Origin: a virus | Lineage: Duplodnaviria > Caudoviricetes | Strand: one strand, 5' to 3' | Length of the DNA stretch: 49,793 nucleotides | Virus record (IMG/VR): IMGVR_UViG_3300031820_000005 | Coordinates: 1 to 49,793 of that record | The notes under the pieces: model-generated | What the model saw: only the letters and a program-made list of their open reading frames with translations | What the model was told of the DNA's origin: nothing | Databases searched by the model: none | Position numbers and translations under genes: made by a program | Shown: one piece after another, positions 1 through 49,793 of the stretch | How positions within the stretch are numbered: position 1 is the stretch's first letter | Layout: the number at the start of each line of letters is the position of its first letter

Positions 1-127
1 TGTTCCCCTTTTGTCCCATGACCATTAGACTCGATTAGACCCGATTGGACCCGATTGGTCTATTAGACCAACCCAGGCATTTTATTTAAGGGGGTGATGA
101 CTAGGTTTTTTTTTTTTTTTTTTTTTT
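1..127. repeat. Terminal direct repeat (copy 1), most likely a circular-assembly overlap
   Basis: 1-127 is identical to 49667-49793. 127 nt equals a common assembler k-mer size, so this shows circularity/completeness rather than a proven physical terminal repeat. Confidence 0.9.
2..16. promoter_or_regulatory. Near-consensus alphaproteobacterial LexA (SOS) box
   Basis: GTTC-CCCTTTT-GTCC is GTTC-N7-GTTC with one mismatch; a perfect box is at 48640-48654. Confidence 0.4.
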
Positions 128-228
128 ATAAACTATACCCCACGAACCACACTCCCCCACACTACCCAAGATACGCCACCCCTGGTCTAATAGACCAATC
201 GGATCTAATCGAGTCTAATCGAGTCTAA
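25..228. repeat. 46-bp inverted repeat built of 10-bp units, flanking a T22 tract; candidate replication origin or packaging site
   Basis: Arms 25-70 and 183-228 match at 43/46 as reverse complements; unit about YCGATTRGAC; T run at 106-127; AAAGTGGGCTA tandem at 251-272. Confidence 0.8.
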
Positions 229-341
229 CGGAGCCCCGAGCTTGGGCAGGAAAGTGGGCTAAAAGTGGGCTAAAAAGGCTGATTAGTCTGGATTTGAGCC
301 CTCAACCAAGGATTAGACCCGTTAGACATGAGCGGAATTAA

Positions 342-393
342 TTCTGCGCGGAGCAATTTAATCCTTGACATTTGGACAAAAGTGTGTTATACT
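342..393 (+). promoter_or_regulatory. Sigma70-type early promoter
   Basis: TTGACA (365-370), 17 bp, TATACT (388-393) with extended -10 TG; AGGAG RBS and the first early gene follow. Confidence 0.85.
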
Positions 394-419
394 TGGGGCT
401 AAAGTAGGAGAGCGGGAAG

Positions 420-680
420 ATGACCAAGCCGAAGTCCGAGACCATCAGGCGGCGACTCGAACACGAGCGGCGCATCCGGGAACGCGACTCGGCTTTCAAT
501 GTTGGGGATCTAACCAATCTCTCGGGCTCTGAGCCCTGCCCTAGTCCTTCAACCCCACCATCCCTCGACACGCTGCTGCAGGAAAGACGGGGCCATGATG
601 GCGGGACGAAGTCGAGGCCGGCCTCACGACTAGGGCAGCGCCCAGGACCTGGAAGCCTGGAGAAAGGGATCATCAAATGA
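420..680 (+). CDS. Hypothetical early protein
   Basis: First ORF after the promoter; ATGA overlap with the next gene. Confidence 0.55.
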   Translation: MTKPKSETIRRRLEHERRIRERDSAFNVGDLTNLSGSEPCPSPSTPPSLDTLLQERRGHDGGTKSRPASRLGQRPGPGSLEKGIIK

Positions 681-979
681 GCGAGCAGGAAAAGGCCGAG
701 GAAGTCGGCAAGAAGGCTGAGGCACTTGCCAAGCAATTGGCCAACTTTATGAAGGACCTTCCACCCAGGGAGCAGGCCACTGCTTGTTTAGTGCTCGCGG
801 GCCAGATCATCGGGCAGCAAATGGCCCAGCGAGAGCATCACATGGCCCTCGCGGGTTATCTCTTTGGGGTGCAACTCTTCACCAGCCAAGTGGCCCTTGA
901 GCTGAATGAGGTCCAGCACCCCACGACCGACAACCTGATCCAGTTGCTTCTGAGTGTTGAGAAGGCCCTTCATTCTTGA
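677..979 (+). CDS. Hypothetical protein
   Basis: 100 aa, helical composition, coupled to the upstream ORF. Confidence 0.7.
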   Translation: MSEQEKAEEVGKKAEALAKQLANFMKDLPPREQATACLVLAGQIIGQQMAQREHHMALAGYLFGVQLFTSQVALELNEVQHPTTDNLIQLLLSVEKALHS

Positions 980-1035
980 CCGGGCCGGTCATGTTGCACT
1001 GCACAAATCTTCCTGGTTCACTTCGAGGAAATCCC

Positions 1036-1347
1036 ATGACCCCTGATCAGTTCTTCGAACTTCCACTCTCTGGACTAGTCCAAGCCCTTGAGGCGGCCAA
1101 CCTTCGGGTCACTGAAGCGCTCTGGGACATGCCTGTGGCTGAAACTGGCTCAACTCGTCTCCCCATCCGAAGGGACAAATGGCGCATCATCTCTGTGCCC
1201 AACAACCGCTGGGTTCTTCAAGAGCGATGTGCAAGGCCTCAGGGCGAGCACCGCACGCACTCAGGCTGGAAGCCCAGATCACGGCCCCTTGGCTATGCCG
1301 AGGCCCTTCACCGACTTATGACTGAAACCCCGCAGTGGGAGAACTAG
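1036..1347 (+). CDS. Hypothetical protein
   Basis: ATG at 1036 behind GAGGA (the track starts this frame at 976). Confidence 0.6.
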   Translation: MTPDQFFELPLSGLVQALEAANLRVTEALWDMPVAETGSTRLPIRRDKWRIISVPNNRWVLQERCARPQGEHRTHSGWKPRSRPLGYAEALHRLMTETPQWEN

Positions 1348-1354
1348 TCTAGTG

Positions 1355-1470
1355 CTTGAGGCGCCACATCCCCCATCTCCCGCCCGCTCGTTGTGGCAGG
1401 CCTCAAGGTTCATGATGGACGAGCGGGCTAACTTGGCCAACCTGGGCTAATCCTCCAATCCAGGTTGGCC
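1355..1470 (+). ncRNA. Candidate structured RNA (pseudoknot plus 11-bp hairpin)
   Basis: Intergenic; stems 1355-1362/1400-1407 and 1363-1368/1392-1397; loop 1382-1391 complementary to 1419-1428; hairpin 1435-1445/1460-1470. Confidence 0.5.
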
Positions 1471-1490
1471 CCTTTCAAGGACCCAAGCGA

Positions 1491-1661
1491 ATGAAAGACT
1501 GGAGCAAGCCCTATCTCAAGGAAATGAGCCGGGATAAGATCGTGCCCAGCGTGAAGCGGGAGCGGCAAGTCGAGCGGGCCTTCGACAAGAGCAAGTCTCT
1601 CGAAGAAGCCCGGGATAAGATCAAAGACGTGGTGGACAAGTCGCGGAAGGAAAAGAACTAA
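1491..1661 (+). CDS. Small basic hypothetical protein (56 aa, absent from ORF track)
   Basis: AAGGA RBS; MKDWSKPYLKEMSRDK...KEKN; stop abuts the next ATG. Confidence 0.65.
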   Translation: MKDWSKPYLKEMSRDKIVPSVKRERQVERAFDKSKSLEEARDKIKDVVDKSRKEKN

Positions 1662-1958
1662 ATGCCCCACTGTCACCTATGCCAAAGGTGGATGCCTTCG
1701 CTCCTAACGGGCCACCTCTTCACTGAGCAGGGCCTCAAGCCCTGCTGCTTTCCATGCGCCGAGGCCAAGACTTATGCAATGCGCATGCCTCAGCTCCCAG
1801 AGGAACTCCCAGGGTATTCCCTACACCTAATCTCGGCCCTGAGCCGTGCACGGGGCGATGGCCTCTTCCACGGTTCAGGGGCGCGATCCGGCCCTTCGGG
1901 CAAGACCCGACGGCAGGGAAACGGGCTTCGCCAGCCCAACAGGAGTAAGCTCTCATGA
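1662..1958 (+). CDS. Hypothetical protein with possible N-terminal Zn finger
   Basis: CHLC...CCFPC; the 3' half overlaps strong hairpins and is less protein-like. Confidence 0.45.
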   Translation: MPHCHLCQRWMPSLLTGHLFTEQGLKPCCFPCAEAKTYAMRMPQLPEELPGYSLHLISALSRARGDGLFHGSGARSGPSGKTRRQGNGLRQPNRSKLS

Positions 1959-2446
1959 CTCTCCAAGATGATCTCCGCGAACACCAATTCCTCGTCGTTG
2001 CGCGCAAGGAACGAGAAACTGCAATCGTGGAGGCCGAAATGAGCTACATCACCACCATCGTCCATTCAGTGGCGCGCAAGGTCGGCTTTCTCACCCGGGC
2101 CGATGTTCAGGCCCTTGAGCAGAACCTCGTCCATGTTCTCAACTCCCAGCTTGAGGACGTAAAGCGGCACCTATCGGACCATGAAACCCGGCTCTCTGAG
2201 GTCGAGGCCCTTGCCATCAACGGGGCCAACCTTGACGACCACAAGATGGTCAAGCAACGGGTCGACTCGGCCCACTCCCGCATTGACGAATGCGTGACCC
2301 AGGCCCTTGACCTCACGAACTACATTAGCCGCCAAGATGGGCGCATCGATCACGCCCATAACCGTTACGACATCATCAACGAGCGAGTCGGCCGCCTGGA
2401 GCTAGTATTGAACGCTCTGGGCAAGGTTCTTAACCCCAACTCATAG
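1955..2446 (+). CDS. Coiled-coil hypothetical protein
   Basis: AGGAG RBS; heptad-like pattern with repeated AHSRID/AHNRYD. Confidence 0.75.
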   Translation: MTLQDDLREHQFLVVARKERETAIVEAEMSYITTIVHSVARKVGFLTRADVQALEQNLVHVLNSQLEDVKRHLSDHETRLSEVEALAINGANLDDHKMVKQRVDSAHSRIDECVTQALDLTNYISRQDGRIDHAHNRYDIINERVGRLELVLNALGKVLNPNS

Positions 2447-2460
2447 TCAATTTATTGGAG

Positions 2461-2482
2461 GGGGCTCCGGCCCCTTCCCCTT
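2461..2482 (+). terminator. GC hairpin, possible weak terminator
   Basis: GGGGC-TCCG-GCCCC then TTCCCCTT, intergenic; poor U tract. Confidence 0.35.
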
Positions 2483-2533
2483 AGGCCATTTGCCCAACAA
2501 GAACACTTCCCTTAGCACTAATGGAGACCATCA

Positions 2534-2755
2534 ATGAAAAGGCCCAAGTCTCACGACCCTGACATTCCCCAGATCCTGGAAATGCTCCAGGGCCAAGCCC
2601 TTGCCAAGTTCGCCAGGCGGGCTCACCTCTCGGCTTCCACTCTCTACAAGCTGAGATCAGGCAAAACCCGCAGCCCCCAACACCGCACCCTATCGGCCAT
2701 TGCCGAGGTTCAGGGCCTTCGATGTTATTGGCTCAAACCCAGGGGAAATCGATAA
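2534..2755 (+). CDS. XRE/Cro-family helix-turn-helix protein
   Basis: LAKFARRAHLSASTLYKLRSGKTRSPQHRTLSAIA pattern; GGAG RBS. Confidence 0.8.
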   Translation: MKRPKSHDPDIPQILEMLQGQALAKFARRAHLSASTLYKLRSGKTRSPQHRTLSAIAEVQGLRCYWLKPRGNR

Positions 2756-2756
2756 C

Positions 2757-2990
2757 ATGGCCAAGCAACTAATCGAGGTTACATTCGTCACCTTCTTTGA
2801 ATACGACTTCCAAGAAGAGGGCGCTTCACCCAACCTTAAAGCCCTTGAAGAATACTGCAACGGATACCCAGGCGATCCTTGGGAATGGTCCGATGCAAAC
2901 GAGGTGAAGGTTACACTCAAAGAAGGTGGTCCAGTGGGCGGCTATCGACCGTTCCATAACCCTGATGGGGATCCACCCAAGGTCGCTTGA
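2757..2990 (+). CDS. Hypothetical protein
   Basis: In-frame ATG directly after the upstream stop. Confidence 0.6.
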   Translation: MAKQLIEVTFVTFFEYDFQEEGASPNLKALEEYCNGYPGDPWEWSDANEVKVTLKEGGPVGGYRPFHNPDGDPPKVA

Positions 2991-3205
2991 TGAACCTCTA
3001 CAAGGCCCAGTTTCACTATTTCTCCCGCGTCCCTTGGATCTTCAAGGTCCACCGGACTCGGGAGCTTTTGATCATTGCCCCCTCAAGGGATAGGGCAAAG
3101 GCCCTGCTGCGCCCGAGGATTGCCAAGTTCAAGCCTTTTGGAATTCAATTGATTTGCCTTCGACAAGTCAAGAGCAAGGAACGAATCCCGGGAGCCCTGA
3201 GATGA
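2990..3205 (+). CDS. Basic hypothetical protein
   Basis: TGATG coupling with the upstream ORF. Confidence 0.55.
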   Translation: MNLYKAQFHYFSRVPWIFKVHRTRELLIIAPSRDRAKALLRPRIAKFKPFGIQLICLRQVKSKERIPGALR

Positions 3206-3375
3206 CTCGAGCCAATTTCCAATGGTGTGAAAAGTGCGGTGAAGACACCGACCATGAATTTCAGGCGGCCGAGCCTGACGTTGGCATTATGTCCAATGGC
3301 TGGATCTGCCTCGCTTGTGGCCACAGCACAATAGCCGAAGACGATGATGAACCGGATTGGGTGGACATCAGATGA
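3202..3375 (+). CDS. Small Zn-ribbon protein with acidic tail
   Basis: CEKC...CLAC; ATGA overlaps on both sides. Confidence 0.65.
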   Translation: MTRANFQWCEKCGEDTDHEFQAAEPDVGIMSNGWICLACGHSTIAEDDDEPDWVDIR

Positions 3376-3692
3376 CCCTCGACCACCTCCCGCCCGAATT
3401 CGCGGCCCTTATCTGGGCCCGAGGCGACCGGATCTTCCTGTCCTTGCCCTCGCCCATCGACGGGGCTCGGCCTCAGGTGCTTCAGTTTCCCCTCACTGTG
3501 CGGGGGCTCAACCAGGCCCTTCGAGTGTTGATCGAGCGGGAGAAGGAGACTCTTCCCCTGTTGGGCACCCCAGCCACGCCACTCCAGCACGAGACCGACA
3601 AGAAAACAAGGACAACCACTCGCGCCCCGGTCAATCCCGAAGAGGCGCGAAAGGCTGGGGAGTGGCTCAAGCGAAGAGGATTTACCCCCTAG
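3372..3692 (+). CDS. Hypothetical protein
   Basis: ATGA-coupled ORF filling the operon. Confidence 0.65.
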   Translation: MTLDHLPPEFAALIWARGDRIFLSLPSPIDGARPQVLQFPLTVRGLNQALRVLIEREKETLPLLGTPATPLQHETDKKTRTTTRAPVNPEEARKAGEWLKRRGFTP

Positions 3693-3703
3693 GAGTAAAA
3701 TCA

Positions 3704-4165
3704 ATGAAAGAACCCTTCCTCGACATTACTATCACCAAAGACGATATCAAGCCCCAGATTGCCCAAGCCATCAAAGACTTGGTCAAAGCCCATGAGGCGG
3801 GCAAGGTCCGGGGGATCTTCTATGTCGCCGACGTGGGCGACGAGAACCGAGCCGCGGTTTGCATCATCGAAGACTCACGGTTCCATTGCCAAACCATTGC
3901 CCGAAACCTGCTCAACGAACATGGGAAGTGGGAACCCCCTCCGGATGAAAGTGCGCCCCATGAAATCCAGGTGGAATACTTCCTCTCCCGCCTGGCCTCG
4001 GAGTTCATCAAGGGCCACATCGGCGCCCTGACCGTCATTACTGTGCCCCCTGGTGGCCAGGACTCAGGAGTTGTTTGCTTTGGCAACGACGAAGCGGCCC
4101 GGGACACTATGGTTAAGGAACTCCATGGGGCAGTGCTTCGCATCCACAAGGGGCCGAGCCAATGA
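3704..4165 (+). CDS. Hypothetical protein with possible two-fold internal repeat
   Basis: AGGAG RBS before ATG 3704; segments AHEAGKVRGIFYV and EFIKGHIGALTVI. Confidence 0.7.
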   Translation: MKEPFLDITITKDDIKPQIAQAIKDLVKAHEAGKVRGIFYVADVGDENRAAVCIIEDSRFHCQTIARNLLNEHGKWEPPPDESAPHEIQVEYFLSRLASEFIKGHIGALTVITVPPGGQDSGVVCFGNDEAARDTMVKELHGAVLRIHKGPSQ

Positions 4166-4395
4166 CCCTTCAAGAGCCCTTCCAGGTCGACCACTCAGCC
4201 ATGGCTCGGGCCCAACTCCTCTTCCTGGCTGAGCACATGCCGCCCTCCGACGCGATGATGGTTATCACCATGATGGCCGTGATGCTGCATATCGAAAGCA
4301 CGGGTCCAGGCGCCCGCAGCATTTACAAGGCGGCCAACATTATGAAGCAGAATATGATCGACCTCTATTGCATGATCGAGAGGACCCACCAATGA
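4162..4395 (+). CDS. Hypothetical protein
   Basis: ATGA-coupled on both sides. Confidence 0.65.
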   Translation: MTLQEPFQVDHSAMARAQLLFLAEHMPPSDAMMVITMMAVMLHIESTGPGARSIYKAANIMKQNMIDLYCMIERTHQ

Positions 4396-4664
4396 AGTCC
4401 ATTCGTGAAGTTATCGCCAACTGGCGAACTTGGCCGAATGACCCCCGGGTTATCTTCGGCTGGCAAATCACTGAGGCCGACCGGATCCTCAAGGTTATCG
4501 AACAGGGCGGCTATCGCATTATCACTGCCGAGCAGGCTGAGAAGGCCGCTCTCTTGTTCAACTATCCCAAACCCTGCATCATCATTTCCCAAGACGAATA
4601 TGATGATCTTCAGGCCATTAAGAATTGCTGGGAAGACGGAGATGGGGAATGGCCTGGATCCTAG
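4392..4664 (+). CDS. Hypothetical protein
   Basis: GAGGA RBS, ATGA overlap. Confidence 0.65.
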   Translation: MKSIREVIANWRTWPNDPRVIFGWQITEADRILKVIEQGGYRIITAEQAEKAALLFNYPKPCIIISQDEYDDLQAIKNCWEDGDGEWPGS

Positions 4665-4831
4665 TCGTCTGCTTTGCCTCTTGCCAGGACCCGATCTATG
4701 TCCTCTTCCCTGATCGATCCTCCTGTCAGGAAGAACGTCGAGTCGCCCTCTCACGGGGCGCTGACATCGCCGCCTGCCTTGAACGAGACCAACACATCAA
4801 CGAGGAGCCCAAACATGAACCCCAAAACTAA
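4649..4831 (+). CDS. Small Cys-containing hypothetical protein
   Basis: MAWILVVCFASC...C...C; fills the gap between neighbours. Confidence 0.5.
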   Translation: MAWILVVCFASCQDPIYVLFPDRSSCQEERRVALSRGADIAACLERDQHINEEPKHEPQN

Positions 4832-5054
4832 CATGGCTAGCGTGAACCTGAATGAAACCGAACTCCGGGCCCTGATCTCAACCCATGGCCAGTGGCTCTA
4901 CAACAATGCTTACAGGTGGGGCGAGGATCAAATCCTGGACACAATCCAGCGAGCGGGCGCGTATGCCCTTGAAATCAAAAGGATGCGACATGAAGAGAAA
5001 AACCTTACTCCTAGCTCTTCTCCTAGCCCTGAACCCAACGAGCGCCTGGACTAA
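4815..5054 (+). CDS. Hypothetical protein
   Basis: GAGGAG RBS before ATG 4815. Confidence 0.6.
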   Translation: MNPKTNMASVNLNETELRALISTHGQWLYNNAYRWGEDQILDTIQRAGAYALEIKRMRHEEKNLTPSSSPSPEPNERLD

Positions 5055-5090
5055 ATGCTGGGGCACCAAATCCGAACTCAGGAGTAACCA

Positions 5091-5693
5091 ATGCGCGACC
5101 CTGGCCAAGGCCCGAAAGGCCCACCCAACGGCCCACCTCCTATGGACCCGAAGGTTATCCCCTTCCCAGTCGTACCCAGAGGGAAGCAAAGCGTCTGGCT
5201 CGTTAGCTGGAGCGACGACCCTCTCCCAGATTCCAAAGCCTTCCAGCTCCTTATCAACGCAGGGTTCCACCCCCACGAAGCCCTTAGGTTTCTCAACCAG
5301 CACAAAGCCCCTCCAAGGTCCCTCCTTTACGACGTCCACGCGGCCGAGTATTGGGCCAAAAACGCACCCCAGCCCTTGGCTAGTGAATTCCCCGATCCCG
5401 TACTGGAACATCCCTGGGTCGATTTTCCCGCCCCTAGTCAAGCATCCGGATTTCGTGGGCGGCCGACTCAACGAGGAGAACCCGTGGTGGCTTCGGTACA
5501 CCCACCCACATCTCCACGCCCTCGTAGAGTACCACGACTAATGGACCGGTTCCTCCTCGGCTTCGTCTCGGGCGCGAGCACTGCAATCGGCGCCATTACC
5601 TTCGTCTCGGGCAAGCCACTTGCCTCCATTGGCTTCATCCTCATGGCTTGCCTCGCCACTTTCTATGACATCTACAAGGAGACTCCTCGATGA
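5091..5693 (+). CDS. Hypothetical protein(s); gene boundaries ambiguous
   Basis: AGGAG RBS at the start. The hydrophobic last 50 aa (from ATG 5541) may be a separate membrane protein, because a second open frame stops at TAATG 5539-5543. Confidence 0.45.
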   Translation: MRDPGQGPKGPPNGPPPMDPKVIPFPVVPRGKQSVWLVSWSDDPLPDSKAFQLLINAGFHPHEALRFLNQHKAPPRSLLYDVHAAEYWAKNAPQPLASEFPDPVLEHPWVDFPAPSQASGFRGRPTQRGEPVVASVHPPTSPRPRRVPRLMDRFLLGFVSGASTAIGAITFVSGKPLASIGFILMACLATFYDIYKETPR

Positions 5694-5995
5694 GTGAAAA
5701 GAACGAGACCCTCACCCGCCTGATCAAGCTTCTCGCCACCACCCCTGATGAGAAGCTGGTCGCCCACCTCACCAACGAGCTGAACCACTATGTGGCCGTG
5801 GTCCATGACCGTGGGAAGCGGAAGACCCTGACCCCCGGCGACATGCGGTGCCTTCTCAACCGCATGCTTGATGTGATCATCACCGTGCCTGAGCCCGATC
5901 TCTCAAAGCTGGCCCAAGAGCTCGAAGAGATCAAAGACGAGGTCAATCAGGCCCAAAGCAAGAGCGTGGTCACAATCAAGCCGGTGACGAGATGA
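5690..5995 (+). CDS. Hypothetical protein
   Basis: AAGGAG RBS; ATGA overlaps. Confidence 0.7.
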   Translation: MSEKNETLTRLIKLLATTPDEKLVAHLTNELNHYVAVVHDRGKRKTLTPGDMRCLLNRMLDVIITVPEPDLSKLAQELEEIKDEVNQAQSKSVVTIKPVTR

Positions 5996-6261
5996 CTCTG
6001 GAAGAACTTCTGGAAGAAGTCAAGGACCGGGGACTCTTGGTCAACAACCTCTTCCAGCTCGATGACGGGAGCTGGCAGTGTAACCTGCGCAAGGTCGACG
6101 GCGTGCAATGGGTATGCTGTGCTTTTGCCCTTGAGCCGACCCCCCACGCAGCCATTCTCGAGGCCTTATCCAAGCCGCTGGATTTTCCGGCGATAGAAGT
6201 TGGGCTACTCCCAGCCGACAAGCCAAGGCTCACCCTTCGCGATATTGGGCTAAAGAAATGA
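5992..6261 (+). CDS. Hypothetical protein ending KPRLTLRDIGLKK
   Basis: ATGA overlaps on both sides. Confidence 0.7.
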   Translation: MTLEELLEEVKDRGLLVNNLFQLDDGSWQCNLRKVDGVQWVCCAFALEPTPHAAILEALSKPLDFPAIEVGLLPADKPRLTLRDIGLKK

Positions 6262-6617
6262 CCCAAGAAGGCTTCTGCCCCACCTGCGACCAGCCCCTTA
6301 GCGAGCCCTGGGGGCTGGAAATTCCCTTCAAACGCAAGGTCATTTGGCGGGGTCAACTCTTGCCCTTGAGTGGGCAGAATGTCTTAGTTCTTTGGATCCT
6401 TCGTGATCAGTTAGGCAATTTAGTCACCTACGAAGTCATTTCCAAGTACATCTGGGGCAAACGAGGCGCCCCAGCCCATCAGCGGGACATCATGCGCAAG
6501 CATGTTGACAAAATCCGCCTAGTGTTCCTCGCCCACGACGTGCCATTCAAGATAATCACCTTTCGGGGCGAGGGCTTCACCATGCTTCCAAAGGAGCACG
6601 CTCATGGAACTGTTTGA
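6258..6617 (+). CDS. Stand-alone OmpR/PhoB-type winged-helix DNA-binding protein
   Basis: LS...VLWIL...GNLVTYEVISKYIWG...IMRKHVDKIR...IITFRGEGF; N-terminal CPTC; no receiver domain. Confidence 0.75.
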   Translation: MTQEGFCPTCDQPLSEPWGLEIPFKRKVIWRGQLLPLSGQNVLVLWILRDQLGNLVTYEVISKYIWGKRGAPAHQRDIMRKHVDKIRLVFLAHDVPFKIITFRGEGFTMLPKEHAHGTV

Positions 6618-6691
6618 ACCAATCGCCTGGATCGTCCTAACCCTTGCCTTCCTCACCGGCCTGTTCCTGGCCATAGACCCGGAGGCCCCCA

Positions 6692-6901
6692 ATGGCCGTG
6701 CCCACTGAGACCGAGATCTACGACGCCCTTATCTACCATGTTAGGCAAAGCGCCGAGCAATGTCGGCGCATGGCCATGGCCCAGCGGGAGGACCAATACC
6801 CGATGTGGATGAAAATCGCCTCGAACCTGGATCGGACCGCGGACCATATCATCAAGCTTCACGGCTCGCGGGTGGCCATCGCCCTGGGAAAGGCCAACTG
6901 A
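6692..6901 (+). CDS. Hypothetical protein
   Basis: GGAGG RBS. Confidence 0.65.
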   Translation: MAVPTETEIYDALIYHVRQSAEQCRRMAMAQREDQYPMWMKIASNLDRTADHIIKLHGSRVAIALGKAN

Positions 6902-7086
6902 TGCCGAAGCTCACCATCGTTTGGGACCCCGAAGGCCTAATTGGTCGTGATCCCCAATGGGAACAGGCCCAGCATCGTCGAGGGGTTCGCTTTGCCGACC
7001 TCGACGTTACCAACGACATCGAAAACATCGACCGTTATCACATTGCCCGGCGCTTGGCCGAGCTACTTCTGGAGCAACTGCCATGA
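6901..7086 (+). CDS. Hypothetical protein
   Basis: TGATG coupling at 6899-6903. Confidence 0.6.
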   Translation: MPKLTIVWDPEGLIGRDPQWEQAQHRRGVRFADLDVTNDIENIDRYHIARRLAELLLEQLP

Positions 7087-7165
7087 CCGTTGAAGAACTC
7101 TTCTGCGAACGCAACATGGTTATTCTGGCCCTGATCATCCTTGTGGCCTTCATGTGGAGCGGCCA

Positions 7166-7354
7166 ATGACCTGGGTTGTTAGAGCCTATCTATGGACCAA
7201 TGGCCAAACCATGGCCTTTGACGACAAAGGCCAGCAAGTCCCTGAATACCAAGGTGAAGGCATGGTGATGGTCCCTAAGCTTCGTAAGGACTTCCCAGAC
7301 CTGCTCATCGAAGGCGTTGATTGGGCAACCGACATGGCGAGGATAATCAAATGA
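7166..7354 (+). CDS. Hypothetical protein
   Basis: GGAG RBS; ATGA overlaps. Confidence 0.6.
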   Translation: MTWVVRAYLWTNGQTMAFDDKGQQVPEYQGEGMVMVPKLRKDFPDLLIEGVDWATDMARIIK

Positions 7355-7908
7355 CCGCCGGCTCCATTGACGACCACCTCGGCTCCTCAATCGAGCTAGC
7401 CCGCCTGATCGAGCAGTTCCCATCCTTCGGCGATTACCTGGCCCAGGCCGAGGACTTCGACCTCAACACCGAATACGACTGCCCCTTCGTCGGGGGCATT
7501 ACTGATGATGGGCAAACCCCTCTCGGTGATAGGCACTTCAATTGGGACTGGAACGGCCTGATCATCAAGCCTTGCATTCGAGAGCACGAGTGCACTGAAT
7601 GGGGCCTTCGGGAGTTCTGTCGAATTGGGGTGGACTATGAGAAGGATCCAAGGGGCCATCGCTTGGCCAACCGAGCTGAGCTAGATGAGCTAACTCGCCA
7701 GCTCTATCTCCAACAAATCAACGACGAGCGGAGGTCGATGAACGAGAAAGAACTCTGGGAAGCCTACGACGCCTTCATTGATCCACAAGTGAAGGGAGTG
7801 GAAGGCGAAAAGATCACCCTGATCCACCCCCAGCTAGCCCTCTACCCCTACAAAGGCACTCCACTCTACGACAAGTTGGTTAAACTCCTAGCAAAGGACA
7901 ATACCTGA
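7351..7908 (+). CDS. Hypothetical acidic protein, possible metal-binding HExxE motif
   Basis: GAGGA RBS; REHECTE...GH...E; coupled to the helicase gene. Confidence 0.65.
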   Translation: MTAGSIDDHLGSSIELARLIEQFPSFGDYLAQAEDFDLNTEYDCPFVGGITDDGQTPLGDRHFNWDWNGLIIKPCIREHECTEWGLREFCRIGVDYEKDPRGHRLANRAELDELTRQLYLQQINDERRSMNEKELWEAYDAFIDPQVKGVEGEKITLIHPQLALYPYKGTPLYDKLVKLLAKDNT

Positions 7909-9374
7909 TGCACCCAACCCCCGAGCAAGAAACCATCGTCGACTTCGCTTGCACCCGACAAGACAACCTCATCATAACGGCCCTGGCTGGGGCAGCCAAG
8001 ACCACCACTCTTCAAATGATTTGCAAGGCCCTTCCTCCCAAGCCGATCCTATCCCTGGCCTTCAACAAGCGGATTGCCGAGGAAATGGCCAAGCGCCTGC
8101 CCGGGCACGTCAAGGCCCAGACCATGAACTCGATCGGCCATGGGGTCTGGGGAGCGGCCACTGGCAGGCGCCTCAATGTGGATCGGGACAAGATGCGATC
8201 AGCGCTCAAAGAACGCATCAACGAGGCGCCCAAGTCCGAGCGGGAGGACCTGAACGACCACTGGATCGACATCATGCAAGCCTGTAGAGAGGCCAAGATC
8301 CAGGGGTACATTCCCCCAAAGATCTCCCACGTCAACGGCCTGATCACTCGTGAGGACTTCTATGCCAGCCTTGAAGAAGAACTCCCCGCCCACATCGAAA
8401 AGCTCGTCGACCTCATCCTCACCGACTCAATCGCCCTTGCCTATTCAGGAACGATTGACTTTGACGACCAGATTTACATGCCCACACTGTTCGGAGGATC
8501 ATTTCCTCGTTATCCACTGGTCATGGTCGATGAGGCACAAGATCTTTCCCCGCTTAACCATGCAATGCTATCGAAGCTGGCACTCCAGCGCTTTATTGCC
8601 GTGGGAGATCCCTATCAGTCTATCTACGGTTTCCGCGGCGCTGTGGCCGATGGCATGGATCACCTTAAAACGACTTTTTCAATGACGGAGCTTGGCCTCA
8701 GTGTTTCATTCAGATGCCCCGAGAGGATTGTCCTCCAAGCCCGCAAGCGGGTCCCACACATGCAGTGGTTCAAATCAGGCGGCCACTTTGCAGAACTTCC
8801 CTGTTGGAACCTGCAGAGTTTTACCCCAAACCATGGAGGAACTGCTATCATCTGCCGGAACAATGCTCCTTTGTTCAAGCTTGCCTTGGAGCTTCTACGT
8901 GCTGGGAAGGGAGTACATCTGGTTGGTACTGATCTCGGCCCTAATCTCGTTAAGCTGCTCCGCAAGCTTGGGCCCGAAAGCCTGACCAATGCCCAGACCC
9001 TCCAAGCGATCGACCGATGGCAAAGCGAAAAGCTCGCCAAGTCTCGGAACCCAGGTGGCGTCATCGACCGTGCTGACTGCCTGCGTGTCTTTGCCGGATT
9101 TGGAAAATCCCTTGGCGAGGCAATCGTGTATGCTGAGCATGCCTTTGCCAGTTCAGGATCCATTCAACTTCTCTCTGGACATAAAGCTAAGGGTGGAGAA
9201 TGGGAAACTGTGTACCATCTCGATCCCTGGCGGATCCCGAGTAAGTGGGCGCATCGGGGCGAAGCGGTCACCCAAGAGCTTAACCTCGAATATGTCATCA
9301 CGACCCGGAGCAAAGACAAGCTCTTCGAGGTGAATGCCCAGGATATGGAGGCCTTTGATGTTGAGCGGGTATGA
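7908..9374 (+). CDS. UvrD/Rep-like superfamily 1 helicase
   Basis: ALAGAAKTT (Walker A), VMVDEAQD, GDPYQSIYGFRGA, SFRCP, HKAKGGEW, YVITTR. Confidence 0.92.
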   Translation: MHPTPEQETIVDFACTRQDNLIITALAGAAKTTTLQMICKALPPKPILSLAFNKRIAEEMAKRLPGHVKAQTMNSIGHGVWGAATGRRLNVDRDKMRSALKERINEAPKSEREDLNDHWIDIMQACREAKIQGYIPPKISHVNGLITREDFYASLEEELPAHIEKLVDLILTDSIALAYSGTIDFDDQIYMPTLFGGSFPRYPLVMVDEAQDLSPLNHAMLSKLALQRFIAVGDPYQSIYGFRGAVADGMDHLKTTFSMTELGLSVSFRCPERIVLQARKRVPHMQWFKSGGHFAELPCWNLQSFTPNHGGTAIICRNNAPLFKLALELLRAGKGVHLVGTDLGPNLVKLLRKLGPESLTNAQTLQAIDRWQSEKLAKSRNPGGVIDRADCLRVFAGFGKSLGEAIVYAEHAFASSGSIQLLSGHKAKGGEWETVYHLDPWRIPSKWAHRGEAVTQELNLEYVITTRSKDKLFEVNAQDMEAFDVERV

Positions 9375-9687
9375 TCTCGACACTGAGGAGTTAATGAATC
9401 AGGCCGTGGACAGCCCCAAAGGCCTTCGGGTCTGGTTCCACACCCAAGGCGATTGCAAGCAGTTCCTATGGCGGTGCTATGCCAAACGTAGACGTGATCG
9501 CGAAGACCAGTTGGAGATAAATCTAGCAGGGAGATCGGCCCGGGACCTATCCGCACAGGAGCGCCGCCTGATGTGTAAGAGCGAATACGACATCCTAACC
9601 TTTCACTACTACAAAGAGGAGGATAGATGGTGGCTTCAGATTGAAAAAGCCGACAATAACCTGGAGGGCCGAATTGAACTGCTCTGA
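9358..9687 (+). CDS. Hypothetical protein
   Basis: GGAGG RBS before ATG 9358. Confidence 0.6.
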   Translation: MLSGYDLDTEELMNQAVDSPKGLRVWFHTQGDCKQFLWRCYAKRRRDREDQLEINLAGRSARDLSAQERRLMCKSEYDILTFHYYKEEDRWWLQIEKADNNLEGRIELL

Positions 9688-9698
9688 GAGGAATTTTC

Positions 9699-9750
9699 TT
9701 CTGCTCGGACCAATTTAATTCTTGACATTCGGCCTAAAGTATGTTACGCT
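9699..9750 (+). promoter_or_regulatory. Sigma70-type promoter, diverged copy of 342-393
   Basis: TTGACA (9722-9727), 17 bp, TACGCT (9745-9750); 43/52 identity to 342-393. Confidence 0.8.
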
Positions 9751-9770
9751 GGGTAACACTGGAGAAGCTA

Positions 9771-10148
9771 ATGCTAGTCCTGCCAGAAGAGGCCATTGAT
9801 ATTACCTTCGACTGCTTCCGCCAAGGGATTTATTTCCTAATCGAAAAGGGCGAAGTAGTCTACATTGGGCGCTCCAAAAATGTTATGCATAGAGTTATGC
9901 AGCATCGACACCATTATAATCAGAAAATGCAGGGAAGCTCTGCCGAAGAGGCCAGCAGACCAGCCATAAAGTTTAGTCGGGTGGCATTTATTCATGAACC
10001 CAGTCAGAATAGAAGAATAGCCTTGGAAGCAGCTCTAATCGTAACCTACCAACCAAAATATAACCAGAAATTCCTTGGAGCTAGCCTAGAAAAATTCGAT
10101 GCGAGAGCCTTACTAGAACGCATAGGACTAGCTAGACAGGATGAGTAA
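9771..10148 (+). CDS. GIY-YIG nuclease family protein
   Basis: GIYFL...VYIGRS...R...H...LE...PKYN; AT-richer than flanks. Start placed at 9771 (GGAG RBS) because ATG 9741 lies inside the promoter. Confidence 0.85.
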   Translation: MLVLPEEAIDITFDCFRQGIYFLIEKGEVVYIGRSKNVMHRVMQHRHHYNQKMQGSSAEEASRPAIKFSRVAFIHEPSQNRRIALEAALIVTYQPKYNQKFLGASLEKFDARALLERIGLARQDE

Positions 10149-10356
10149 ATGGGAACACATCTGGCACCTAGCCCTAGCCTCTCCCCTCGGGGTAAAGGTC
10201 GTGGTCGAAGACCTCAACTACGCGAAGGCCAAGCTCTATGCGTCGCGTCCGTCGAGTAACTGGTCCATACGGGTTTCGCCAACGGAAGAGAGAACTCTCC
10301 TCTTGGTTAGAGAAGGTGAGGGCGGAGCCGGAGATTATCCCGATTATCCGCCATAG
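10141..10356 (+). CDS. Hypothetical protein
   Basis: AGGA upstream; overlaps the previous stop. Confidence 0.6.
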   Translation: MSKWEHIWHLALASPLGVKVVVEDLNYAKAKLYASRPSSNWSIRVSPTEERTLLLVREGEGGAGDYPDYPP

Positions 10357-10494
10357 GCATAATCTCCCCACCATCATCATGACCTGTGACCAATACAAGC
10401 ACGAGGTGTCGGAAAAGCTGATGAAAATGGTCGACCGGCTCGGCCCAAAGGGGCGCCAACATGTTTATGAAACCGCTGATATCCAAGGTGCCCA

Positions 10495-10824
10495 ATGGAT
10501 CAAAGAATAGTTCTTGAGCTTCACCCTGGTGACCTCGACAGGCTCGAACGCCTGTTTCCAACCAGGGCGGCCATGGAAGTCATCAGGACCCTCGTTCACG
10601 ACTACATCAAGCAAGTGGAGATCATCCGGCATGAGCGAAGAACTTCAACTGGACCAGGCGACCTGCGATCTAAGCCTACTGTTCAGCGTCGACCCCCTAA
10701 AGCTAAGCCAGCAGGGCTTGGAGCGGATCATAGCGGAGCAGAGGCGCCAAGCCCTGTTAGTGGCCCAAGGCGGAACCCCCCAAAGAGCCGGAAAGCCAAG
10801 GCTGGAGGGGGGAATCAGTCTTAA
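10495..10824 (+). CDS. Hypothetical protein, ribbon-helix-helix-like N-terminus
   Basis: RIVLELHPGDLDRLERLF...EVIRTLVHDYI; the tail overlaps the next gene. Confidence 0.45.
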   Translation: MDQRIVLELHPGDLDRLERLFPTRAAMEVIRTLVHDYIKQVEIIRHERRTSTGPGDLRSKPTVQRRPPKAKPAGLGADHSGAEAPSPVSGPRRNPPKSRKAKAGGGNQS

Positions 10825-10855
10825 GGACATTGGCTTGAAAAAACCAAAGGCCTAA
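10631..10855 (+). CDS. Hypothetical protein ending KPRLEGGISLKDIGLKKPKA
   Basis: GGAG RBS before ATG 10631. Confidence 0.6.
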   Translation: MSEELQLDQATCDLSLLFSVDPLKLSQQGLERIIAEQRRQALLVAQGGTPQRAGKPRLEGGISLKDIGLKKPKA

Positions 10856-10858
10856 TCC

Positions 10859-10993
10859 ATGGGCCGTCCTCCCTCTCCAGAGCCGTACAAGGGCTTCAAC
10901 GTTTATGTCTACGCTCGCCACCTTGCGTGGCTGGGCAACCATTGGGACGACATTGCGGGTTATGCCAAGCTAGCCTCGGAGCGCTGCACATGA
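10859..10993 (+). CDS. 44-aa protein with DUF6378-like C-terminal motif (absent from ORF track)
   Basis: HWDDIAGYAKL; ATGA overlap with the nuclease gene. Confidence 0.55.
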   Translation: MGRPPSPEPYKGFNVYVYARHLAWLGNHWDDIAGYAKLASERCT

Positions 10994-12015
10994 GCGAAGA
11001 AGCCCCTTCACCATTCCTCGAAGGCACCAACATCCAATACGCCTGGGACTCCACCTCCCTTGGCTATCTCAAGCAGTGCCCTCGCAAGTACTACTACACC
11101 ATGATCGAGGGCTGGCGTGGCAAAGGCGAGGCCGTGACCCTGAAGTGGGGCCAGGAGTATCACCACTCCCTGGAGTACTATTACAAGCTCATGGCCATGA
11201 GGGAGCCCCACACGCCCTTCACCCATGATGAGGCCTTGAGAATAGTCGTCATGGATGCCTTGCTCAGGACTTATCCTTGGCCCTTCGAGGATCGAAACTG
11301 GAGCAGGGAGAACCTGATCCGGTCAATTGTCTGGTACCTAGACGAGCACGAGCACGATGCTTGCAAGACCGTGATGCTCGCCAACGGCAAACCAGCGGTC
11401 GAACTTAGCTTTCAGATGCAGTTGGACTTTGGGCCCTCATGGAGACCAAGACCAAATGTTGCAGAGCTTGAGGCCATGCTAAATAGCGAAGAAGATGTAG
11501 CCATTACCGTCAATCCAGACGGTAGCATATCTGCTGAAGGGGTCACTGGTCAACCCTACATCCTCTGCGGTCACCTCGACCGAGTGGTTGACTTCGGCGG
11601 CCACCCCTTCGTGATGGATCATAAATCCACCAAGAGCACTGTCAGTGCTGATTTCTTCGCCCGCTTCGACCCAGACAACCAAATGTCGCTCTACACCATC
11701 GGCGGCCAAGTCATCTTCGACACCCCAATCCGAGGGGTCATCATCGACGCCGCCCAGATCGCCGTTGGCTTCACCCGGTTCACCCGCGGGTTTGTCTATC
11801 GCACCCATGGACAGCTTGAGGAATGGCTTGGGGATCTCCGCTTCTGGCTGGCCCAAGCCGAGAACATGGCCATGGCCAACTACTGGCCCATGAACGACAA
11901 GGCCTGCTTCCTTTGCAACTTCAAAAGCGTTTGCTCCAAGGACCCGTCCGTGCGCCAGAGGTTCCTTGAAGCGGATTTTAGGAGGGAGCAGTGGAATCCG
12001 CTCAAGGTTCGCTGA
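10990..12015 (+). CDS. PD-(D/E)XK Cas4/RecB-like exonuclease
   Basis: CPRKYYY...G...H...E...GHLDRVV...VMDHKST...QMSLY...CFLCNFKSVC (four-Cys Fe-S arrangement). Confidence 0.88.
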   Translation: MSEEAPSPFLEGTNIQYAWDSTSLGYLKQCPRKYYYTMIEGWRGKGEAVTLKWGQEYHHSLEYYYKLMAMREPHTPFTHDEALRIVVMDALLRTYPWPFEDRNWSRENLIRSIVWYLDEHEHDACKTVMLANGKPAVELSFQMQLDFGPSWRPRPNVAELEAMLNSEEDVAITVNPDGSISAEGVTGQPYILCGHLDRVVDFGGHPFVMDHKSTKSTVSADFFARFDPDNQMSLYTIGGQVIFDTPIRGVIIDAAQIAVGFTRFTRGFVYRTHGQLEEWLGDLRFWLAQAENMAMANYWPMNDKACFLCNFKSVCSKDPSVRQRFLEADFRREQWNPLKVR

Positions 12016-12170
12016 CCGACGACCAACTAATCGAGCGCCTTCGCCACCAAGCCTCGATCTGGTTTAAGAACGATGACATCGTTCTCCTCGAAGACTTCAT
12101 CCGGAGGTTCAACAAATGCCGTCGCTCGATCAGCTCAACGCCCGCCCCTTCACCCGAGTCCTCATCCTAG
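11991..12170 (+). CDS. Small hypothetical protein (59 aa, absent from ORF track)
   Basis: AGGAGG RBS before GTG; MESAQGSLTDDQLIERL...; fills the gap. Confidence 0.5.
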   Translation: MESAQGSLTDDQLIERLRHQASIWFKNDDIVLLEDFIRRFNKCRRSISSTPAPSPESSS

Positions 12171-13024
12171 GAGACTCTGGCTCAGGAAAAACCGGATGTC
12201 AAGCCTCCCTCGTGAAAGCCGGCTACGATCTCTTTCTCTTGGACATGGACAATGGCTGGGAACCCCTCGCGAACGCGGTTAAGGAAACTTGCCCAGAGCG
12301 CCTATCGTCGGTTCAAGTCGAGACGTTTAGGGACAAGATGCAGAGCGGGCCGTTTGGCCCGGCCTTCGAAGGCATCCCAAGCGCCTATGTCGGGGCCACC
12401 AAGCTACTTGATAAGTGGGGTGAATTTGGGCCTCCTTCTAGGTTTGGGCCTGAGCGGATTCTCTCACTGGATTCGCTCACTCATTTTTCCAATGCGGCCC
12501 TGAATTACCAATTCGCCATGAACCCATCAGCCGGCCAAAAGGGCGGGCCCGACCCACGCACCCTCTACGGCGCGGCCCAGCAAGGGATCGAAAAGATCTT
12601 CAACTGGCTGACCGCTGATTGGTTCCAAACCAACGTCATCGTCACGGCCCACATTCAGTTCACCGAAATGCTAGATGGGAAACTCCGGGGGATGCCCATC
12701 TCAGCAGGCCAGGCCCTGAGCCCAAAGATCCCCACCTACTTCAACACCATTCTCTTATGTAGAAGCGAACCTGGAGGACGCCGCTTCATCCACACTGTCG
12801 GAGACGCAATGATTGACCTGAAGTCCCCTGTGAAGTTGGAGAACAAGTACCCAATCGACACAGGGCTCGCCACCATCTTTGAGATCCTGAAAGGACAAGC
12901 CACATGCGCACCGAAGACATCGCTCGCGTCGCCCACTCCGCCGATCGTGCATACACCCAAGTTACCGGCGGGCAGCCTTCGCCCCATTGGGACTCCCTCG
13001 TTGAAGCAGATCGCCAAGCCCTGA
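12116..13024 (+). CDS. Sak4-like (AAA_24) ATPase / single-strand annealing protein
   Basis: GDSGSGKT, LLDMDNG, LSLDSLT, VIVTAH; located between exonuclease and SSB. Confidence 0.8.
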   Translation: MPSLDQLNARPFTRVLILGDSGSGKTGCQASLVKAGYDLFLLDMDNGWEPLANAVKETCPERLSSVQVETFRDKMQSGPFGPAFEGIPSAYVGATKLLDKWGEFGPPSRFGPERILSLDSLTHFSNAALNYQFAMNPSAGQKGGPDPRTLYGAAQQGIEKIFNWLTADWFQTNVIVTAHIQFTEMLDGKLRGMPISAGQALSPKIPTYFNTILLCRSEPGGRRFIHTVGDAMIDLKSPVKLENKYPIDTGLATIFEILKGQATCAPKTSLASPTPPIVHTPKLPAGSLRPIGTPSLKQIAKP

Positions 13025-13188
13025 TCGAGCAGGTGAAGGAGCTGGTCGAGAAGGGCGAAGACGCGGCCTATGACGACCATCCCAGCCACACGGACCATGT
13101 CCAGGACGTCAGGGGCCAGCTCTTCCACAACATCGTGGTGAGCTTGATGAGCCATGGGGATAAGGTGGAGGGTGAGGCCAATGGCTGA
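12904..13188 (+). CDS. Shortened phage RyR-domain-like protein
   Basis: EDIARVAHSADRAY...G...PHWD...LFHNIV; AAAGGA RBS; central GWxYG...HP core not visible. Confidence 0.5.
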   Translation: MRTEDIARVAHSADRAYTQVTGGQPSPHWDSLVEADRQALIEQVKELVEKGEDAAYDDHPSHTDHVQDVRGQLFHNIVVSLMSHGDKVEGEANG

Positions 13189-13417
13189 CTGGGACATCGG
13201 CGAAGTAGTTCGCCTACTCCTTGCGGGCCACCGAGCAGCCCGCAAGGGCTGGAATGGCAAGGACATGTATATCGAACTGCAGGTTCCTGACCAGCACTCG
13301 AAGATGACCTTGCCCTACATCTTCATGCGGACGGCCCAGGGCGACCTTGTGCCCTGGGTGGCTAGCCAGACCGACATCCTCGCTACTGACTGGGAGATCT
13401 TCCGCCGCCATGACTGA
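13181..13417 (+). CDS. tad2: DUF2829 / Tad2-like Thoeris anti-defence sponge
   Basis: AARKGWNGKDMYI...VPWVASQTDILATDW signature. Confidence 0.8.
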   Translation: MADWDIGEVVRLLLAGHRAARKGWNGKDMYIELQVPDQHSKMTLPYIFMRTAQGDLVPWVASQTDILATDWEIFRRHD

Positions 13418-13670
13418 CCACCAGCCCCTCCCAGTCCAAGGCTACACCGCCCAACCCCAAAGTGCAGTGGACACCGTCAACGTCCACAAAACACAGGAGG
13501 AACTCCTACTCAGAATGCTTGACACCTACAAAGAGGATCCCAAGCTTGATCAGCACTGGCTGGCCATCGCACGGACCCACTTTGAACACGCTTGGATGGC
13601 ACTCAACCGGGCGGTGTTCAAGCCTGAACGGATCACGCTATCCCACGACACACCTAGGAACGAACCATGA
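13410..13670 (+). CDS. acb2: Acb2-like anti-CBASS cyclic-nucleotide sponge
   Basis: VQGY...VNVHK...WLAIARTHFEHAWMALNRAVFKP parallels the Acb2 pattern GY...N..K...WLAI..T.....M...RA...P. Confidence 0.75.
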   Translation: MTDHQPLPVQGYTAQPQSAVDTVNVHKTQEELLLRMLDTYKEDPKLDQHWLAIARTHFEHAWMALNRAVFKPERITLSHDTPRNEP

Positions 13671-14143
13671 ACGACAATCCTTCCTTCGCCTCTGTTCTCG
13701 ACATGCCCGCCGACCAGATCGAGCGGCCAAAGCCCTTGCCACCTGGCACCTATCTCTGGGCCATCGAAGGCCGCCCCGAGCACACCAAGAGCAAGAACAA
13801 GGGCACCGACCAGATCAACTTCATCCTGATCTGCCTCGGGCCCGCCGAAGACGTGGACGCCAAGCTCCTGGCTGAGGCCGGCGGCTGGCAGGGCAAGAAG
13901 ATGCGCATGACCTTCTGGCCCACCGAGACCGCGGCTTATCGCCTGCAGGAGTTCATCCGGGACGATCTCCAGATGGATCTCACGGGCAAGACCCTGCGGG
14001 AGCTGCTCGACGAGACTGCAGGCATGCAGTTCGCGGGCCACGTCAAGCACGAGATGATCACCAAGGACGGCCAGGGGCGGCCCATTGCCGAGCCCTGGGT
14101 GAAGGCCGAGATCGACACCACAGCGCCCTTGAGCCGTGACTAG
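13667..14143 (+). CDS. Putative single-stranded DNA-binding protein (DUF669-like)
   Basis: PKPLPPGTY...SKNKGTDQINF...; typical partner of Sak4. Confidence 0.65.
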   Translation: MNDNPSFASVLDMPADQIERPKPLPPGTYLWAIEGRPEHTKSKNKGTDQINFILICLGPAEDVDAKLLAEAGGWQGKKMRMTFWPTETAAYRLQEFIRDDLQMDLTGKTLRELLDETAGMQFAGHVKHEMITKDGQGRPIAEPWVKAEIDTTAPLSRD

Positions 14144-15182
14144 GAAGATCTGCATAGTAGGTGAGTGCTGGGGCGCTCACGAAGAACAAGCTAGGGCTCC
14201 CTTCATGGGCCCTAGCGGTTTCTTGCTGACCCAGATGCTAAACGAAGCAGGAATAAATCGAGTAGATTGCTTCCTCACCAACGTCATCAACCAAAGGCCC
14301 CCTGACAATGACTTCACCGCTTTCTGCTGTCCTAAGAGTGAAGATCAGCTTGGATTTCCGCCTGTCTTCACCGGATGCTACCTTCGTCGAGAATTCCTTC
14401 CTGAGCTTAACCGACTCGCGAGCGAGCTTCGAAGAGAAGCTCCGAATCTTATTATCACTACTGGAAATGTCCCAACCTGGGCATTACTTGGAAGCGGAAA
14501 TATCACAAAACTTCGAGGTACCATTGCCGCCGGAACATCCGGGCCTGTGGGATCGGCCCTTGAAAGGTGCGGAATCATCCCAAAAGTTCTCCCGACGATT
14601 CACCCCGCAGCCATCATCCGCCAGTGGAAGTGGCGAGCCGTCACAGTCCTCGATTTCGCCAAGGCTCGCCGAGAGGCTGAATTCCCCGAGATCTTGAGGC
14701 CCGAGCGCCAGATTTTCATAGCCGAAACCCTGGATGATTTGGAGTGGTTCTATGACAGATACATCGACGGAGCAACTCTCATTGCTCCAGACATTGAGAC
14801 TAGTGGAGACCAGATTACGTGTATTGGCTTCGCGGTATGCCCCCAAGTGGCGTGCGTCGTGCCTTTCGTTGACAACCGACGAGCAGATCGAAGTTATTGG
14901 CCTAGTCACAAAGCTGAACTCCACGCTTGGCGATTTGTCCAAAGAGTGCTCCACCATCCTGCGAGAAAAATATTCCAAAATGGGATGTACGACATCGCCT
15001 TTCTCTGGCGAAGATACGGATTGACTGTCAGGAACCCCGGGGAAGACACAATGCTGATGCATCATGCCCTTCAGCCAGAGAGCAAGAAGGACCTGGGGTT
15101 CTTGGGGAGTGTTTATACCAATGAGCCGGCTTGGAAGATGATGAGGCAAAGGGGCAAGGCCACCATAAAGAGGGATGACTAA
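14136..15182 (+). CDS. DNA polymerase A N-terminal part: family-4 uracil-DNA glycosylase-like domain plus 3'-5' exonuclease motifs I-II
   Basis: IVGECWG..E.....PFMGPSG..L, FLTNV, TIHPAAI; then DIETSG (ExoI), QNGMYDI (ExoII), EDTML...LQPE...DLGFL. Confidence 0.85.
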   Translation: MTRKICIVGECWGAHEEQARAPFMGPSGFLLTQMLNEAGINRVDCFLTNVINQRPPDNDFTAFCCPKSEDQLGFPPVFTGCYLRREFLPELNRLASELRREAPNLIITTGNVPTWALLGSGNITKLRGTIAAGTSGPVGSALERCGIIPKVLPTIHPAAIIRQWKWRAVTVLDFAKARREAEFPEILRPERQIFIAETLDDLEWFYDRYIDGATLIAPDIETSGDQITCIGFAVCPQVACVVPFVDNRRADRSYWPSHKAELHAWRFVQRVLHHPARKIFQNGMYDIAFLWRRYGLTVRNPGEDTMLMHHALQPESKKDLGFLGSVYTNEPAWKMMRQRGKATIKRDD

Positions 15183-15751
15183 TGCACTTAGGAACCAAAA
15201 GCGTCCTCTACGGCGCCCACCAATTCGCCATCCACCCCTGGTTTGTGGCCGCAGCCTGGACCAAGCTCTATGGGTTCCCCAAAGACCCGCGCCTGTGGAT
15301 TGCATTCTTCGTACACGACCTGGGCTACATCGGTAAGCCCAACATGGACGGCCCTGAGGGTGAGCAGCACCCGTACTTGGGGGCCAAGATCATGAAGGTC
15401 TTCGGCCAGGAGTGGTACGATTTCTGCCTTTATCACTCAAGGTTCCTGGCCAAGCAGCATGATAAGCCATTCTCCCGCCTCTGTGTGGCCGACAAGCTCT
15501 CGATCTGCCTAACCCCCAGTTGGCTCTATCTCCCAGCCGTGCGCCTAACCGGCGAAGTGCAAGAATACATGAAGCACGCCTACGAAGGCAAATACGTGAC
15601 CATGAACATCCCAATAGCCAGCCAAAGGGCTTGGTTTGAGGGGGTTAAGGACTATCTCCGCCGCTGGGTTGACGAGCACAAGGATGGCCGCCAAGACACC
15701 TGGACCCCAACTGAGCGATCACCAATCAATGTCGAGGGCGTCTGGAAGTGA
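15182..15751 (+). CDS. HD-domain-like metal-dependent phosphohydrolase
   Basis: H...FVHDLGY...EQHP...LYHSR...CVADKL. Confidence 0.6.
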   Translation: MHLGTKSVLYGAHQFAIHPWFVAAAWTKLYGFPKDPRLWIAFFVHDLGYIGKPNMDGPEGEQHPYLGAKIMKVFGQEWYDFCLYHSRFLAKQHDKPFSRLCVADKLSICLTPSWLYLPAVRLTGEVQEYMKHAYEGKYVTMNIPIASQRAWFEGVKDYLRRWVDEHKDGRQDTWTPTERSPINVEGVWK

Positions 15752-17244
15752 AACTCATCCAAACTTCCTCCATCGGCCCCCAGACCGCTCGCTCCCCTGA
15801 GGGCCTCTGGATTTATAATGGTCTTGATTGTGCAGTTACCCACGAGGTCTTTGGTGTTCTCAACTCGCAACTTGATAGCATATCACGAGCTACTTATGAG
15901 TTTAGTCGACAGCTCCAGGCCCCGGTCCTCGAGATGGGGCTCCGTGGGGTTAAAGTTGATCAGCGCCGGCGTCGAGAAGTCATTGCCATACTATCGGATC
16001 GTCTTGACCAGCTCGAAGCCCAACTCAACCGCCTCGTCCAGGAAGGCTGGGGCTACATCGGCTTTTCCTACTCCAGCCCCGCCAAAGTCAAGGACCTCCT
16101 CTATGACTACCTCAAGCTCCCGCCGGTCCTCAAAGACGGCCAGCCAACCACAGATCGAAATGCTCTCGAAAAGCTTGAGGCTTACAATATCGCCCGACCT
16201 ATCCTTTCTCATATCAAGTCCTGCCGGGATCTCGCCAAAACTATATCAACCCTACGGACCGAAATTGATACTGATGGTCGGATCAGAACGAGTTACAATA
16301 TCGGTGGAACAACCACCGGAAGATTCTCCAGCTCTTTCTCAATCTACGGAACCGGAACCAACCTCCAAAACATAACCGAAGAGGTCAGGAGTATTTTCAT
16401 TGCTGACGATGGCATGAAGCTGGCCTCGATTGACCTCAAGAGTGGGGACGCCTTCATTGTGGGGGCCCTGGAATGGAACCTCTTCCGGGACGGAAAGTAC
16501 CTCGATGCCTGCGAGAGCGGAGACATCCACACCGCGGTGGCCAAGATGGTCTGGCCCAACCTACCTTGGACTGGCGATCTTAGGCAAGATCAAATCATCG
16601 CCGAGCGCCCTTACTATCGACATCATACTTACCGTTTTATGTGCAAGAAACTCGGCCACGGATCGAACTACGGTGGCAAACCTTATACGCTCTCTCAGCA
16701 ATCCCAAATTGAAATTTCCTTGGTTAGTGATTTCCAACCCAAGTATTTCAGGGCGTTTCCTGCCCATCTTCGTTGGCAAGGCTGGACCGAAGCCCAGTTG
16801 AAGACCAAGGGCTACCTCATCTCACTCATGGGGCGCCGCCGTTGGTTCTTTGGAAGAAGAACCGAACCCGACACCATACGAGAGGCCCTGGCTTATGACC
16901 CACAGGGCTCGCTCTCGGACATTCTCAACCGTGGGCTCCTCAACGTCTGGAGAGCCTCAATTAGAGGAGCCCCTTGGCAAGTCCTTTTGCAAGTCCATGA
17001 CTCCCTTGTGATCCAATACCCGGAGGAACTAGAAGATGAGGTCATACCCGAACTACTCCAACTCATGGCGATCCCAATCGACTTGGCCCACCAGCGCCAG
17101 ATCTGCATCCCATGCGATGTAAAGGTCGGCTGGAACTGGGGCGAGTTCGACGAGGATAACCCTGATGGTCTCAAAAAATACAGGCCAGGGGCTGACACCC
17201 GGCGGCGAACGCCTTTTACCCACGTCCTGGATCGAGTGCTTTGA
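15748..17244 (+). CDS. polA: DNA polymerase A C-terminal part: ExoIII plus polymerase domain
   Basis: YNGLD (ExoIII), TTTGRFSS, NLQNI, motif A DLKSGD, motif B RFMCKKLGHGSNYG, motif C LQVHDS. Confidence 0.92.
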   Translation: MKLIQTSSIGPQTARSPEGLWIYNGLDCAVTHEVFGVLNSQLDSISRATYEFSRQLQAPVLEMGLRGVKVDQRRRREVIAILSDRLDQLEAQLNRLVQEGWGYIGFSYSSPAKVKDLLYDYLKLPPVLKDGQPTTDRNALEKLEAYNIARPILSHIKSCRDLAKTISTLRTEIDTDGRIRTSYNIGGTTTGRFSSSFSIYGTGTNLQNITEEVRSIFIADDGMKLASIDLKSGDAFIVGALEWNLFRDGKYLDACESGDIHTAVAKMVWPNLPWTGDLRQDQIIAERPYYRHHTYRFMCKKLGHGSNYGGKPYTLSQQSQIEISLVSDFQPKYFRAFPAHLRWQGWTEAQLKTKGYLISLMGRRRWFFGRRTEPDTIREALAYDPQGSLSDILNRGLLNVWRASIRGAPWQVLLQVHDSLVIQYPEELEDEVIPELLQLMAIPIDLAHQRQICIPCDVKVGWNWGEFDEDNPDGLKKYRPGADTRRRTPFTHVLDRVL

Positions 17245-18418
17245 AGCTTACCTCGAGCCCACCTCTTCACCATCCTTGTTTAGGAGATGGGCCGGGATTT
17301 CGGCTATTGCAGGAGCGTTACAGCAGAAAGTCTGGTCATACACATCTGACTTTATCTACCCTAACCTCTACGTGGTCCTCGTGGGCCCATCAGGTGTCGG
17401 TAAGACAAGAGCCATTAAGCCAGTTGCTAAAATGTGGCGGGAAATCGACGCTCTCAGTGTTAGTCCTAATTCCCTCACCAAGGCAAGTTTGATCGACTCC
17501 CTAGCGGAGTGTCGGCGAGATATAGTGAATCATGCCCGAACCCCACCGCTAACCCAGTTCAATTCCCTCCTTTGCCCCATCACGGAGCTGGATGTTCTGT
17601 TGAAGAGCTATGACACCGAGTTCATGTCGGTGCTCACGGATATTTACGATGTGGTGCCCTATGAAGAGCGCCGAAGGGGCAAGGACCTGCACATCAAGAT
17701 CGACCGGCCCCAGCTCAATATCCTGGGCGGCACCACCCCTGCGGCCCTTTTTAGGTTCATGCCCGATGAGGGCTGGGAAATGGGCTTTGCTTCCAGGACT
17801 ATTCTCATCTTCAGTGAAGAGGCCTCCCAACAGCCGATCTTCTCCGGGAATATCCAGGGCTCTGAACGGCTCTATGAGCGCCTCTTGCATGATTTGAAGC
17901 TCATCAGCGCCGACGCTTTCTTCGGCCAAATGGTCTGGGACTCCAAAGCCATTGACCGGCTCGAAGACTGGAAGCGCTCTGGCAGCCGCCCAGAGCCAAC
18001 CCATCCAAAACTCGTGAGCTACAACAGTCGAAGGGTGGCCCACCTACTCAAGCTCTCGATGATTGCTAGTGTTAGCCGAGGGAGTGACTTCAAGATCACC
18101 GAAGGGGATTACGAAGTGGCCCTTGGCTGGCTCATTGAGGCCGAGATGTATATGGAAGACATCTTCGTCGCCAAGACTTCAGGCGGGGATACCAAGCATA
18201 TTGACGACTGTGTTCACTTCATCATCGGCCTTTGGCGAAAGGATCAGCGGCCGGTGCCTGAGCAACGAGTACAGAGATTCCTGGGCCAGAAGGTGCTCTC
18301 CATACATATCCGCTTCGTGATCGATGCCATGATAGCATCGGGGCGGGTTCAAGTCCGCCCCGATCCCAAGAACCCAGAGTACCGGCTGTTCTTGCCCAAG
18401 CTCAACGGGAAAGCCTAG
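17165..18418 (+). CDS. DUF3987-like P-loop ATPase, putative replicative helicase
   Basis: YPNLYVVLVGPSGVGKT, L.DIYD, LNILGGTTP, GFASR; start uncertain. Confidence 0.7.
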   Translation: MVSKNTGQGLTPGGERLLPTSWIECFEAYLEPTSSPSLFRRWAGISAIAGALQQKVWSYTSDFIYPNLYVVLVGPSGVGKTRAIKPVAKMWREIDALSVSPNSLTKASLIDSLAECRRDIVNHARTPPLTQFNSLLCPITELDVLLKSYDTEFMSVLTDIYDVVPYEERRRGKDLHIKIDRPQLNILGGTTPAALFRFMPDEGWEMGFASRTILIFSEEASQQPIFSGNIQGSERLYERLLHDLKLISADAFFGQMVWDSKAIDRLEDWKRSGSRPEPTHPKLVSYNSRRVAHLLKLSMIASVSRGSDFKITEGDYEVALGWLIEAEMYMEDIFVAKTSGGDTKHIDDCVHFIIGLWRKDQRPVPEQRVQRFLGQKVLSIHIRFVIDAMIASGRVQVRPDPKNPEYRLFLPKLNGKA

Positions 18419-18602
18419 GCTCTTCTCGGCCTTCCTTCAGGCCTTCGGCGTGCGATGCCTGCTTGACTTCCCTAACCAGCTCATCTTTCATCGAGTTGGT
18501 CGCCCTGTGGACCTGTTCAATCTTGCGGTTGTTCCAGAAGGTCAGAAGCGCCGTTGCGAACAGTAGGACCGAATTGAGCACTGGTATCCAATCACCCATC
18601 AC
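18402..18602 (-). CDS. Small membrane protein of lysis cassette
   Basis: N-terminal hydrophobic helix followed by a charged helix. Confidence 0.55.
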   Translation of the reverse strand: MMGDWIPVLNSVLLFATALLTFWNNRKIEQVHRATNSMKDELVREVKQASHAEGLKEGREEPRLSR

Positions 18603-18922
18603 CGCCTCACGAACTTGCCCTTGACGACCACCCCAGCCACCATGGGCACTGGCCGAGCACTGGAACTCAAGGCGGCCACCCCAACCGGAGCGGGAGCGGT
18701 GACCGCGGTGCAGATGGCATTAGCCACCGCCTCGGCGGTCTGGATCAACGGATCTCCAGCCCGAATGATATTCGCCACCGTGTTGATGGTCGGCTGATAG
18801 CCGCAGTAGGCCACCGCGTATTTCCGGGCCGTGGCCACAATCGTGTCAATGGTCGCCTGGGTCTGGGCCGCGCACCCACTGAGGTGGAGGGCCACTAGGG
18901 AAACTGCAAGCACCTTACGCAT
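18599..18922 (-). CDS. Lipoprotein of lysis cassette (spanin candidate)
   Basis: Signal peptide ending in lipobox LSGC. Confidence 0.7.
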   Translation of the reverse strand: MRKVLAVSLVALHLSGCAAQTQATIDTIVATARKYAVAYCGYQPTINTVANIIRAGDPLIQTAEAVANAICTAVTAPAPVGVAALSSSARPVPMVAGVVVKGKFVRR

Positions 18923-19184
18923 TGGGCACCACCTTTGGGCTGGGCTGGGCCGAAGCCGTGGCCGGGTCAGTTATGATCTTCTTCACTTCCGGCAAGGCGG
19001 CCACTGAAGCGATTCTGGCCGAGGTTCGAGCCGTCCAGTAACCCCAGATCAGCGGGCCAACCGCTGCGATGAGCCCAACCGCCATTGTGGCGAAGTCATT
19101 GCTCCACCACTTATGGGCCACTCCGAACCCCAGGGCGAACATCGCCAGCTGGCGAATTAGACTCATTACCTGATCGTAGTTCAT
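18915..19184 (-). CDS. Putative holin
   Basis: Two hydrophobic segments; adjacent to endolysin. Confidence 0.7.
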   Translation of the reverse strand: MNYDQVMSLIRQLAMFALGFGVAHKWWSNDFATMAVGLIAAVGPLIWGYWTARTSARIASVAALPEVKKIITDPATASAQPSPKVVPNA

Positions 19185-19668
19185 TGCCTTCTCCTTTCAC
19201 CATGGTTAGCGCTACTTTCTCCACGTCATTAGCACGGTTGAGCCAGCCCTTCTGGAAGTATGGATGGTGCAAGGCGCGGTAATGAGCACGAAGCTCTTCA
19301 GTGATCGTCTCGATCAGGTCATGGGCCTTGGCGTTGGTCCCCTCCCTGGCCCCAGCCTTGGCGAACAGCCTTGAGGCCTCTCCAGTGCCACAGTTCACCC
19401 CGATGTTGAACCACATTAGGTCCAGGCCCGGGGCCAGGCCCGGGCAGTGGGGTAGCCAATAGCTGATCCGGTAGATGTCCTGAATGTCATCAATCGAGGC
19501 GTGCCATACATCCAGACGTCGGCGCCCAGCAAGATCGAGATAGGCGTTGAATTCGTGCTGAGTGATCCCTCTGGAAGTGCGGCCGCCTGGGTCCCTTGGA
19601 TCATCATCGTTCCCGCCTTCCCACTTGAGGATCTCGTTTAGGCAGAAGTGGAAGTTCCTTTCAGTCAT
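19111..19668 (-). CDS. Endolysin, glycoside hydrolase family 108
   Basis: WEGG..DDPRDPGGRTSRGIT, Y...YW, FQKGWLNR. Confidence 0.9.
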   Translation of the reverse strand: MTERNFHFCLNEILKWEGGNDDDPRDPGGRTSRGITQHEFNAYLDLAGRRRLDVWHASIDDIQDIYRISYWLPHCPGLAPGLDLMWFNIGVNCGTGEASRLFAKAGAREGTNAKAHDLIETITEELRAHYRALHHPYFQKGWLNRANDVEKVALTMVKGEGNELRSGNESNSPAGDVRPGVRSGP

Positions 19669-22600
19669 CGCCCTGGTCCTTTCGTTGTTCCATAGCGGAG
19701 TGCCCTGGCCGCTTGGCCCAGGTTCCTGACGTGTTCCTTGCCCTGCGAATAGTTAATCGCGAACTGGCCCCAGCGCCCAGCTTGGGTCCCGCCAATGCCC
19801 CAGAGAGTGCCCACGGCTGTCGAAGCGTGCTGGAACCATTTCGGCCCATGGAAGAGCCCGTGCTTTTCAATGTCCTTGGCCACATCGGTGATGGCCTTGT
19901 AGTCGGTATTTAGGAGGGACGAAGTTGGGTCTTGGCCGCTCACTAGGGCCTGGACCAAGTCCCTAGCCCCAATCCAGCTGGCGCTCACCTGCTTCAACAA
20001 GGCCTTGCCCACCAATTTGGCCCAGCTCTCGTGCTTGTCATTGCTCAGGGGGGTCACGAGTTCTTCCACCACCGCGGGGAAGATCACGTAGTAGAAGAGT
20101 TTCGAGGTAAGCATGGGCACATCTTTGAGGGCCCCGGCTCGGTCCCCTTCCTTAAGCTTGCCCAGGGCGTCCCCGGCCTTCCAGACCATGTCCACTTGAC
20201 GATTTAGGATATGGTTGAAGAAGCCATAGAGCGAAGCCACCCACTTCATGGCCTCGCCCCCTCTTTGAACCCGAGCCCGGTCCGTTATCCCAACTGAGCC
20301 ATGGGCCTGGCGCACTGATTTCTCGGCAATGTACACTGCATCCGAATGGCTCTCCCCCTCTAGCATTGCTTTCTTGTAGGCGGCCAGCCAAGTGGGCACG
20401 GCCGAGAACATGTCGCTCTTGCCCACCCCATAGGCGCCCAGCCGGATCCACTTGTCCCGCCAGCTCTCACTTTCCTTCAAGGCCGTGTCGTGGCCCACCG
20501 CAATGGTCTCGGTCCAGTTCCGCATCCGGTGTTGGAGTTCCTGGGAGTTATCCATCGCGAACTTGGCCGACGAGTCGGCTCGTCCAGCGGTGCCGGTGAT
20601 ATCTCGAAGGGCCTCCATGAAGTTGGCGGCCCCAACCTGGTTCAAAGAATTAAGGAAGGCCGTGGGCCCGTGCTTGAGGATAGTCCCAGGATTGAAACCC
20701 ACAAGAGTCGCCACGGTATTTTGTCGGAACCAAGCGGACCACTCAGCAAACCGTTTGCCCACATCATCGGTGGCGTTTCGATAGCTGGCAATATCTTTGA
20801 GCCACGGGTTGATAAGGTCTCGATAGTCAGGGCCGAAGTGCTTTGCAATAGCCGCCCTGACGTCCTTATGAGAGAGGAGCTTCTGAGCATTGATCAAGGC
20901 CTCCCGAAAGGCAATATCGTGAATGATCTGCTTGAACTTCTGAGGCATCACGTCTAGGTTCAAGTCAATGGGCGCCACGTAGCCTGTACGCTTGATGGTG
21001 TAGCCCTTCGGCGTCGTGGCTTTGTAGTATCCGTCTTTTTCGAGAGGATCCCGTTCAATTCGTTGCTTGATGTCACTCCGTACAGGATCATAGACGAGAG
21101 GATAGTAGCCACCCTTGTACTGTTTAAAAGGCGTGTCGACCGGACGATGTTCGATGCTCTCAGGGGCGATCCCGCTGAGGCGTCGGTACATTTGATCGGA
21201 CTCGCTTTTGAGTCGGGCAAAAGTGTCCCAGATTCCTTGGACATAATCCCAATCCCCTTTCGTGGCGTGCCGATGGACAAAGTCCCAAATCATCTGGGGG
21301 TTATCGATCTTATACCCCTTGGCCAGCTTCATGAGGTTGCTTTCGTTCCCCATGTTCAGCATCACGGCCCTGAGATTCTTCCGGGTGAAGCCGGGGAGCG
21401 GGTCCCCGGTCATCGGGTCCATGAACACGGTGTTTTCCAAGACCTTGTTCAGGTCATGGCCATAGTCCTTCAGCGTCGAGAGCCTGCGCCCGATTTCCTT
21501 CTCCAGCCCATATTCATGGTTCTTGGCCTCACTCAGGGCCCGATAGGCATAGCTGTTGAACACTCCATGCGGGTCATCCCGGTCCCACCGGTCGAAGAGC
21601 TGTTCCATCTTCAAGTGGGCGGCCAGGACCACTGAGCCCAAGTCCCGAAGCTTCCTCTTGCCCAGAGGCCGGATCTTGGCCTTGAAGGTCTCCATCTGCT
21701 CCACAGCCTTGGTGGCCACTTCCCCTATCTCAGCCGCATTCTGGCCCCTGAAGATCTTGTTCTCCAGGCGCCCGTTATGGGCAAGGCTCTGCAAAGAGTC
21801 GTGAACGGCCCGGAACTCCCAGGCCTGGAGTTGGTCCATAGGGGTCCGGAAGTTCTGGTTGTAGAGTTCGTCCCAGACCGAGACCTCCTTGTATTCGCCC
21901 AGCTTCTCAGAAACAAACTCTTGAAGGGTCTTGCCCCCTAGCTCGGTGCTCAGATCTTGAACACTTCGCTTAACCCGCTGGCCCACCTGGAGCATGATTT
22001 GATGAATGAAGTTGGTGTACTCCTGGCCCACCCCGGTCACTTCCCGAGAGGCAAACCGCTTCATGAAGGCCGTGGCCTTGTCGTATTCCTTCAGGAGCTT
22101 TTTCGATTCCTTGGCAATGAGAAACGAGAGCTGTTGCCTCTGCTTCTGGCGAAGCGCTTCAGCTGGGTCACCCTTCAATAGGGTCAGCTCAGCCGCCCGA
22201 CCGGCCTTGCCTGCGTTCTGGAGATGGCCTTCAAGATCAATCGCGGCCTCAACTGGAATGAAGTCGAACTTGTCCTTAACCCAGGCCTTGAGTTCATCCC
22301 CCTTGATCGGCGGCTCTTGAAGCCCATGCTGGACGGCTAGGATCTGGATCTCCTGGGCCAGCAAATCGCTCTGGGCATCGTTCGTCACATGGTCTCGAGC
22401 ATCCTGGAGAATGTTCTCTTCCAGGTTCCCGAACCGGCGCTCCATCTGGCGCTCAACCTCCCGCTCAATGAGCCCTTTCTCATAATCGGCCTTGGGCATC
22501 TTCTTCCGGGCGTTCTGCAGGATCGAGAGGTTGTTCATCATGGCTTCCCCGGAGGTATAGCCGAAGAGGCCCGCGATCTGGTCAGGGTCCACCCCGTTCT

Positions 22601-25600
22601 TGCCAATGTATGGATCTAGATCCTTTCGCAGGGCCTCTGGAACCTTCTTTCCATCAAGCTTGAACCCACCCCGGGATTTGCCAAGCATATTATCGGCCAA
22701 GAGATCGGGCCGGTTTTGAACATTCTGGGTGACCTCGTCCCGAACTTCCTTTTCTTTGGCCCTCCACTCCTTCGATAGCTTCTTCTCAGACTTCCTGAGC
22801 TGATACTCGAGGTCTTCCTTCTTAACCGCCTCGATGGCCTTCAAGTAGTTCTTATACTGGGCCTCGGTCATGCCAAAGGTCTTGGCCTTATCCACTAGCG
22901 GCGGCTCTTGGGCCATTTCCTGGTTGTAGATACTGCCCTCAGGCTGCCGAGTCGGCTCACGGGCCCCAACCTCACCACTCTCGATCCGGCGGAAGATCTC
23001 ATTCGCATCAACTGGGCCGCCAAAGAATTCGGAAAGGGCGTCCCTAACCCGTTTGAGGAACTCCTTAATACGGTCGAAGACCCCTCCAGCCACATGGGGG
23101 CCGCCGTTCCAGTGGCCAAACTCTTCAGCAATGGACTCTTCAAGCTTTAGGCCTAGGGACGCCCCTTGGTAACGGTCATCAATATTGTGCCTGGTGATCC
23201 AGTCTTCCCGCCTGGAGGTCTCTTCAAGAACACTCCACTCCCGCTCCGTGATGAAGCCAACCTGTCGAAGGTAGTGAACCACCTCGTGCCGGCCAGTGGT
23301 GATTGAGTCTTCCCCACGAGCGGCCCAAGCAACCACCGACTTTAGAGTCTCGGGATCGATAGTGAAAACTCCACGAACAATTCGGTCCTTTGCAGTGACG
23401 TACTCATATCCGCGAATGTCGGCTCGAGGGGCCATCTTCTGTAGAATGTCATTGATCGGCCCCTGCATTTCCTCGGTCAGGCGGTTCCAGCCCTTGGCCG
23501 TGCCACGGGCCAGCAGCTGCTCAGGGGTGCCCAAGCCTTTAAGCATATCGCTGGCGGTCTCGGCCACATCCCACCCGTAGGCCGAGGCGAAGTCCTTCAT
23601 TTTACCCAGGGTGAGCTTGTTGATGTCGAGGGTGATCTTTTCCCCCATCTTCCCAGTGACGGCCCTGCCCCCAGTCACCCTGAAGCCCGTGACCCGTTCA
23701 AGTTCAGGATAGTGTCTCTTCAGTTGATAGGCCATATCCCGAACAATGGTCGGGCCCCAGAGGTTGGCCCCCTTCCAGTCATGGGTCTGGATGCCCTCCA
23801 CATAGAACTCTTTCCCGTCCTTGGACAGGCCCCCAACCATGTCGCCCACCCGACTGCCCGCGGAATGGAGTTCGAAAGTGTCGTAGCCTTCGAAGTCCCG
23901 ATTGATGTGCTTGAGTTCAATCGGCGCCCCGCGGGCTTCGAAGATCGGTTTTAGATGAGCCTCGGCCCGGGCCCTGGCGATCTCGTTCTCGTGGGTGATC
24001 TCGATCTTTGAGGGGTCGAAGACCACGTAGTTGTAGGTGGCCTCTTCGGCGGACTTAGCCCCCTGAAGCCGCCCACGCTCCTCGTCGAGATCCATCAACT
24101 GAAGCCCGATGGGCCCGCGAGCCAAAGTCGCAGTGCTGGGTTGGGCTTCTTCCTTTTTTAGGAACTCGATATCGTCCTCAATGCCTTTCAGCCGCGCCTC
24201 GATCTCAGCTCGGGTCTTGAGCCCTCTAGAGCCTTGATCGAGATAGCGGTTCCCAGCGATACCAGCCTCCTTTAGGGCCTTGGAGGCGGCCTCCCTATCA
24301 GGAGTGGAAAGTAGGCTATAGAGGACCTTGCCGTGGCTATGCTCATGCTTTGAAGTGTCCAGTACCTTCTTCAAGGTCTCTTGAACATATGGACTCTGCT
24401 CACTCAGCCGTTTATCCCAATCAAGAAAATGCTCTGGCTCGGCATCGATGCGAACGCGATAGAGGGAGCCCACCTTGTACTTGTCTTTGGCCTGATTTAT
24501 TAATTCTTCATGCTGTTTTGATAAATGATCAAGCTGTGCGTTTAGATCACGGTTCTCCTTATCGTAATCCAGCTGACTCATTCTATCCGAACGCTCATGC
24601 AGGTCTTCGAACCCGCGCATGACATCGTTCATGGCCCGCTCACTGGCCTGAAGCTTTGGTCCAAGCTCGGGGTCATTCTTGACCTGGTCCAATATCAATT
24701 TCGTTGGATCTTCATCTAGACCAGCTGTCCTGTAAGACTTAGCCACCCCTCGGCTCTCGGCAACATAATGCCCATGCCCATACGCCTGGGACCCCTCCCC
24801 TGTGCCTATGGCCTCGTCCTTGAACCCTTCGATCCCCCCATGCCTGGTCCCGTGCCAGGCATCGATCATGGCGAACTCTTGGGCCTCCGAGGCTTCCCTC
24901 AGGGTCATCCCACCTTTTCTTACCCTAATGTCCTCTTGAAGCGCCTTCGCAACTTGCGGCTCCACTTTCGCGAGCCAATCCGAGAGCGGTATCTCAATGT
25001 CTCCTCCAGTTTCTTGGGCCAGCTCAAGTTGCTCGTTAATACGCGGTACCCAACCAAGGATACCATCCTCAATTTCAGGCCCCTTTTCGCCATAAAGCTG
25101 ACGAACCGCATCAGCGGAGATAGAGATCTTTCGGTCCTGGACTTGGGAATCCACAAAGGCTTTGAACGCCTCCGGGCTTCTCTCACGCGTCTTAGATCCC
25201 TGAGCCTCTTTAAGCGCCGAGTTGAGACTCTCCGCATCGAGCTTGGCCTGCATTCCCTTGAGGGCGTCGATGTCGGGGTGCAGGCCCGTGGGCGGCATTT
25301 CCCCCCTTTCGATATACGGCTTGGCAATTGCGATCGGGTCGCCATACTTCTGGTGGACCCCCTCCACCATGTGGCCCATGCCCATTTCCCCGGCCATGCC
25401 CTGGGCATAGGTATTGATATCCCTCTGCAATTGGTTGGCCGAGGTCTCGCTCATGCCCAACTGCTTAGCGAGCTGGGCAGCGCCAGCGGCCCCACCATTG
25501 ATCACGGCCCCGGGGAGCCGGCCAAGGGCATCGAGTTCGGTGGAGAGCATGTCCATGCCCATGTCCACTGAAGGGCTTAGGCGCCTGATGTAGGAGGTAA

Positions 25601-26030
25601 GGCCCGGGTTCTTGGCCATCTCTGAGCCCAAGCCAGAAGCAGAACCTAGGGGCTCTTCGCCCCAGCCCTCTTTGAAGCCCTCCCAGGCGGCCTTCAGCGG
25701 GTCGTGATGGAAGTGGAGAATCGACTGGGTGAACCGATCCAGGGCGTCATAGTCATCATTCGAGACCTTCGACGCCATCGGATGATTTTGAATATAAGAG
25801 GCTATCGCCGGATTGTTTCGGACAATCTCTCCGGTGAGCTTGGCTTTTCTATCTCGCTCGAATCCCTCAGGGTCTGCAAGCACCACTCCCGGAGAGACCC
25901 CCGTTCCTCGGGAGATAGATGCGGCACGAGCTGCTGCATCTGGGTCTTGATCGAGGTCAGCGATCGCACGAGAAGCAGCTTCGTCTTGTCCATTTGAGAG
26001 TCCTTGAATAACGCTAAGGGGATCCACCAC
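19665..26030 (-). CDS. Large internal virion (ejection) protein with ART-like and HExxH metallopeptidase-like domains
   Basis: 2121 aa at the T7 gp16-equivalent position; AWHGT...IGTGEG.QAYG.G.Y...NYVVFD; RHEVVH...EE.IAE.F. Confidence 0.8.
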   Translation of the reverse strand: MVDPLSVIQGLSNGQDEAASRAIADLDQDPDAAARAASISRGTGVSPGVVLADPEGFERDRKAKLTGEIVRNNPAIASYIQNHPMASKVSNDDYDALDRFTQSILHFHHDPLKAAWEGFKEGWGEEPLGSASGLGSEMAKNPGLTSYIRRLSPSVDMGMDMLSTELDALGRLPGAVINGGAAGAAQLAKQLGMSETSANQLQRDINTYAQGMAGEMGMGHMVEGVHQKYGDPIAIAKPYIERGEMPPTGLHPDIDALKGMQAKLDAESLNSALKEAQGSKTRERSPEAFKAFVDSQVQDRKISISADAVRQLYGEKGPEIEDGILGWVPRINEQLELAQETGGDIEIPLSDWLAKVEPQVAKALQEDIRVRKGGMTLREASEAQEFAMIDAWHGTRHGGIEGFKDEAIGTGEGSQAYGHGHYVAESRGVAKSYRTAGLDEDPTKLILDQVKNDPELGPKLQASERAMNDVMRGFEDLHERSDRMSQLDYDKENRDLNAQLDHLSKQHEELINQAKDKYKVGSLYRVRIDAEPEHFLDWDKRLSEQSPYVQETLKKVLDTSKHEHSHGKVLYSLLSTPDREAASKALKEAGIAGNRYLDQGSRGLKTRAEIEARLKGIEDDIEFLKKEEAQPSTATLARGPIGLQLMDLDEERGRLQGAKSAEEATYNYVVFDPSKIEITHENEIARARAEAHLKPIFEARGAPIELKHINRDFEGYDTFELHSAGSRVGDMVGGLSKDGKEFYVEGIQTHDWKGANLWGPTIVRDMAYQLKRHYPELERVTGFRVTGGRAVTGKMGEKITLDINKLTLGKMKDFASAYGWDVAETASDMLKGLGTPEQLLARGTAKGWNRLTEEMQGPINDILQKMAPRADIRGYEYVTAKDRIVRGVFTIDPETLKSVVAWAARGEDSITTGRHEVVHYLRQVGFITEREWSVLEETSRREDWITRHNIDDRYQGASLGLKLEESIAEEFGHWNGGPHVAGGVFDRIKEFLKRVRDALSEFFGGPVDANEIFRRIESGEVGAREPTRQPEGSIYNQEMAQEPPLVDKAKTFGMTEAQYKNYLKAIEAVKKEDLEYQLRKSEKKLSKEWRAKEKEVRDEVTQNVQNRPDLLADNMLGKSRGGFKLDGKKVPEALRKDLDPYIGKNGVDPDQIAGLFGYTSGEAMMNNLSILQNARKKMPKADYEKGLIEREVERQMERRFGNLEENILQDARDHVTNDAQSDLLAQEIQILAVQHGLQEPPIKGDELKAWVKDKFDFIPVEAAIDLEGHLQNAGKAGRAAELTLLKGDPAEALRQKQRQQLSFLIAKESKKLLKEYDKATAFMKRFASREVTGVGQEYTNFIHQIMLQVGQRVKRSVQDLSTELGGKTLQEFVSEKLGEYKEVSVWDELYNQNFRTPMDQLQAWEFRAVHDSLQSLAHNGRLENKIFRGQNAAEIGEVATKAVEQMETFKAKIRPLGKRKLRDLGSVVLAAHLKMEQLFDRWDRDDPHGVFNSYAYRALSEAKNHEYGLEKEIGRRLSTLKDYGHDLNKVLENTVFMDPMTGDPLPGFTRKNLRAVMLNMGNESNLMKLAKGYKIDNPQMIWDFVHRHATKGDWDYVQGIWDTFARLKSESDQMYRRLSGIAPESIEHRPVDTPFKQYKGGYYPLVYDPVRSDIKQRIERDPLEKDGYYKATTPKGYTIKRTGYVAPIDLNLDVMPQKFKQIIHDIAFREALINAQKLLSHKDVRAAIAKHFGPDYRDLINPWLKDIASYRNATDDVGKRFAEWSAWFRQNTVATLVGFNPGTILKHGPTAFLNSLNQVGAANFMEALRDITGTAGRADSSAKFAMDNSQELQHRMRNWTETIAVGHDTALKESESWRDKWIRLGAYGVGKSDMFSAVPTWLAAYKKAMLEGESHSDAVYIAEKSVRQAHGSVGITDRARVQRGGEAMKWVASLYGFFNHILNRQVDMVWKAGDALGKLKEGDRAGALKDVPMLTSKLFYYVIFPAVVEELVTPLSNDKHESWAKLVGKALLKQVSASWIGARDLVQALVSGQDPTSSLLNTDYKAITDVAKDIEKHGLFHGPKWFQHASTAVGTLWGIGGTQAGRWGQFAINYSQGKEHVRNLGQAARALRYGTTKGPGR

Positions 26031-28113
26031 CGCTGGGCTCCTTCTTAGCTTTGGGTCCGTAGAGTTCCTGATAACGTTGGCGAACGTACTCCCGGTTGAT
26101 CTCGGCGTCCGAGGGCACGCTCATGCCCTGATCTTTGTAATGTTGGCGCACCTTCTCAATATCGGCCTCGGGCATTTCCTGCTGGAAGAGTGGGGTGTCT
26201 GCAGTGAGGGGCACTTGATAGCCCATGAAGTGCCTTGCATTATCCCGCATCAGGCGGGTGCCCATCGCGATGACTTCATCATACTTGGGCGGCCGCTTGT
26301 TCTGGTTCTGGAAGTCCTCCAGAGTCCGTTGGAGGGCGCCCACGAATTGATTATGCTGCTCTGGATTCTTTGGCGTGATCTCCTGCTCGTCCATCAAGTC
26401 TTTCAGATCTGTGAGGGCGCTCCGTAGGTGCACGTCCTCAGCCTTTTTCTCAGTGCTTCGCTGGAGCTGCCTCAGGCTCATCTTGGCTTGCATATTCAGG
26501 CGGTCTTCATCCCAGATCTTTTGGTCGAGAAAGCCCTGTGGGTCTGTCACGGCCTGGCCCCGAAGCTCATCAAGGCGCCGATACCCACTCTCGTCCATTC
26601 GAGTCGCGCCCTTGGCAATGGTCGCGATCTCTTTCATAGCCTTGGCCCGGTCCTTGGAACTCAAGTCGGCCCATGCCTGTTGCACTTCCGGACTCGCGTT
26701 GTGGAGTTCGTCCACACTCCTAGGCGGCTTGTCACTATAGATCCAGTCATCAATCGTGCCCTGGCGCTGGCGCTCCACGTCCTTGGCCATGCGCTCCTGG
26801 TGGTAGTGGTCAGCCATCGTGCGTTGGCGGGTCACATCAGCGTAGATCGGGTCATCTGGCCGCTGACGTTCTGCTTCAGCCTGGGCCCGAGCCACCTTAG
26901 CGGTTTCATTCTCCCTGGGTGCGTACTTGAACTTAGACGTGTCGTAGTCACGAGGGAGTTCATAGTGGTCGGGGTCCCAGGAAATGGGCTTGCCCAGCAC
27001 TGCTCCAGTCTTTTCAGCCGAGGCCTGCATTGCCTGACGAAGCTGTCCTTGCATCTTCTGGGTCAAGGCATCATCCATTCGGCCATTCTGGTAGAAAACC
27101 ACGTCCATGGCTCGGCCCGTGAGGTGGTTCGAGTCCATGGTCTTGGAAGCGCCCCGAGCAACGATCTCCCTTTGTTCTTCAATGTTACGAACCCCGCCCT
27201 GGGGGGCGATCCGGATATCCCACTCTGGATGAGCCCGTTGGGTTTCCTTCAGCGTCTCTATCAGGGCCGGCTCAACCCCACGGGCACGGGCGATGTCCTG
27301 TGGCTGCATGTGGGCGCCCCAGCCCTGGTTCACCGCATCGCTGATGACCCGGCTGCCCACCGAGTGTTCTTGGGCCCGAATGTGGGCGTCGATCTTCTGC
27401 TGGGTGTCTCCCAAAATATCCTGCTTGTTGTCCTCAAACAACCGCCGAGCCCGTGAGGGATTGGTCTTGGCCATGTCCTCCAGGCGCCGCTCCCAGGCCC
27501 CTGAACGGTCCTTGCCAAACTCTAAGGTCTTCTTCGTATCGTCCCAGCCAAGCTCCCGAGCCTTGACATTAATTCGGTCCGAAATATCATCCACACTATG
27601 CTTGAAGGCAATATCATCGCCGGAATTAGCCGCGGCTTCATTCTGGGCCAGGGTGATACCCGCGTCAGCGGTTTGGGTCCTCCAGACTTTGTTCTGCTGG
27701 GCCGCATGAGTGGCGCCACTGTTGATTTCATAGCCCATGTACCGGGTGAAGGTCGAATCGAACATCTTCCCAGCGATGGGCGGGAGCGTGCCCCTCCATT
27801 TCTCTCGAATGTCTTGGAGGCCCTTGTAATAGTCTTCGAGACCCTTCTGAGCATCGGCCCCTTGGAGGTTGTGGAACTGAGCCCGAGCGCTAGCGGCCTC
27901 GGTCATTGCGTGGAGTTCAGCTTCGCGGCTCATGGTCTCCAGCTGGATCTGCTGAAACTGAATCGCGTGTTTGGCCAGCATATCCCCGGCCTTCGACGCC
28001 TCCTGGGCAATGGTCGTGCCAAAGGCTGCCCCAGGGGTGTCAATATGGCCATAGGGGGTGTTGCCCCCTTGAGGAGAAATCTCTGGAACCCCTGTGTAAG
28101 GTACGGTCGGCAT
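26014..28113 (-). CDS. Internal virion protein with M15-family peptidoglycan peptidase domain
   Basis: GVRNIEEQ...SKTMDSNHLTGRAMD...WDPDHYEL inside a helical protein. Confidence 0.8.
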   Translation of the reverse strand: MPTVPYTGVPEISPQGGNTPYGHIDTPGAAFGTTIAQEASKAGDMLAKHAIQFQQIQLETMSREAELHAMTEAASARAQFHNLQGADAQKGLEDYYKGLQDIREKWRGTLPPIAGKMFDSTFTRYMGYEINSGATHAAQQNKVWRTQTADAGITLAQNEAAANSGDDIAFKHSVDDISDRINVKARELGWDDTKKTLEFGKDRSGAWERRLEDMAKTNPSRARRLFEDNKQDILGDTQQKIDAHIRAQEHSVGSRVISDAVNQGWGAHMQPQDIARARGVEPALIETLKETQRAHPEWDIRIAPQGGVRNIEEQREIVARGASKTMDSNHLTGRAMDVVFYQNGRMDDALTQKMQGQLRQAMQASAEKTGAVLGKPISWDPDHYELPRDYDTSKFKYAPRENETAKVARAQAEAERQRPDDPIYADVTRQRTMADHYHQERMAKDVERQRQGTIDDWIYSDKPPRSVDELHNASPEVQQAWADLSSKDRAKAMKEIATIAKGATRMDESGYRRLDELRGQAVTDPQGFLDQKIWDEDRLNMQAKMSLRQLQRSTEKKAEDVHLRSALTDLKDLMDEQEITPKNPEQHNQFVGALQRTLEDFQNQNKRPPKYDEVIAMGTRLMRDNARHFMGYQVPLTADTPLFQQEMPEADIEKVRQHYKDQGMSVPSDAEINREYVRQRYQELYGPKAKKEPSGGGSP

Positions 28114-28619
28114 TAAGTACCTGCGAAGGGGTCAATCCCCTGCATTTTGAAGGACGCCCACTTGTCGCTCACTGAAGAGGCGGTGCCAATCAGGGACGAG
28201 AACATTGACTTGGTTGCGGCCTGGGAATAGACATCCGCCTGGGCCCCAAAGTTCATCGCCTGGGTCTTGAAGCCATAGGCCTTCCAAGCGGCGTTGTTGC
28301 GGATGGTCATGGCATCGAGTTGGCCCAGTTCCGTGGCCGACTCGACCACCTGACCCTTAGATCCCGCGTTCACATCCAGGCCGCTGGCCCCACCTTGAGT
28401 TTTGATCGTGCCAATTTGCTGAGCAGTTTTCATGCCCTCCCTTTGGCTCTCCACCTCGCCCGCTTGAGTGGCATAGTCAGCATTCTGCTGGGCCATGATC
28501 TGGTTGTTCTTGGCCACCTGGCTTTGATAGTTATACATTGAAGAGGTGGCCATGCCCCCCATGACACCGCCAGCTATGCTAGCCCCCAAAGAGGCGATCG
28601 CTAGGGTTTCAATTCCCAT
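28113..28619 (-). CDS. Small internal virion protein (T7 gp14-position)
   Basis: Hydrophobic Gly/Ala N-terminus, Q/A-rich helix, GASGLDVNAGS; synteny. Confidence 0.7.
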   Translation of the reverse strand: MGIETLAIASLGASIAGGVMGGMATSSMYNYQSQVAKNNQIMAQQNADYATQAGEVESQREGMKTAQQIGTIKTQGGASGLDVNAGSKGQVVESATELGQLDAMTIRNNAAWKAYGFKTQAMNFGAQADVYSQAATKSMFSSLIGTASSVSDKWASFKMQGIDPFAGT

Positions 28620-29034
28620 CGCATACCATTCCCAAGTAAGAGCCCTCTAGGCGAAACGGCTTGAATCCAAGCCATTTGAGCCAGCCCAAAGAGACCTCGT
28701 TTCGAACATCGCACATGGCCACCACGGGCCCGAACTCGGCCACTGCACCCTTGATGAAGGCCCTCGACACTCGAAGGAACTCCATCCGCCTTTGTTCAAT
28801 CAAGGGCGTGGTCAAAAGCCAAATCGGGGGATGGCCCCCAGCCAAAGTAGTAAGCCGAAGCCCCCACATACAAGCAACCCGGTCGCCAACGAGGCCGCTG
28901 AACGCATAAGGTCCGATGGCCGATCGAACCAGGGCGCGAACATTGAGACGCAACTGGGCAATTGTCTCCAGCTCCTGCTGACGCAAGTGGGGTAGAATGT
29001 CATCAATGTCTTCCTCCCTGGCCAGCCGTATCAT
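28609..29034 (-). CDS. GNAT-fold virion assembly protein (T7 gp13-like)
   Basis: IWLL...N..S..WLKWLGF; directly after tail tubular B. Confidence 0.75.
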   Translation of the reverse strand: MIRLAREEDIDDILPHLRQQELETIAQLRLNVRALVRSAIGPYAFSGLVGDRVACMWGLRLTTLAGGHPPIWLLTTPLIEQRRMEFLRVSRAFIKGAVAEFGPVVAMCDVRNEVSLGWLKWLGFKPFRLEGSYLGMVCDGN

Positions 29035-31886
29035 TTTCCAGTGTCTCCAACCACGACCTCTGGGATGATTCCAAGGATTGTTCCTGGGAGCGGGTCATCG
29101 ATCTGCATGCATACTTGGCCCTGAGTGGTCCAGTTGGGATCCAAATTGATACGTTCATCGCCCGTGACTAAGGGGATAGACACTCCCATGAATACGCTTG
29201 GGCCCCGCTCCTTAATTGCCACTAGGGTCTGGAAAGTGGTCCCGGCCTTGAGCCCGCGAGTGTCTTTCAATCGCATGGTGGCCGCTGGAATCTTCTTCCT
29301 TTTGCCCTGGCTCGTTGGCTCGCCAGTGTCCAAGTAGAGGGTCTGGGCCTTCTTTGAGAAAGGCAGGCCCACCAGCACTTTCGTCACCATTGTATTGGCA
29401 GGCAACCCAAGGGAAAGGGTCCCGTTCAAGGGCACCACCTGCTGTGGCAGCACGTTCCCATCGGCAAGGATCCCAACAGTCTTTCCAGCTAAATACTGAA
29501 GCCCGCTCACCTGAGTTATCGGGGCCCAGAGGGTCCAGGTACCCGGCGCCTGGGGGATTGGGGTGTTCGAGGGATCTTCTTGGAACACACTCGTGATAGG
29601 CTGGGTGATCGTGGCCGTGACTTGGAACGGGGGGTTGACAGCAGTGATAGTCGCGATCCCACCACCAGCGCGTATAACCTGGCCCAGATTGCCAGCCGAA
29701 AATACTGGCTGGTCAGCAGTAAATAACACTCCAGATCCGCTTGCTGAGGCGGGCGTAAGATTAGCGCTGGGGGCCGATCCGACAGTGATCGCCGCTGAGT
29801 CGAGCGACCAAGCATCTTCGACCCCATAGGGCATGAGCCTTGAGGCAAACCTCTCGACATACTGTAGGAACTTACCATTAACCAATCTCTTGACGATGAC
29901 ATAGACAGCATCCTCGGAGCCCTCCGGGATCGTCGCGATTGATTGGAACAAACCGTTCGTGTAGTGCTGGGCCCACCCCTTGATTTCTTGTTCTTTCATA
30001 AAGGTCAAGCTAAGCAAGGCCCCGTCGCTTCGAATGGCCCACACTATCTTGAACGGTTCCTGGGCATAGCACCATTCCCTGATGGTGAAGCCGAAGAGCA
30101 AGTGGTTGCTCTCGATGGAGATGTCTACCCCAGTGTAGATGTTCACATAAAAATTGTAGCTCAAGTCCCTAACGGCCGCTCCCCGGGCCTGAACAAAGAG
30201 AATGTCGTAGTTAACCACCAGGGGCGGTACATCACTGCACCCGATGAAGGCTTGAGGAATGGCCTCGGCATTAGCCGGGGTGATGCCAATTGGAGCGTTG
30301 GCCGAGCCCCCGCCCGTGATCTGCCAAGCGCCATTCCCCGTGAAAGTAACGAGCCCTCCGGGCATCGCGATCATGTGCTTGATCACATTGACCTGAGTTG
30401 AGACAAGGGTCCCGGTGATCGCGTCTGAGGGCTGAACTGGATTCGAGGCGTCGAAGTTCTTAAACGCCCCAGGTTGGCCCATGTTGAAGCTAGCGGGCGT
30501 GTTGTTGGCCGCCGCATAGACCTTGCGCTGTTGGAAGAATGAGACCGTTGCGGGGTTTACTCCGGTGGACGGCCCAACCGTTGGAGTGGCGCTGGCCCCC
30601 GCAATGTTGGCAAACACGAACACTGGAGAGGAATAGTTCTGGCCCCCGTTTAGGACGATCACCCCGGCCAGGGCCCCGTTGATGACAATTGGAGAGCCCA
30701 CGAAGCCAGAGCCAGTTGGATCAGTGACCGTAACTGTGGTGGTTGGGCCCCCACCACTTCCACCAGTGATATTGATCGCCCCAGTTATCGCACTCGGAGC
30801 GAATGGGTTCAAATGCAGGGGCGGCTGAATGCTCAGGGCCGCGGTGATGTTGGAGTCGATGAACTGGAGCCCTTGGGTCGTGCCGATAAAGCCCATGCCA
30901 AGCCCGGCCACTGACCCGCTCGGGCCGCCCACGTCACCGCCACCGCTCGTGGTCAGGTTTGGCCCACTCTTATACACGTTGTAGGACACGGCCCCTGCCA
31001 CGGCGGGCCACTGGATCGTGATCGAGCCTGCAGTGCTGGCAATGTTGACCGCAGCGGTTAGGATTCCGATCTGAGAGAGCTGGCTTTCTTCGCCATTGGC
31101 ATTGACCGCGGTTACACCGTAGTAGTAGATGGCCGAGCCCGCTGATGAGGCGGTCAGGGTTGGCGCCGCATTGGGCGGCTGAATGGACGATGCGAAGACC
31201 ACTGGGCTGATGGTCCAGGCGTAATGCTGGGTTCGGGTCAGGTCCACCACCCCATATGAGGGGTGTGTTAGCGTCATTGTGTCGGCCGACTGAGCGAACT
31301 TTAGTAGGGCCAAATCACTGGCCAAGTATGGGGTCGGCAAAGTGAATTGCCTGCCAATCGTTCCACCACCAGTGTACACGCCGAAGGTTGAACTGCTCAC
31401 CACATTGCCATCGAGGTCGGTCAGGGTGATAACCGCCCCAGCCACACTGTTGACGAGGAAGAACAGCCCATTGAGCTGGACCATCCCACCAACGCCAGTA
31501 ATGAAGACTGTATCACCAACCGCGAAGTTGTTTCCTGCAACCGTTAGCTGAAGTGGAGCCGCATTGTTGGCCGCCGTGATGTTGAAGTTAGGCTCAAGAA
31601 CCGCGCCCCCATTCATGTACACCCGCATGTACTGGTTGCCGAACTCCAGAACATACGTTTGAATTACTGAGAAGGTGAACGGAATCAACCGAACCGGCAG
31701 GTCCGAGCGCTTGCAACGAGTGATGTAGGCCGTGCCCGTTCGAGTGGAGATCCCCGAGCGGTAGTCAACGAAGAAGTTCCGACAAAGGGCTAGTGCCTTA
31801 TGGTAAGTGGCGAGGTCGACCCGGGCATAAAGATTGGGCGAGATCTCTCCAGAGGAAAATGAGGGCTGGATTAGATTGACACTCAT
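29031..31886 (-). CDS. Tail tubular protein B / nozzle
   Basis: QPSFSSGEISP.L.ARVDL..Y, RLIPF.FS...YVLEFG, FFQQR; contains extra beta-rich insertions. Confidence 0.88.
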   Translation of the reverse strand: MSVNLIQPSFSSGEISPNLYARVDLATYHKALALCRNFFVDYRSGISTRTGTAYITRCKRSDLPVRLIPFTFSVIQTYVLEFGNQYMRVYMNGGAVLEPNFNITAANNAAPLQLTVAGNNFAVGDTVFITGVGGMVQLNGLFFLVNSVAGAVITLTDLDGNVVSSSTFGVYTGGGTIGRQFTLPTPYLASDLALLKFAQSADTMTLTHPSYGVVDLTRTQHYAWTISPVVFASSIQPPNAAPTLTASSAGSAIYYYGVTAVNANGEESQLSQIGILTAAVNIASTAGSITIQWPAVAGAVSYNVYKSGPNLTTSGGGDVGGPSGSVAGLGMGFIGTTQGLQFIDSNITAALSIQPPLHLNPFAPSAITGAINITGGSGGGPTTTVTVTDPTGSGFVGSPIVINGALAGVIVLNGGQNYSSPVFVFANIAGASATPTVGPSTGVNPATVSFFQQRKVYAAANNTPASFNMGQPGAFKNFDASNPVQPSDAITGTLVSTQVNVIKHMIAMPGGLVTFTGNGAWQITGGGSANAPIGITPANAEAIPQAFIGCSDVPPLVVNYDILFVQARGAAVRDLSYNFYVNIYTGVDISIESNHLLFGFTIREWCYAQEPFKIVWAIRSDGALLSLTFMKEQEIKGWAQHYTNGLFQSIATIPEGSEDAVYVIVKRLVNGKFLQYVERFASRLMPYGVEDAWSLDSAAITVGSAPSANLTPASASGSGVLFTADQPVFSAGNLGQVIRAGGGIATITAVNPPFQVTATITQPITSVFQEDPSNTPIPQAPGTWTLWAPITQVSGLQYLAGKTVGILADGNVLPQQVVPLNGTLSLGLPANTMVTKVLVGLPFSKKAQTLYLDTGEPTSQGKRKKIPAATMRLKDTRGLKAGTTFQTLVAIKERGPSVFMGVSIPLVTGDERINLDPNWTTQGQVCMQIDDPLPGTILGIIPEVVVGDTGK

Positions 31887-33538
31887 ACGGTGTAGACCCA
31901 CTCATCCACGACCACGGCGCCGGTGAAGCCACTGCCTCCAGCTTGTGCAGCGCCACCCTGGATGCTCAGTGCTCCACCACCGCCTGCACCAATGAAAGCT
32001 CCTGGATTGCCAGCGATGCTAGCAATACCAGTGCCACTATTGACTTGTTGCCGAGGTGCGCCGAGGCCTAGCCAGCCGGGTGCGCCCTGACCGGCGATGA
32101 TCGGAACGTTGTTCGTTAGGCCTATGCCAAAGGCTGCGCCGCCTGCGTTCCCCTGGCCAATCGTATCGCCAGTGCCCGAGCCAGCGGCCCCGGCTGCACC
32201 GCCAGCCACTGTCCCACCAGCCGCCGAATCGCTCACTACTCCAGAGGAGGGGCCGCCCAAGCCTCCGGGTGCTACAAGCAGAGCCCCAAGAGAAACCGTG
32301 CCACCAGTATTGCCAGTGCCCGCCGAGACACCAATGGCGGCAGCGGGTACGGTTACCACTTGGCTCGCCCCAATCTGGGCCGGGGTAAAAGTCCCTGAGG
32401 ACCAGCTACCAGAAGCGCCACCGCCACCGAAGGAGATTTGACTAGCTCCTACAGCGGCAGCGCCACCGCCAGCGCCACCCCCGCCAATGGCGATGGCCTG
32501 GACAAATGCCAAGTTGGCTTTCGGTGTGTAGGTGCCGTTGGCTAGAAAGGTGGTCCGACCGGCGTACTTAACCACCAGCCCCTTTACCCGCCAGTTGCCG
32601 GTCGCCGCTGCGTCGGTTGTGACGTAGACAAATGCGCCCGCTGGAATAGTCAGTCCCGCTCCAACCGCCTGGGTTATCCCAGCGATTTCGAACTGGTCAG
32701 CACCGTTGATGTTCAGGGTAACAGCGCCGCCGATCGGATGGAACCAAAACCCGAATCCGTCCCAATAGGTATTGGCTCGATTGAGGTTGACTGAGCCAGG
32801 GCCGGCCACCATGACCACGCTCAGATGATCAACCGAAGTGAGTGGATTGTGCCCTACGTTAACCGGGAAGTTAACATCCACTTCGCCCGCTGCTACCACC
32901 CCGCTCTGCAAGCCAAGCCCAGCTGTGCCCGTGGACAACGAGCCCAGACCCAAGGCGGTGCGGGCCAAAGCCAGAGTGGCCGAGGTCACGACCGGGATCA
33001 TAGCCGTTGATACGGTCGTGCCAGTAATGGCAATGCCCGAAGTCAGGTTGCCATTCGCGTCGAAGATGGCCTGGGAGCTGGCCCGATTAACGGCCGGGGG
33101 CAGTGGCGCTGGTGGGTTCGGGTCGCTGATCGGAACCGAGATGGCCCGACCTTGAAGCTCCGAGACCTGCTGAATGGCCATCACAGCCAAGTCAATGGCC
33201 TGTTCCACCGCCTGGGGATAGAACGCCCCTTGGGCCTGAAGGCTCGTGCCCTGGGTCAGAGGCACTTGCCTGGAGATGGTCAGGCTCGAACCCACCGGAA
33301 CCGGAGAACCGCTCAACGGGTAGGTAACCGAGCCACCGACGCCCCAGACCTGGGGCGGGGCCACGGCATTCAAGGCTACTGAGTATTGATTAGTCGGAAC
33401 AGTGGTTATATTGCCAAGGGAGTCCACCAGAGTGAGCTGGAGATCCGCCGCGGCCACCCCAATAAATGTGAACGGAAATACAGTGGTGGCCCCATTCCCT
33501 TGGAAGGTGACCTTGTTCGCAGTGCTCTGAACAGTCAT
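31883..33538 (-). CDS. Tail fibre (T7-like N-terminal anchor, Gly-rich C-terminal domain)
   Basis: GNGATTVFPFTF...LTISR.VP..Q...E.A.D; C-terminal GGGGAGGG domain; no Cys. Confidence 0.85.
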   Translation of the reverse strand: MTVQSTANKVTFQGNGATTVFPFTFIGVAAADLQLTLVDSLGNITTVPTNQYSVALNAVAPPQVWGVGGSVTYPLSGSPVPVGSSLTISRQVPLTQGTSLQAQGAFYPQAVEQAIDLAVMAIQQVSELQGRAISVPISDPNPPAPLPPAVNRASSQAIFDANGNLTSGIAITGTTVSTAMIPVVTSATLALARTALGLGSLSTGTAGLGLQSGVVAAGEVDVNFPVNVGHNPLTSVDHLSVVMVAGPGSVNLNRANTYWDGFGFWFHPIGGAVTLNINGADQFEIAGITQAVGAGLTIPAGAFVYVTTDAAATGNWRVKGLVVKYAGRTTFLANGTYTPKANLAFVQAIAIGGGGAGGGAAAVGASQISFGGGGASGSWSSGTFTPAQIGASQVVTVPAAAIGVSAGTGNTGGTVSLGALLVAPGGLGGPSSGVVSDSAAGGTVAGGAAGAAGSGTGDTIGQGNAGGAAFGIGLTNNVPIIAGQGAPGWLGLGAPRQQVNSGTGIASIAGNPGAFIGAGGGGALSIQGGAAQAGGSGFTGAVVVDEWVYTV

Positions 33539-34326
33539 ACAGCGCTACCCAAGAACAAGGGCCCCCAATCCACTGAGTAGCCCTGCGGCCACTGGTCGTT
33601 GAAGCTTAGGCCCCGAACCCGAAGGAAGTCAGGGGTGTGGTCGTTGATGGTTAGGCCCTCATTCGCGTCACGGGTGCGGGCTTCCATTATCAGTTGATTA
33701 CACTGGCTCAGGGACAATTGCTTCATGCCCTTGTCCCCATTCACGGAGAGACAAATGCGCTCGCCAATTATCCCAGCCAGGGCCGTGGTAAACTCCTCGT
33801 CGAATACATTTGGGTCAGTGACCGTCTTGACAAAACGGCCGATCGCCTGCTGTTGGTTGCAGAGCAAAACCTTGAAGTCGTTGCCAAAGGTGTCCTGGTC
33901 CACCGCCTCTTGGAACCTCGCAGGGGGCCCATTCCAGAAAGTTGGGCTGCCACCAGTCACCGCCGTGGTGATAGGTACCCCTGAGGCGAACCCAGTTTGG
34001 AACTGGGGCACTATGTAGAGGAACCTCAAACAGTTGTTCGGGTAAAAGTAGCTATAGGCCCAGGGAGGCGGCGGGATAGCTGGGGTCCAAGTGGTGGTTC
34101 CCGCCGTTGGGTTCTCAGGCGTGCCCGGCGAGGCCTTGTTCAGGGCCAGGTTCACAGTCTGAAGGGCAAAGTTCCAGGGGGCCTTTCTCAAGAGTTCATT
34201 CCGCAGCCGAACATACCACCGTTGAATCACGTTGGCTTCGTTCGACCCCTCGGTGAACGAGGAGATGGTGGCCCTCGCTCCAATGGTGTCGAGGGCCAAG
34301 TTCGCGATTTCAACGTCGCTAGGCAT
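33535..34326 (-). CDS. Tail tubular protein A / adaptor
   Basis: VEIANLAL..IG...I.S..E.S.EA...LR..PWNFA...W.Y.Y.YP..CLR. Confidence 0.85.
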   Translation of the reverse strand: MPSDVEIANLALDTIGARATISSFTEGSNEANVIQRWYVRLRNELLRKAPWNFALQTVNLALNKASPGTPENPTAGTTTWTPAIPPPPWAYSYFYPNNCLRFLYIVPQFQTGFASGVPITTAVTGGSPTFWNGPPARFQEAVDQDTFGNDFKVLLCNQQQAIGRFVKTVTDPNVFDEEFTTALAGIIGERICLSVNGDKGMKQLSLSQCNQLIMEARTRDANEGLTINDHTPDFLRVRGLSFNDQWPQGYSVDWGPLFLGSAV

Positions 34327-34622
34327 TATCGGCCCTTACGGTTGGTGCCATGCCCGTGGTGTGAGCCGCCACTCGTATGGTGGATACCCGGGCGCCCACC
34401 TTCGGTGTCGGGGGTGCCATGAGCCTCCTGGGTGCCACAGTGGTGGACCGTTCGATTGCCAAGGCCTGGCCCAACATGTGCATGTGGGTCATAGCCAGGG
34501 ATTTGGGGTGCGTGATAGTTCATCACGTCCCGAGCCTTTTCCACCCCGCCACATCCGGCCCGCCCATGCTGAGGCTGGTTCGTGTCGTGGCCGTACTCTT
34601 CAAGAAGTCCACGCTTTGCCAT
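34326..34622 (-). CDS. His/Gly-rich small protein
   Basis: 13 His in 98 aa; TAATG coupling on both sides. Confidence 0.65.
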   Translation of the reverse strand: MAKRGLLEEYGHDTNQPQHGRAGCGGVEKARDVMNYHAPQIPGYDPHAHVGPGLGNRTVHHCGTQEAHGTPDTEGGRPGIHHTSGGSHHGHGTNRKGR

Positions 34623-34882
34623 TATCGTCTCCCTTGGCTACCACAATGATGAATTGATCGGCCGCCCCCAGGACTAGTGGGCGGGTTGACCGAGGCTCCA
34701 GGGGTTTTCTTGAAGCCGGGCCCAGCGTCGCAATGGTCAATTCTCGAGCCCATTGCCTCCTGCTTCCCCAGCTGGTTCGCCCCCGCGGGGTTGATCGCCG
34801 TCGCCTTGGGCTCGACCTTCGGCCGGCCTCCTTGATTTTGGTTCAGATGCGCCGCCACTTGCGGGCTCGCCACTTTGCTCAT
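34622..34882 (-). CDS. Gly/Pro-rich small protein
   Basis: AAGGAG RBS; ends RSIHHCGSQGRR. Confidence 0.65.
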   Translation of the reverse strand: MSKVASPQVAAHLNQNQGGRPKVEPKATAINPAGANQLGKQEAMGSRIDHCDAGPGFKKTPGASVNPPTSPGGGRSIHHCGSQGRR

Positions 34883-35069
34883 CTTCAAGCTCCTTCTCGT
34901 ACTTGAGGCATTTATCCTGTAAAGCTAGGGCCACCCGTGACATCTCACGGGTTAGCCATTGGTGGTGTTCATGGCTCGCACCAAGGAGGTAGTAATGCTG
35001 GTGGATCTCCGTGAGATTGGCCAAGTGCTCAGCCAGCTCTGGAATGCTAAGGTCTGTATGCCGGCTCAT
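34737..35069 (-). CDS. Hypothetical His-rich helical protein
   Basis: TGATG coupling upstream; 3' part overlaps the next gene. Confidence 0.5.
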   Translation of the reverse strand: MSRHTDLSIPELAEHLANLTEIHQHYYLLGASHEHHQWLTREMSRVALALQDKCLKYEKELEDEQSGEPASGGASEPKSRRPAEGRAQGDGDQPRGGEPAGEAGGNGLEN

Positions 35070-35278
35070 CAGCTCTCTCCATGGTCCTTGTAGATATGCC
35101 GAGCCAAGGACTTGGTCATGCCTTTTTTCTTTTTCTTGGCCCCATACTTCCTGCCCCGATCCGCCTCGTGGAAGTCCCGGGCCACTGCTGGAGGAATGTT
35201 AGCGGCCTTGCCGGTCGGGCGCCAACCATGGGCGATCGCTGACATGGTCTTGGCCTGCTTAGGGGTCGAGCTAGGCAT
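35069..35278 (-). CDS. Small basic phage protein
   Basis: MPS...KQ..TM.A.AH...IP..VA.DF..AD pattern; GAGGTG RBS. Confidence 0.7.
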   Translation of the reverse strand: MPSSTPKQAKTMSAIAHGWRPTGKAANIPPAVARDFHEADRGRKYGAKKKKKGMTKSLARHIYKDHGES

Positions 35279-35286
35279 CGTGCACC

Positions 35287-37473
35287 TCAATAATATTCGT
35301 CGACCAGGATGAAGCCAGTGCCACCTGCACCACCAGCGTTGCCGCCTGTGCCTGCGCCCCCTGCGGTACCAGCCGCGCCCACGGTGTAGGTGTAGGTAGC
35401 TGCCGGGGAGGTGATCCGGATCTCAGCGTATTCGCCTGCCGCGCCGCCGCCGCCCCCGGTCTGGCCATTACCCGTGCCACCAGCGCCACCGCCGCCACCA
35501 GCGCAGGAGTTGGTTCCACCCGCGATGCCAGCCCCAGCCTGCTGGCCCCGCCCAGCGCCATTACCATTCCAACCCGACCCACCAGTGCCGCCAGGAGTGT
35601 TATTGGTGCCCGAACCAGTCATCGAGGGGCTGCCGTCCGAGCCCCGTTGGCGGAACGTAGCAGTGCCAGTGCCACCAGTGCCGCCTGCAGCGCCCTGGGC
35701 CGAAACCCCGGAGTTGTTCGATAGTGCCCCGCCTGAGCCACCTACCGCGTTGATGGAGTTGAACGTGGTAGTCCCGCCAGTGCCGCCTGCAGTCGCGGCC
35801 GCAGAGCCGGCCCCACCTCCACCGCCGCCAGCGCCGCACTCACGAACCACAAGCAGCCGCGGGGTGGTGGGCGAAGTTGGGGTGGTGTAGGTCGCGCCCG
35901 AGCCCGAGAGCAGCTGTTGTTGGGTCGGAAAGTTGGCCGAGCCGCCACTAGTCGTCGGCGGGCAAACCCAGGCGCCGTTCTGACGGAACGCGGTTGAACC
36001 AGTGCCTGAGCCGGTGCAAGGGGCCGTGCCTGGGGTTCCGTCAGTGAGGAATATCCGGCTTCCATTAGCAGCCGCGGTTGGCAGCGAAGCAAAAGCCAAA
36101 CCTGACCCATCCTGGATTAGCGTACTAGTTGAGGCATTTGTATAGTTCTTATTAAGTGCGAAATTTCGATAGGCGTTTGAGTCACTAATCGTTACCAAGC
36201 TAGCAGCGCTAGTAATATTGATGCCGAACGCGGTGCCAGAAGTATCTTCAAAGGCGTTCCCGGTTATTGAAACGTTCGTGACGTTATCAATATTAATACC
36301 AAAAGCGGAAGACGACGTAGCGTTGTCGAGAAAGCTATTGCCATCAATAGCGACATCCAAGAGCCACAGTGGCGTACTGGATGCGGTTATTTTGATTCCG
36401 CTAACTCCAGAGTTCGCCGCCATGTTAAATTGGTTACTTATTATATTAGCAAACCTAAATTGGCCTGCGGCAGGGGTTTGAGTAGTTAGTAACACTCCAG
36501 CATTGGCTATGTTATCAAAAGAATTGCCATCAATAAGTAAGATGCTAGTGAAGGCGCCGGAGGCTAAATTTAGCTCATAACCATCCCAAGATGCATTGAA
36601 CTTGTTATTCAGAATCCGAAGCCCGCCACTACTCTCCTGATAGATATTGATATTGCCCGAGTTAGCCGTTGCCGCCTGTTGGAATTGGCAATGGCTAATT
36701 GTTCCATCGCCGTGATCAACATTGGTAAGATTGCGAACGATAATAGATTTTTCAAGAATATTGATAAACTTACTATCTAGAACGGTCCATGAGGCAGCAC
36801 GTTCGAAATCAAGGCCTTCCCACAGACCAATAAAACGAAGGCCAATAAACTTGCTTTCCAAATTCTGAAACGTCGCGCCAGGGTCAACCTTAATTCCAGC
36901 TCCAGCCGTTTGGGTACCAAGTGCAGTGATGCCAAAGTTGTAGAAATAGACTGGGTTCTGACTGGTGATTAGGAACCCATTTTGAGTAGTATTACCAAGA
37001 GCTATTGTGGACTGGACATGGCCGTACCCAATTATTGTGATTGGAGCACTAATTGTCAAAGCGGAAGTTATCTTACAACCAGCAACGCTCTCTTGGATTA
37101 AGAGCGGAACATTACCCGAGATCGCCTGATTTATTGCATTCTGAAGATGAGTCGTATCATCAGTTGACCCATCACACACCGCTCCAAAATCGGCCGTATT
37201 GATACTTTGAGAAAGCTTAGCCCCAACAGTTAACGATACCGCGCCAGTGCCTTGCTGTGTAAAGGTTACGCTAGAGCTAAGAAGCGGGTTAAAGCCTGGA
37301 TCGCTAGAGGGCCCATTTGACTGTAGTACATTTCCACTGGACCCAGGCGCAGCCGAGCCCCAGCCGACCGCTCCAGGGCCTTCGCCAATTGGGATCGAAT
37401 GGGCCGGGATGTCCTGGGCGTTAGCCACTGAAAGGCAAGAAAGTAGCCAAAAGGCAAGAATCAATTTCTTCAT
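35287..37473 (-). CDS. Tailspike-like beta-helix (pectate-lyase-like) protein with Gly-rich C-terminus and N-terminal signal peptide
   Basis: DFGAVCDGSTDDT..LQ.AIN, repeated I..N.F coils; starts MKKLILAFWLLSCLSVANA-Q. Confidence 0.82.
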   Translation of the reverse strand: MKKLILAFWLLSCLSVANAQDIPAHSIPIGEGPGAVGWGSAAPGSSGNVLQSNGPSSDPGFNPLLSSSVTFTQQGTGAVSLTVGAKLSQSINTADFGAVCDGSTDDTTHLQNAINQAISGNVPLLIQESVAGCKITSALTISAPITIIGYGHVQSTIALGNTTQNGFLITSQNPVYFYNFGITALGTQTAGAGIKVDPGATFQNLESKFIGLRFIGLWEGLDFERAASWTVLDSKFINILEKSIIVRNLTNVDHGDGTISHCQFQQAATANSGNINIYQESSGGLRILNNKFNASWDGYELNLASGAFTSILLIDGNSFDNIANAGVLLTTQTPAAGQFRFANIISNQFNMAANSGVSGIKITASSTPLWLLDVAIDGNSFLDNATSSSAFGINIDNVTNVSITGNAFEDTSGTAFGINITSAASLVTISDSNAYRNFALNKNYTNASTSTLIQDGSGLAFASLPTAAANGSRIFLTDGTPGTAPCTGSGTGSTAFRQNGAWVCPPTTSGGSANFPTQQQLLSGSGATYTTPTSPTTPRLLVVRECGAGGGGGGAGSAAATAGGTGGTTTFNSINAVGGSGGALSNNSGVSAQGAAGGTGGTGTATFRQRGSDGSPSMTGSGTNNTPGGTGGSGWNGNGAGRGQQAGAGIAGGTNSCAGGGGGAGGTGNGQTGGGGGAAGEYAEIRITSPAATYTYTVGAAGTAGGAGTGGNAGGAGGTGFILVDEYY

Positions 37474-37832
37474 AGATAACCAAGCTCCTTAGAGCGCTCA
37501 TGTAGCAATCGGTGATATGCTTGATCAGGACACACGACCAGATTTCCAGGGCGATTATTCCAAGGTTTTGCATCCACATGGTGAACAACTGCACCATAAG
37601 GCAGCGGCTTGCCAAGCGCTTCTTCGGCTAACCAAATGTGCTCGTACACTCTTTCGCCAAGATGAGTAAATCTAGCATAGCCTGAACTAGTGTAGGATAC
37701 CGAGCCATGCGGTGACTTATATTTAGCTGGGGCTGCTAACACATTACCCCTACGTCGAAGATTATCATAATGCTTTTGGCACAGGCACTTCGCCATAGCA
37801 ATCCTATCACAATCTTCTACTGAACATCTCAT
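37470..37832 (-). CDS. HNH homing endonuclease
   Basis: CSVEDC...LCQKHY Zn finger; EH...VVHHVD...NN...NL...H...H; AT-rich. Confidence 0.88.
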   Translation of the reverse strand: MRCSVEDCDRIAMAKCLCQKHYDNLRRRGNVLAAPAKYKSPHGSVSYTSSGYARFTHLGERVYEHIWLAEEALGKPLPYGAVVHHVDAKPWNNRPGNLVVCPDQAYHRLLHERSKELGYL

Positions 37833-38278
37833 CCTGAGAACCACCCTGAAAGATCCGGCATCGGGTATAATCTCAGAAGCTGACGAGCCTGGATGATCTT
37901 GAACGGCGTGGCAACAAGCGCATCGATTGTGTCCGGTCCAAAGGGCTGGATGGTGATGTTGTTGGCCGGGGCATTCCCGGTCATGTCTTTGATCCAGAGC
38001 GAGAGCTCAAGGGACCCCAGCATCATTTGGGGGTGGGTCTTGATTGATTGTTGAACCCACTCAGTAACTGAGGGCAGGTTAATGGTCAGTGGGGCGGCCA
38101 GGGTCGTGACCAGGAGCCCATAGTCGCCAATGCCAACCGTCACAGGTGAGGCCGCTGAAGAGACCTTCCTCGCAGGCTGGACCGGGAGGTGAACCCAGCC
38201 AATGGTCGGGCCTAAGTAGGTCCGAACCCATTGAACAGCCCCTCCCGATTGGTCCAGCTGGGGAATAAGAGCGCCCAT
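37829..38278 (-). CDS. Putative fibre/decoration structural protein
   Basis: TINLP...IKD..G.A..NNITI...TID beta module; no signal peptide. Confidence 0.55.
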   Translation of the reverse strand: MGALIPQLDQSGGAVQWVRTYLGPTIGWVHLPVQPARKVSSAASPVTVGIGDYGLLVTTLAAPLTINLPSVTEWVQQSIKTHPQMMLGSLELSLWIKDMTGNAPANNITIQPFGPDTIDALVATPFKIIQARQLLRLYPMPDLSGWFSG

Positions 38279-38799
38279 CAGGGCCTCATGTCAGTGGCAC
38301 GACCCTTGTAGACAGTGCCAGAGTACTGGGCGAAGAAGGGATCACCCTTCAGGGCGTTGGCCACTGCCACTGCCACTGCGGCGGCGAACTCTGGGGTGCC
38401 GACCTTCTGTTCGTATTGTGGCACTTCACCCATCGTCAGGGGCAGGGAGTCTAGCGCTTGCATCACCGAGCGGGGCTTGTGCTTGGCCATAAGGGCCTCG
38501 GCCTCATCGTCGAGGGGCTCCATCTCAGTGGAAGGGATGAAACTCTCCGGGCTTCGGATCACCCAGTCCTTGCGATGCGGCTTGGTGTTGATGACACAGC
38601 ACATGTCTTCGCCCAACGACTCGTCCTGAGGCATGCCCTTCCCATTGTAGTTACAATCCGAGGGGTCATCAGGATTGAGATAACGGTTGCAATCCCACTT
38701 CTCGGTGGCGGGCTTGCCAAAGTTCGTGACGAGCTTCTGCTCATAGAAGCTGCCCATGAGATTCAGCTCATGAGCGGCCAAGAGTTTAAATCGAGCCAT
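38278..38799 (-). CDS. Hypothetical late protein
   Basis: AAGGAG RBS before ATG 38799. Confidence 0.7.
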   Translation of the reverse strand: MARFKLLAAHELNLMGSFYEQKLVTNFGKPATEKWDCNRYLNPDDPSDCNYNGKGMPQDESLGEDMCCVINTKPHRKDWVIRSPESFIPSTEMEPLDDEAEALMAKHKPRSVMQALDSLPLTMGEVPQYEQKVGTPEFAAAVAVAVANALKGDPFFAQYSGTVYKGRATDMRP

Positions 38800-38810
38800 A
38801 GGAGGTCTCC

Positions 38811-39335
38811 TTACTGTTGATAGCCCCAAGCATTGACATCAGTGGCCCCACCAACCCCCGCAGCAGCCGAGGTCACAGTAATGCCGGCATTCTGTGTCGA
38901 GGCAGGGATACATGGGTTGAAGGCCTTATCGAGTTGGCCTACTGCCGGGGTCACGGCCACTGGCTGGATGAAACTCATTGAACCGCTAACCACGCCGCTG
39001 ATAGTGGCCGTGCCACCCAGGCCCACCGTGGCGTTTGAGCCGATGGAGAAGCCACAAAGGAAGGTGGTTTTGCCACTAGTGCCAGCCAAAGTAGCGGCCG
39101 TTGCCCCTGTAGTTCCAGTCGCCGAAGCCGTAAGTGGGCTCGCACCTGCAGGGTAAGGGGCGACTAAGGCCACAGGCACTGGATTGGCAGTTGTGCAAGG
39201 TACGGCCTGATTCGAGCCGTTGTTGCACATCTCCATCGAGCCGTTGACATACGACCCATTGGGAGTAATGAAGTTGGACTGCCCAAGAGCAGGCCCTCCA
39301 ATCAGTAGGGCTAGAAGTAGGAGGAGCGCTCTCAT
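38811..39335 (-). CDS. Signal-peptide-bearing beta-rich protein (paralogue A)
   Basis: MRALLLLLALLIGGPALG-Q; four Cys in mature part. Confidence 0.75.
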   Translation of the reverse strand: MRALLLLLALLIGGPALGQSNFITPNGSYVNGSMEMCNNGSNQAVPCTTANPVPVALVAPYPAGASPLTASATGTTGATAATLAGTSGKTTFLCGFSIGSNATVGLGGTATISGVVSGSMSFIQPVAVTPAVGQLDKAFNPCIPASTQNAGITVTSAAAGVGGATDVNAWGYQQ

Positions 39336-39889
39336 AGTTGGAACCCATTCGCTGTGACAGCCGTGTTGGTGGTGCCGGCGCCCAAAGTGGCGGCCACCGG
39401 GATTGTAGTGTTCACCGCGCTAGCCGGCACGCAGGGGGAGAAAGTGACAATAGTCGGAACTTGATTGTTGTTCGCAATTGCCACTTGAGCGGCCACATAG
39501 TTTAGGCTTCCAGAGATAGTGTTGGTAGCCTGAATAGTTCCGTTGCCAGCTGCAGTGGCGCCACTATAGGTGGCTTGGAACCCACACAAGTAGGTAGTTT
39601 TCCCTGCTGCTGCTGGAAGCGTTGCAGTGGCCGTAGTTGTGCCTGTGGCCGAGTTGGTGACTGGAGTAGCCCCGGTGGGAAACCCAGCCGCACCTGCAGC
39701 CCCGGGCGAGAGGATCAGCCGGCCAAGGCTATCGCACTGGACCCATCCAGGAAACCCTGTGGTAAGGGTCGTAGGAGCCGAGTTGAAGGCACAGAGGGTG
39801 CCCACAATCTGGGTGGGCTGGTTCTGCTGCTGGGCCCGGGCCGGTCCCAAGCAAAGCAGGAGTACAAGGACTAGCCAAAGCCTTCGCAT
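39332..39889 (-). CDS. Signal-peptide-bearing beta-rich protein (paralogue B)
   Basis: MRRLWLVLVLLLCLGPARA-Q; four Cys in mature part. Confidence 0.75.
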   Translation of the reverse strand: MRRLWLVLVLLLCLGPARAQQQNQPTQIVGTLCAFNSAPTTLTTGFPGWVQCDSLGRLILSPGAAGAAGFPTGATPVTNSATGTTTATATLPAAAGKTTYLCGFQATYSGATAAGNGTIQATNTISGSLNYVAAQVAIANNNQVPTIVTFSPCVPASAVNTTIPVAATLGAGTTNTAVTANGFQL

Positions 39890-39891
39890 CT

Positions 39892-40026
39892 TCACTTCCT
39901 CTTTGAGGGGCCGGACTTGCTCTTAACCGGGGCGCTCTTCGAGGTCGAAGCCGCGGCTACGTCAGTGGCCTGGATGATGGTGGCCGAAGCCACCACCAAT
40001 GCCAGAAGTAAGGCGAGTTTTTTCAT
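39892..40026 (-). CDS. 44-aa signal-peptide-like protein with basic tail (absent from ORF track)
   Basis: MKKLALLLALVVASATIIQATDVAAASTSKSAPVKSKSGPSKRK; ATGA overlap upstream; fills the gap exactly. Confidence 0.6.
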   Translation of the reverse strand: MKKLALLLALVVASATIIQATDVAAASTSKSAPVKSKSGPSKRK

Positions 40027-40694
40027 GGCTCTTCGGCCCACTCCAGATCGATGTCAAGGAAGTCGGTGGTGGCAGGGGCAACAACGCCATTTGCTGAGGC
40101 GTTGAAGTTGACCGCCACCACATCAGTGGCGCCCCTCAACACAGTCATCTGGTCGTCATTGACTCCGTAGGTGAACGAGCAGACATCCGGCACGTTGAAG
40201 GTTGTAGCGGTCTGGGCCAGCAGGATCCGGCAGGAGTCGAGGGTGCCGGTCAGAGTGCCGCCAGTGGGCACCGCAGCGAAGAAGGTAGTGACAGTCGCCG
40301 CTGGAGTGCCATTGTTGATGTCCCTGGCCACGATAGTGGGGGTGGCTGGGGTGCCGCCCGTGTCGACCGCCGAGCGTCGGAGAATGTTAACGCCCCGATA
40401 GGTCTGGGCGGCTGAGTTCTGGCCGCCAACCACGATCTTGGAGATCCTAATCGTCTTCGAAGCCGAGCCCGCGATGGTCAGGTAGTCGCCCGCGCCACCC
40501 GCGGTCGGGGCGGTGCCCAAGATCGAGACCTTGAACGTTTTGAGCCGCGACTCGATACCGGCCTGGAGCCAAACCGCGTTCGGCTGAGGAACGGTATTGA
40601 TCCCGGGCTGGCTGGTCTGACTCAGCGCGATGCCGACCCAGGCGATAGCCAGGGCAGAGACTGCCCCAGCTACAAGTGTGGTAAACTTCTTCAT
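40023..40694 (-). CDS. Signal-peptide-bearing beta-rich protein
   Basis: MKKFTTLVAGAVSALAIAWVGIALS-Q; two Cys; GAGG RBS. Confidence 0.75.
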   Translation of the reverse strand: MKKFTTLVAGAVSALAIAWVGIALSQTSQPGINTVPQPNAVWLQAGIESRLKTFKVSILGTAPTAGGAGDYLTIAGSASKTIRISKIVVGGQNSAAQTYRGVNILRRSAVDTGGTPATPTIVARDINNGTPAATVTTFFAAVPTGGTLTGTLDSCRILLAQTATTFNVPDVCSFTYGVNDDQMTVLRGATDVVAVNFNASANGVVAPATTDFLDIDLEWAEEP

Positions 40695-40703
40695 CGTTTT
40701 ACC

Positions 40704-41243
40704 TCAATTCGGGATGCTGATGCCCGGGGGATAGCCAGAGCCCACGGCCCCGGTCGTGCTCATGATCTGGCTCCAGCGGTCGAGCACGATGTAGCTGGAG
40801 AAGGTTCCGCCAGTGAAGGCAGCGGTGGCCACCCGGTACTGGAGCTTCACGAACCGGGGAGTGGGCGAGCCCGCAGGGACCTCCGGCCAGTCGATGTCGA
40901 AGAGGTTCACCCCCGCAATGAGAGTGGCCAGGGCATAAACCGGGCTCAAAGCGAAGTCGGTGAAGGCCCCTGGGGTGTTGTTGCCCGCATCAGGGGCGCC
41001 CATGAAGGCGAGCTGAAGCGTTGGGGCGCCGCCCGAAGTGAAGGTGGTCAAGACCGTGGTCAAGATCTTCGGCACGGCTGGGGCATCGGCAATGCCCATG
41101 TCCCTGGCCCCGCCCCCGCCAACTGCAGAGACAGGCAGGCCGCCAACCAGGCCAACGTCCAGGATGTTGCTCGAATCGGTGTTGCCGATGCCGAAGGCAT
41201 TGGTCCGAGCCAGGTCGAAGGTAAGGAGGTTGTCAAGAATCAT
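40704..41243 (-). CDS. Capsid cement/decoration protein (BPP-1 Bbp16-like)
   Basis: MILD..L.F...S.N.LD...RD.G...F.S.G..TL...RF..L.Y.V; follows the major capsid gene. Confidence 0.78.
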   Translation of the reverse strand: MILDNLLTFDLARTNAFGIGNTDSSNILDVGLVGGLPVSAVGGGGARDMGIADAPAVPKILTTVLTTFTSGGAPTLQLAFMGAPDAGNNTPGAFTDFALSPVYALATLIAGVNLFDIDWPEVPAGSPTPRFVKLQYRVATAAFTGGTFSSYIVLDRWSQIMSTTGAVGSGYPPGISIPN

Positions 41244-41255
41244 CTCAGGGCTCCC

Positions 41256-42299
41256 TTAGGTGATCCGGGCTTCGTTGTTCAGGATGGCGTCACAAGTCCT
41301 GACCGGGATCCCTCGGAAGGTGGTGATGACCTTGCCATTGAACTCCTCGAGTCGGAGAAGGACGTTGGCCTTGTTCATCGCTTGGAGGTCCAGGTACGTG
41401 CGGATGACGCGGTTGCAGTAGATGACCACCTGGCCCATGTTGGCCTTGATCTCGGGGGTGTCCGAGGTCTGGATGGCCGTGGCTCCAGAGGGGGCGGTCG
41501 GCAAGCGGTAGAGGGCCCGAACCAGGAGATTGATCAAGTTCGCAGCGCTCACACCGGTCAAGAGGCTGGTGTCGATGTTGCAGATCCGGCCGAAGTATCG
41601 CCAGTCACGAAGGCAGAACCCGATCTCCCACTTGAAGTGATCCCTGTAGGCCTGATAGGTATTGCCATTCGCGTCGGCCACGGGCCACTCGCCCATGTCA
41701 CGGTGCTGCAGGCCGGTGATCTTGCCCTTCGGGAAGATTGCATGGCCCGTGTCGGCGCCCCAAGTGGCGATCCAGATGCTCGTGTTGACGGCAGCGAGGC
41801 CGCCAGCGTCGAGCACGTTGAACGCGGTTTGGCTAGTGGCAGTGTTGACCGTGGCATAGCGGGGGGCAAACCCACTGAAGCGCTCAGGATTGACCTGCTG
41901 GTTGCCATAGATCAGGGTGGCGGCCACCTGCTGCGACATGCCTTCAAGGAAGGCCTTGACTTCCGAGAGTCGGAACTCCGGAGTGTTGCCGTTCAGATCC
42001 GCGATGTCCTTGTCGATAACCGCGTAGGTTTCCAGGTTACCGCAGGTGTCGGTCAACTGAGCGGTGGTCGACTTCGCGTTCGGCACGCCTTGGTTCAACA
42101 GGCGCCAAGTTGCCTGAGGGAGGCCGGTGCGAACGGTCGTCTTGTGCCCGGTGGGCAGGTTGCCTTCGAGAACAAACATGTCCTCGAGGATCTCATTCGT
42201 CTGGCTGAGCAACTCGATGATCGCGGCGATGTGATAGTCGTCCTCGACCCGTCTTGCCCAGTCGGCATACGTAAGGGCGGTTGCGCCAATGATAGCCAC
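41256..42299 (-). CDS. Major capsid protein (BPP-1-like HK97 fold)
   Basis: IIELLSQTNEILED...EGN.PTGH.T..RTGLP..TWR..N.GV...DWRY..RI.NID...F.GIPVR..DAI.N.EA. Confidence 0.92.
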   Translation of the reverse strand: MAIIGATALTYADWARRVEDDYHIAAIIELLSQTNEILEDMFVLEGNLPTGHKTTVRTGLPQATWRLLNQGVPNAKSTTAQLTDTCGNLETYAVIDKDIADLNGNTPEFRLSEVKAFLEGMSQQVAATLIYGNQQVNPERFSGFAPRYATVNTATSQTAFNVLDAGGLAAVNTSIWIATWGADTGHAIFPKGKITGLQHRDMGEWPVADANGNTYQAYRDHFKWEIGFCLRDWRYFGRICNIDTSLLTGVSAANLINLLVRALYRLPTAPSGATAIQTSDTPEIKANMGQVVIYCNRVIRTYLDLQAMNKANVLLRLEEFNGKVITTFRGIPVRTCDAILNNEARIT

Positions 42300-42302
42300 T
42301 GG

Positions 42303-43043
42303 TTAGGTTCCTTTGTTGACGAGGTGTGGGTACATGGCCGCCGCAATCGATTGGGGAGCGCTCTTTGACGGGGTCGTACCCTTGACGTGTTGGCCCTCGG
42401 TCATCTTCGCCGCCATCCACATGAACATCTTCACAACTCCGGGGTGATTGCCCGCCCCAGTGAGGTTCAGACCTTCCTTAGCGGCGCCGGCCATCTCCAC
42501 GGGCATCATCGCGTAGATTTTGCCCAGGTTGGCTATGTTCTGACTGAGCTTGGTGCCACCCACATCGGGGTCGTCCCTAAGAGCCTCCTGCCATTCCTCC
42601 TGCGTGTCTTGCCAGTGCTGCATCTGCCCTTCAGAGATGTCTTTCAACGCAGCAGTGTGAAAGTCAACGAGCTTCTGGGCCGTTTCCTGGGAGAGGTTGC
42701 TCTCCTTGGCAAACGTCTGGAAGTCGCCTAGGGCCTTCTCGTCCAGAGTTACCCCCTCTGGAAGGGTAAAGGGTTCATATTTCTCAGGGGCCCCCTCAGA
42801 AGCATCCCCTTCCTTAGGAGGGGTCTCGCCCGCGGCTAGGGACGGTTGTGGAGTACGGCCAGTACCAGCACCAGTATTGTCAGTGCCAGGAGTAGTCCCA
42901 GTGCCGGCTCTAGTGGCATCAGTCTGCCCTGTTCCCTGGGTCGACTGGGGGGTCGTCGTCCCCGGGCCGCCACCCTGATTCCCACCGCTGGCGCCGGAAC
43001 TCCCGGTCCCACTGCCGCTGCTGCTCGTATTGGGCGCGTTCAT
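42303..43043 (-). CDS. Capsid scaffolding/assembly protein
   Basis: Low-complexity N-terminus, APEKYE...LSQE.AQKLVD...G.GNHP...AMYP; upstream of the major capsid gene. Confidence 0.8.
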   Translation of the reverse strand: MNAPNTSSSGSGTGSSGASGGNQGGGPGTTTPQSTQGTGQTDATRAGTGTTPGTDNTGAGTGRTPQPSLAAGETPPKEGDASEGAPEKYEPFTLPEGVTLDEKALGDFQTFAKESNLSQETAQKLVDFHTAALKDISEGQMQHWQDTQEEWQEALRDDPDVGGTKLSQNIANLGKIYAMMPVEMAGAAKEGLNLTGAGNHPGVVKMFMWMAAKMTEGQHVKGTTPSKSAPQSIAAAMYPHLVNKGT

Positions 43044-43326
43044 TTGCTTCCCTCATCATTAGGAGATACATTTGTTCATCAGCGGCCATCACTTGGGCCC
43101 AGATCATTCGCCCCAGGCTAGCCCGGCCACAGTTGAAGGCAGTGGCGTAGGGGTCCACAACGAAGGGCTCGCCAAAGACCTGGGCGGCCACAAGCACGTC
43201 GTAGATGACTTCCCGGCCGCCTCCAGAGGACATGATGGCCCGCCAGTGGTCGTTCTTCAGGGCCGCGGCCAGTTGCTGGGCCTTGTCCTCTTGCTCGGCC
43301 TCCTGGCGGTCGAAGTCCTCTGTCAT
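42919..43326 (-). CDS. Conserved head-module protein (Bbp19-like)
   Basis: MS..GGR....L...TAFN.GR..G; between portal and scaffold. Confidence 0.7.
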   Translation of the reverse strand: MTEDFDRQEAEQEDKAQQLAAALKNDHWRAIMSSGGGREVIYDVLVAAQVFGEPFVVDPYATAFNCGRASLGRMIWAQVMAADEQMYLLMMREANERAQYEQQRQWDREFRRQRWESGWRPGDDDPPVDPGNRAD

Positions 43327-45149
43327 TGCTGCCCCATCACGGCCTGGAGAGCGTTCTTGCCGCCACCGATGTCGGCCCCAGCCAGATTCTTCGCCCCTTG
43401 AGCGGCCGCCATTGCGTTCTGCATCTGCTGTTGTTGCTGGGCCTGCTTCTGGCGCTGGGCCCTGATCTGGACCAGCTCCGCGGGTAGCCGGATGATGTCT
43501 GGGTCGACGCCAAAGCCAATGGCGAGCTTGGCCACCGCCTTGTCGATGTCGATGTTGTCCATGACCTGTGGGTCTTCGCCCATGATTGAGCCCAGGGTCT
43601 GTAGCATCCGCTCGATGCCCCCCGCCTTGTTGGCGCGAATGGCCTCGTGGAGCATTGAGTCGAACATCACCTCAACGGGCTGGCCCTGGATTGAGGCCGG
43701 GGCGGGCGGGAAGAGGCCGGCTCGCATTGCGATGTTGTAGACACGGGTCACCGCGGGCATTAGGAATTCTTTGTCGAACCGGGTCAGGACCTCCCCGATC
43801 AAGACCATCTGCTCGCCCCTTCGGGCGTCGATTTCGGTGGCCGAGATGTTGCTCTTGGGCTCGAACTGGGAGATCATCTTCATCAGGCCAGTGAAGAAGA
43901 TGTCTTTGATCCGGGCTCGGACCTCGGCTAGGTCTTCGACCATGCCCCTGATGTCGGGCATCACCGTGTAGACGGGGGCCATGCCCACGCCTTTGCCCGC
44001 TGACATCCCCACTACGTAGGTGATGCCCCCTGGGAGGAGCGAAGCGGGTTGGTTCTTCAGCTGGGCATCGGCAACGAGGGGCGGGTTGACCTGCTTGTCA
44101 ATCCCTTGGGCCTTTCGCCTAGACTCCTGCTGGAGTTGCTTAACATCCGTAAGAGAGTCCATGCCCGGGCCACGACCGTAGGCGTCGTTAGATACAGTAC
44201 TCCACCGTGGACAACCTCCTGGAAATTCATGAAATCCTTGCTGGCGCAGGATGAACTGTTGACCTTGGCCCCACTCCCAATAGACTTCTCTCCACTTGAA
44301 ATGCCGTGGCACTGAATAGCCACGGCGATCGTCATTGGGCTCAATCGCATGGGCGATCAACTTCTCCCGATGGAGCGAGCCCTGGCCCGTGTCGTAGAGG
44401 CCCTGAACGCTTGGTGAGCAATTGTCGTAGCCGAACTCCTCAACGATCTGTTTGATTGTGAGAACGAACTCTCGGTAGACCGTGTCGACTTCGTAGTTGG
44501 AATTAACCGCGAAGTAGAACTCGCCGAGGCACGGGTTGACACAGGTGATGACGTTCTCGTAGTCTTCATAGATCAGGCAGCAGGCGCTGCCGAAGATCAC
44601 GATGTCGAAGTAGACGGTGGCGCAGCTAGTGTAGAAGTTGCTCTGGCTGAAGATCAGCATCAGGATGCGGATGACTTCAGCGAGCCAGCGGCCTTCTTCG
44701 GTGGGCGTGTCGTTGTTGTGGTAGCCGACCTTCATCTTGAGCCACTGGCGGGTCGGGTTGGTGATCCCGCCGTGGAGGCCAGCGCTAAGGTCCCGGGCCG
44801 CGATGGTGCCGGTGGAGTCGATGATGTGCTGGTTGATCGGGGAGCCGCGAGTGGCCTGGTTGGGGGTAATGAGCCACTTGTATCGGCGGGGGAGGAGGAA
44901 GTCCGCGAGTTCGCGCCAGTGGACCCACCAAGAGTAGCGGTCGGTCCGCAAGCCCATCAGGCGGCCGTCGGTGTGCCTGCGGAGTTCCACATTTCGAGGG
45001 TCGCCAAGGTTCCTCGGGCGCTTGCGAACCTGGGCTTCAGTCACCCTTCGGCCCTGCCGGAACTCTGGCCCAGAGATCTTAGGGGCGCCGCTCTTTCGAG
45101 TGGGTGAGGGTTGGGCCCCGAACTGTTGGGCGGCAGGACTTGAGGGCAT
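43323..45149 (-). CDS. Portal (head-tail connector) protein
   Basis: W...W.ELA.F.LP...DSTG...L.AG...G.T.P...W; PRW.....AYGRGP; SATE...R..E. Confidence 0.92.
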   Translation of the reverse strand: MPSSPAAQQFGAQPSPTRKSGAPKISGPEFRQGRRVTEAQVRKRPRNLGDPRNVELRRHTDGRLMGLRTDRYSWWVHWRELADFLLPRRYKWLITPNQATRGSPINQHIIDSTGTIAARDLSAGLHGGITNPTRQWLKMKVGYHNNDTPTEEGRWLAEVIRILMLIFSQSNFYTSCATVYFDIVIFGSACCLIYEDYENVITCVNPCLGEFYFAVNSNYEVDTVYREFVLTIKQIVEEFGYDNCSPSVQGLYDTGQGSLHREKLIAHAIEPNDDRRGYSVPRHFKWREVYWEWGQGQQFILRQQGFHEFPGGCPRWSTVSNDAYGRGPGMDSLTDVKQLQQESRRKAQGIDKQVNPPLVADAQLKNQPASLLPGGITYVVGMSAGKGVGMAPVYTVMPDIRGMVEDLAEVRARIKDIFFTGLMKMISQFEPKSNISATEIDARRGEQMVLIGEVLTRFDKEFLMPAVTRVYNIAMRAGLFPPAPASIQGQPVEVMFDSMLHEAIRANKAGGIERMLQTLGSIMGEDPQVMDNIDIDKAVAKLAIGFGVDPDIIRLPAELVQIRAQRQKQAQQQQQMQNAMAAAQGAKNLAGADIGGGKNALQAVMGQQ

Positions 45150-45484
45150 CAGCCGGCGACCTTAATGATGGACGAGGTGTCGACCGGAGCCGCGGCCTCA
45201 GAGGCCATCCAGCCGGCTTCAAGCTTTGTGGCGGCCACTCGAGTGGCGGTGGCCACAATCGCCTGGGCAGGCCCGGTGGGCACACAGAGCATCTCGGCAC
45301 AAGAACCAGTACGAGCCAAGCCCACGAACACCCCGGCCACGAGTTCGCCCCGCTCGACCATGGTCAGGACCTTGCGCAGGGCTCTCACTAGGCTGACATT
45401 GACTTCAGCCGCCTGAACGGTCTTGCCCAACTCAAGGGCCCGACGGACTTCTTCAATCGAGGTCTGGGTCATGTCATTGTCCAA
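45149..45484 (-). CDS. Hypothetical protein
   Basis: TGATG coupling to the portal gene. Confidence 0.6.
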   Translation of the reverse strand: MDNDMTQTSIEEVRRALELGKTVQAAEVNVSLVRALRKVLTMVERGELVAGVFVGLARTGSCAEMLCVPTGPAQAIVATATRVAATKLEAGWMASEAAAPVDTSSIIKVAG

Positions 45485-45674
45485 TCAGGGTCTTTTGGGA
45501 AGTGTTGGCCTTGCCTTGGGCGCCCATGCCCGAGGTCATGATCGTGCCCCCAAAGCCGCCCTGATTACGCGAAGCCGCCTGCTTGCCCGCCTGGGCGATT
45601 GAAGGGTCGGCGAACTGGGGCGGGTTCGCCGGGGGCGGGGGCATTTGTGGGGCCTGAGGGGTGCCGAAGCTCAT
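45474..45674 (-). CDS. Small virion protein upstream of portal
   Basis: Pro-rich N-terminus; G..GTI.TS..G...KTLIG ending typical of this position. Confidence 0.7.
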   Translation of the reverse strand: MSFGTPQAPQMPPPPANPPQFADPSIAQAGKQAASRNQGGFGGTIMTSGMGAQGKANTSQKTLIGQ

Positions 45675-45676
45675 GC

Positions 45677-46132
45677 TTAGATCCCCGGGCAGAAGTAGTT
45701 GACCTTGTTCGAGGAGGTCGCGGTCTGGACCAGGGTGATGGCGGTGACCGTGGTGGTCCAGTTCTGGGCGGCCAAGGGGGTGCCCTGCCAGACCACGAGG
45801 CAGCTAGGCACGGTCGGGTACGGGTTCGCGAAGGTGATCACGCAGCCGGTTGGAGTGCCGGTGCCCATGGTCACGGTCCCGGCCATGTCGGTGCCGACCA
45901 CTACAGGGGCGGTGCCGCAGGCGGTTAGGACTGGGGGCGGGGAGGTTCCGACCGGGAAGTGCAGGTGCTTGAAGGAGAAGTCGACCCCGATGAAGCCGGT
46001 TGGGTCTTGGGAGAGCTGAACCGACCGGGTGACCTGTTGGGCCCACGAGTCGGGCAAGACTAGCCGGCCCAAGAGCATGAGCATAAACACGGCAAGGACC
46101 AAGCAAAGGACGCGAAGGATTCTGGCAAGCAT
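45677..46132 (-). CDS. Signal-peptide-bearing beta-rich protein between terminase and portal
   Basis: ATG 46132 immediately after the TerL stop; MLARILRVLCLVLAVFMLMLLGRLVLPDSWA-QQ; four Cys in mature part. Confidence 0.7.
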   Translation of the reverse strand: MLARILRVLCLVLAVFMLMLLGRLVLPDSWAQQVTRSVQLSQDPTGFIGVDFSFKHLHFPVGTSPPPVLTACGTAPVVVGTDMAGTVTMGTGTPTGCVITFANPYPTVPSCLVVWQGTPLAAQNWTTTVTAITLVQTATSSNKVNYFCPGI

Positions 46133-46133
46133 C

Positions 46134-47699
46134 TCAGGCAGCCTCTCTATGGGCGAAGGGGTTGTAGTCCTGGCGGTAGCCCATCCGCTCAGGCGAGAAG
46201 GGGTTGTACTCGGACTCCACAAGGGGCTTGGAGCCGGGGAGGTCTTGCAGGGCCCGTGGGGCCGCTGGATAGGCGAAGGTGAGGACCAGGGCGTCGCCTC
46301 TGTCTGGAGAGGAGAGTCCTCGGTCCTTCATGTCTTCCTTGCGTTCGAGCTGGATTTCGTCCCGGATGTTGAACGCGTACATAGGGCCCACTAGCTGGGC
46401 CCGGAGCTCTGGGTCATCAGGAATGCAACCGCCCTTGAGCCACTCGCGGCAGGCGCCCCACATCTCGGCCCGCTTGTTGGCATAGCGGTTGCCTTGGTCG
46501 CCCTGGGCGGTGTAGTTGTCCGACTTCGAGCCGAACTGGACCCCGATCACGTTCATGCGCCGGTGGCGGAGCATGTCTACCACGCCGCCCCCGACCCCGC
46601 CCTCGTCAACGAAGATATCGCCGACGCCAAGGGTGGTGGCAATCTCGATGATCTTGCCGGTCAAGACAACAGTGTCGGCCCCACGGAGGAAGATCCATTG
46701 AATCGAGCGGGCGTCCCGGCCTCGGCGGATGCAGATGACGGACTCATCATCGCCGAAGCGGGCCACGTCAACGCCCATCACAATGGGCTCGATCATGCGG
46801 AAGGAGTTGCCGTTCGCGTCGTAGTCGGGCGGGAGTTCCCGAAGGGCGGCCTCGGCTACGACCTCGGCGCTGATGAACTCCGACATGCCAGTGCGTGGGA
46901 ACACGCCGCGTACGCGGACCCGGACGAAATCATCGTCCTCGCCATAGGCGCGGATCCACTTATCAATCTGTTTCTTGTTAGTGATGGAGACGGTGCGGGA
47001 GTCAACTTGGAAGCTATCCCAGTTCTGTGCATGCCGTTGGCCGGGGAAGCACTCTCTGAAGCGGCCAACGTTCCGGGTTGGGTTGCCAAAGACACACCAG
47101 ATGATCTCGGTGTCCACGTCCGTGAGGGCGCCTTCGGCCACTTCCCAAATCATGTCGGGAATGGCCGAGCCCTCGTCGAAGATCAGAAGGAGCCGCTTCC
47201 CTTCGTTGTGCAGGCCCTGAAAGGCCTCGGTGTTCCGCTCGGACCAGGGGACCATGTCGATCCGCCAGGTGCGTTCCCGTTCTCGATCCGAGCTGAAGAT
47301 GGCAGTGGCCGTGAGCCTGAACATGTCCTTGCAGCGGCACATGTTGTACCACTTGCCCAGCTCGGCCCAGGTTTTGGTCTTCAGCTGGTTCTCAGTGTTG
47401 GCGGTCACGACCCCACGGGTGTCTTCCTTGGTGGAGATCGCCCAGAGGATGAGCCAGGCCACTAGTGAGCTTTTGCCCACCCCATGGCCCGAGGCCACCG
47501 CGATTTGAATCGCCTCATCAACGGTCAGGAGCCCATCGCGAACCATGCCTAGAACTAGGGCCTGCCACTCCTCGGGCCCTAGAAACCGTTCCAGCGACGT
47601 ACCTTTTTCGCCCCAGGGGAACGCCCACAAGACCCAGGCAAGCGGATCCCCGCTCATCGAGGCGAGGTCAAGGTAGAGGTCGTGGCCCGTGGAGTTCAA
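46134..47699 (-). CDS. terL: Terminase large subunit
   Basis: SGHGVGKS (Walker A), LIFDEG, GNPTR, GVDVARFGDD, SPD.GDAL. Confidence 0.95.
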   Translation of the reverse strand: MNSTGHDLYLDLASMSGDPLAWVLWAFPWGEKGTSLERFLGPEEWQALVLGMVRDGLLTVDEAIQIAVASGHGVGKSSLVAWLILWAISTKEDTRGVVTANTENQLKTKTWAELGKWYNMCRCKDMFRLTATAIFSSDRERERTWRIDMVPWSERNTEAFQGLHNEGKRLLLIFDEGSAIPDMIWEVAEGALTDVDTEIIWCVFGNPTRNVGRFRECFPGQRHAQNWDSFQVDSRTVSITNKKQIDKWIRAYGEDDDFVRVRVRGVFPRTGMSEFISAEVVAEAALRELPPDYDANGNSFRMIEPIVMGVDVARFGDDESVICIRRGRDARSIQWIFLRGADTVVLTGKIIEIATTLGVGDIFVDEGGVGGGVVDMLRHRRMNVIGVQFGSKSDNYTAQGDQGNRYANKRAEMWGACREWLKGGCIPDDPELRAQLVGPMYAFNIRDEIQLERKEDMKDRGLSSPDRGDALVLTFAYPAAPRALQDLPGSKPLVESEYNPFSPERMGYRQDYNPFAHREAA

Positions 47700-47711
47700 G
47701 CGATGGGCTCC

Positions 47712-47930
47712 CTAAACCATTGGCTCGGTGAAAAAGTGGCCGTGGAACTCGCCCACGATTAGAGGAGGGCGGACCATTTCGTCGATAAGGTGGCAACGAA
47801 TGGCCCATGGAACTGACACGTCCCGAGCAACCTCCAAACGCTTCTCCCTAAGGGCAGTCTTGTCCCGTTTCAGGACCCGCCATCGACGCCAGAAGATCTT
47901 CCACTCCTTAGCCCTTGAACTTCTGCGCAT
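47712..47930 (-). CDS. Small basic hypothetical protein
   Basis: Fills the gap between terS and terL; GGAGG upstream. Confidence 0.5.
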   Translation of the reverse strand: MRRSSRAKEWKIFWRRWRVLKRDKTALREKRLEVARDVSVPWAIRCHLIDEMVRPPLIVGEFHGHFFTEPMV

Positions 47931-48549
47931 CGGGCGCCTCCAAAGTTGGCCGGCTGGCGTCGGTCAGAACTCGGCGCCCGAAGCCCTCGATCACTGGCGG
48001 TCCGGTGCGAGCCCCAGTGAGGGGATCAAGTCCGGCCCGTCGACGGGCCTCAGCCAATCGCTCTCCATGGACGTTGACGGTGACCTGGGTGTTAGGGCCT
48101 TTGGACCCAAGACCCACTGCGCCGCCAAAGGTGTCGTGTATCGCAAGGCGGTCCCTGAGGGGAATTGGTTCGATCTCTTCATGGTCAGCCGCTTCCAGGA
48201 GGTCCAGAGTTTGTCGGGCGTTGATGGCCACGACCCGGGAGATGATCCCTTTGGTGCCCTGCCAATCTTCTTCCACTTCCCCTCGGTACTGGGCCACCAA
48301 GTCCTGAAAGGCTGGGTCCCCAAGAATAACCGAGACATAGGTCTTGGAATATCCCGAGGCTTCTGCCGCGAGACTGGGCCTAATGCCCGAGGCGATCGCC
48401 CTGGCCAGCTCGTGATGAGACTCCCGAAGCCTCTGCAACCGTGGTGCCTGGGGCAAAAGCTTGGGCTGCCCGAGGGCCCGCAGGTCCTCAGGCGTCAGCT
48501 CGGCCACCACTTCGGCCCGACACTCCCGCTCCGGCCTTCCCGCGCCCAT
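47908..48549 (-). CDS. terS: Putative terminase small subunit (HTH)
   Basis: First late gene; HHELARAIASG....AAEASGYSKTYVSVIL.DPAF; GGAG RBS before ATG 48549. Confidence 0.65.
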   Translation of the reverse strand: MGAGRPERECRAEVVAELTPEDLRALGQPKLLPQAPRLQRLRESHHELARAIASGIRPSLAAEASGYSKTYVSVILGDPAFQDLVAQYRGEVEEDWQGTKGIISRVVAINARQTLDLLEAADHEEIEPIPLRDRLAIHDTFGGAVGLGSKGPNTQVTVNVHGERLAEARRRAGLDPLTGARTGPPVIEGFGRRVLTDASRPTLEAPDAQKFKG

Positions 48550-48577
48550 AGGGAGACACTCCAACGTTCACCCCTGA

Positions 48578-48606
48578 AGCCTAGCACATTCAAGAGCCAA
48601 AGTCAA
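48578..48606 (-). promoter_or_regulatory. Sigma70-type late-operon promoter
   Basis: Minus strand TTGACT, 17 bp, TAGGCT with TG extension; perfect palindrome GGTTCCGGAACC at 48612-48623 just upstream. Confidence 0.7.
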
Positions 48607-48639
48607 CCCAAGGTTCCGGAACCCTTCCCGACCTAAGGG

Positions 48640-48654
48640 GAACAAAACAAGAAC
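48640..48654. promoter_or_regulatory. Alphaproteobacterial-type LexA box
   Basis: GAAC-AAAACAA-GAAC, exact GAAC-N7-GAAC, in the divergent intergenic region. Confidence 0.65.
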
Positions 48655-48976
48655 ATCTGATTTTCAGTACCTTTCGTGGGGAGGGTCAGTGCCCGTCGAG
48701 GCCCCCGGCCGACTTTGGCCCCCCACCCCCTCGACCGGAAAAGCCGAGGGATGTGCTCGGTCCCCACGACCAGGGCATGGGCCATGCGCGAGGGGTGCGA
48801 CAACTTGTCGCAGGGGCCTGCCATAATTCCGCCACAATCATGTGGGATACTGTGACCATCGGACGGTCAGAGCGTCCTGGGCTGTTTGACATCGTGGGGC
48901 TGATACGCAGGGGGCGATCCCCCGTGAGACGTGTGTGGGACAACCCATGCGCGAACCCATTGATTGAGGCAATCCA

Positions 48977-49537
48977 ATGTTCACGATCACGATCAATGAC
49001 AAGAAGCGCGGCAATTCGAAGATCGAAGTCGACTTTGACGCGCTGCCTGAGAATGTTCGCCAAGAGGTTGTGAGGCAGGGACTGGCAAAGATGCTGAATT
49101 GCAAGTCCAGCAAGCTGAGCAACCGCGAGGCGGCCGAGCGCAAGCATGAGGCCATGAAGGCCGGCAAAGTGCGGGCGACTGCGGCGAGCCAGGACGGGTT
49201 CACTGGCAAGGAAAAGACCGAGGCCATGCGGCTCGCTCGCCAGGCAGTGAAAGCCGGGATGAAAGAGCAGGGCTATAATGTCAGCGATTACGCCGCAAGC
49301 GTGATTACTGAGATGGCTAAGGAATATCTCGGGGATTATCCTGAGGTGTTCGAGCAGGCCCGGAGGAATGTCGAGGCAGCGGCCGCACTGGCGCCGAAGG
49401 CCAAGATCACTGCCGAGCCCGATCCGGCGAAGGTTGCGAAGCGGGAAGCGGCCAAGAAAGAGAAAAAGACCGAGGCGAAGCCCCCAAAGGGCAAGCGAAC
49501 GGTCAAGGCCAAGCCCGCGGTTCATGTTCAAGCCTGA
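48977..49537 (+). CDS. Hypothetical protein with Lys/Ala/Pro-rich histone-like tail
   Basis: GAGG RBS; own terminator; AKKEKKTEAKPPKGKRTVKAK. Confidence 0.75.
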   Translation: MFTITINDKKRGNSKIEVDFDALPENVRQEVVRQGLAKMLNCKSSKLSNREAAERKHEAMKAGKVRATAASQDGFTGKEKTEAMRLARQAVKAGMKEQGYNVSDYAASVITEMAKEYLGDYPEVFEQARRNVEAAAALAPKAKITAEPDPAKVAKREAAKKEKKTEAKPPKGKRTVKAKPAVHVQA

Positions 49538-49553
49538 AGAAAAGCCTCCAACT

Positions 49554-49579
49554 GGCCCCGCAAGGGGCCTTTTTTTTTT
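49554..49579 (+). terminator. Rho-independent terminator
   Basis: GGCCCC-GCAA-GGGGCC followed by T10. Confidence 0.92.
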
Positions 49580-49666
49580 ATTCCAAAGCCCACGAACCAC
49601 GATTGTGAAATAATTTAAAAAAGCGTCATAATCACACTCCAGATTTAATCCCCTCACTAACTGAGG

Positions 49667-49793
49667 TGTTCCCCTTTTGTCCCATGACCATTAGACTCGA
49701 TTAGACCCGATTGGACCCGATTGGTCTATTAGACCAACCCAGGCATTTTATTTAAGGGGGTGATGACTAGGTTTTTTTTTTTTTTTTTTTTTT
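49667..49793. repeat. Terminal direct repeat (copy 2)
   Basis: Identical to 1-127. Confidence 0.9.

Follow-up and report, generated by a model that had tools for sequence, protein, structure and literature searches.

A podophage lineage with probably exported, disulfide-rich tailspikes and small beta proteins that may join the virion at lysis

Predicted exported proteins in a podophage late operon

The DNA analysed here (the window, the whole 49.8-kb stretch) belongs to an uncultured, short-tailed podophage resembling epsilon15 and BPP-1, which appears to equip its tailspike and four small beta proteins with leaders of the Sec type and with paired cysteines. These features make export, cleavage exposing a Gln, and disulfide bonding in the host periplasm likely, and we propose that capsids are built in the cytoplasm while the periplasm-folded spikes and jelly-roll decorations would dock on virions at lysis. 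Judged from sequence, export of the leader-bearing proteins is near certain, and cleavage by signal peptidase I followed by Dsb-dependent folding is highly probable; docking of spikes and decorations onto virions at lysis is a likelier-than-even proposal. The features discussed, in which “exported” denotes predicted export, are as follows:

18599..19668, minus strand: lysis cassette of leaderless GH108 endolysin, holin and lipobox protein (PF05838, PF23987, lipobox)
31883..33538, minus strand: anchored tail fibre of the ordinary kind, lacking leader and Cys (matches tail protein phrog_1640, E 5e-24)
35287..37473, minus strand: exported 728-aa tailspike, leader 1-19, +1 Gln, 7 mature Cys
37470..37844, minus strand: HNH endonuclease gene, an insertion separating the anchor and spike genes (PF13392, E 2.5e-10)
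37829..38278, minus strand: putative fibre-anchor protein (f18), leaderless, Cys-free, with 39 fusions elsewhere
38278..38799, minus strand: leaderless conserved protein of the same block (f4; phiV10 p12, E 5e-5)
38811..39335, minus strand: second exported YQ-family protein, a paralogue clustering with 39332..39889, 4 mature Cys
39332..39889, minus strand: exported jelly-roll protein of the YQ family, +1 Gln, 4 mature Cys
39892..40026, minus strand: 44-aa ORF with leader-like N-terminus and short Ser/Lys tail
40023..40694, minus strand: exported protein with a single jelly roll (f11), immediately following cement, 2 mature Cys
40704..41243, minus strand: Bbp16-like cement protein, no leader, no Cys (PF21190, E 9e-4, under the curated cutoff)
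41256..42299, minus strand: major capsid protein (MCP), epsilon15 gp7 type, no leader (PF20911, E 6e-131)
45677..46132, minus strand: exported 151-aa beta protein (f8), leader ending at residue 31, Gln at +1, 4 Cys in the mature part

Phage identity rests on Pfam matches in the window (PF20911, PF21190, weakly, PF25181 and PF12236) to the gp7-type MCP, Bbp16 cement, Bbp19 and portal, and on PHROG matches (phrog_394, phrog_376, phrog_308 and phrog_418) to short-tail adaptor, nozzle and internal virion proteins. The cement-family profile also matches the post-capsid genes of BPP-1, phiV10, Carin1 and SR18, and the leaderless f4 protein (42 loci, no leaders) weakly matches the epsilon15 gp9-like gene of phiV10. 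The lysis cassette, whose lipobox protein may be spanin-like, indicates ordinary lysis and a diderm host.

The preliminary description had assigned Sec-type signal peptides to six late-operon proteins, and all six minus-strand ORFs do carry leaders, with an N-region charge of +1 to +3, a 10-residue core of mean KD 2.5–3.5 and a small-residue site. No Tat motif, lipobox or second TM segment was found in any of the six (maximum KD19 1.5). Gln follows the likely site in five of the six, as had been reported, and the mature Cys counts given earlier (4, 2, 4, 4 and 7) were reproduced on recount; the cement protein and the anchored fibre, the latter an internal control for the pattern, indeed have neither leader nor Cys. 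Leader calls, in the window and its relatives, come from an in-house heuristic that passed 16 of 773 antisense ORFs (∼2%), one of 73 late genes of four cultured relatives, and none of the core genes (0/81 MCP, 0/74 cement, 0/65 portal and 0/39 terminase).

Wrong starts or chance hydrophobic N-termini on ordinary cytoplasmic virion parts could mimic such leaders, and internal start codons are present in five of the six ORFs. We give this explanation almost no weight. In the ORF at 45677..46132 six internal starts precede residue 30, yet its relatives all begin with the leader (41/41); start codons of the leader genes overlap upstream stops; and conservation in homologues, proposed earlier as a check, came out in favour of export, with leaders in 41/41, 111/120 and 85/120 homologues and Cys parity following the leaders.

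Leaders and cysteines across the clade

The clade is known here from contig sequences, and because its genomes are related their counts are not independent. Leaders were called in 191 of 1072 genes of 80 relatives and in none of the core virion families; every related contig with at least 2 kb after the MCP (49/49) carries one to seven leader genes, and the gene after cement bears a leader in 55 of 62 cases. Distinct exported proteins had an even Cys count in 143 cases, odd in six and zero in 15. With one member per family, leader-bearing proteins were 44 even vs. three odd, and leaderless ones 29 vs. 17.

Within families, leader and cysteines vary together. All 85 leader-bearing YQ members have at least two Cys, vs. 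7 of 35 leaderless ones; YQ leader state switches at least twice on the tree, and forms with (L169, L187) and without (L168, L172, L198) a leader share the slot between cement and head-tail adaptor. Leaderless members of exported families mostly lack the Cys. The earlier proposal of export and oxidative folding thus receives strong comparative support from Cys parity and from this co-variation, and the advantage would lie in adhesins stabilised by disulfides, which could not fold in the reducing cytoplasm. Disulfides are not the whole reason for export, since family f7 is Cys-free in 18 of 49 members despite its leader.

Cleavage before Gln is suggested by the alignments, in which the +1 Gln is invariant (24/24 for 45677..46132 and 22/22 for 40023..40694). 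For 40023..40694 and 38811..39335 the heuristic cuts two residues upstream of the Gln site, so their exact cleavage sites rest on conservation. This uncertainty would suit N-termini that act as uncleaved or slowly cleaved inner-membrane anchors, tethering periplasm-facing fibres that are picked up at the membrane or with patches of it. We regard such tethering as improbable: small −1/−3 residues followed by Gln in 118 (strict) to 142 (relaxed) of 164 exported proteins, against a Gln background of 3.5%, fit cleavage, the hydrophobic cores are short, and the putative docking motif described below begins exactly at the +1 Gln.

A putative fibre-anchor gene paired with exported spikes

The gene at 37829..38278 is absent from the preliminary description. 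We propose that it encodes a fibre anchor, a dock for the exported spike. Among 57 distinct anchor copies (standalone or fused, neighbour known), 49 immediately precede a spike with a leader and a QCxG motif, two are fused and five are followed by a leaderless gene. The QCxG spikes also share Cys12 (49/49) and Phe6 (48/49), neither required by the search pattern, and this Cys-stapled motif forms the mature start of the exported spike. In a set picked by MCP, f18 precedes 13/13 QCxGxF spikes, whereas a different small leaderless gene (f17/f61) precedes 11 of 12 spikes with a second motif. Translational overlap between anchor and spike is preserved.

Fusions point the same way. In 39 of the best 150 library matches the anchor is fused to fibre or spike bodies, 12 of them with PF12708, Collar, Gly_rich_2 or S74. 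These fusions have no leaders and only 0.6% Cys (14 even, 22 odd, three zero), vs. 2.1% in split spikes (40 even, five odd); 23 of the 45 split spikes match bodies of anchor fusions. One shaft motif lacks Cys in 13/13 fusions, and 10 of 13 exported forms carry two Cys in it. The anchor model may resemble the N-terminal domain of T4 gp9/10 (TM 0.59/0.72, model-to-model), with no sequence match in PDB, and 22 of 45 relatives match the baseplate protein phrog_20556.

The window's own tailspike comprises a fibre-shaft segment, a beta-helix-type body and a Gly-rich C-terminal part. It matches tail spike phrog_2234 (E 2e-5), phrog_8280 (E 2e-3) and annotated tail spikes and fibres; its beta-helix/pectate-lyase-like assignment comes from weak PHROG and tblastn matches, and the body also matches two leaderless fusion spikes, P0308 (E 2e-9) and P0123. 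This spike lacks the Cys-stapled motif and has an odd Cys count (7), and the HNH gene lies between it and the anchor. One relative (L085) shares the window's anchor subtype (45% identity) and its type of spike N-terminus; the window-type pairing comprises two genomes.

The earlier suggestion that the exported proteins join the virion gains from the leaderless anchor fusions and from the matching of anchor types to spike N-termini; that the window's spike docks via the anchor encoded just upstream we infer from sequence, and we consider anchor–spike binding and virion incorporation fairly likely. The proteins might instead be exported and disulfide-bonded but never virion-bound, acting in the periplasm or the surroundings of the cell to clear capsule or EPS for progeny release, to mask receptors against superinfection, or as free decoys. 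Export does separate them from capsid assembly, the spike body is polysaccharide-lyase-like, and leader-bearing Q-rule genes of P. gingivalis phages are read as host-surface modifiers in passages of PMC10367356. Such a role, which we think unlikely, leaves unexplained a cytoplasmic anchor that overlaps the spike gene and is matched to the spike N-terminal motif, the fusions in which the anchor domain heads leaderless fibres, and the YQ and f11 orthologues that sit without leaders in virion modules.

Small exported proteins

Relatives of the f8 protein (45677..46132) have a leader and even Cys in 41/41 cases, and no Pfam or PDB family was found for it. In a relative, a 511-aa exported spike terminates in the same C-terminal domain (L011:7099-8634, E 7e-7), and f8 is therefore likely a short fibre or tip domain. 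For the f11 and YQ-family proteins a single jelly-roll fold was found, with Z mostly <8, a level the tool calls common; the putative role of these jelly-roll proteins is capsid decoration. The f11 protein (40023..40694), whose two mature Cys both lie off the usual f11 pair positions, is a candidate decoration or cement-like protein. The 44-aa ORF, without Gln or Cys and with no relative in the fetched loci, is possibly a remnant. Four queries, small proteins or anchor, found no match in INPHARED.

Implications

Tailed phages are taken to assemble wholly in the cytoplasm, and spikes exported and then docked at lysis would, if real, depart from that textbook scheme; literature searches found no description of such leader-bearing fibres. 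We lean slightly toward a two-compartment virion throughout a widespread lineage of tailed phages, with cytoplasmic heads and anchors onto which periplasmic, disulfide-stapled, pyroglutamate-capped and swappable spikes and decorations would be snapped at lysis via N-terminal docking peptides matched to anchor types; receptor-binding gear could then even swap between released particles. If true, this would be a new assembly route, through Sec and Dsb with attachment at lysis, tying infectivity to host envelope enzymes and accounting for numerous soil-virome genes labelled “hypothetical secreted”. Infection may not require the exported set, given that the phage keeps its ordinary anchored fibre. 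Together, the anchor and the 13-residue motif offer a small putative interaction that lends itself to direct testing and might become a plug-in handle by which phage particles display disulfide-rich proteins.

Comparison with known systems

The cultured relatives epsilon15/phiV10 (Uetakevirus), BPP-1 (Rauchvirus) and Carin1 share with the window an MCP of 46–54% identity, Bbp16 cement, Bbp19, portal, adaptor, nozzle and gene order, and according to a GenBank note a head-spike base gene lies two genes past cement in Carin1. Unlike the window, their late genes are leaderless (the one call in 73 being false), and the exported families and anchors found no match in them.

P22-type podophage tailspikes and fibres consist of an N-terminal virion-binding domain and a body; P22 tailspikes are added last and bind finished heads in vitro. 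The window spike resembles them in its beta-helix-type body and fibre-shaft motifs, and the fused anchor–body relatives follow exactly this plan. The window clade, however, encodes anchor and body as separate genes, and its split bodies differ in their leader, +1 Gln and ∼3.6-fold more Cys in even numbers; with a leader at its N-terminus and its anchor domain in another gene, the window spike departs from the classical single-chain plan. Filamentous phages do have virion proteins with Sec leaders (pIII/pVIII), the pIII disulfides forming in the periplasm, but these are membrane-anchored and assembled during extrusion without lysis, whereas the window encodes a packaged head together with a holin and an endolysin.

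Three proteins of Cellulophaga phage phi18:3 (gp085-087), recorded in GenBank as structural by MS/MS, pass the leader test and offer a precedent, having like the window proteins a leader followed by Gln; we found no paper on these leaders. They differ in their Bacteroidota host, other virion type, 0–3 Cys and absence of a pairing pattern. A +1 Gln in most substrates, the feature of the Bacteroidetes Q rule, is also what the strict and relaxed counts above show, and close relatives bear no Bacteroidota MAG label.

Bdellovibrio MAT proteins, phage-like trimeric fibres with signal peptides according to sections of PMC10769870, raise the possibility that the window proteins are phage-borne surface adhesins of the infected or lysogenic host, and the jelly rolls weakly match MAT tip domains. 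We consider this very improbable: the six have no lipobox, TM anchor or outer-membrane barrel, their genes lie inside the late virion operon, and no integrase match was found among 29 early ORFs scanned. MAT proteins are, in those sections, cellular adhesins sharing a ∼130-aa domain after the leader, whereas the window has a viral late-operon locus and a separate cytoplasmic anchor.

Disulfides also stabilise virion parts in Agrobacterium phage Milano (parts of PMC10811340) and in Q-beta, where they are oxidised by the environment (portions of PMC13576161, a paper from which the term “signal peptide” is absent). In both, as those portions describe them, disulfides crosslink core virion subunits, whereas the window confines its Cys to leader-bearing accessory parts.

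Phage Identity and Late Operon

The window, a single contig of 49,793 bases, makes up the entire assembly; the only run containing it carries the label soil metagenome and is possibly where it came from. The contig belongs to an epsilon15/BPP-1-like podophage, whose late operon occupies the minus-strand arm (~47700 to 18600) and encodes a terminase, portal (PF12236), Bbp19, scaffold/protease, gp7-type major capsid protein (MCP), Bbp16-like cement protein, adaptor, anchored fibre, nozzle, internal proteins, endolysin and holin. Identity of the MCP to cultured relatives is 46–54% at most. Relatives are encoded on 433 IMG/VR stretches, of which the best 80 (81–84%) were taken; genes in the fetched loci were predicted with a purpose-written caller, which missed some. 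The family A DNA polymerase lies in two ORFs (14136–15182 and 15748–17244; span 14136–17244) with a 189-aa ORF between them. Cys is absent from the internal virion proteins of 699 aa (26014–28113, with weak peptidase M15/endolysin matches) and 2120 aa (19665–26030). Several small leaderless genes rich in His, Gly, and Lys lie in a row between spike and adaptor (34326–35290) and are conserved in relatives (families f12, f13, f15, and f19).

Leader-Bearing Late Proteins Across the Clade

Six late ORFs had been described as carrying Sec-type signal peptides (leaders) and mostly paired Cys, and our ORF and leader check agreed on both leaders and Cys counts. These ORFs, with the fibre-anchor gene, are:

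45677–46132, minus strand, leader-bearing protein
40023–40694, minus strand, leader-bearing protein
39892–40026, minus strand, leader-bearing peptide
39332–39889, minus strand, leader-bearing protein (YQ family)
38811–39335, minus strand, leader-bearing protein
37829–38278, minus strand, leaderless fibre anchor (family f18)
35287–37473, minus strand, leader-bearing tailspike

Leaders were called by a heuristic based on charge, a 10-residue hydrophobic core and small residues at −3/−1, which passed 16 of 773 antisense ORFs and, among 73 late genes of SR18, BPP-1, phiV10, and Carin1, a single scaffold protein; it also under-calls (three of nine negatives, for example, have real leaders). Across the 80 loci, 191 of 1072 called genes bear a leader, including the gene after cement in 55 of 62 cases, and one to seven such genes are present in every one of the 49 loci that extend 2 kb or more beyond the MCP. 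No leader was called in the MCP, scaffold, cement, portal, terminase, or adaptor families of these loci. Gln occupies +1, the first residue after the predicted cut, in 118 (strict site) to 142 (relaxed site) of 164 distinct exported proteins, against a background of 3.5%.

Disulfides form in the periplasm, and their pairing would produce the even Cys counts seen in the exported proteins (143 even and non-zero, 6 odd, 15 without Cys). Leaderless genes of at least 100 aa divide into 186 even vs. 200 odd, and with one member per family the even:odd ratio is 44:3 with leaders vs. 29:17 without. In family f7, 18 of 49 members lack Cys despite having a leader. We conclude that a large uncultured podophage clade has a real, conserved system that exports proteins of fibre, spike, and decoration type. 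A leader-bearing 238-aa protein (L007:1222–1938 and L025:4422–5138), which we take to resemble an alphaproteobacterial outer-membrane beta-barrel, may hint at the host and may act in exclusion.

Leader and Cys Co-variation in Small Proteins

Among the best 120 of 337 homologues of the YQ protein, all 85 with a leader have at least two Cys, as do 7 of the 35 leaderless forms. A quick tree of 119 of these 120 required six leader-label changes, at least two of them forced by strong branches. The slot between cement and adaptor genes holds leaderless YQ in L169 and L187 and leader-bearing YQ in L168, L172, and L198; because one virion-module slot yields both cytoplasmic and exported forms, the virion would most simply be their target. 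In L169, the leaderless YQ protein (7896–8381) and a leaderless 689-aa protein (5793–7862) have an N-terminal arm in common; this arm may be a motif for docking in the cytoplasm, with leader plus Cys motif taking its place in exported forms.

Leader-bearing YQ copies also lie in loci without any marker of the podophage clade (25 of 42), and those in L173, L177, L207, L208, and L221 belong to virion modules that match the clade markers weakly or not at all, so export reaches other phage lineages too.

In the 40023–40694 family (best 120 of 335 homologues), 111 members have a leader, 110 of these with even Cys, and six are true leaderless forms. The window protein lacks the family's usual Cys pair and has another at 155 and 172, possibly a compensatory disulfide. 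The gene at 45677–46132 sits between terminase and portal-region genes; in relatives its family usually follows the cement gene.

A Leaderless Anchor Ahead of the Spike

The f18 anchor is leaderless, Cys-free, and placed ahead of the spike, with an HNH gene (37470–37844) intervening in the window. Over all fetched loci, 49 of 63 distinct f18 copies are followed, mostly with a 4-base overlap, by a leader-bearing Q-C-x-G spike; six lie at a contig end, one precedes another exported gene, five precede a leaderless gene, and two are fused. The search pattern imposed only Q1, C2, and G4, yet C12 (49/49), F6 (48/49), and G13 (48/49) are conserved. In the MCP-picked locus set, which is free of bias towards f18, f18 lies directly ahead of all 13 Q-C-x-G-type spikes, and 11 of 12 second-motif spikes follow a different small leaderless gene. 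In the window, the anchor belongs to a divergent subtype and the spike has no Cys motif; the same anchor subtype (45%) and spike start (18/40 identical) recur in L085, a comparison of two genomes only. By model comparison, the anchor's Atlas model is a tentative match to the T4 gp9/10 N-terminal domain, and 22 of 45 relatives match a PHROG baseplate family. The anchor-spike junction is also broken by another small gene in L022/L156, one contig (L022:6506–6937; downstream in L156), and given both insertions may be a homing target.

Searching 1.84 billion representatives with an f18 profile gave 1071 matches, the best 150 of which include 39 proteins of 421–1067 aa that start with the anchor domain, none with a leader. 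Their bodies are matched by 23 of 45 split spikes and by the window spike, and 12 have pectate-lyase, collar, Gly-rich, or S74 domains. Cys counts in these fusions are 14 even, 22 odd, and 3 zero (0.59% Cys) vs. 40 even and 5 odd in the 45 split spikes (2.15%; Fisher 3e-6, on rows that are not independent). A shaft motif that directly follows the anchor in 13 fusions is Cys-free there; of its 13 exported versions, 10 carry two Cys.

Proposed Model and Comparison With Known Systems

Late in infection, leader-bearing proteins would likely pass through Sec, be cut before Gln, and be oxidised, while head or tail assembly in the cytoplasm would incorporate the anchors. Particles would encounter and bind mature spikes and jelly-roll proteins once the holin has opened the inner membrane or following release. 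Since the docking motif begins exactly at +1, the sequences suggest that the processed N-terminal end is part of the docking interface. Export itself is very probable. Because the anchor is split from the spike, docking on the virion after export is, we infer, the best reading, and the whole model of export, oxidation, and docking with anchors is reasonably likely; the Cys-free f7 members (18 of 49) and the five anchors without an exported neighbour count against this model. The split anchor and spike offer a small interaction open to testing.

Our search of the open-access literature turned up no account of tailed-phage virion parts exported by Sec. Leader-bearing fibres of cellular kind (PMC10769870) and disulfide-linked virions (PMC13576161, PMC10811340, PMC10491603) are described, and five Q-rule leader genes of P. 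gingivalis phages, their function unknown, are interpreted as surface modifiers (PMC10367356). The Q-rule was defined for Bacteroidetes, the main text of that source mentioning neither Alphaproteobacteria nor Acidobacteria (PMC5837995). In Cellulophaga phi18:3, a leader followed by Gln is absent from nine other tested MS-annotated proteins of the same stretch but, by our leader heuristic, present in gp085–087, annotated as structural by MS/MS.
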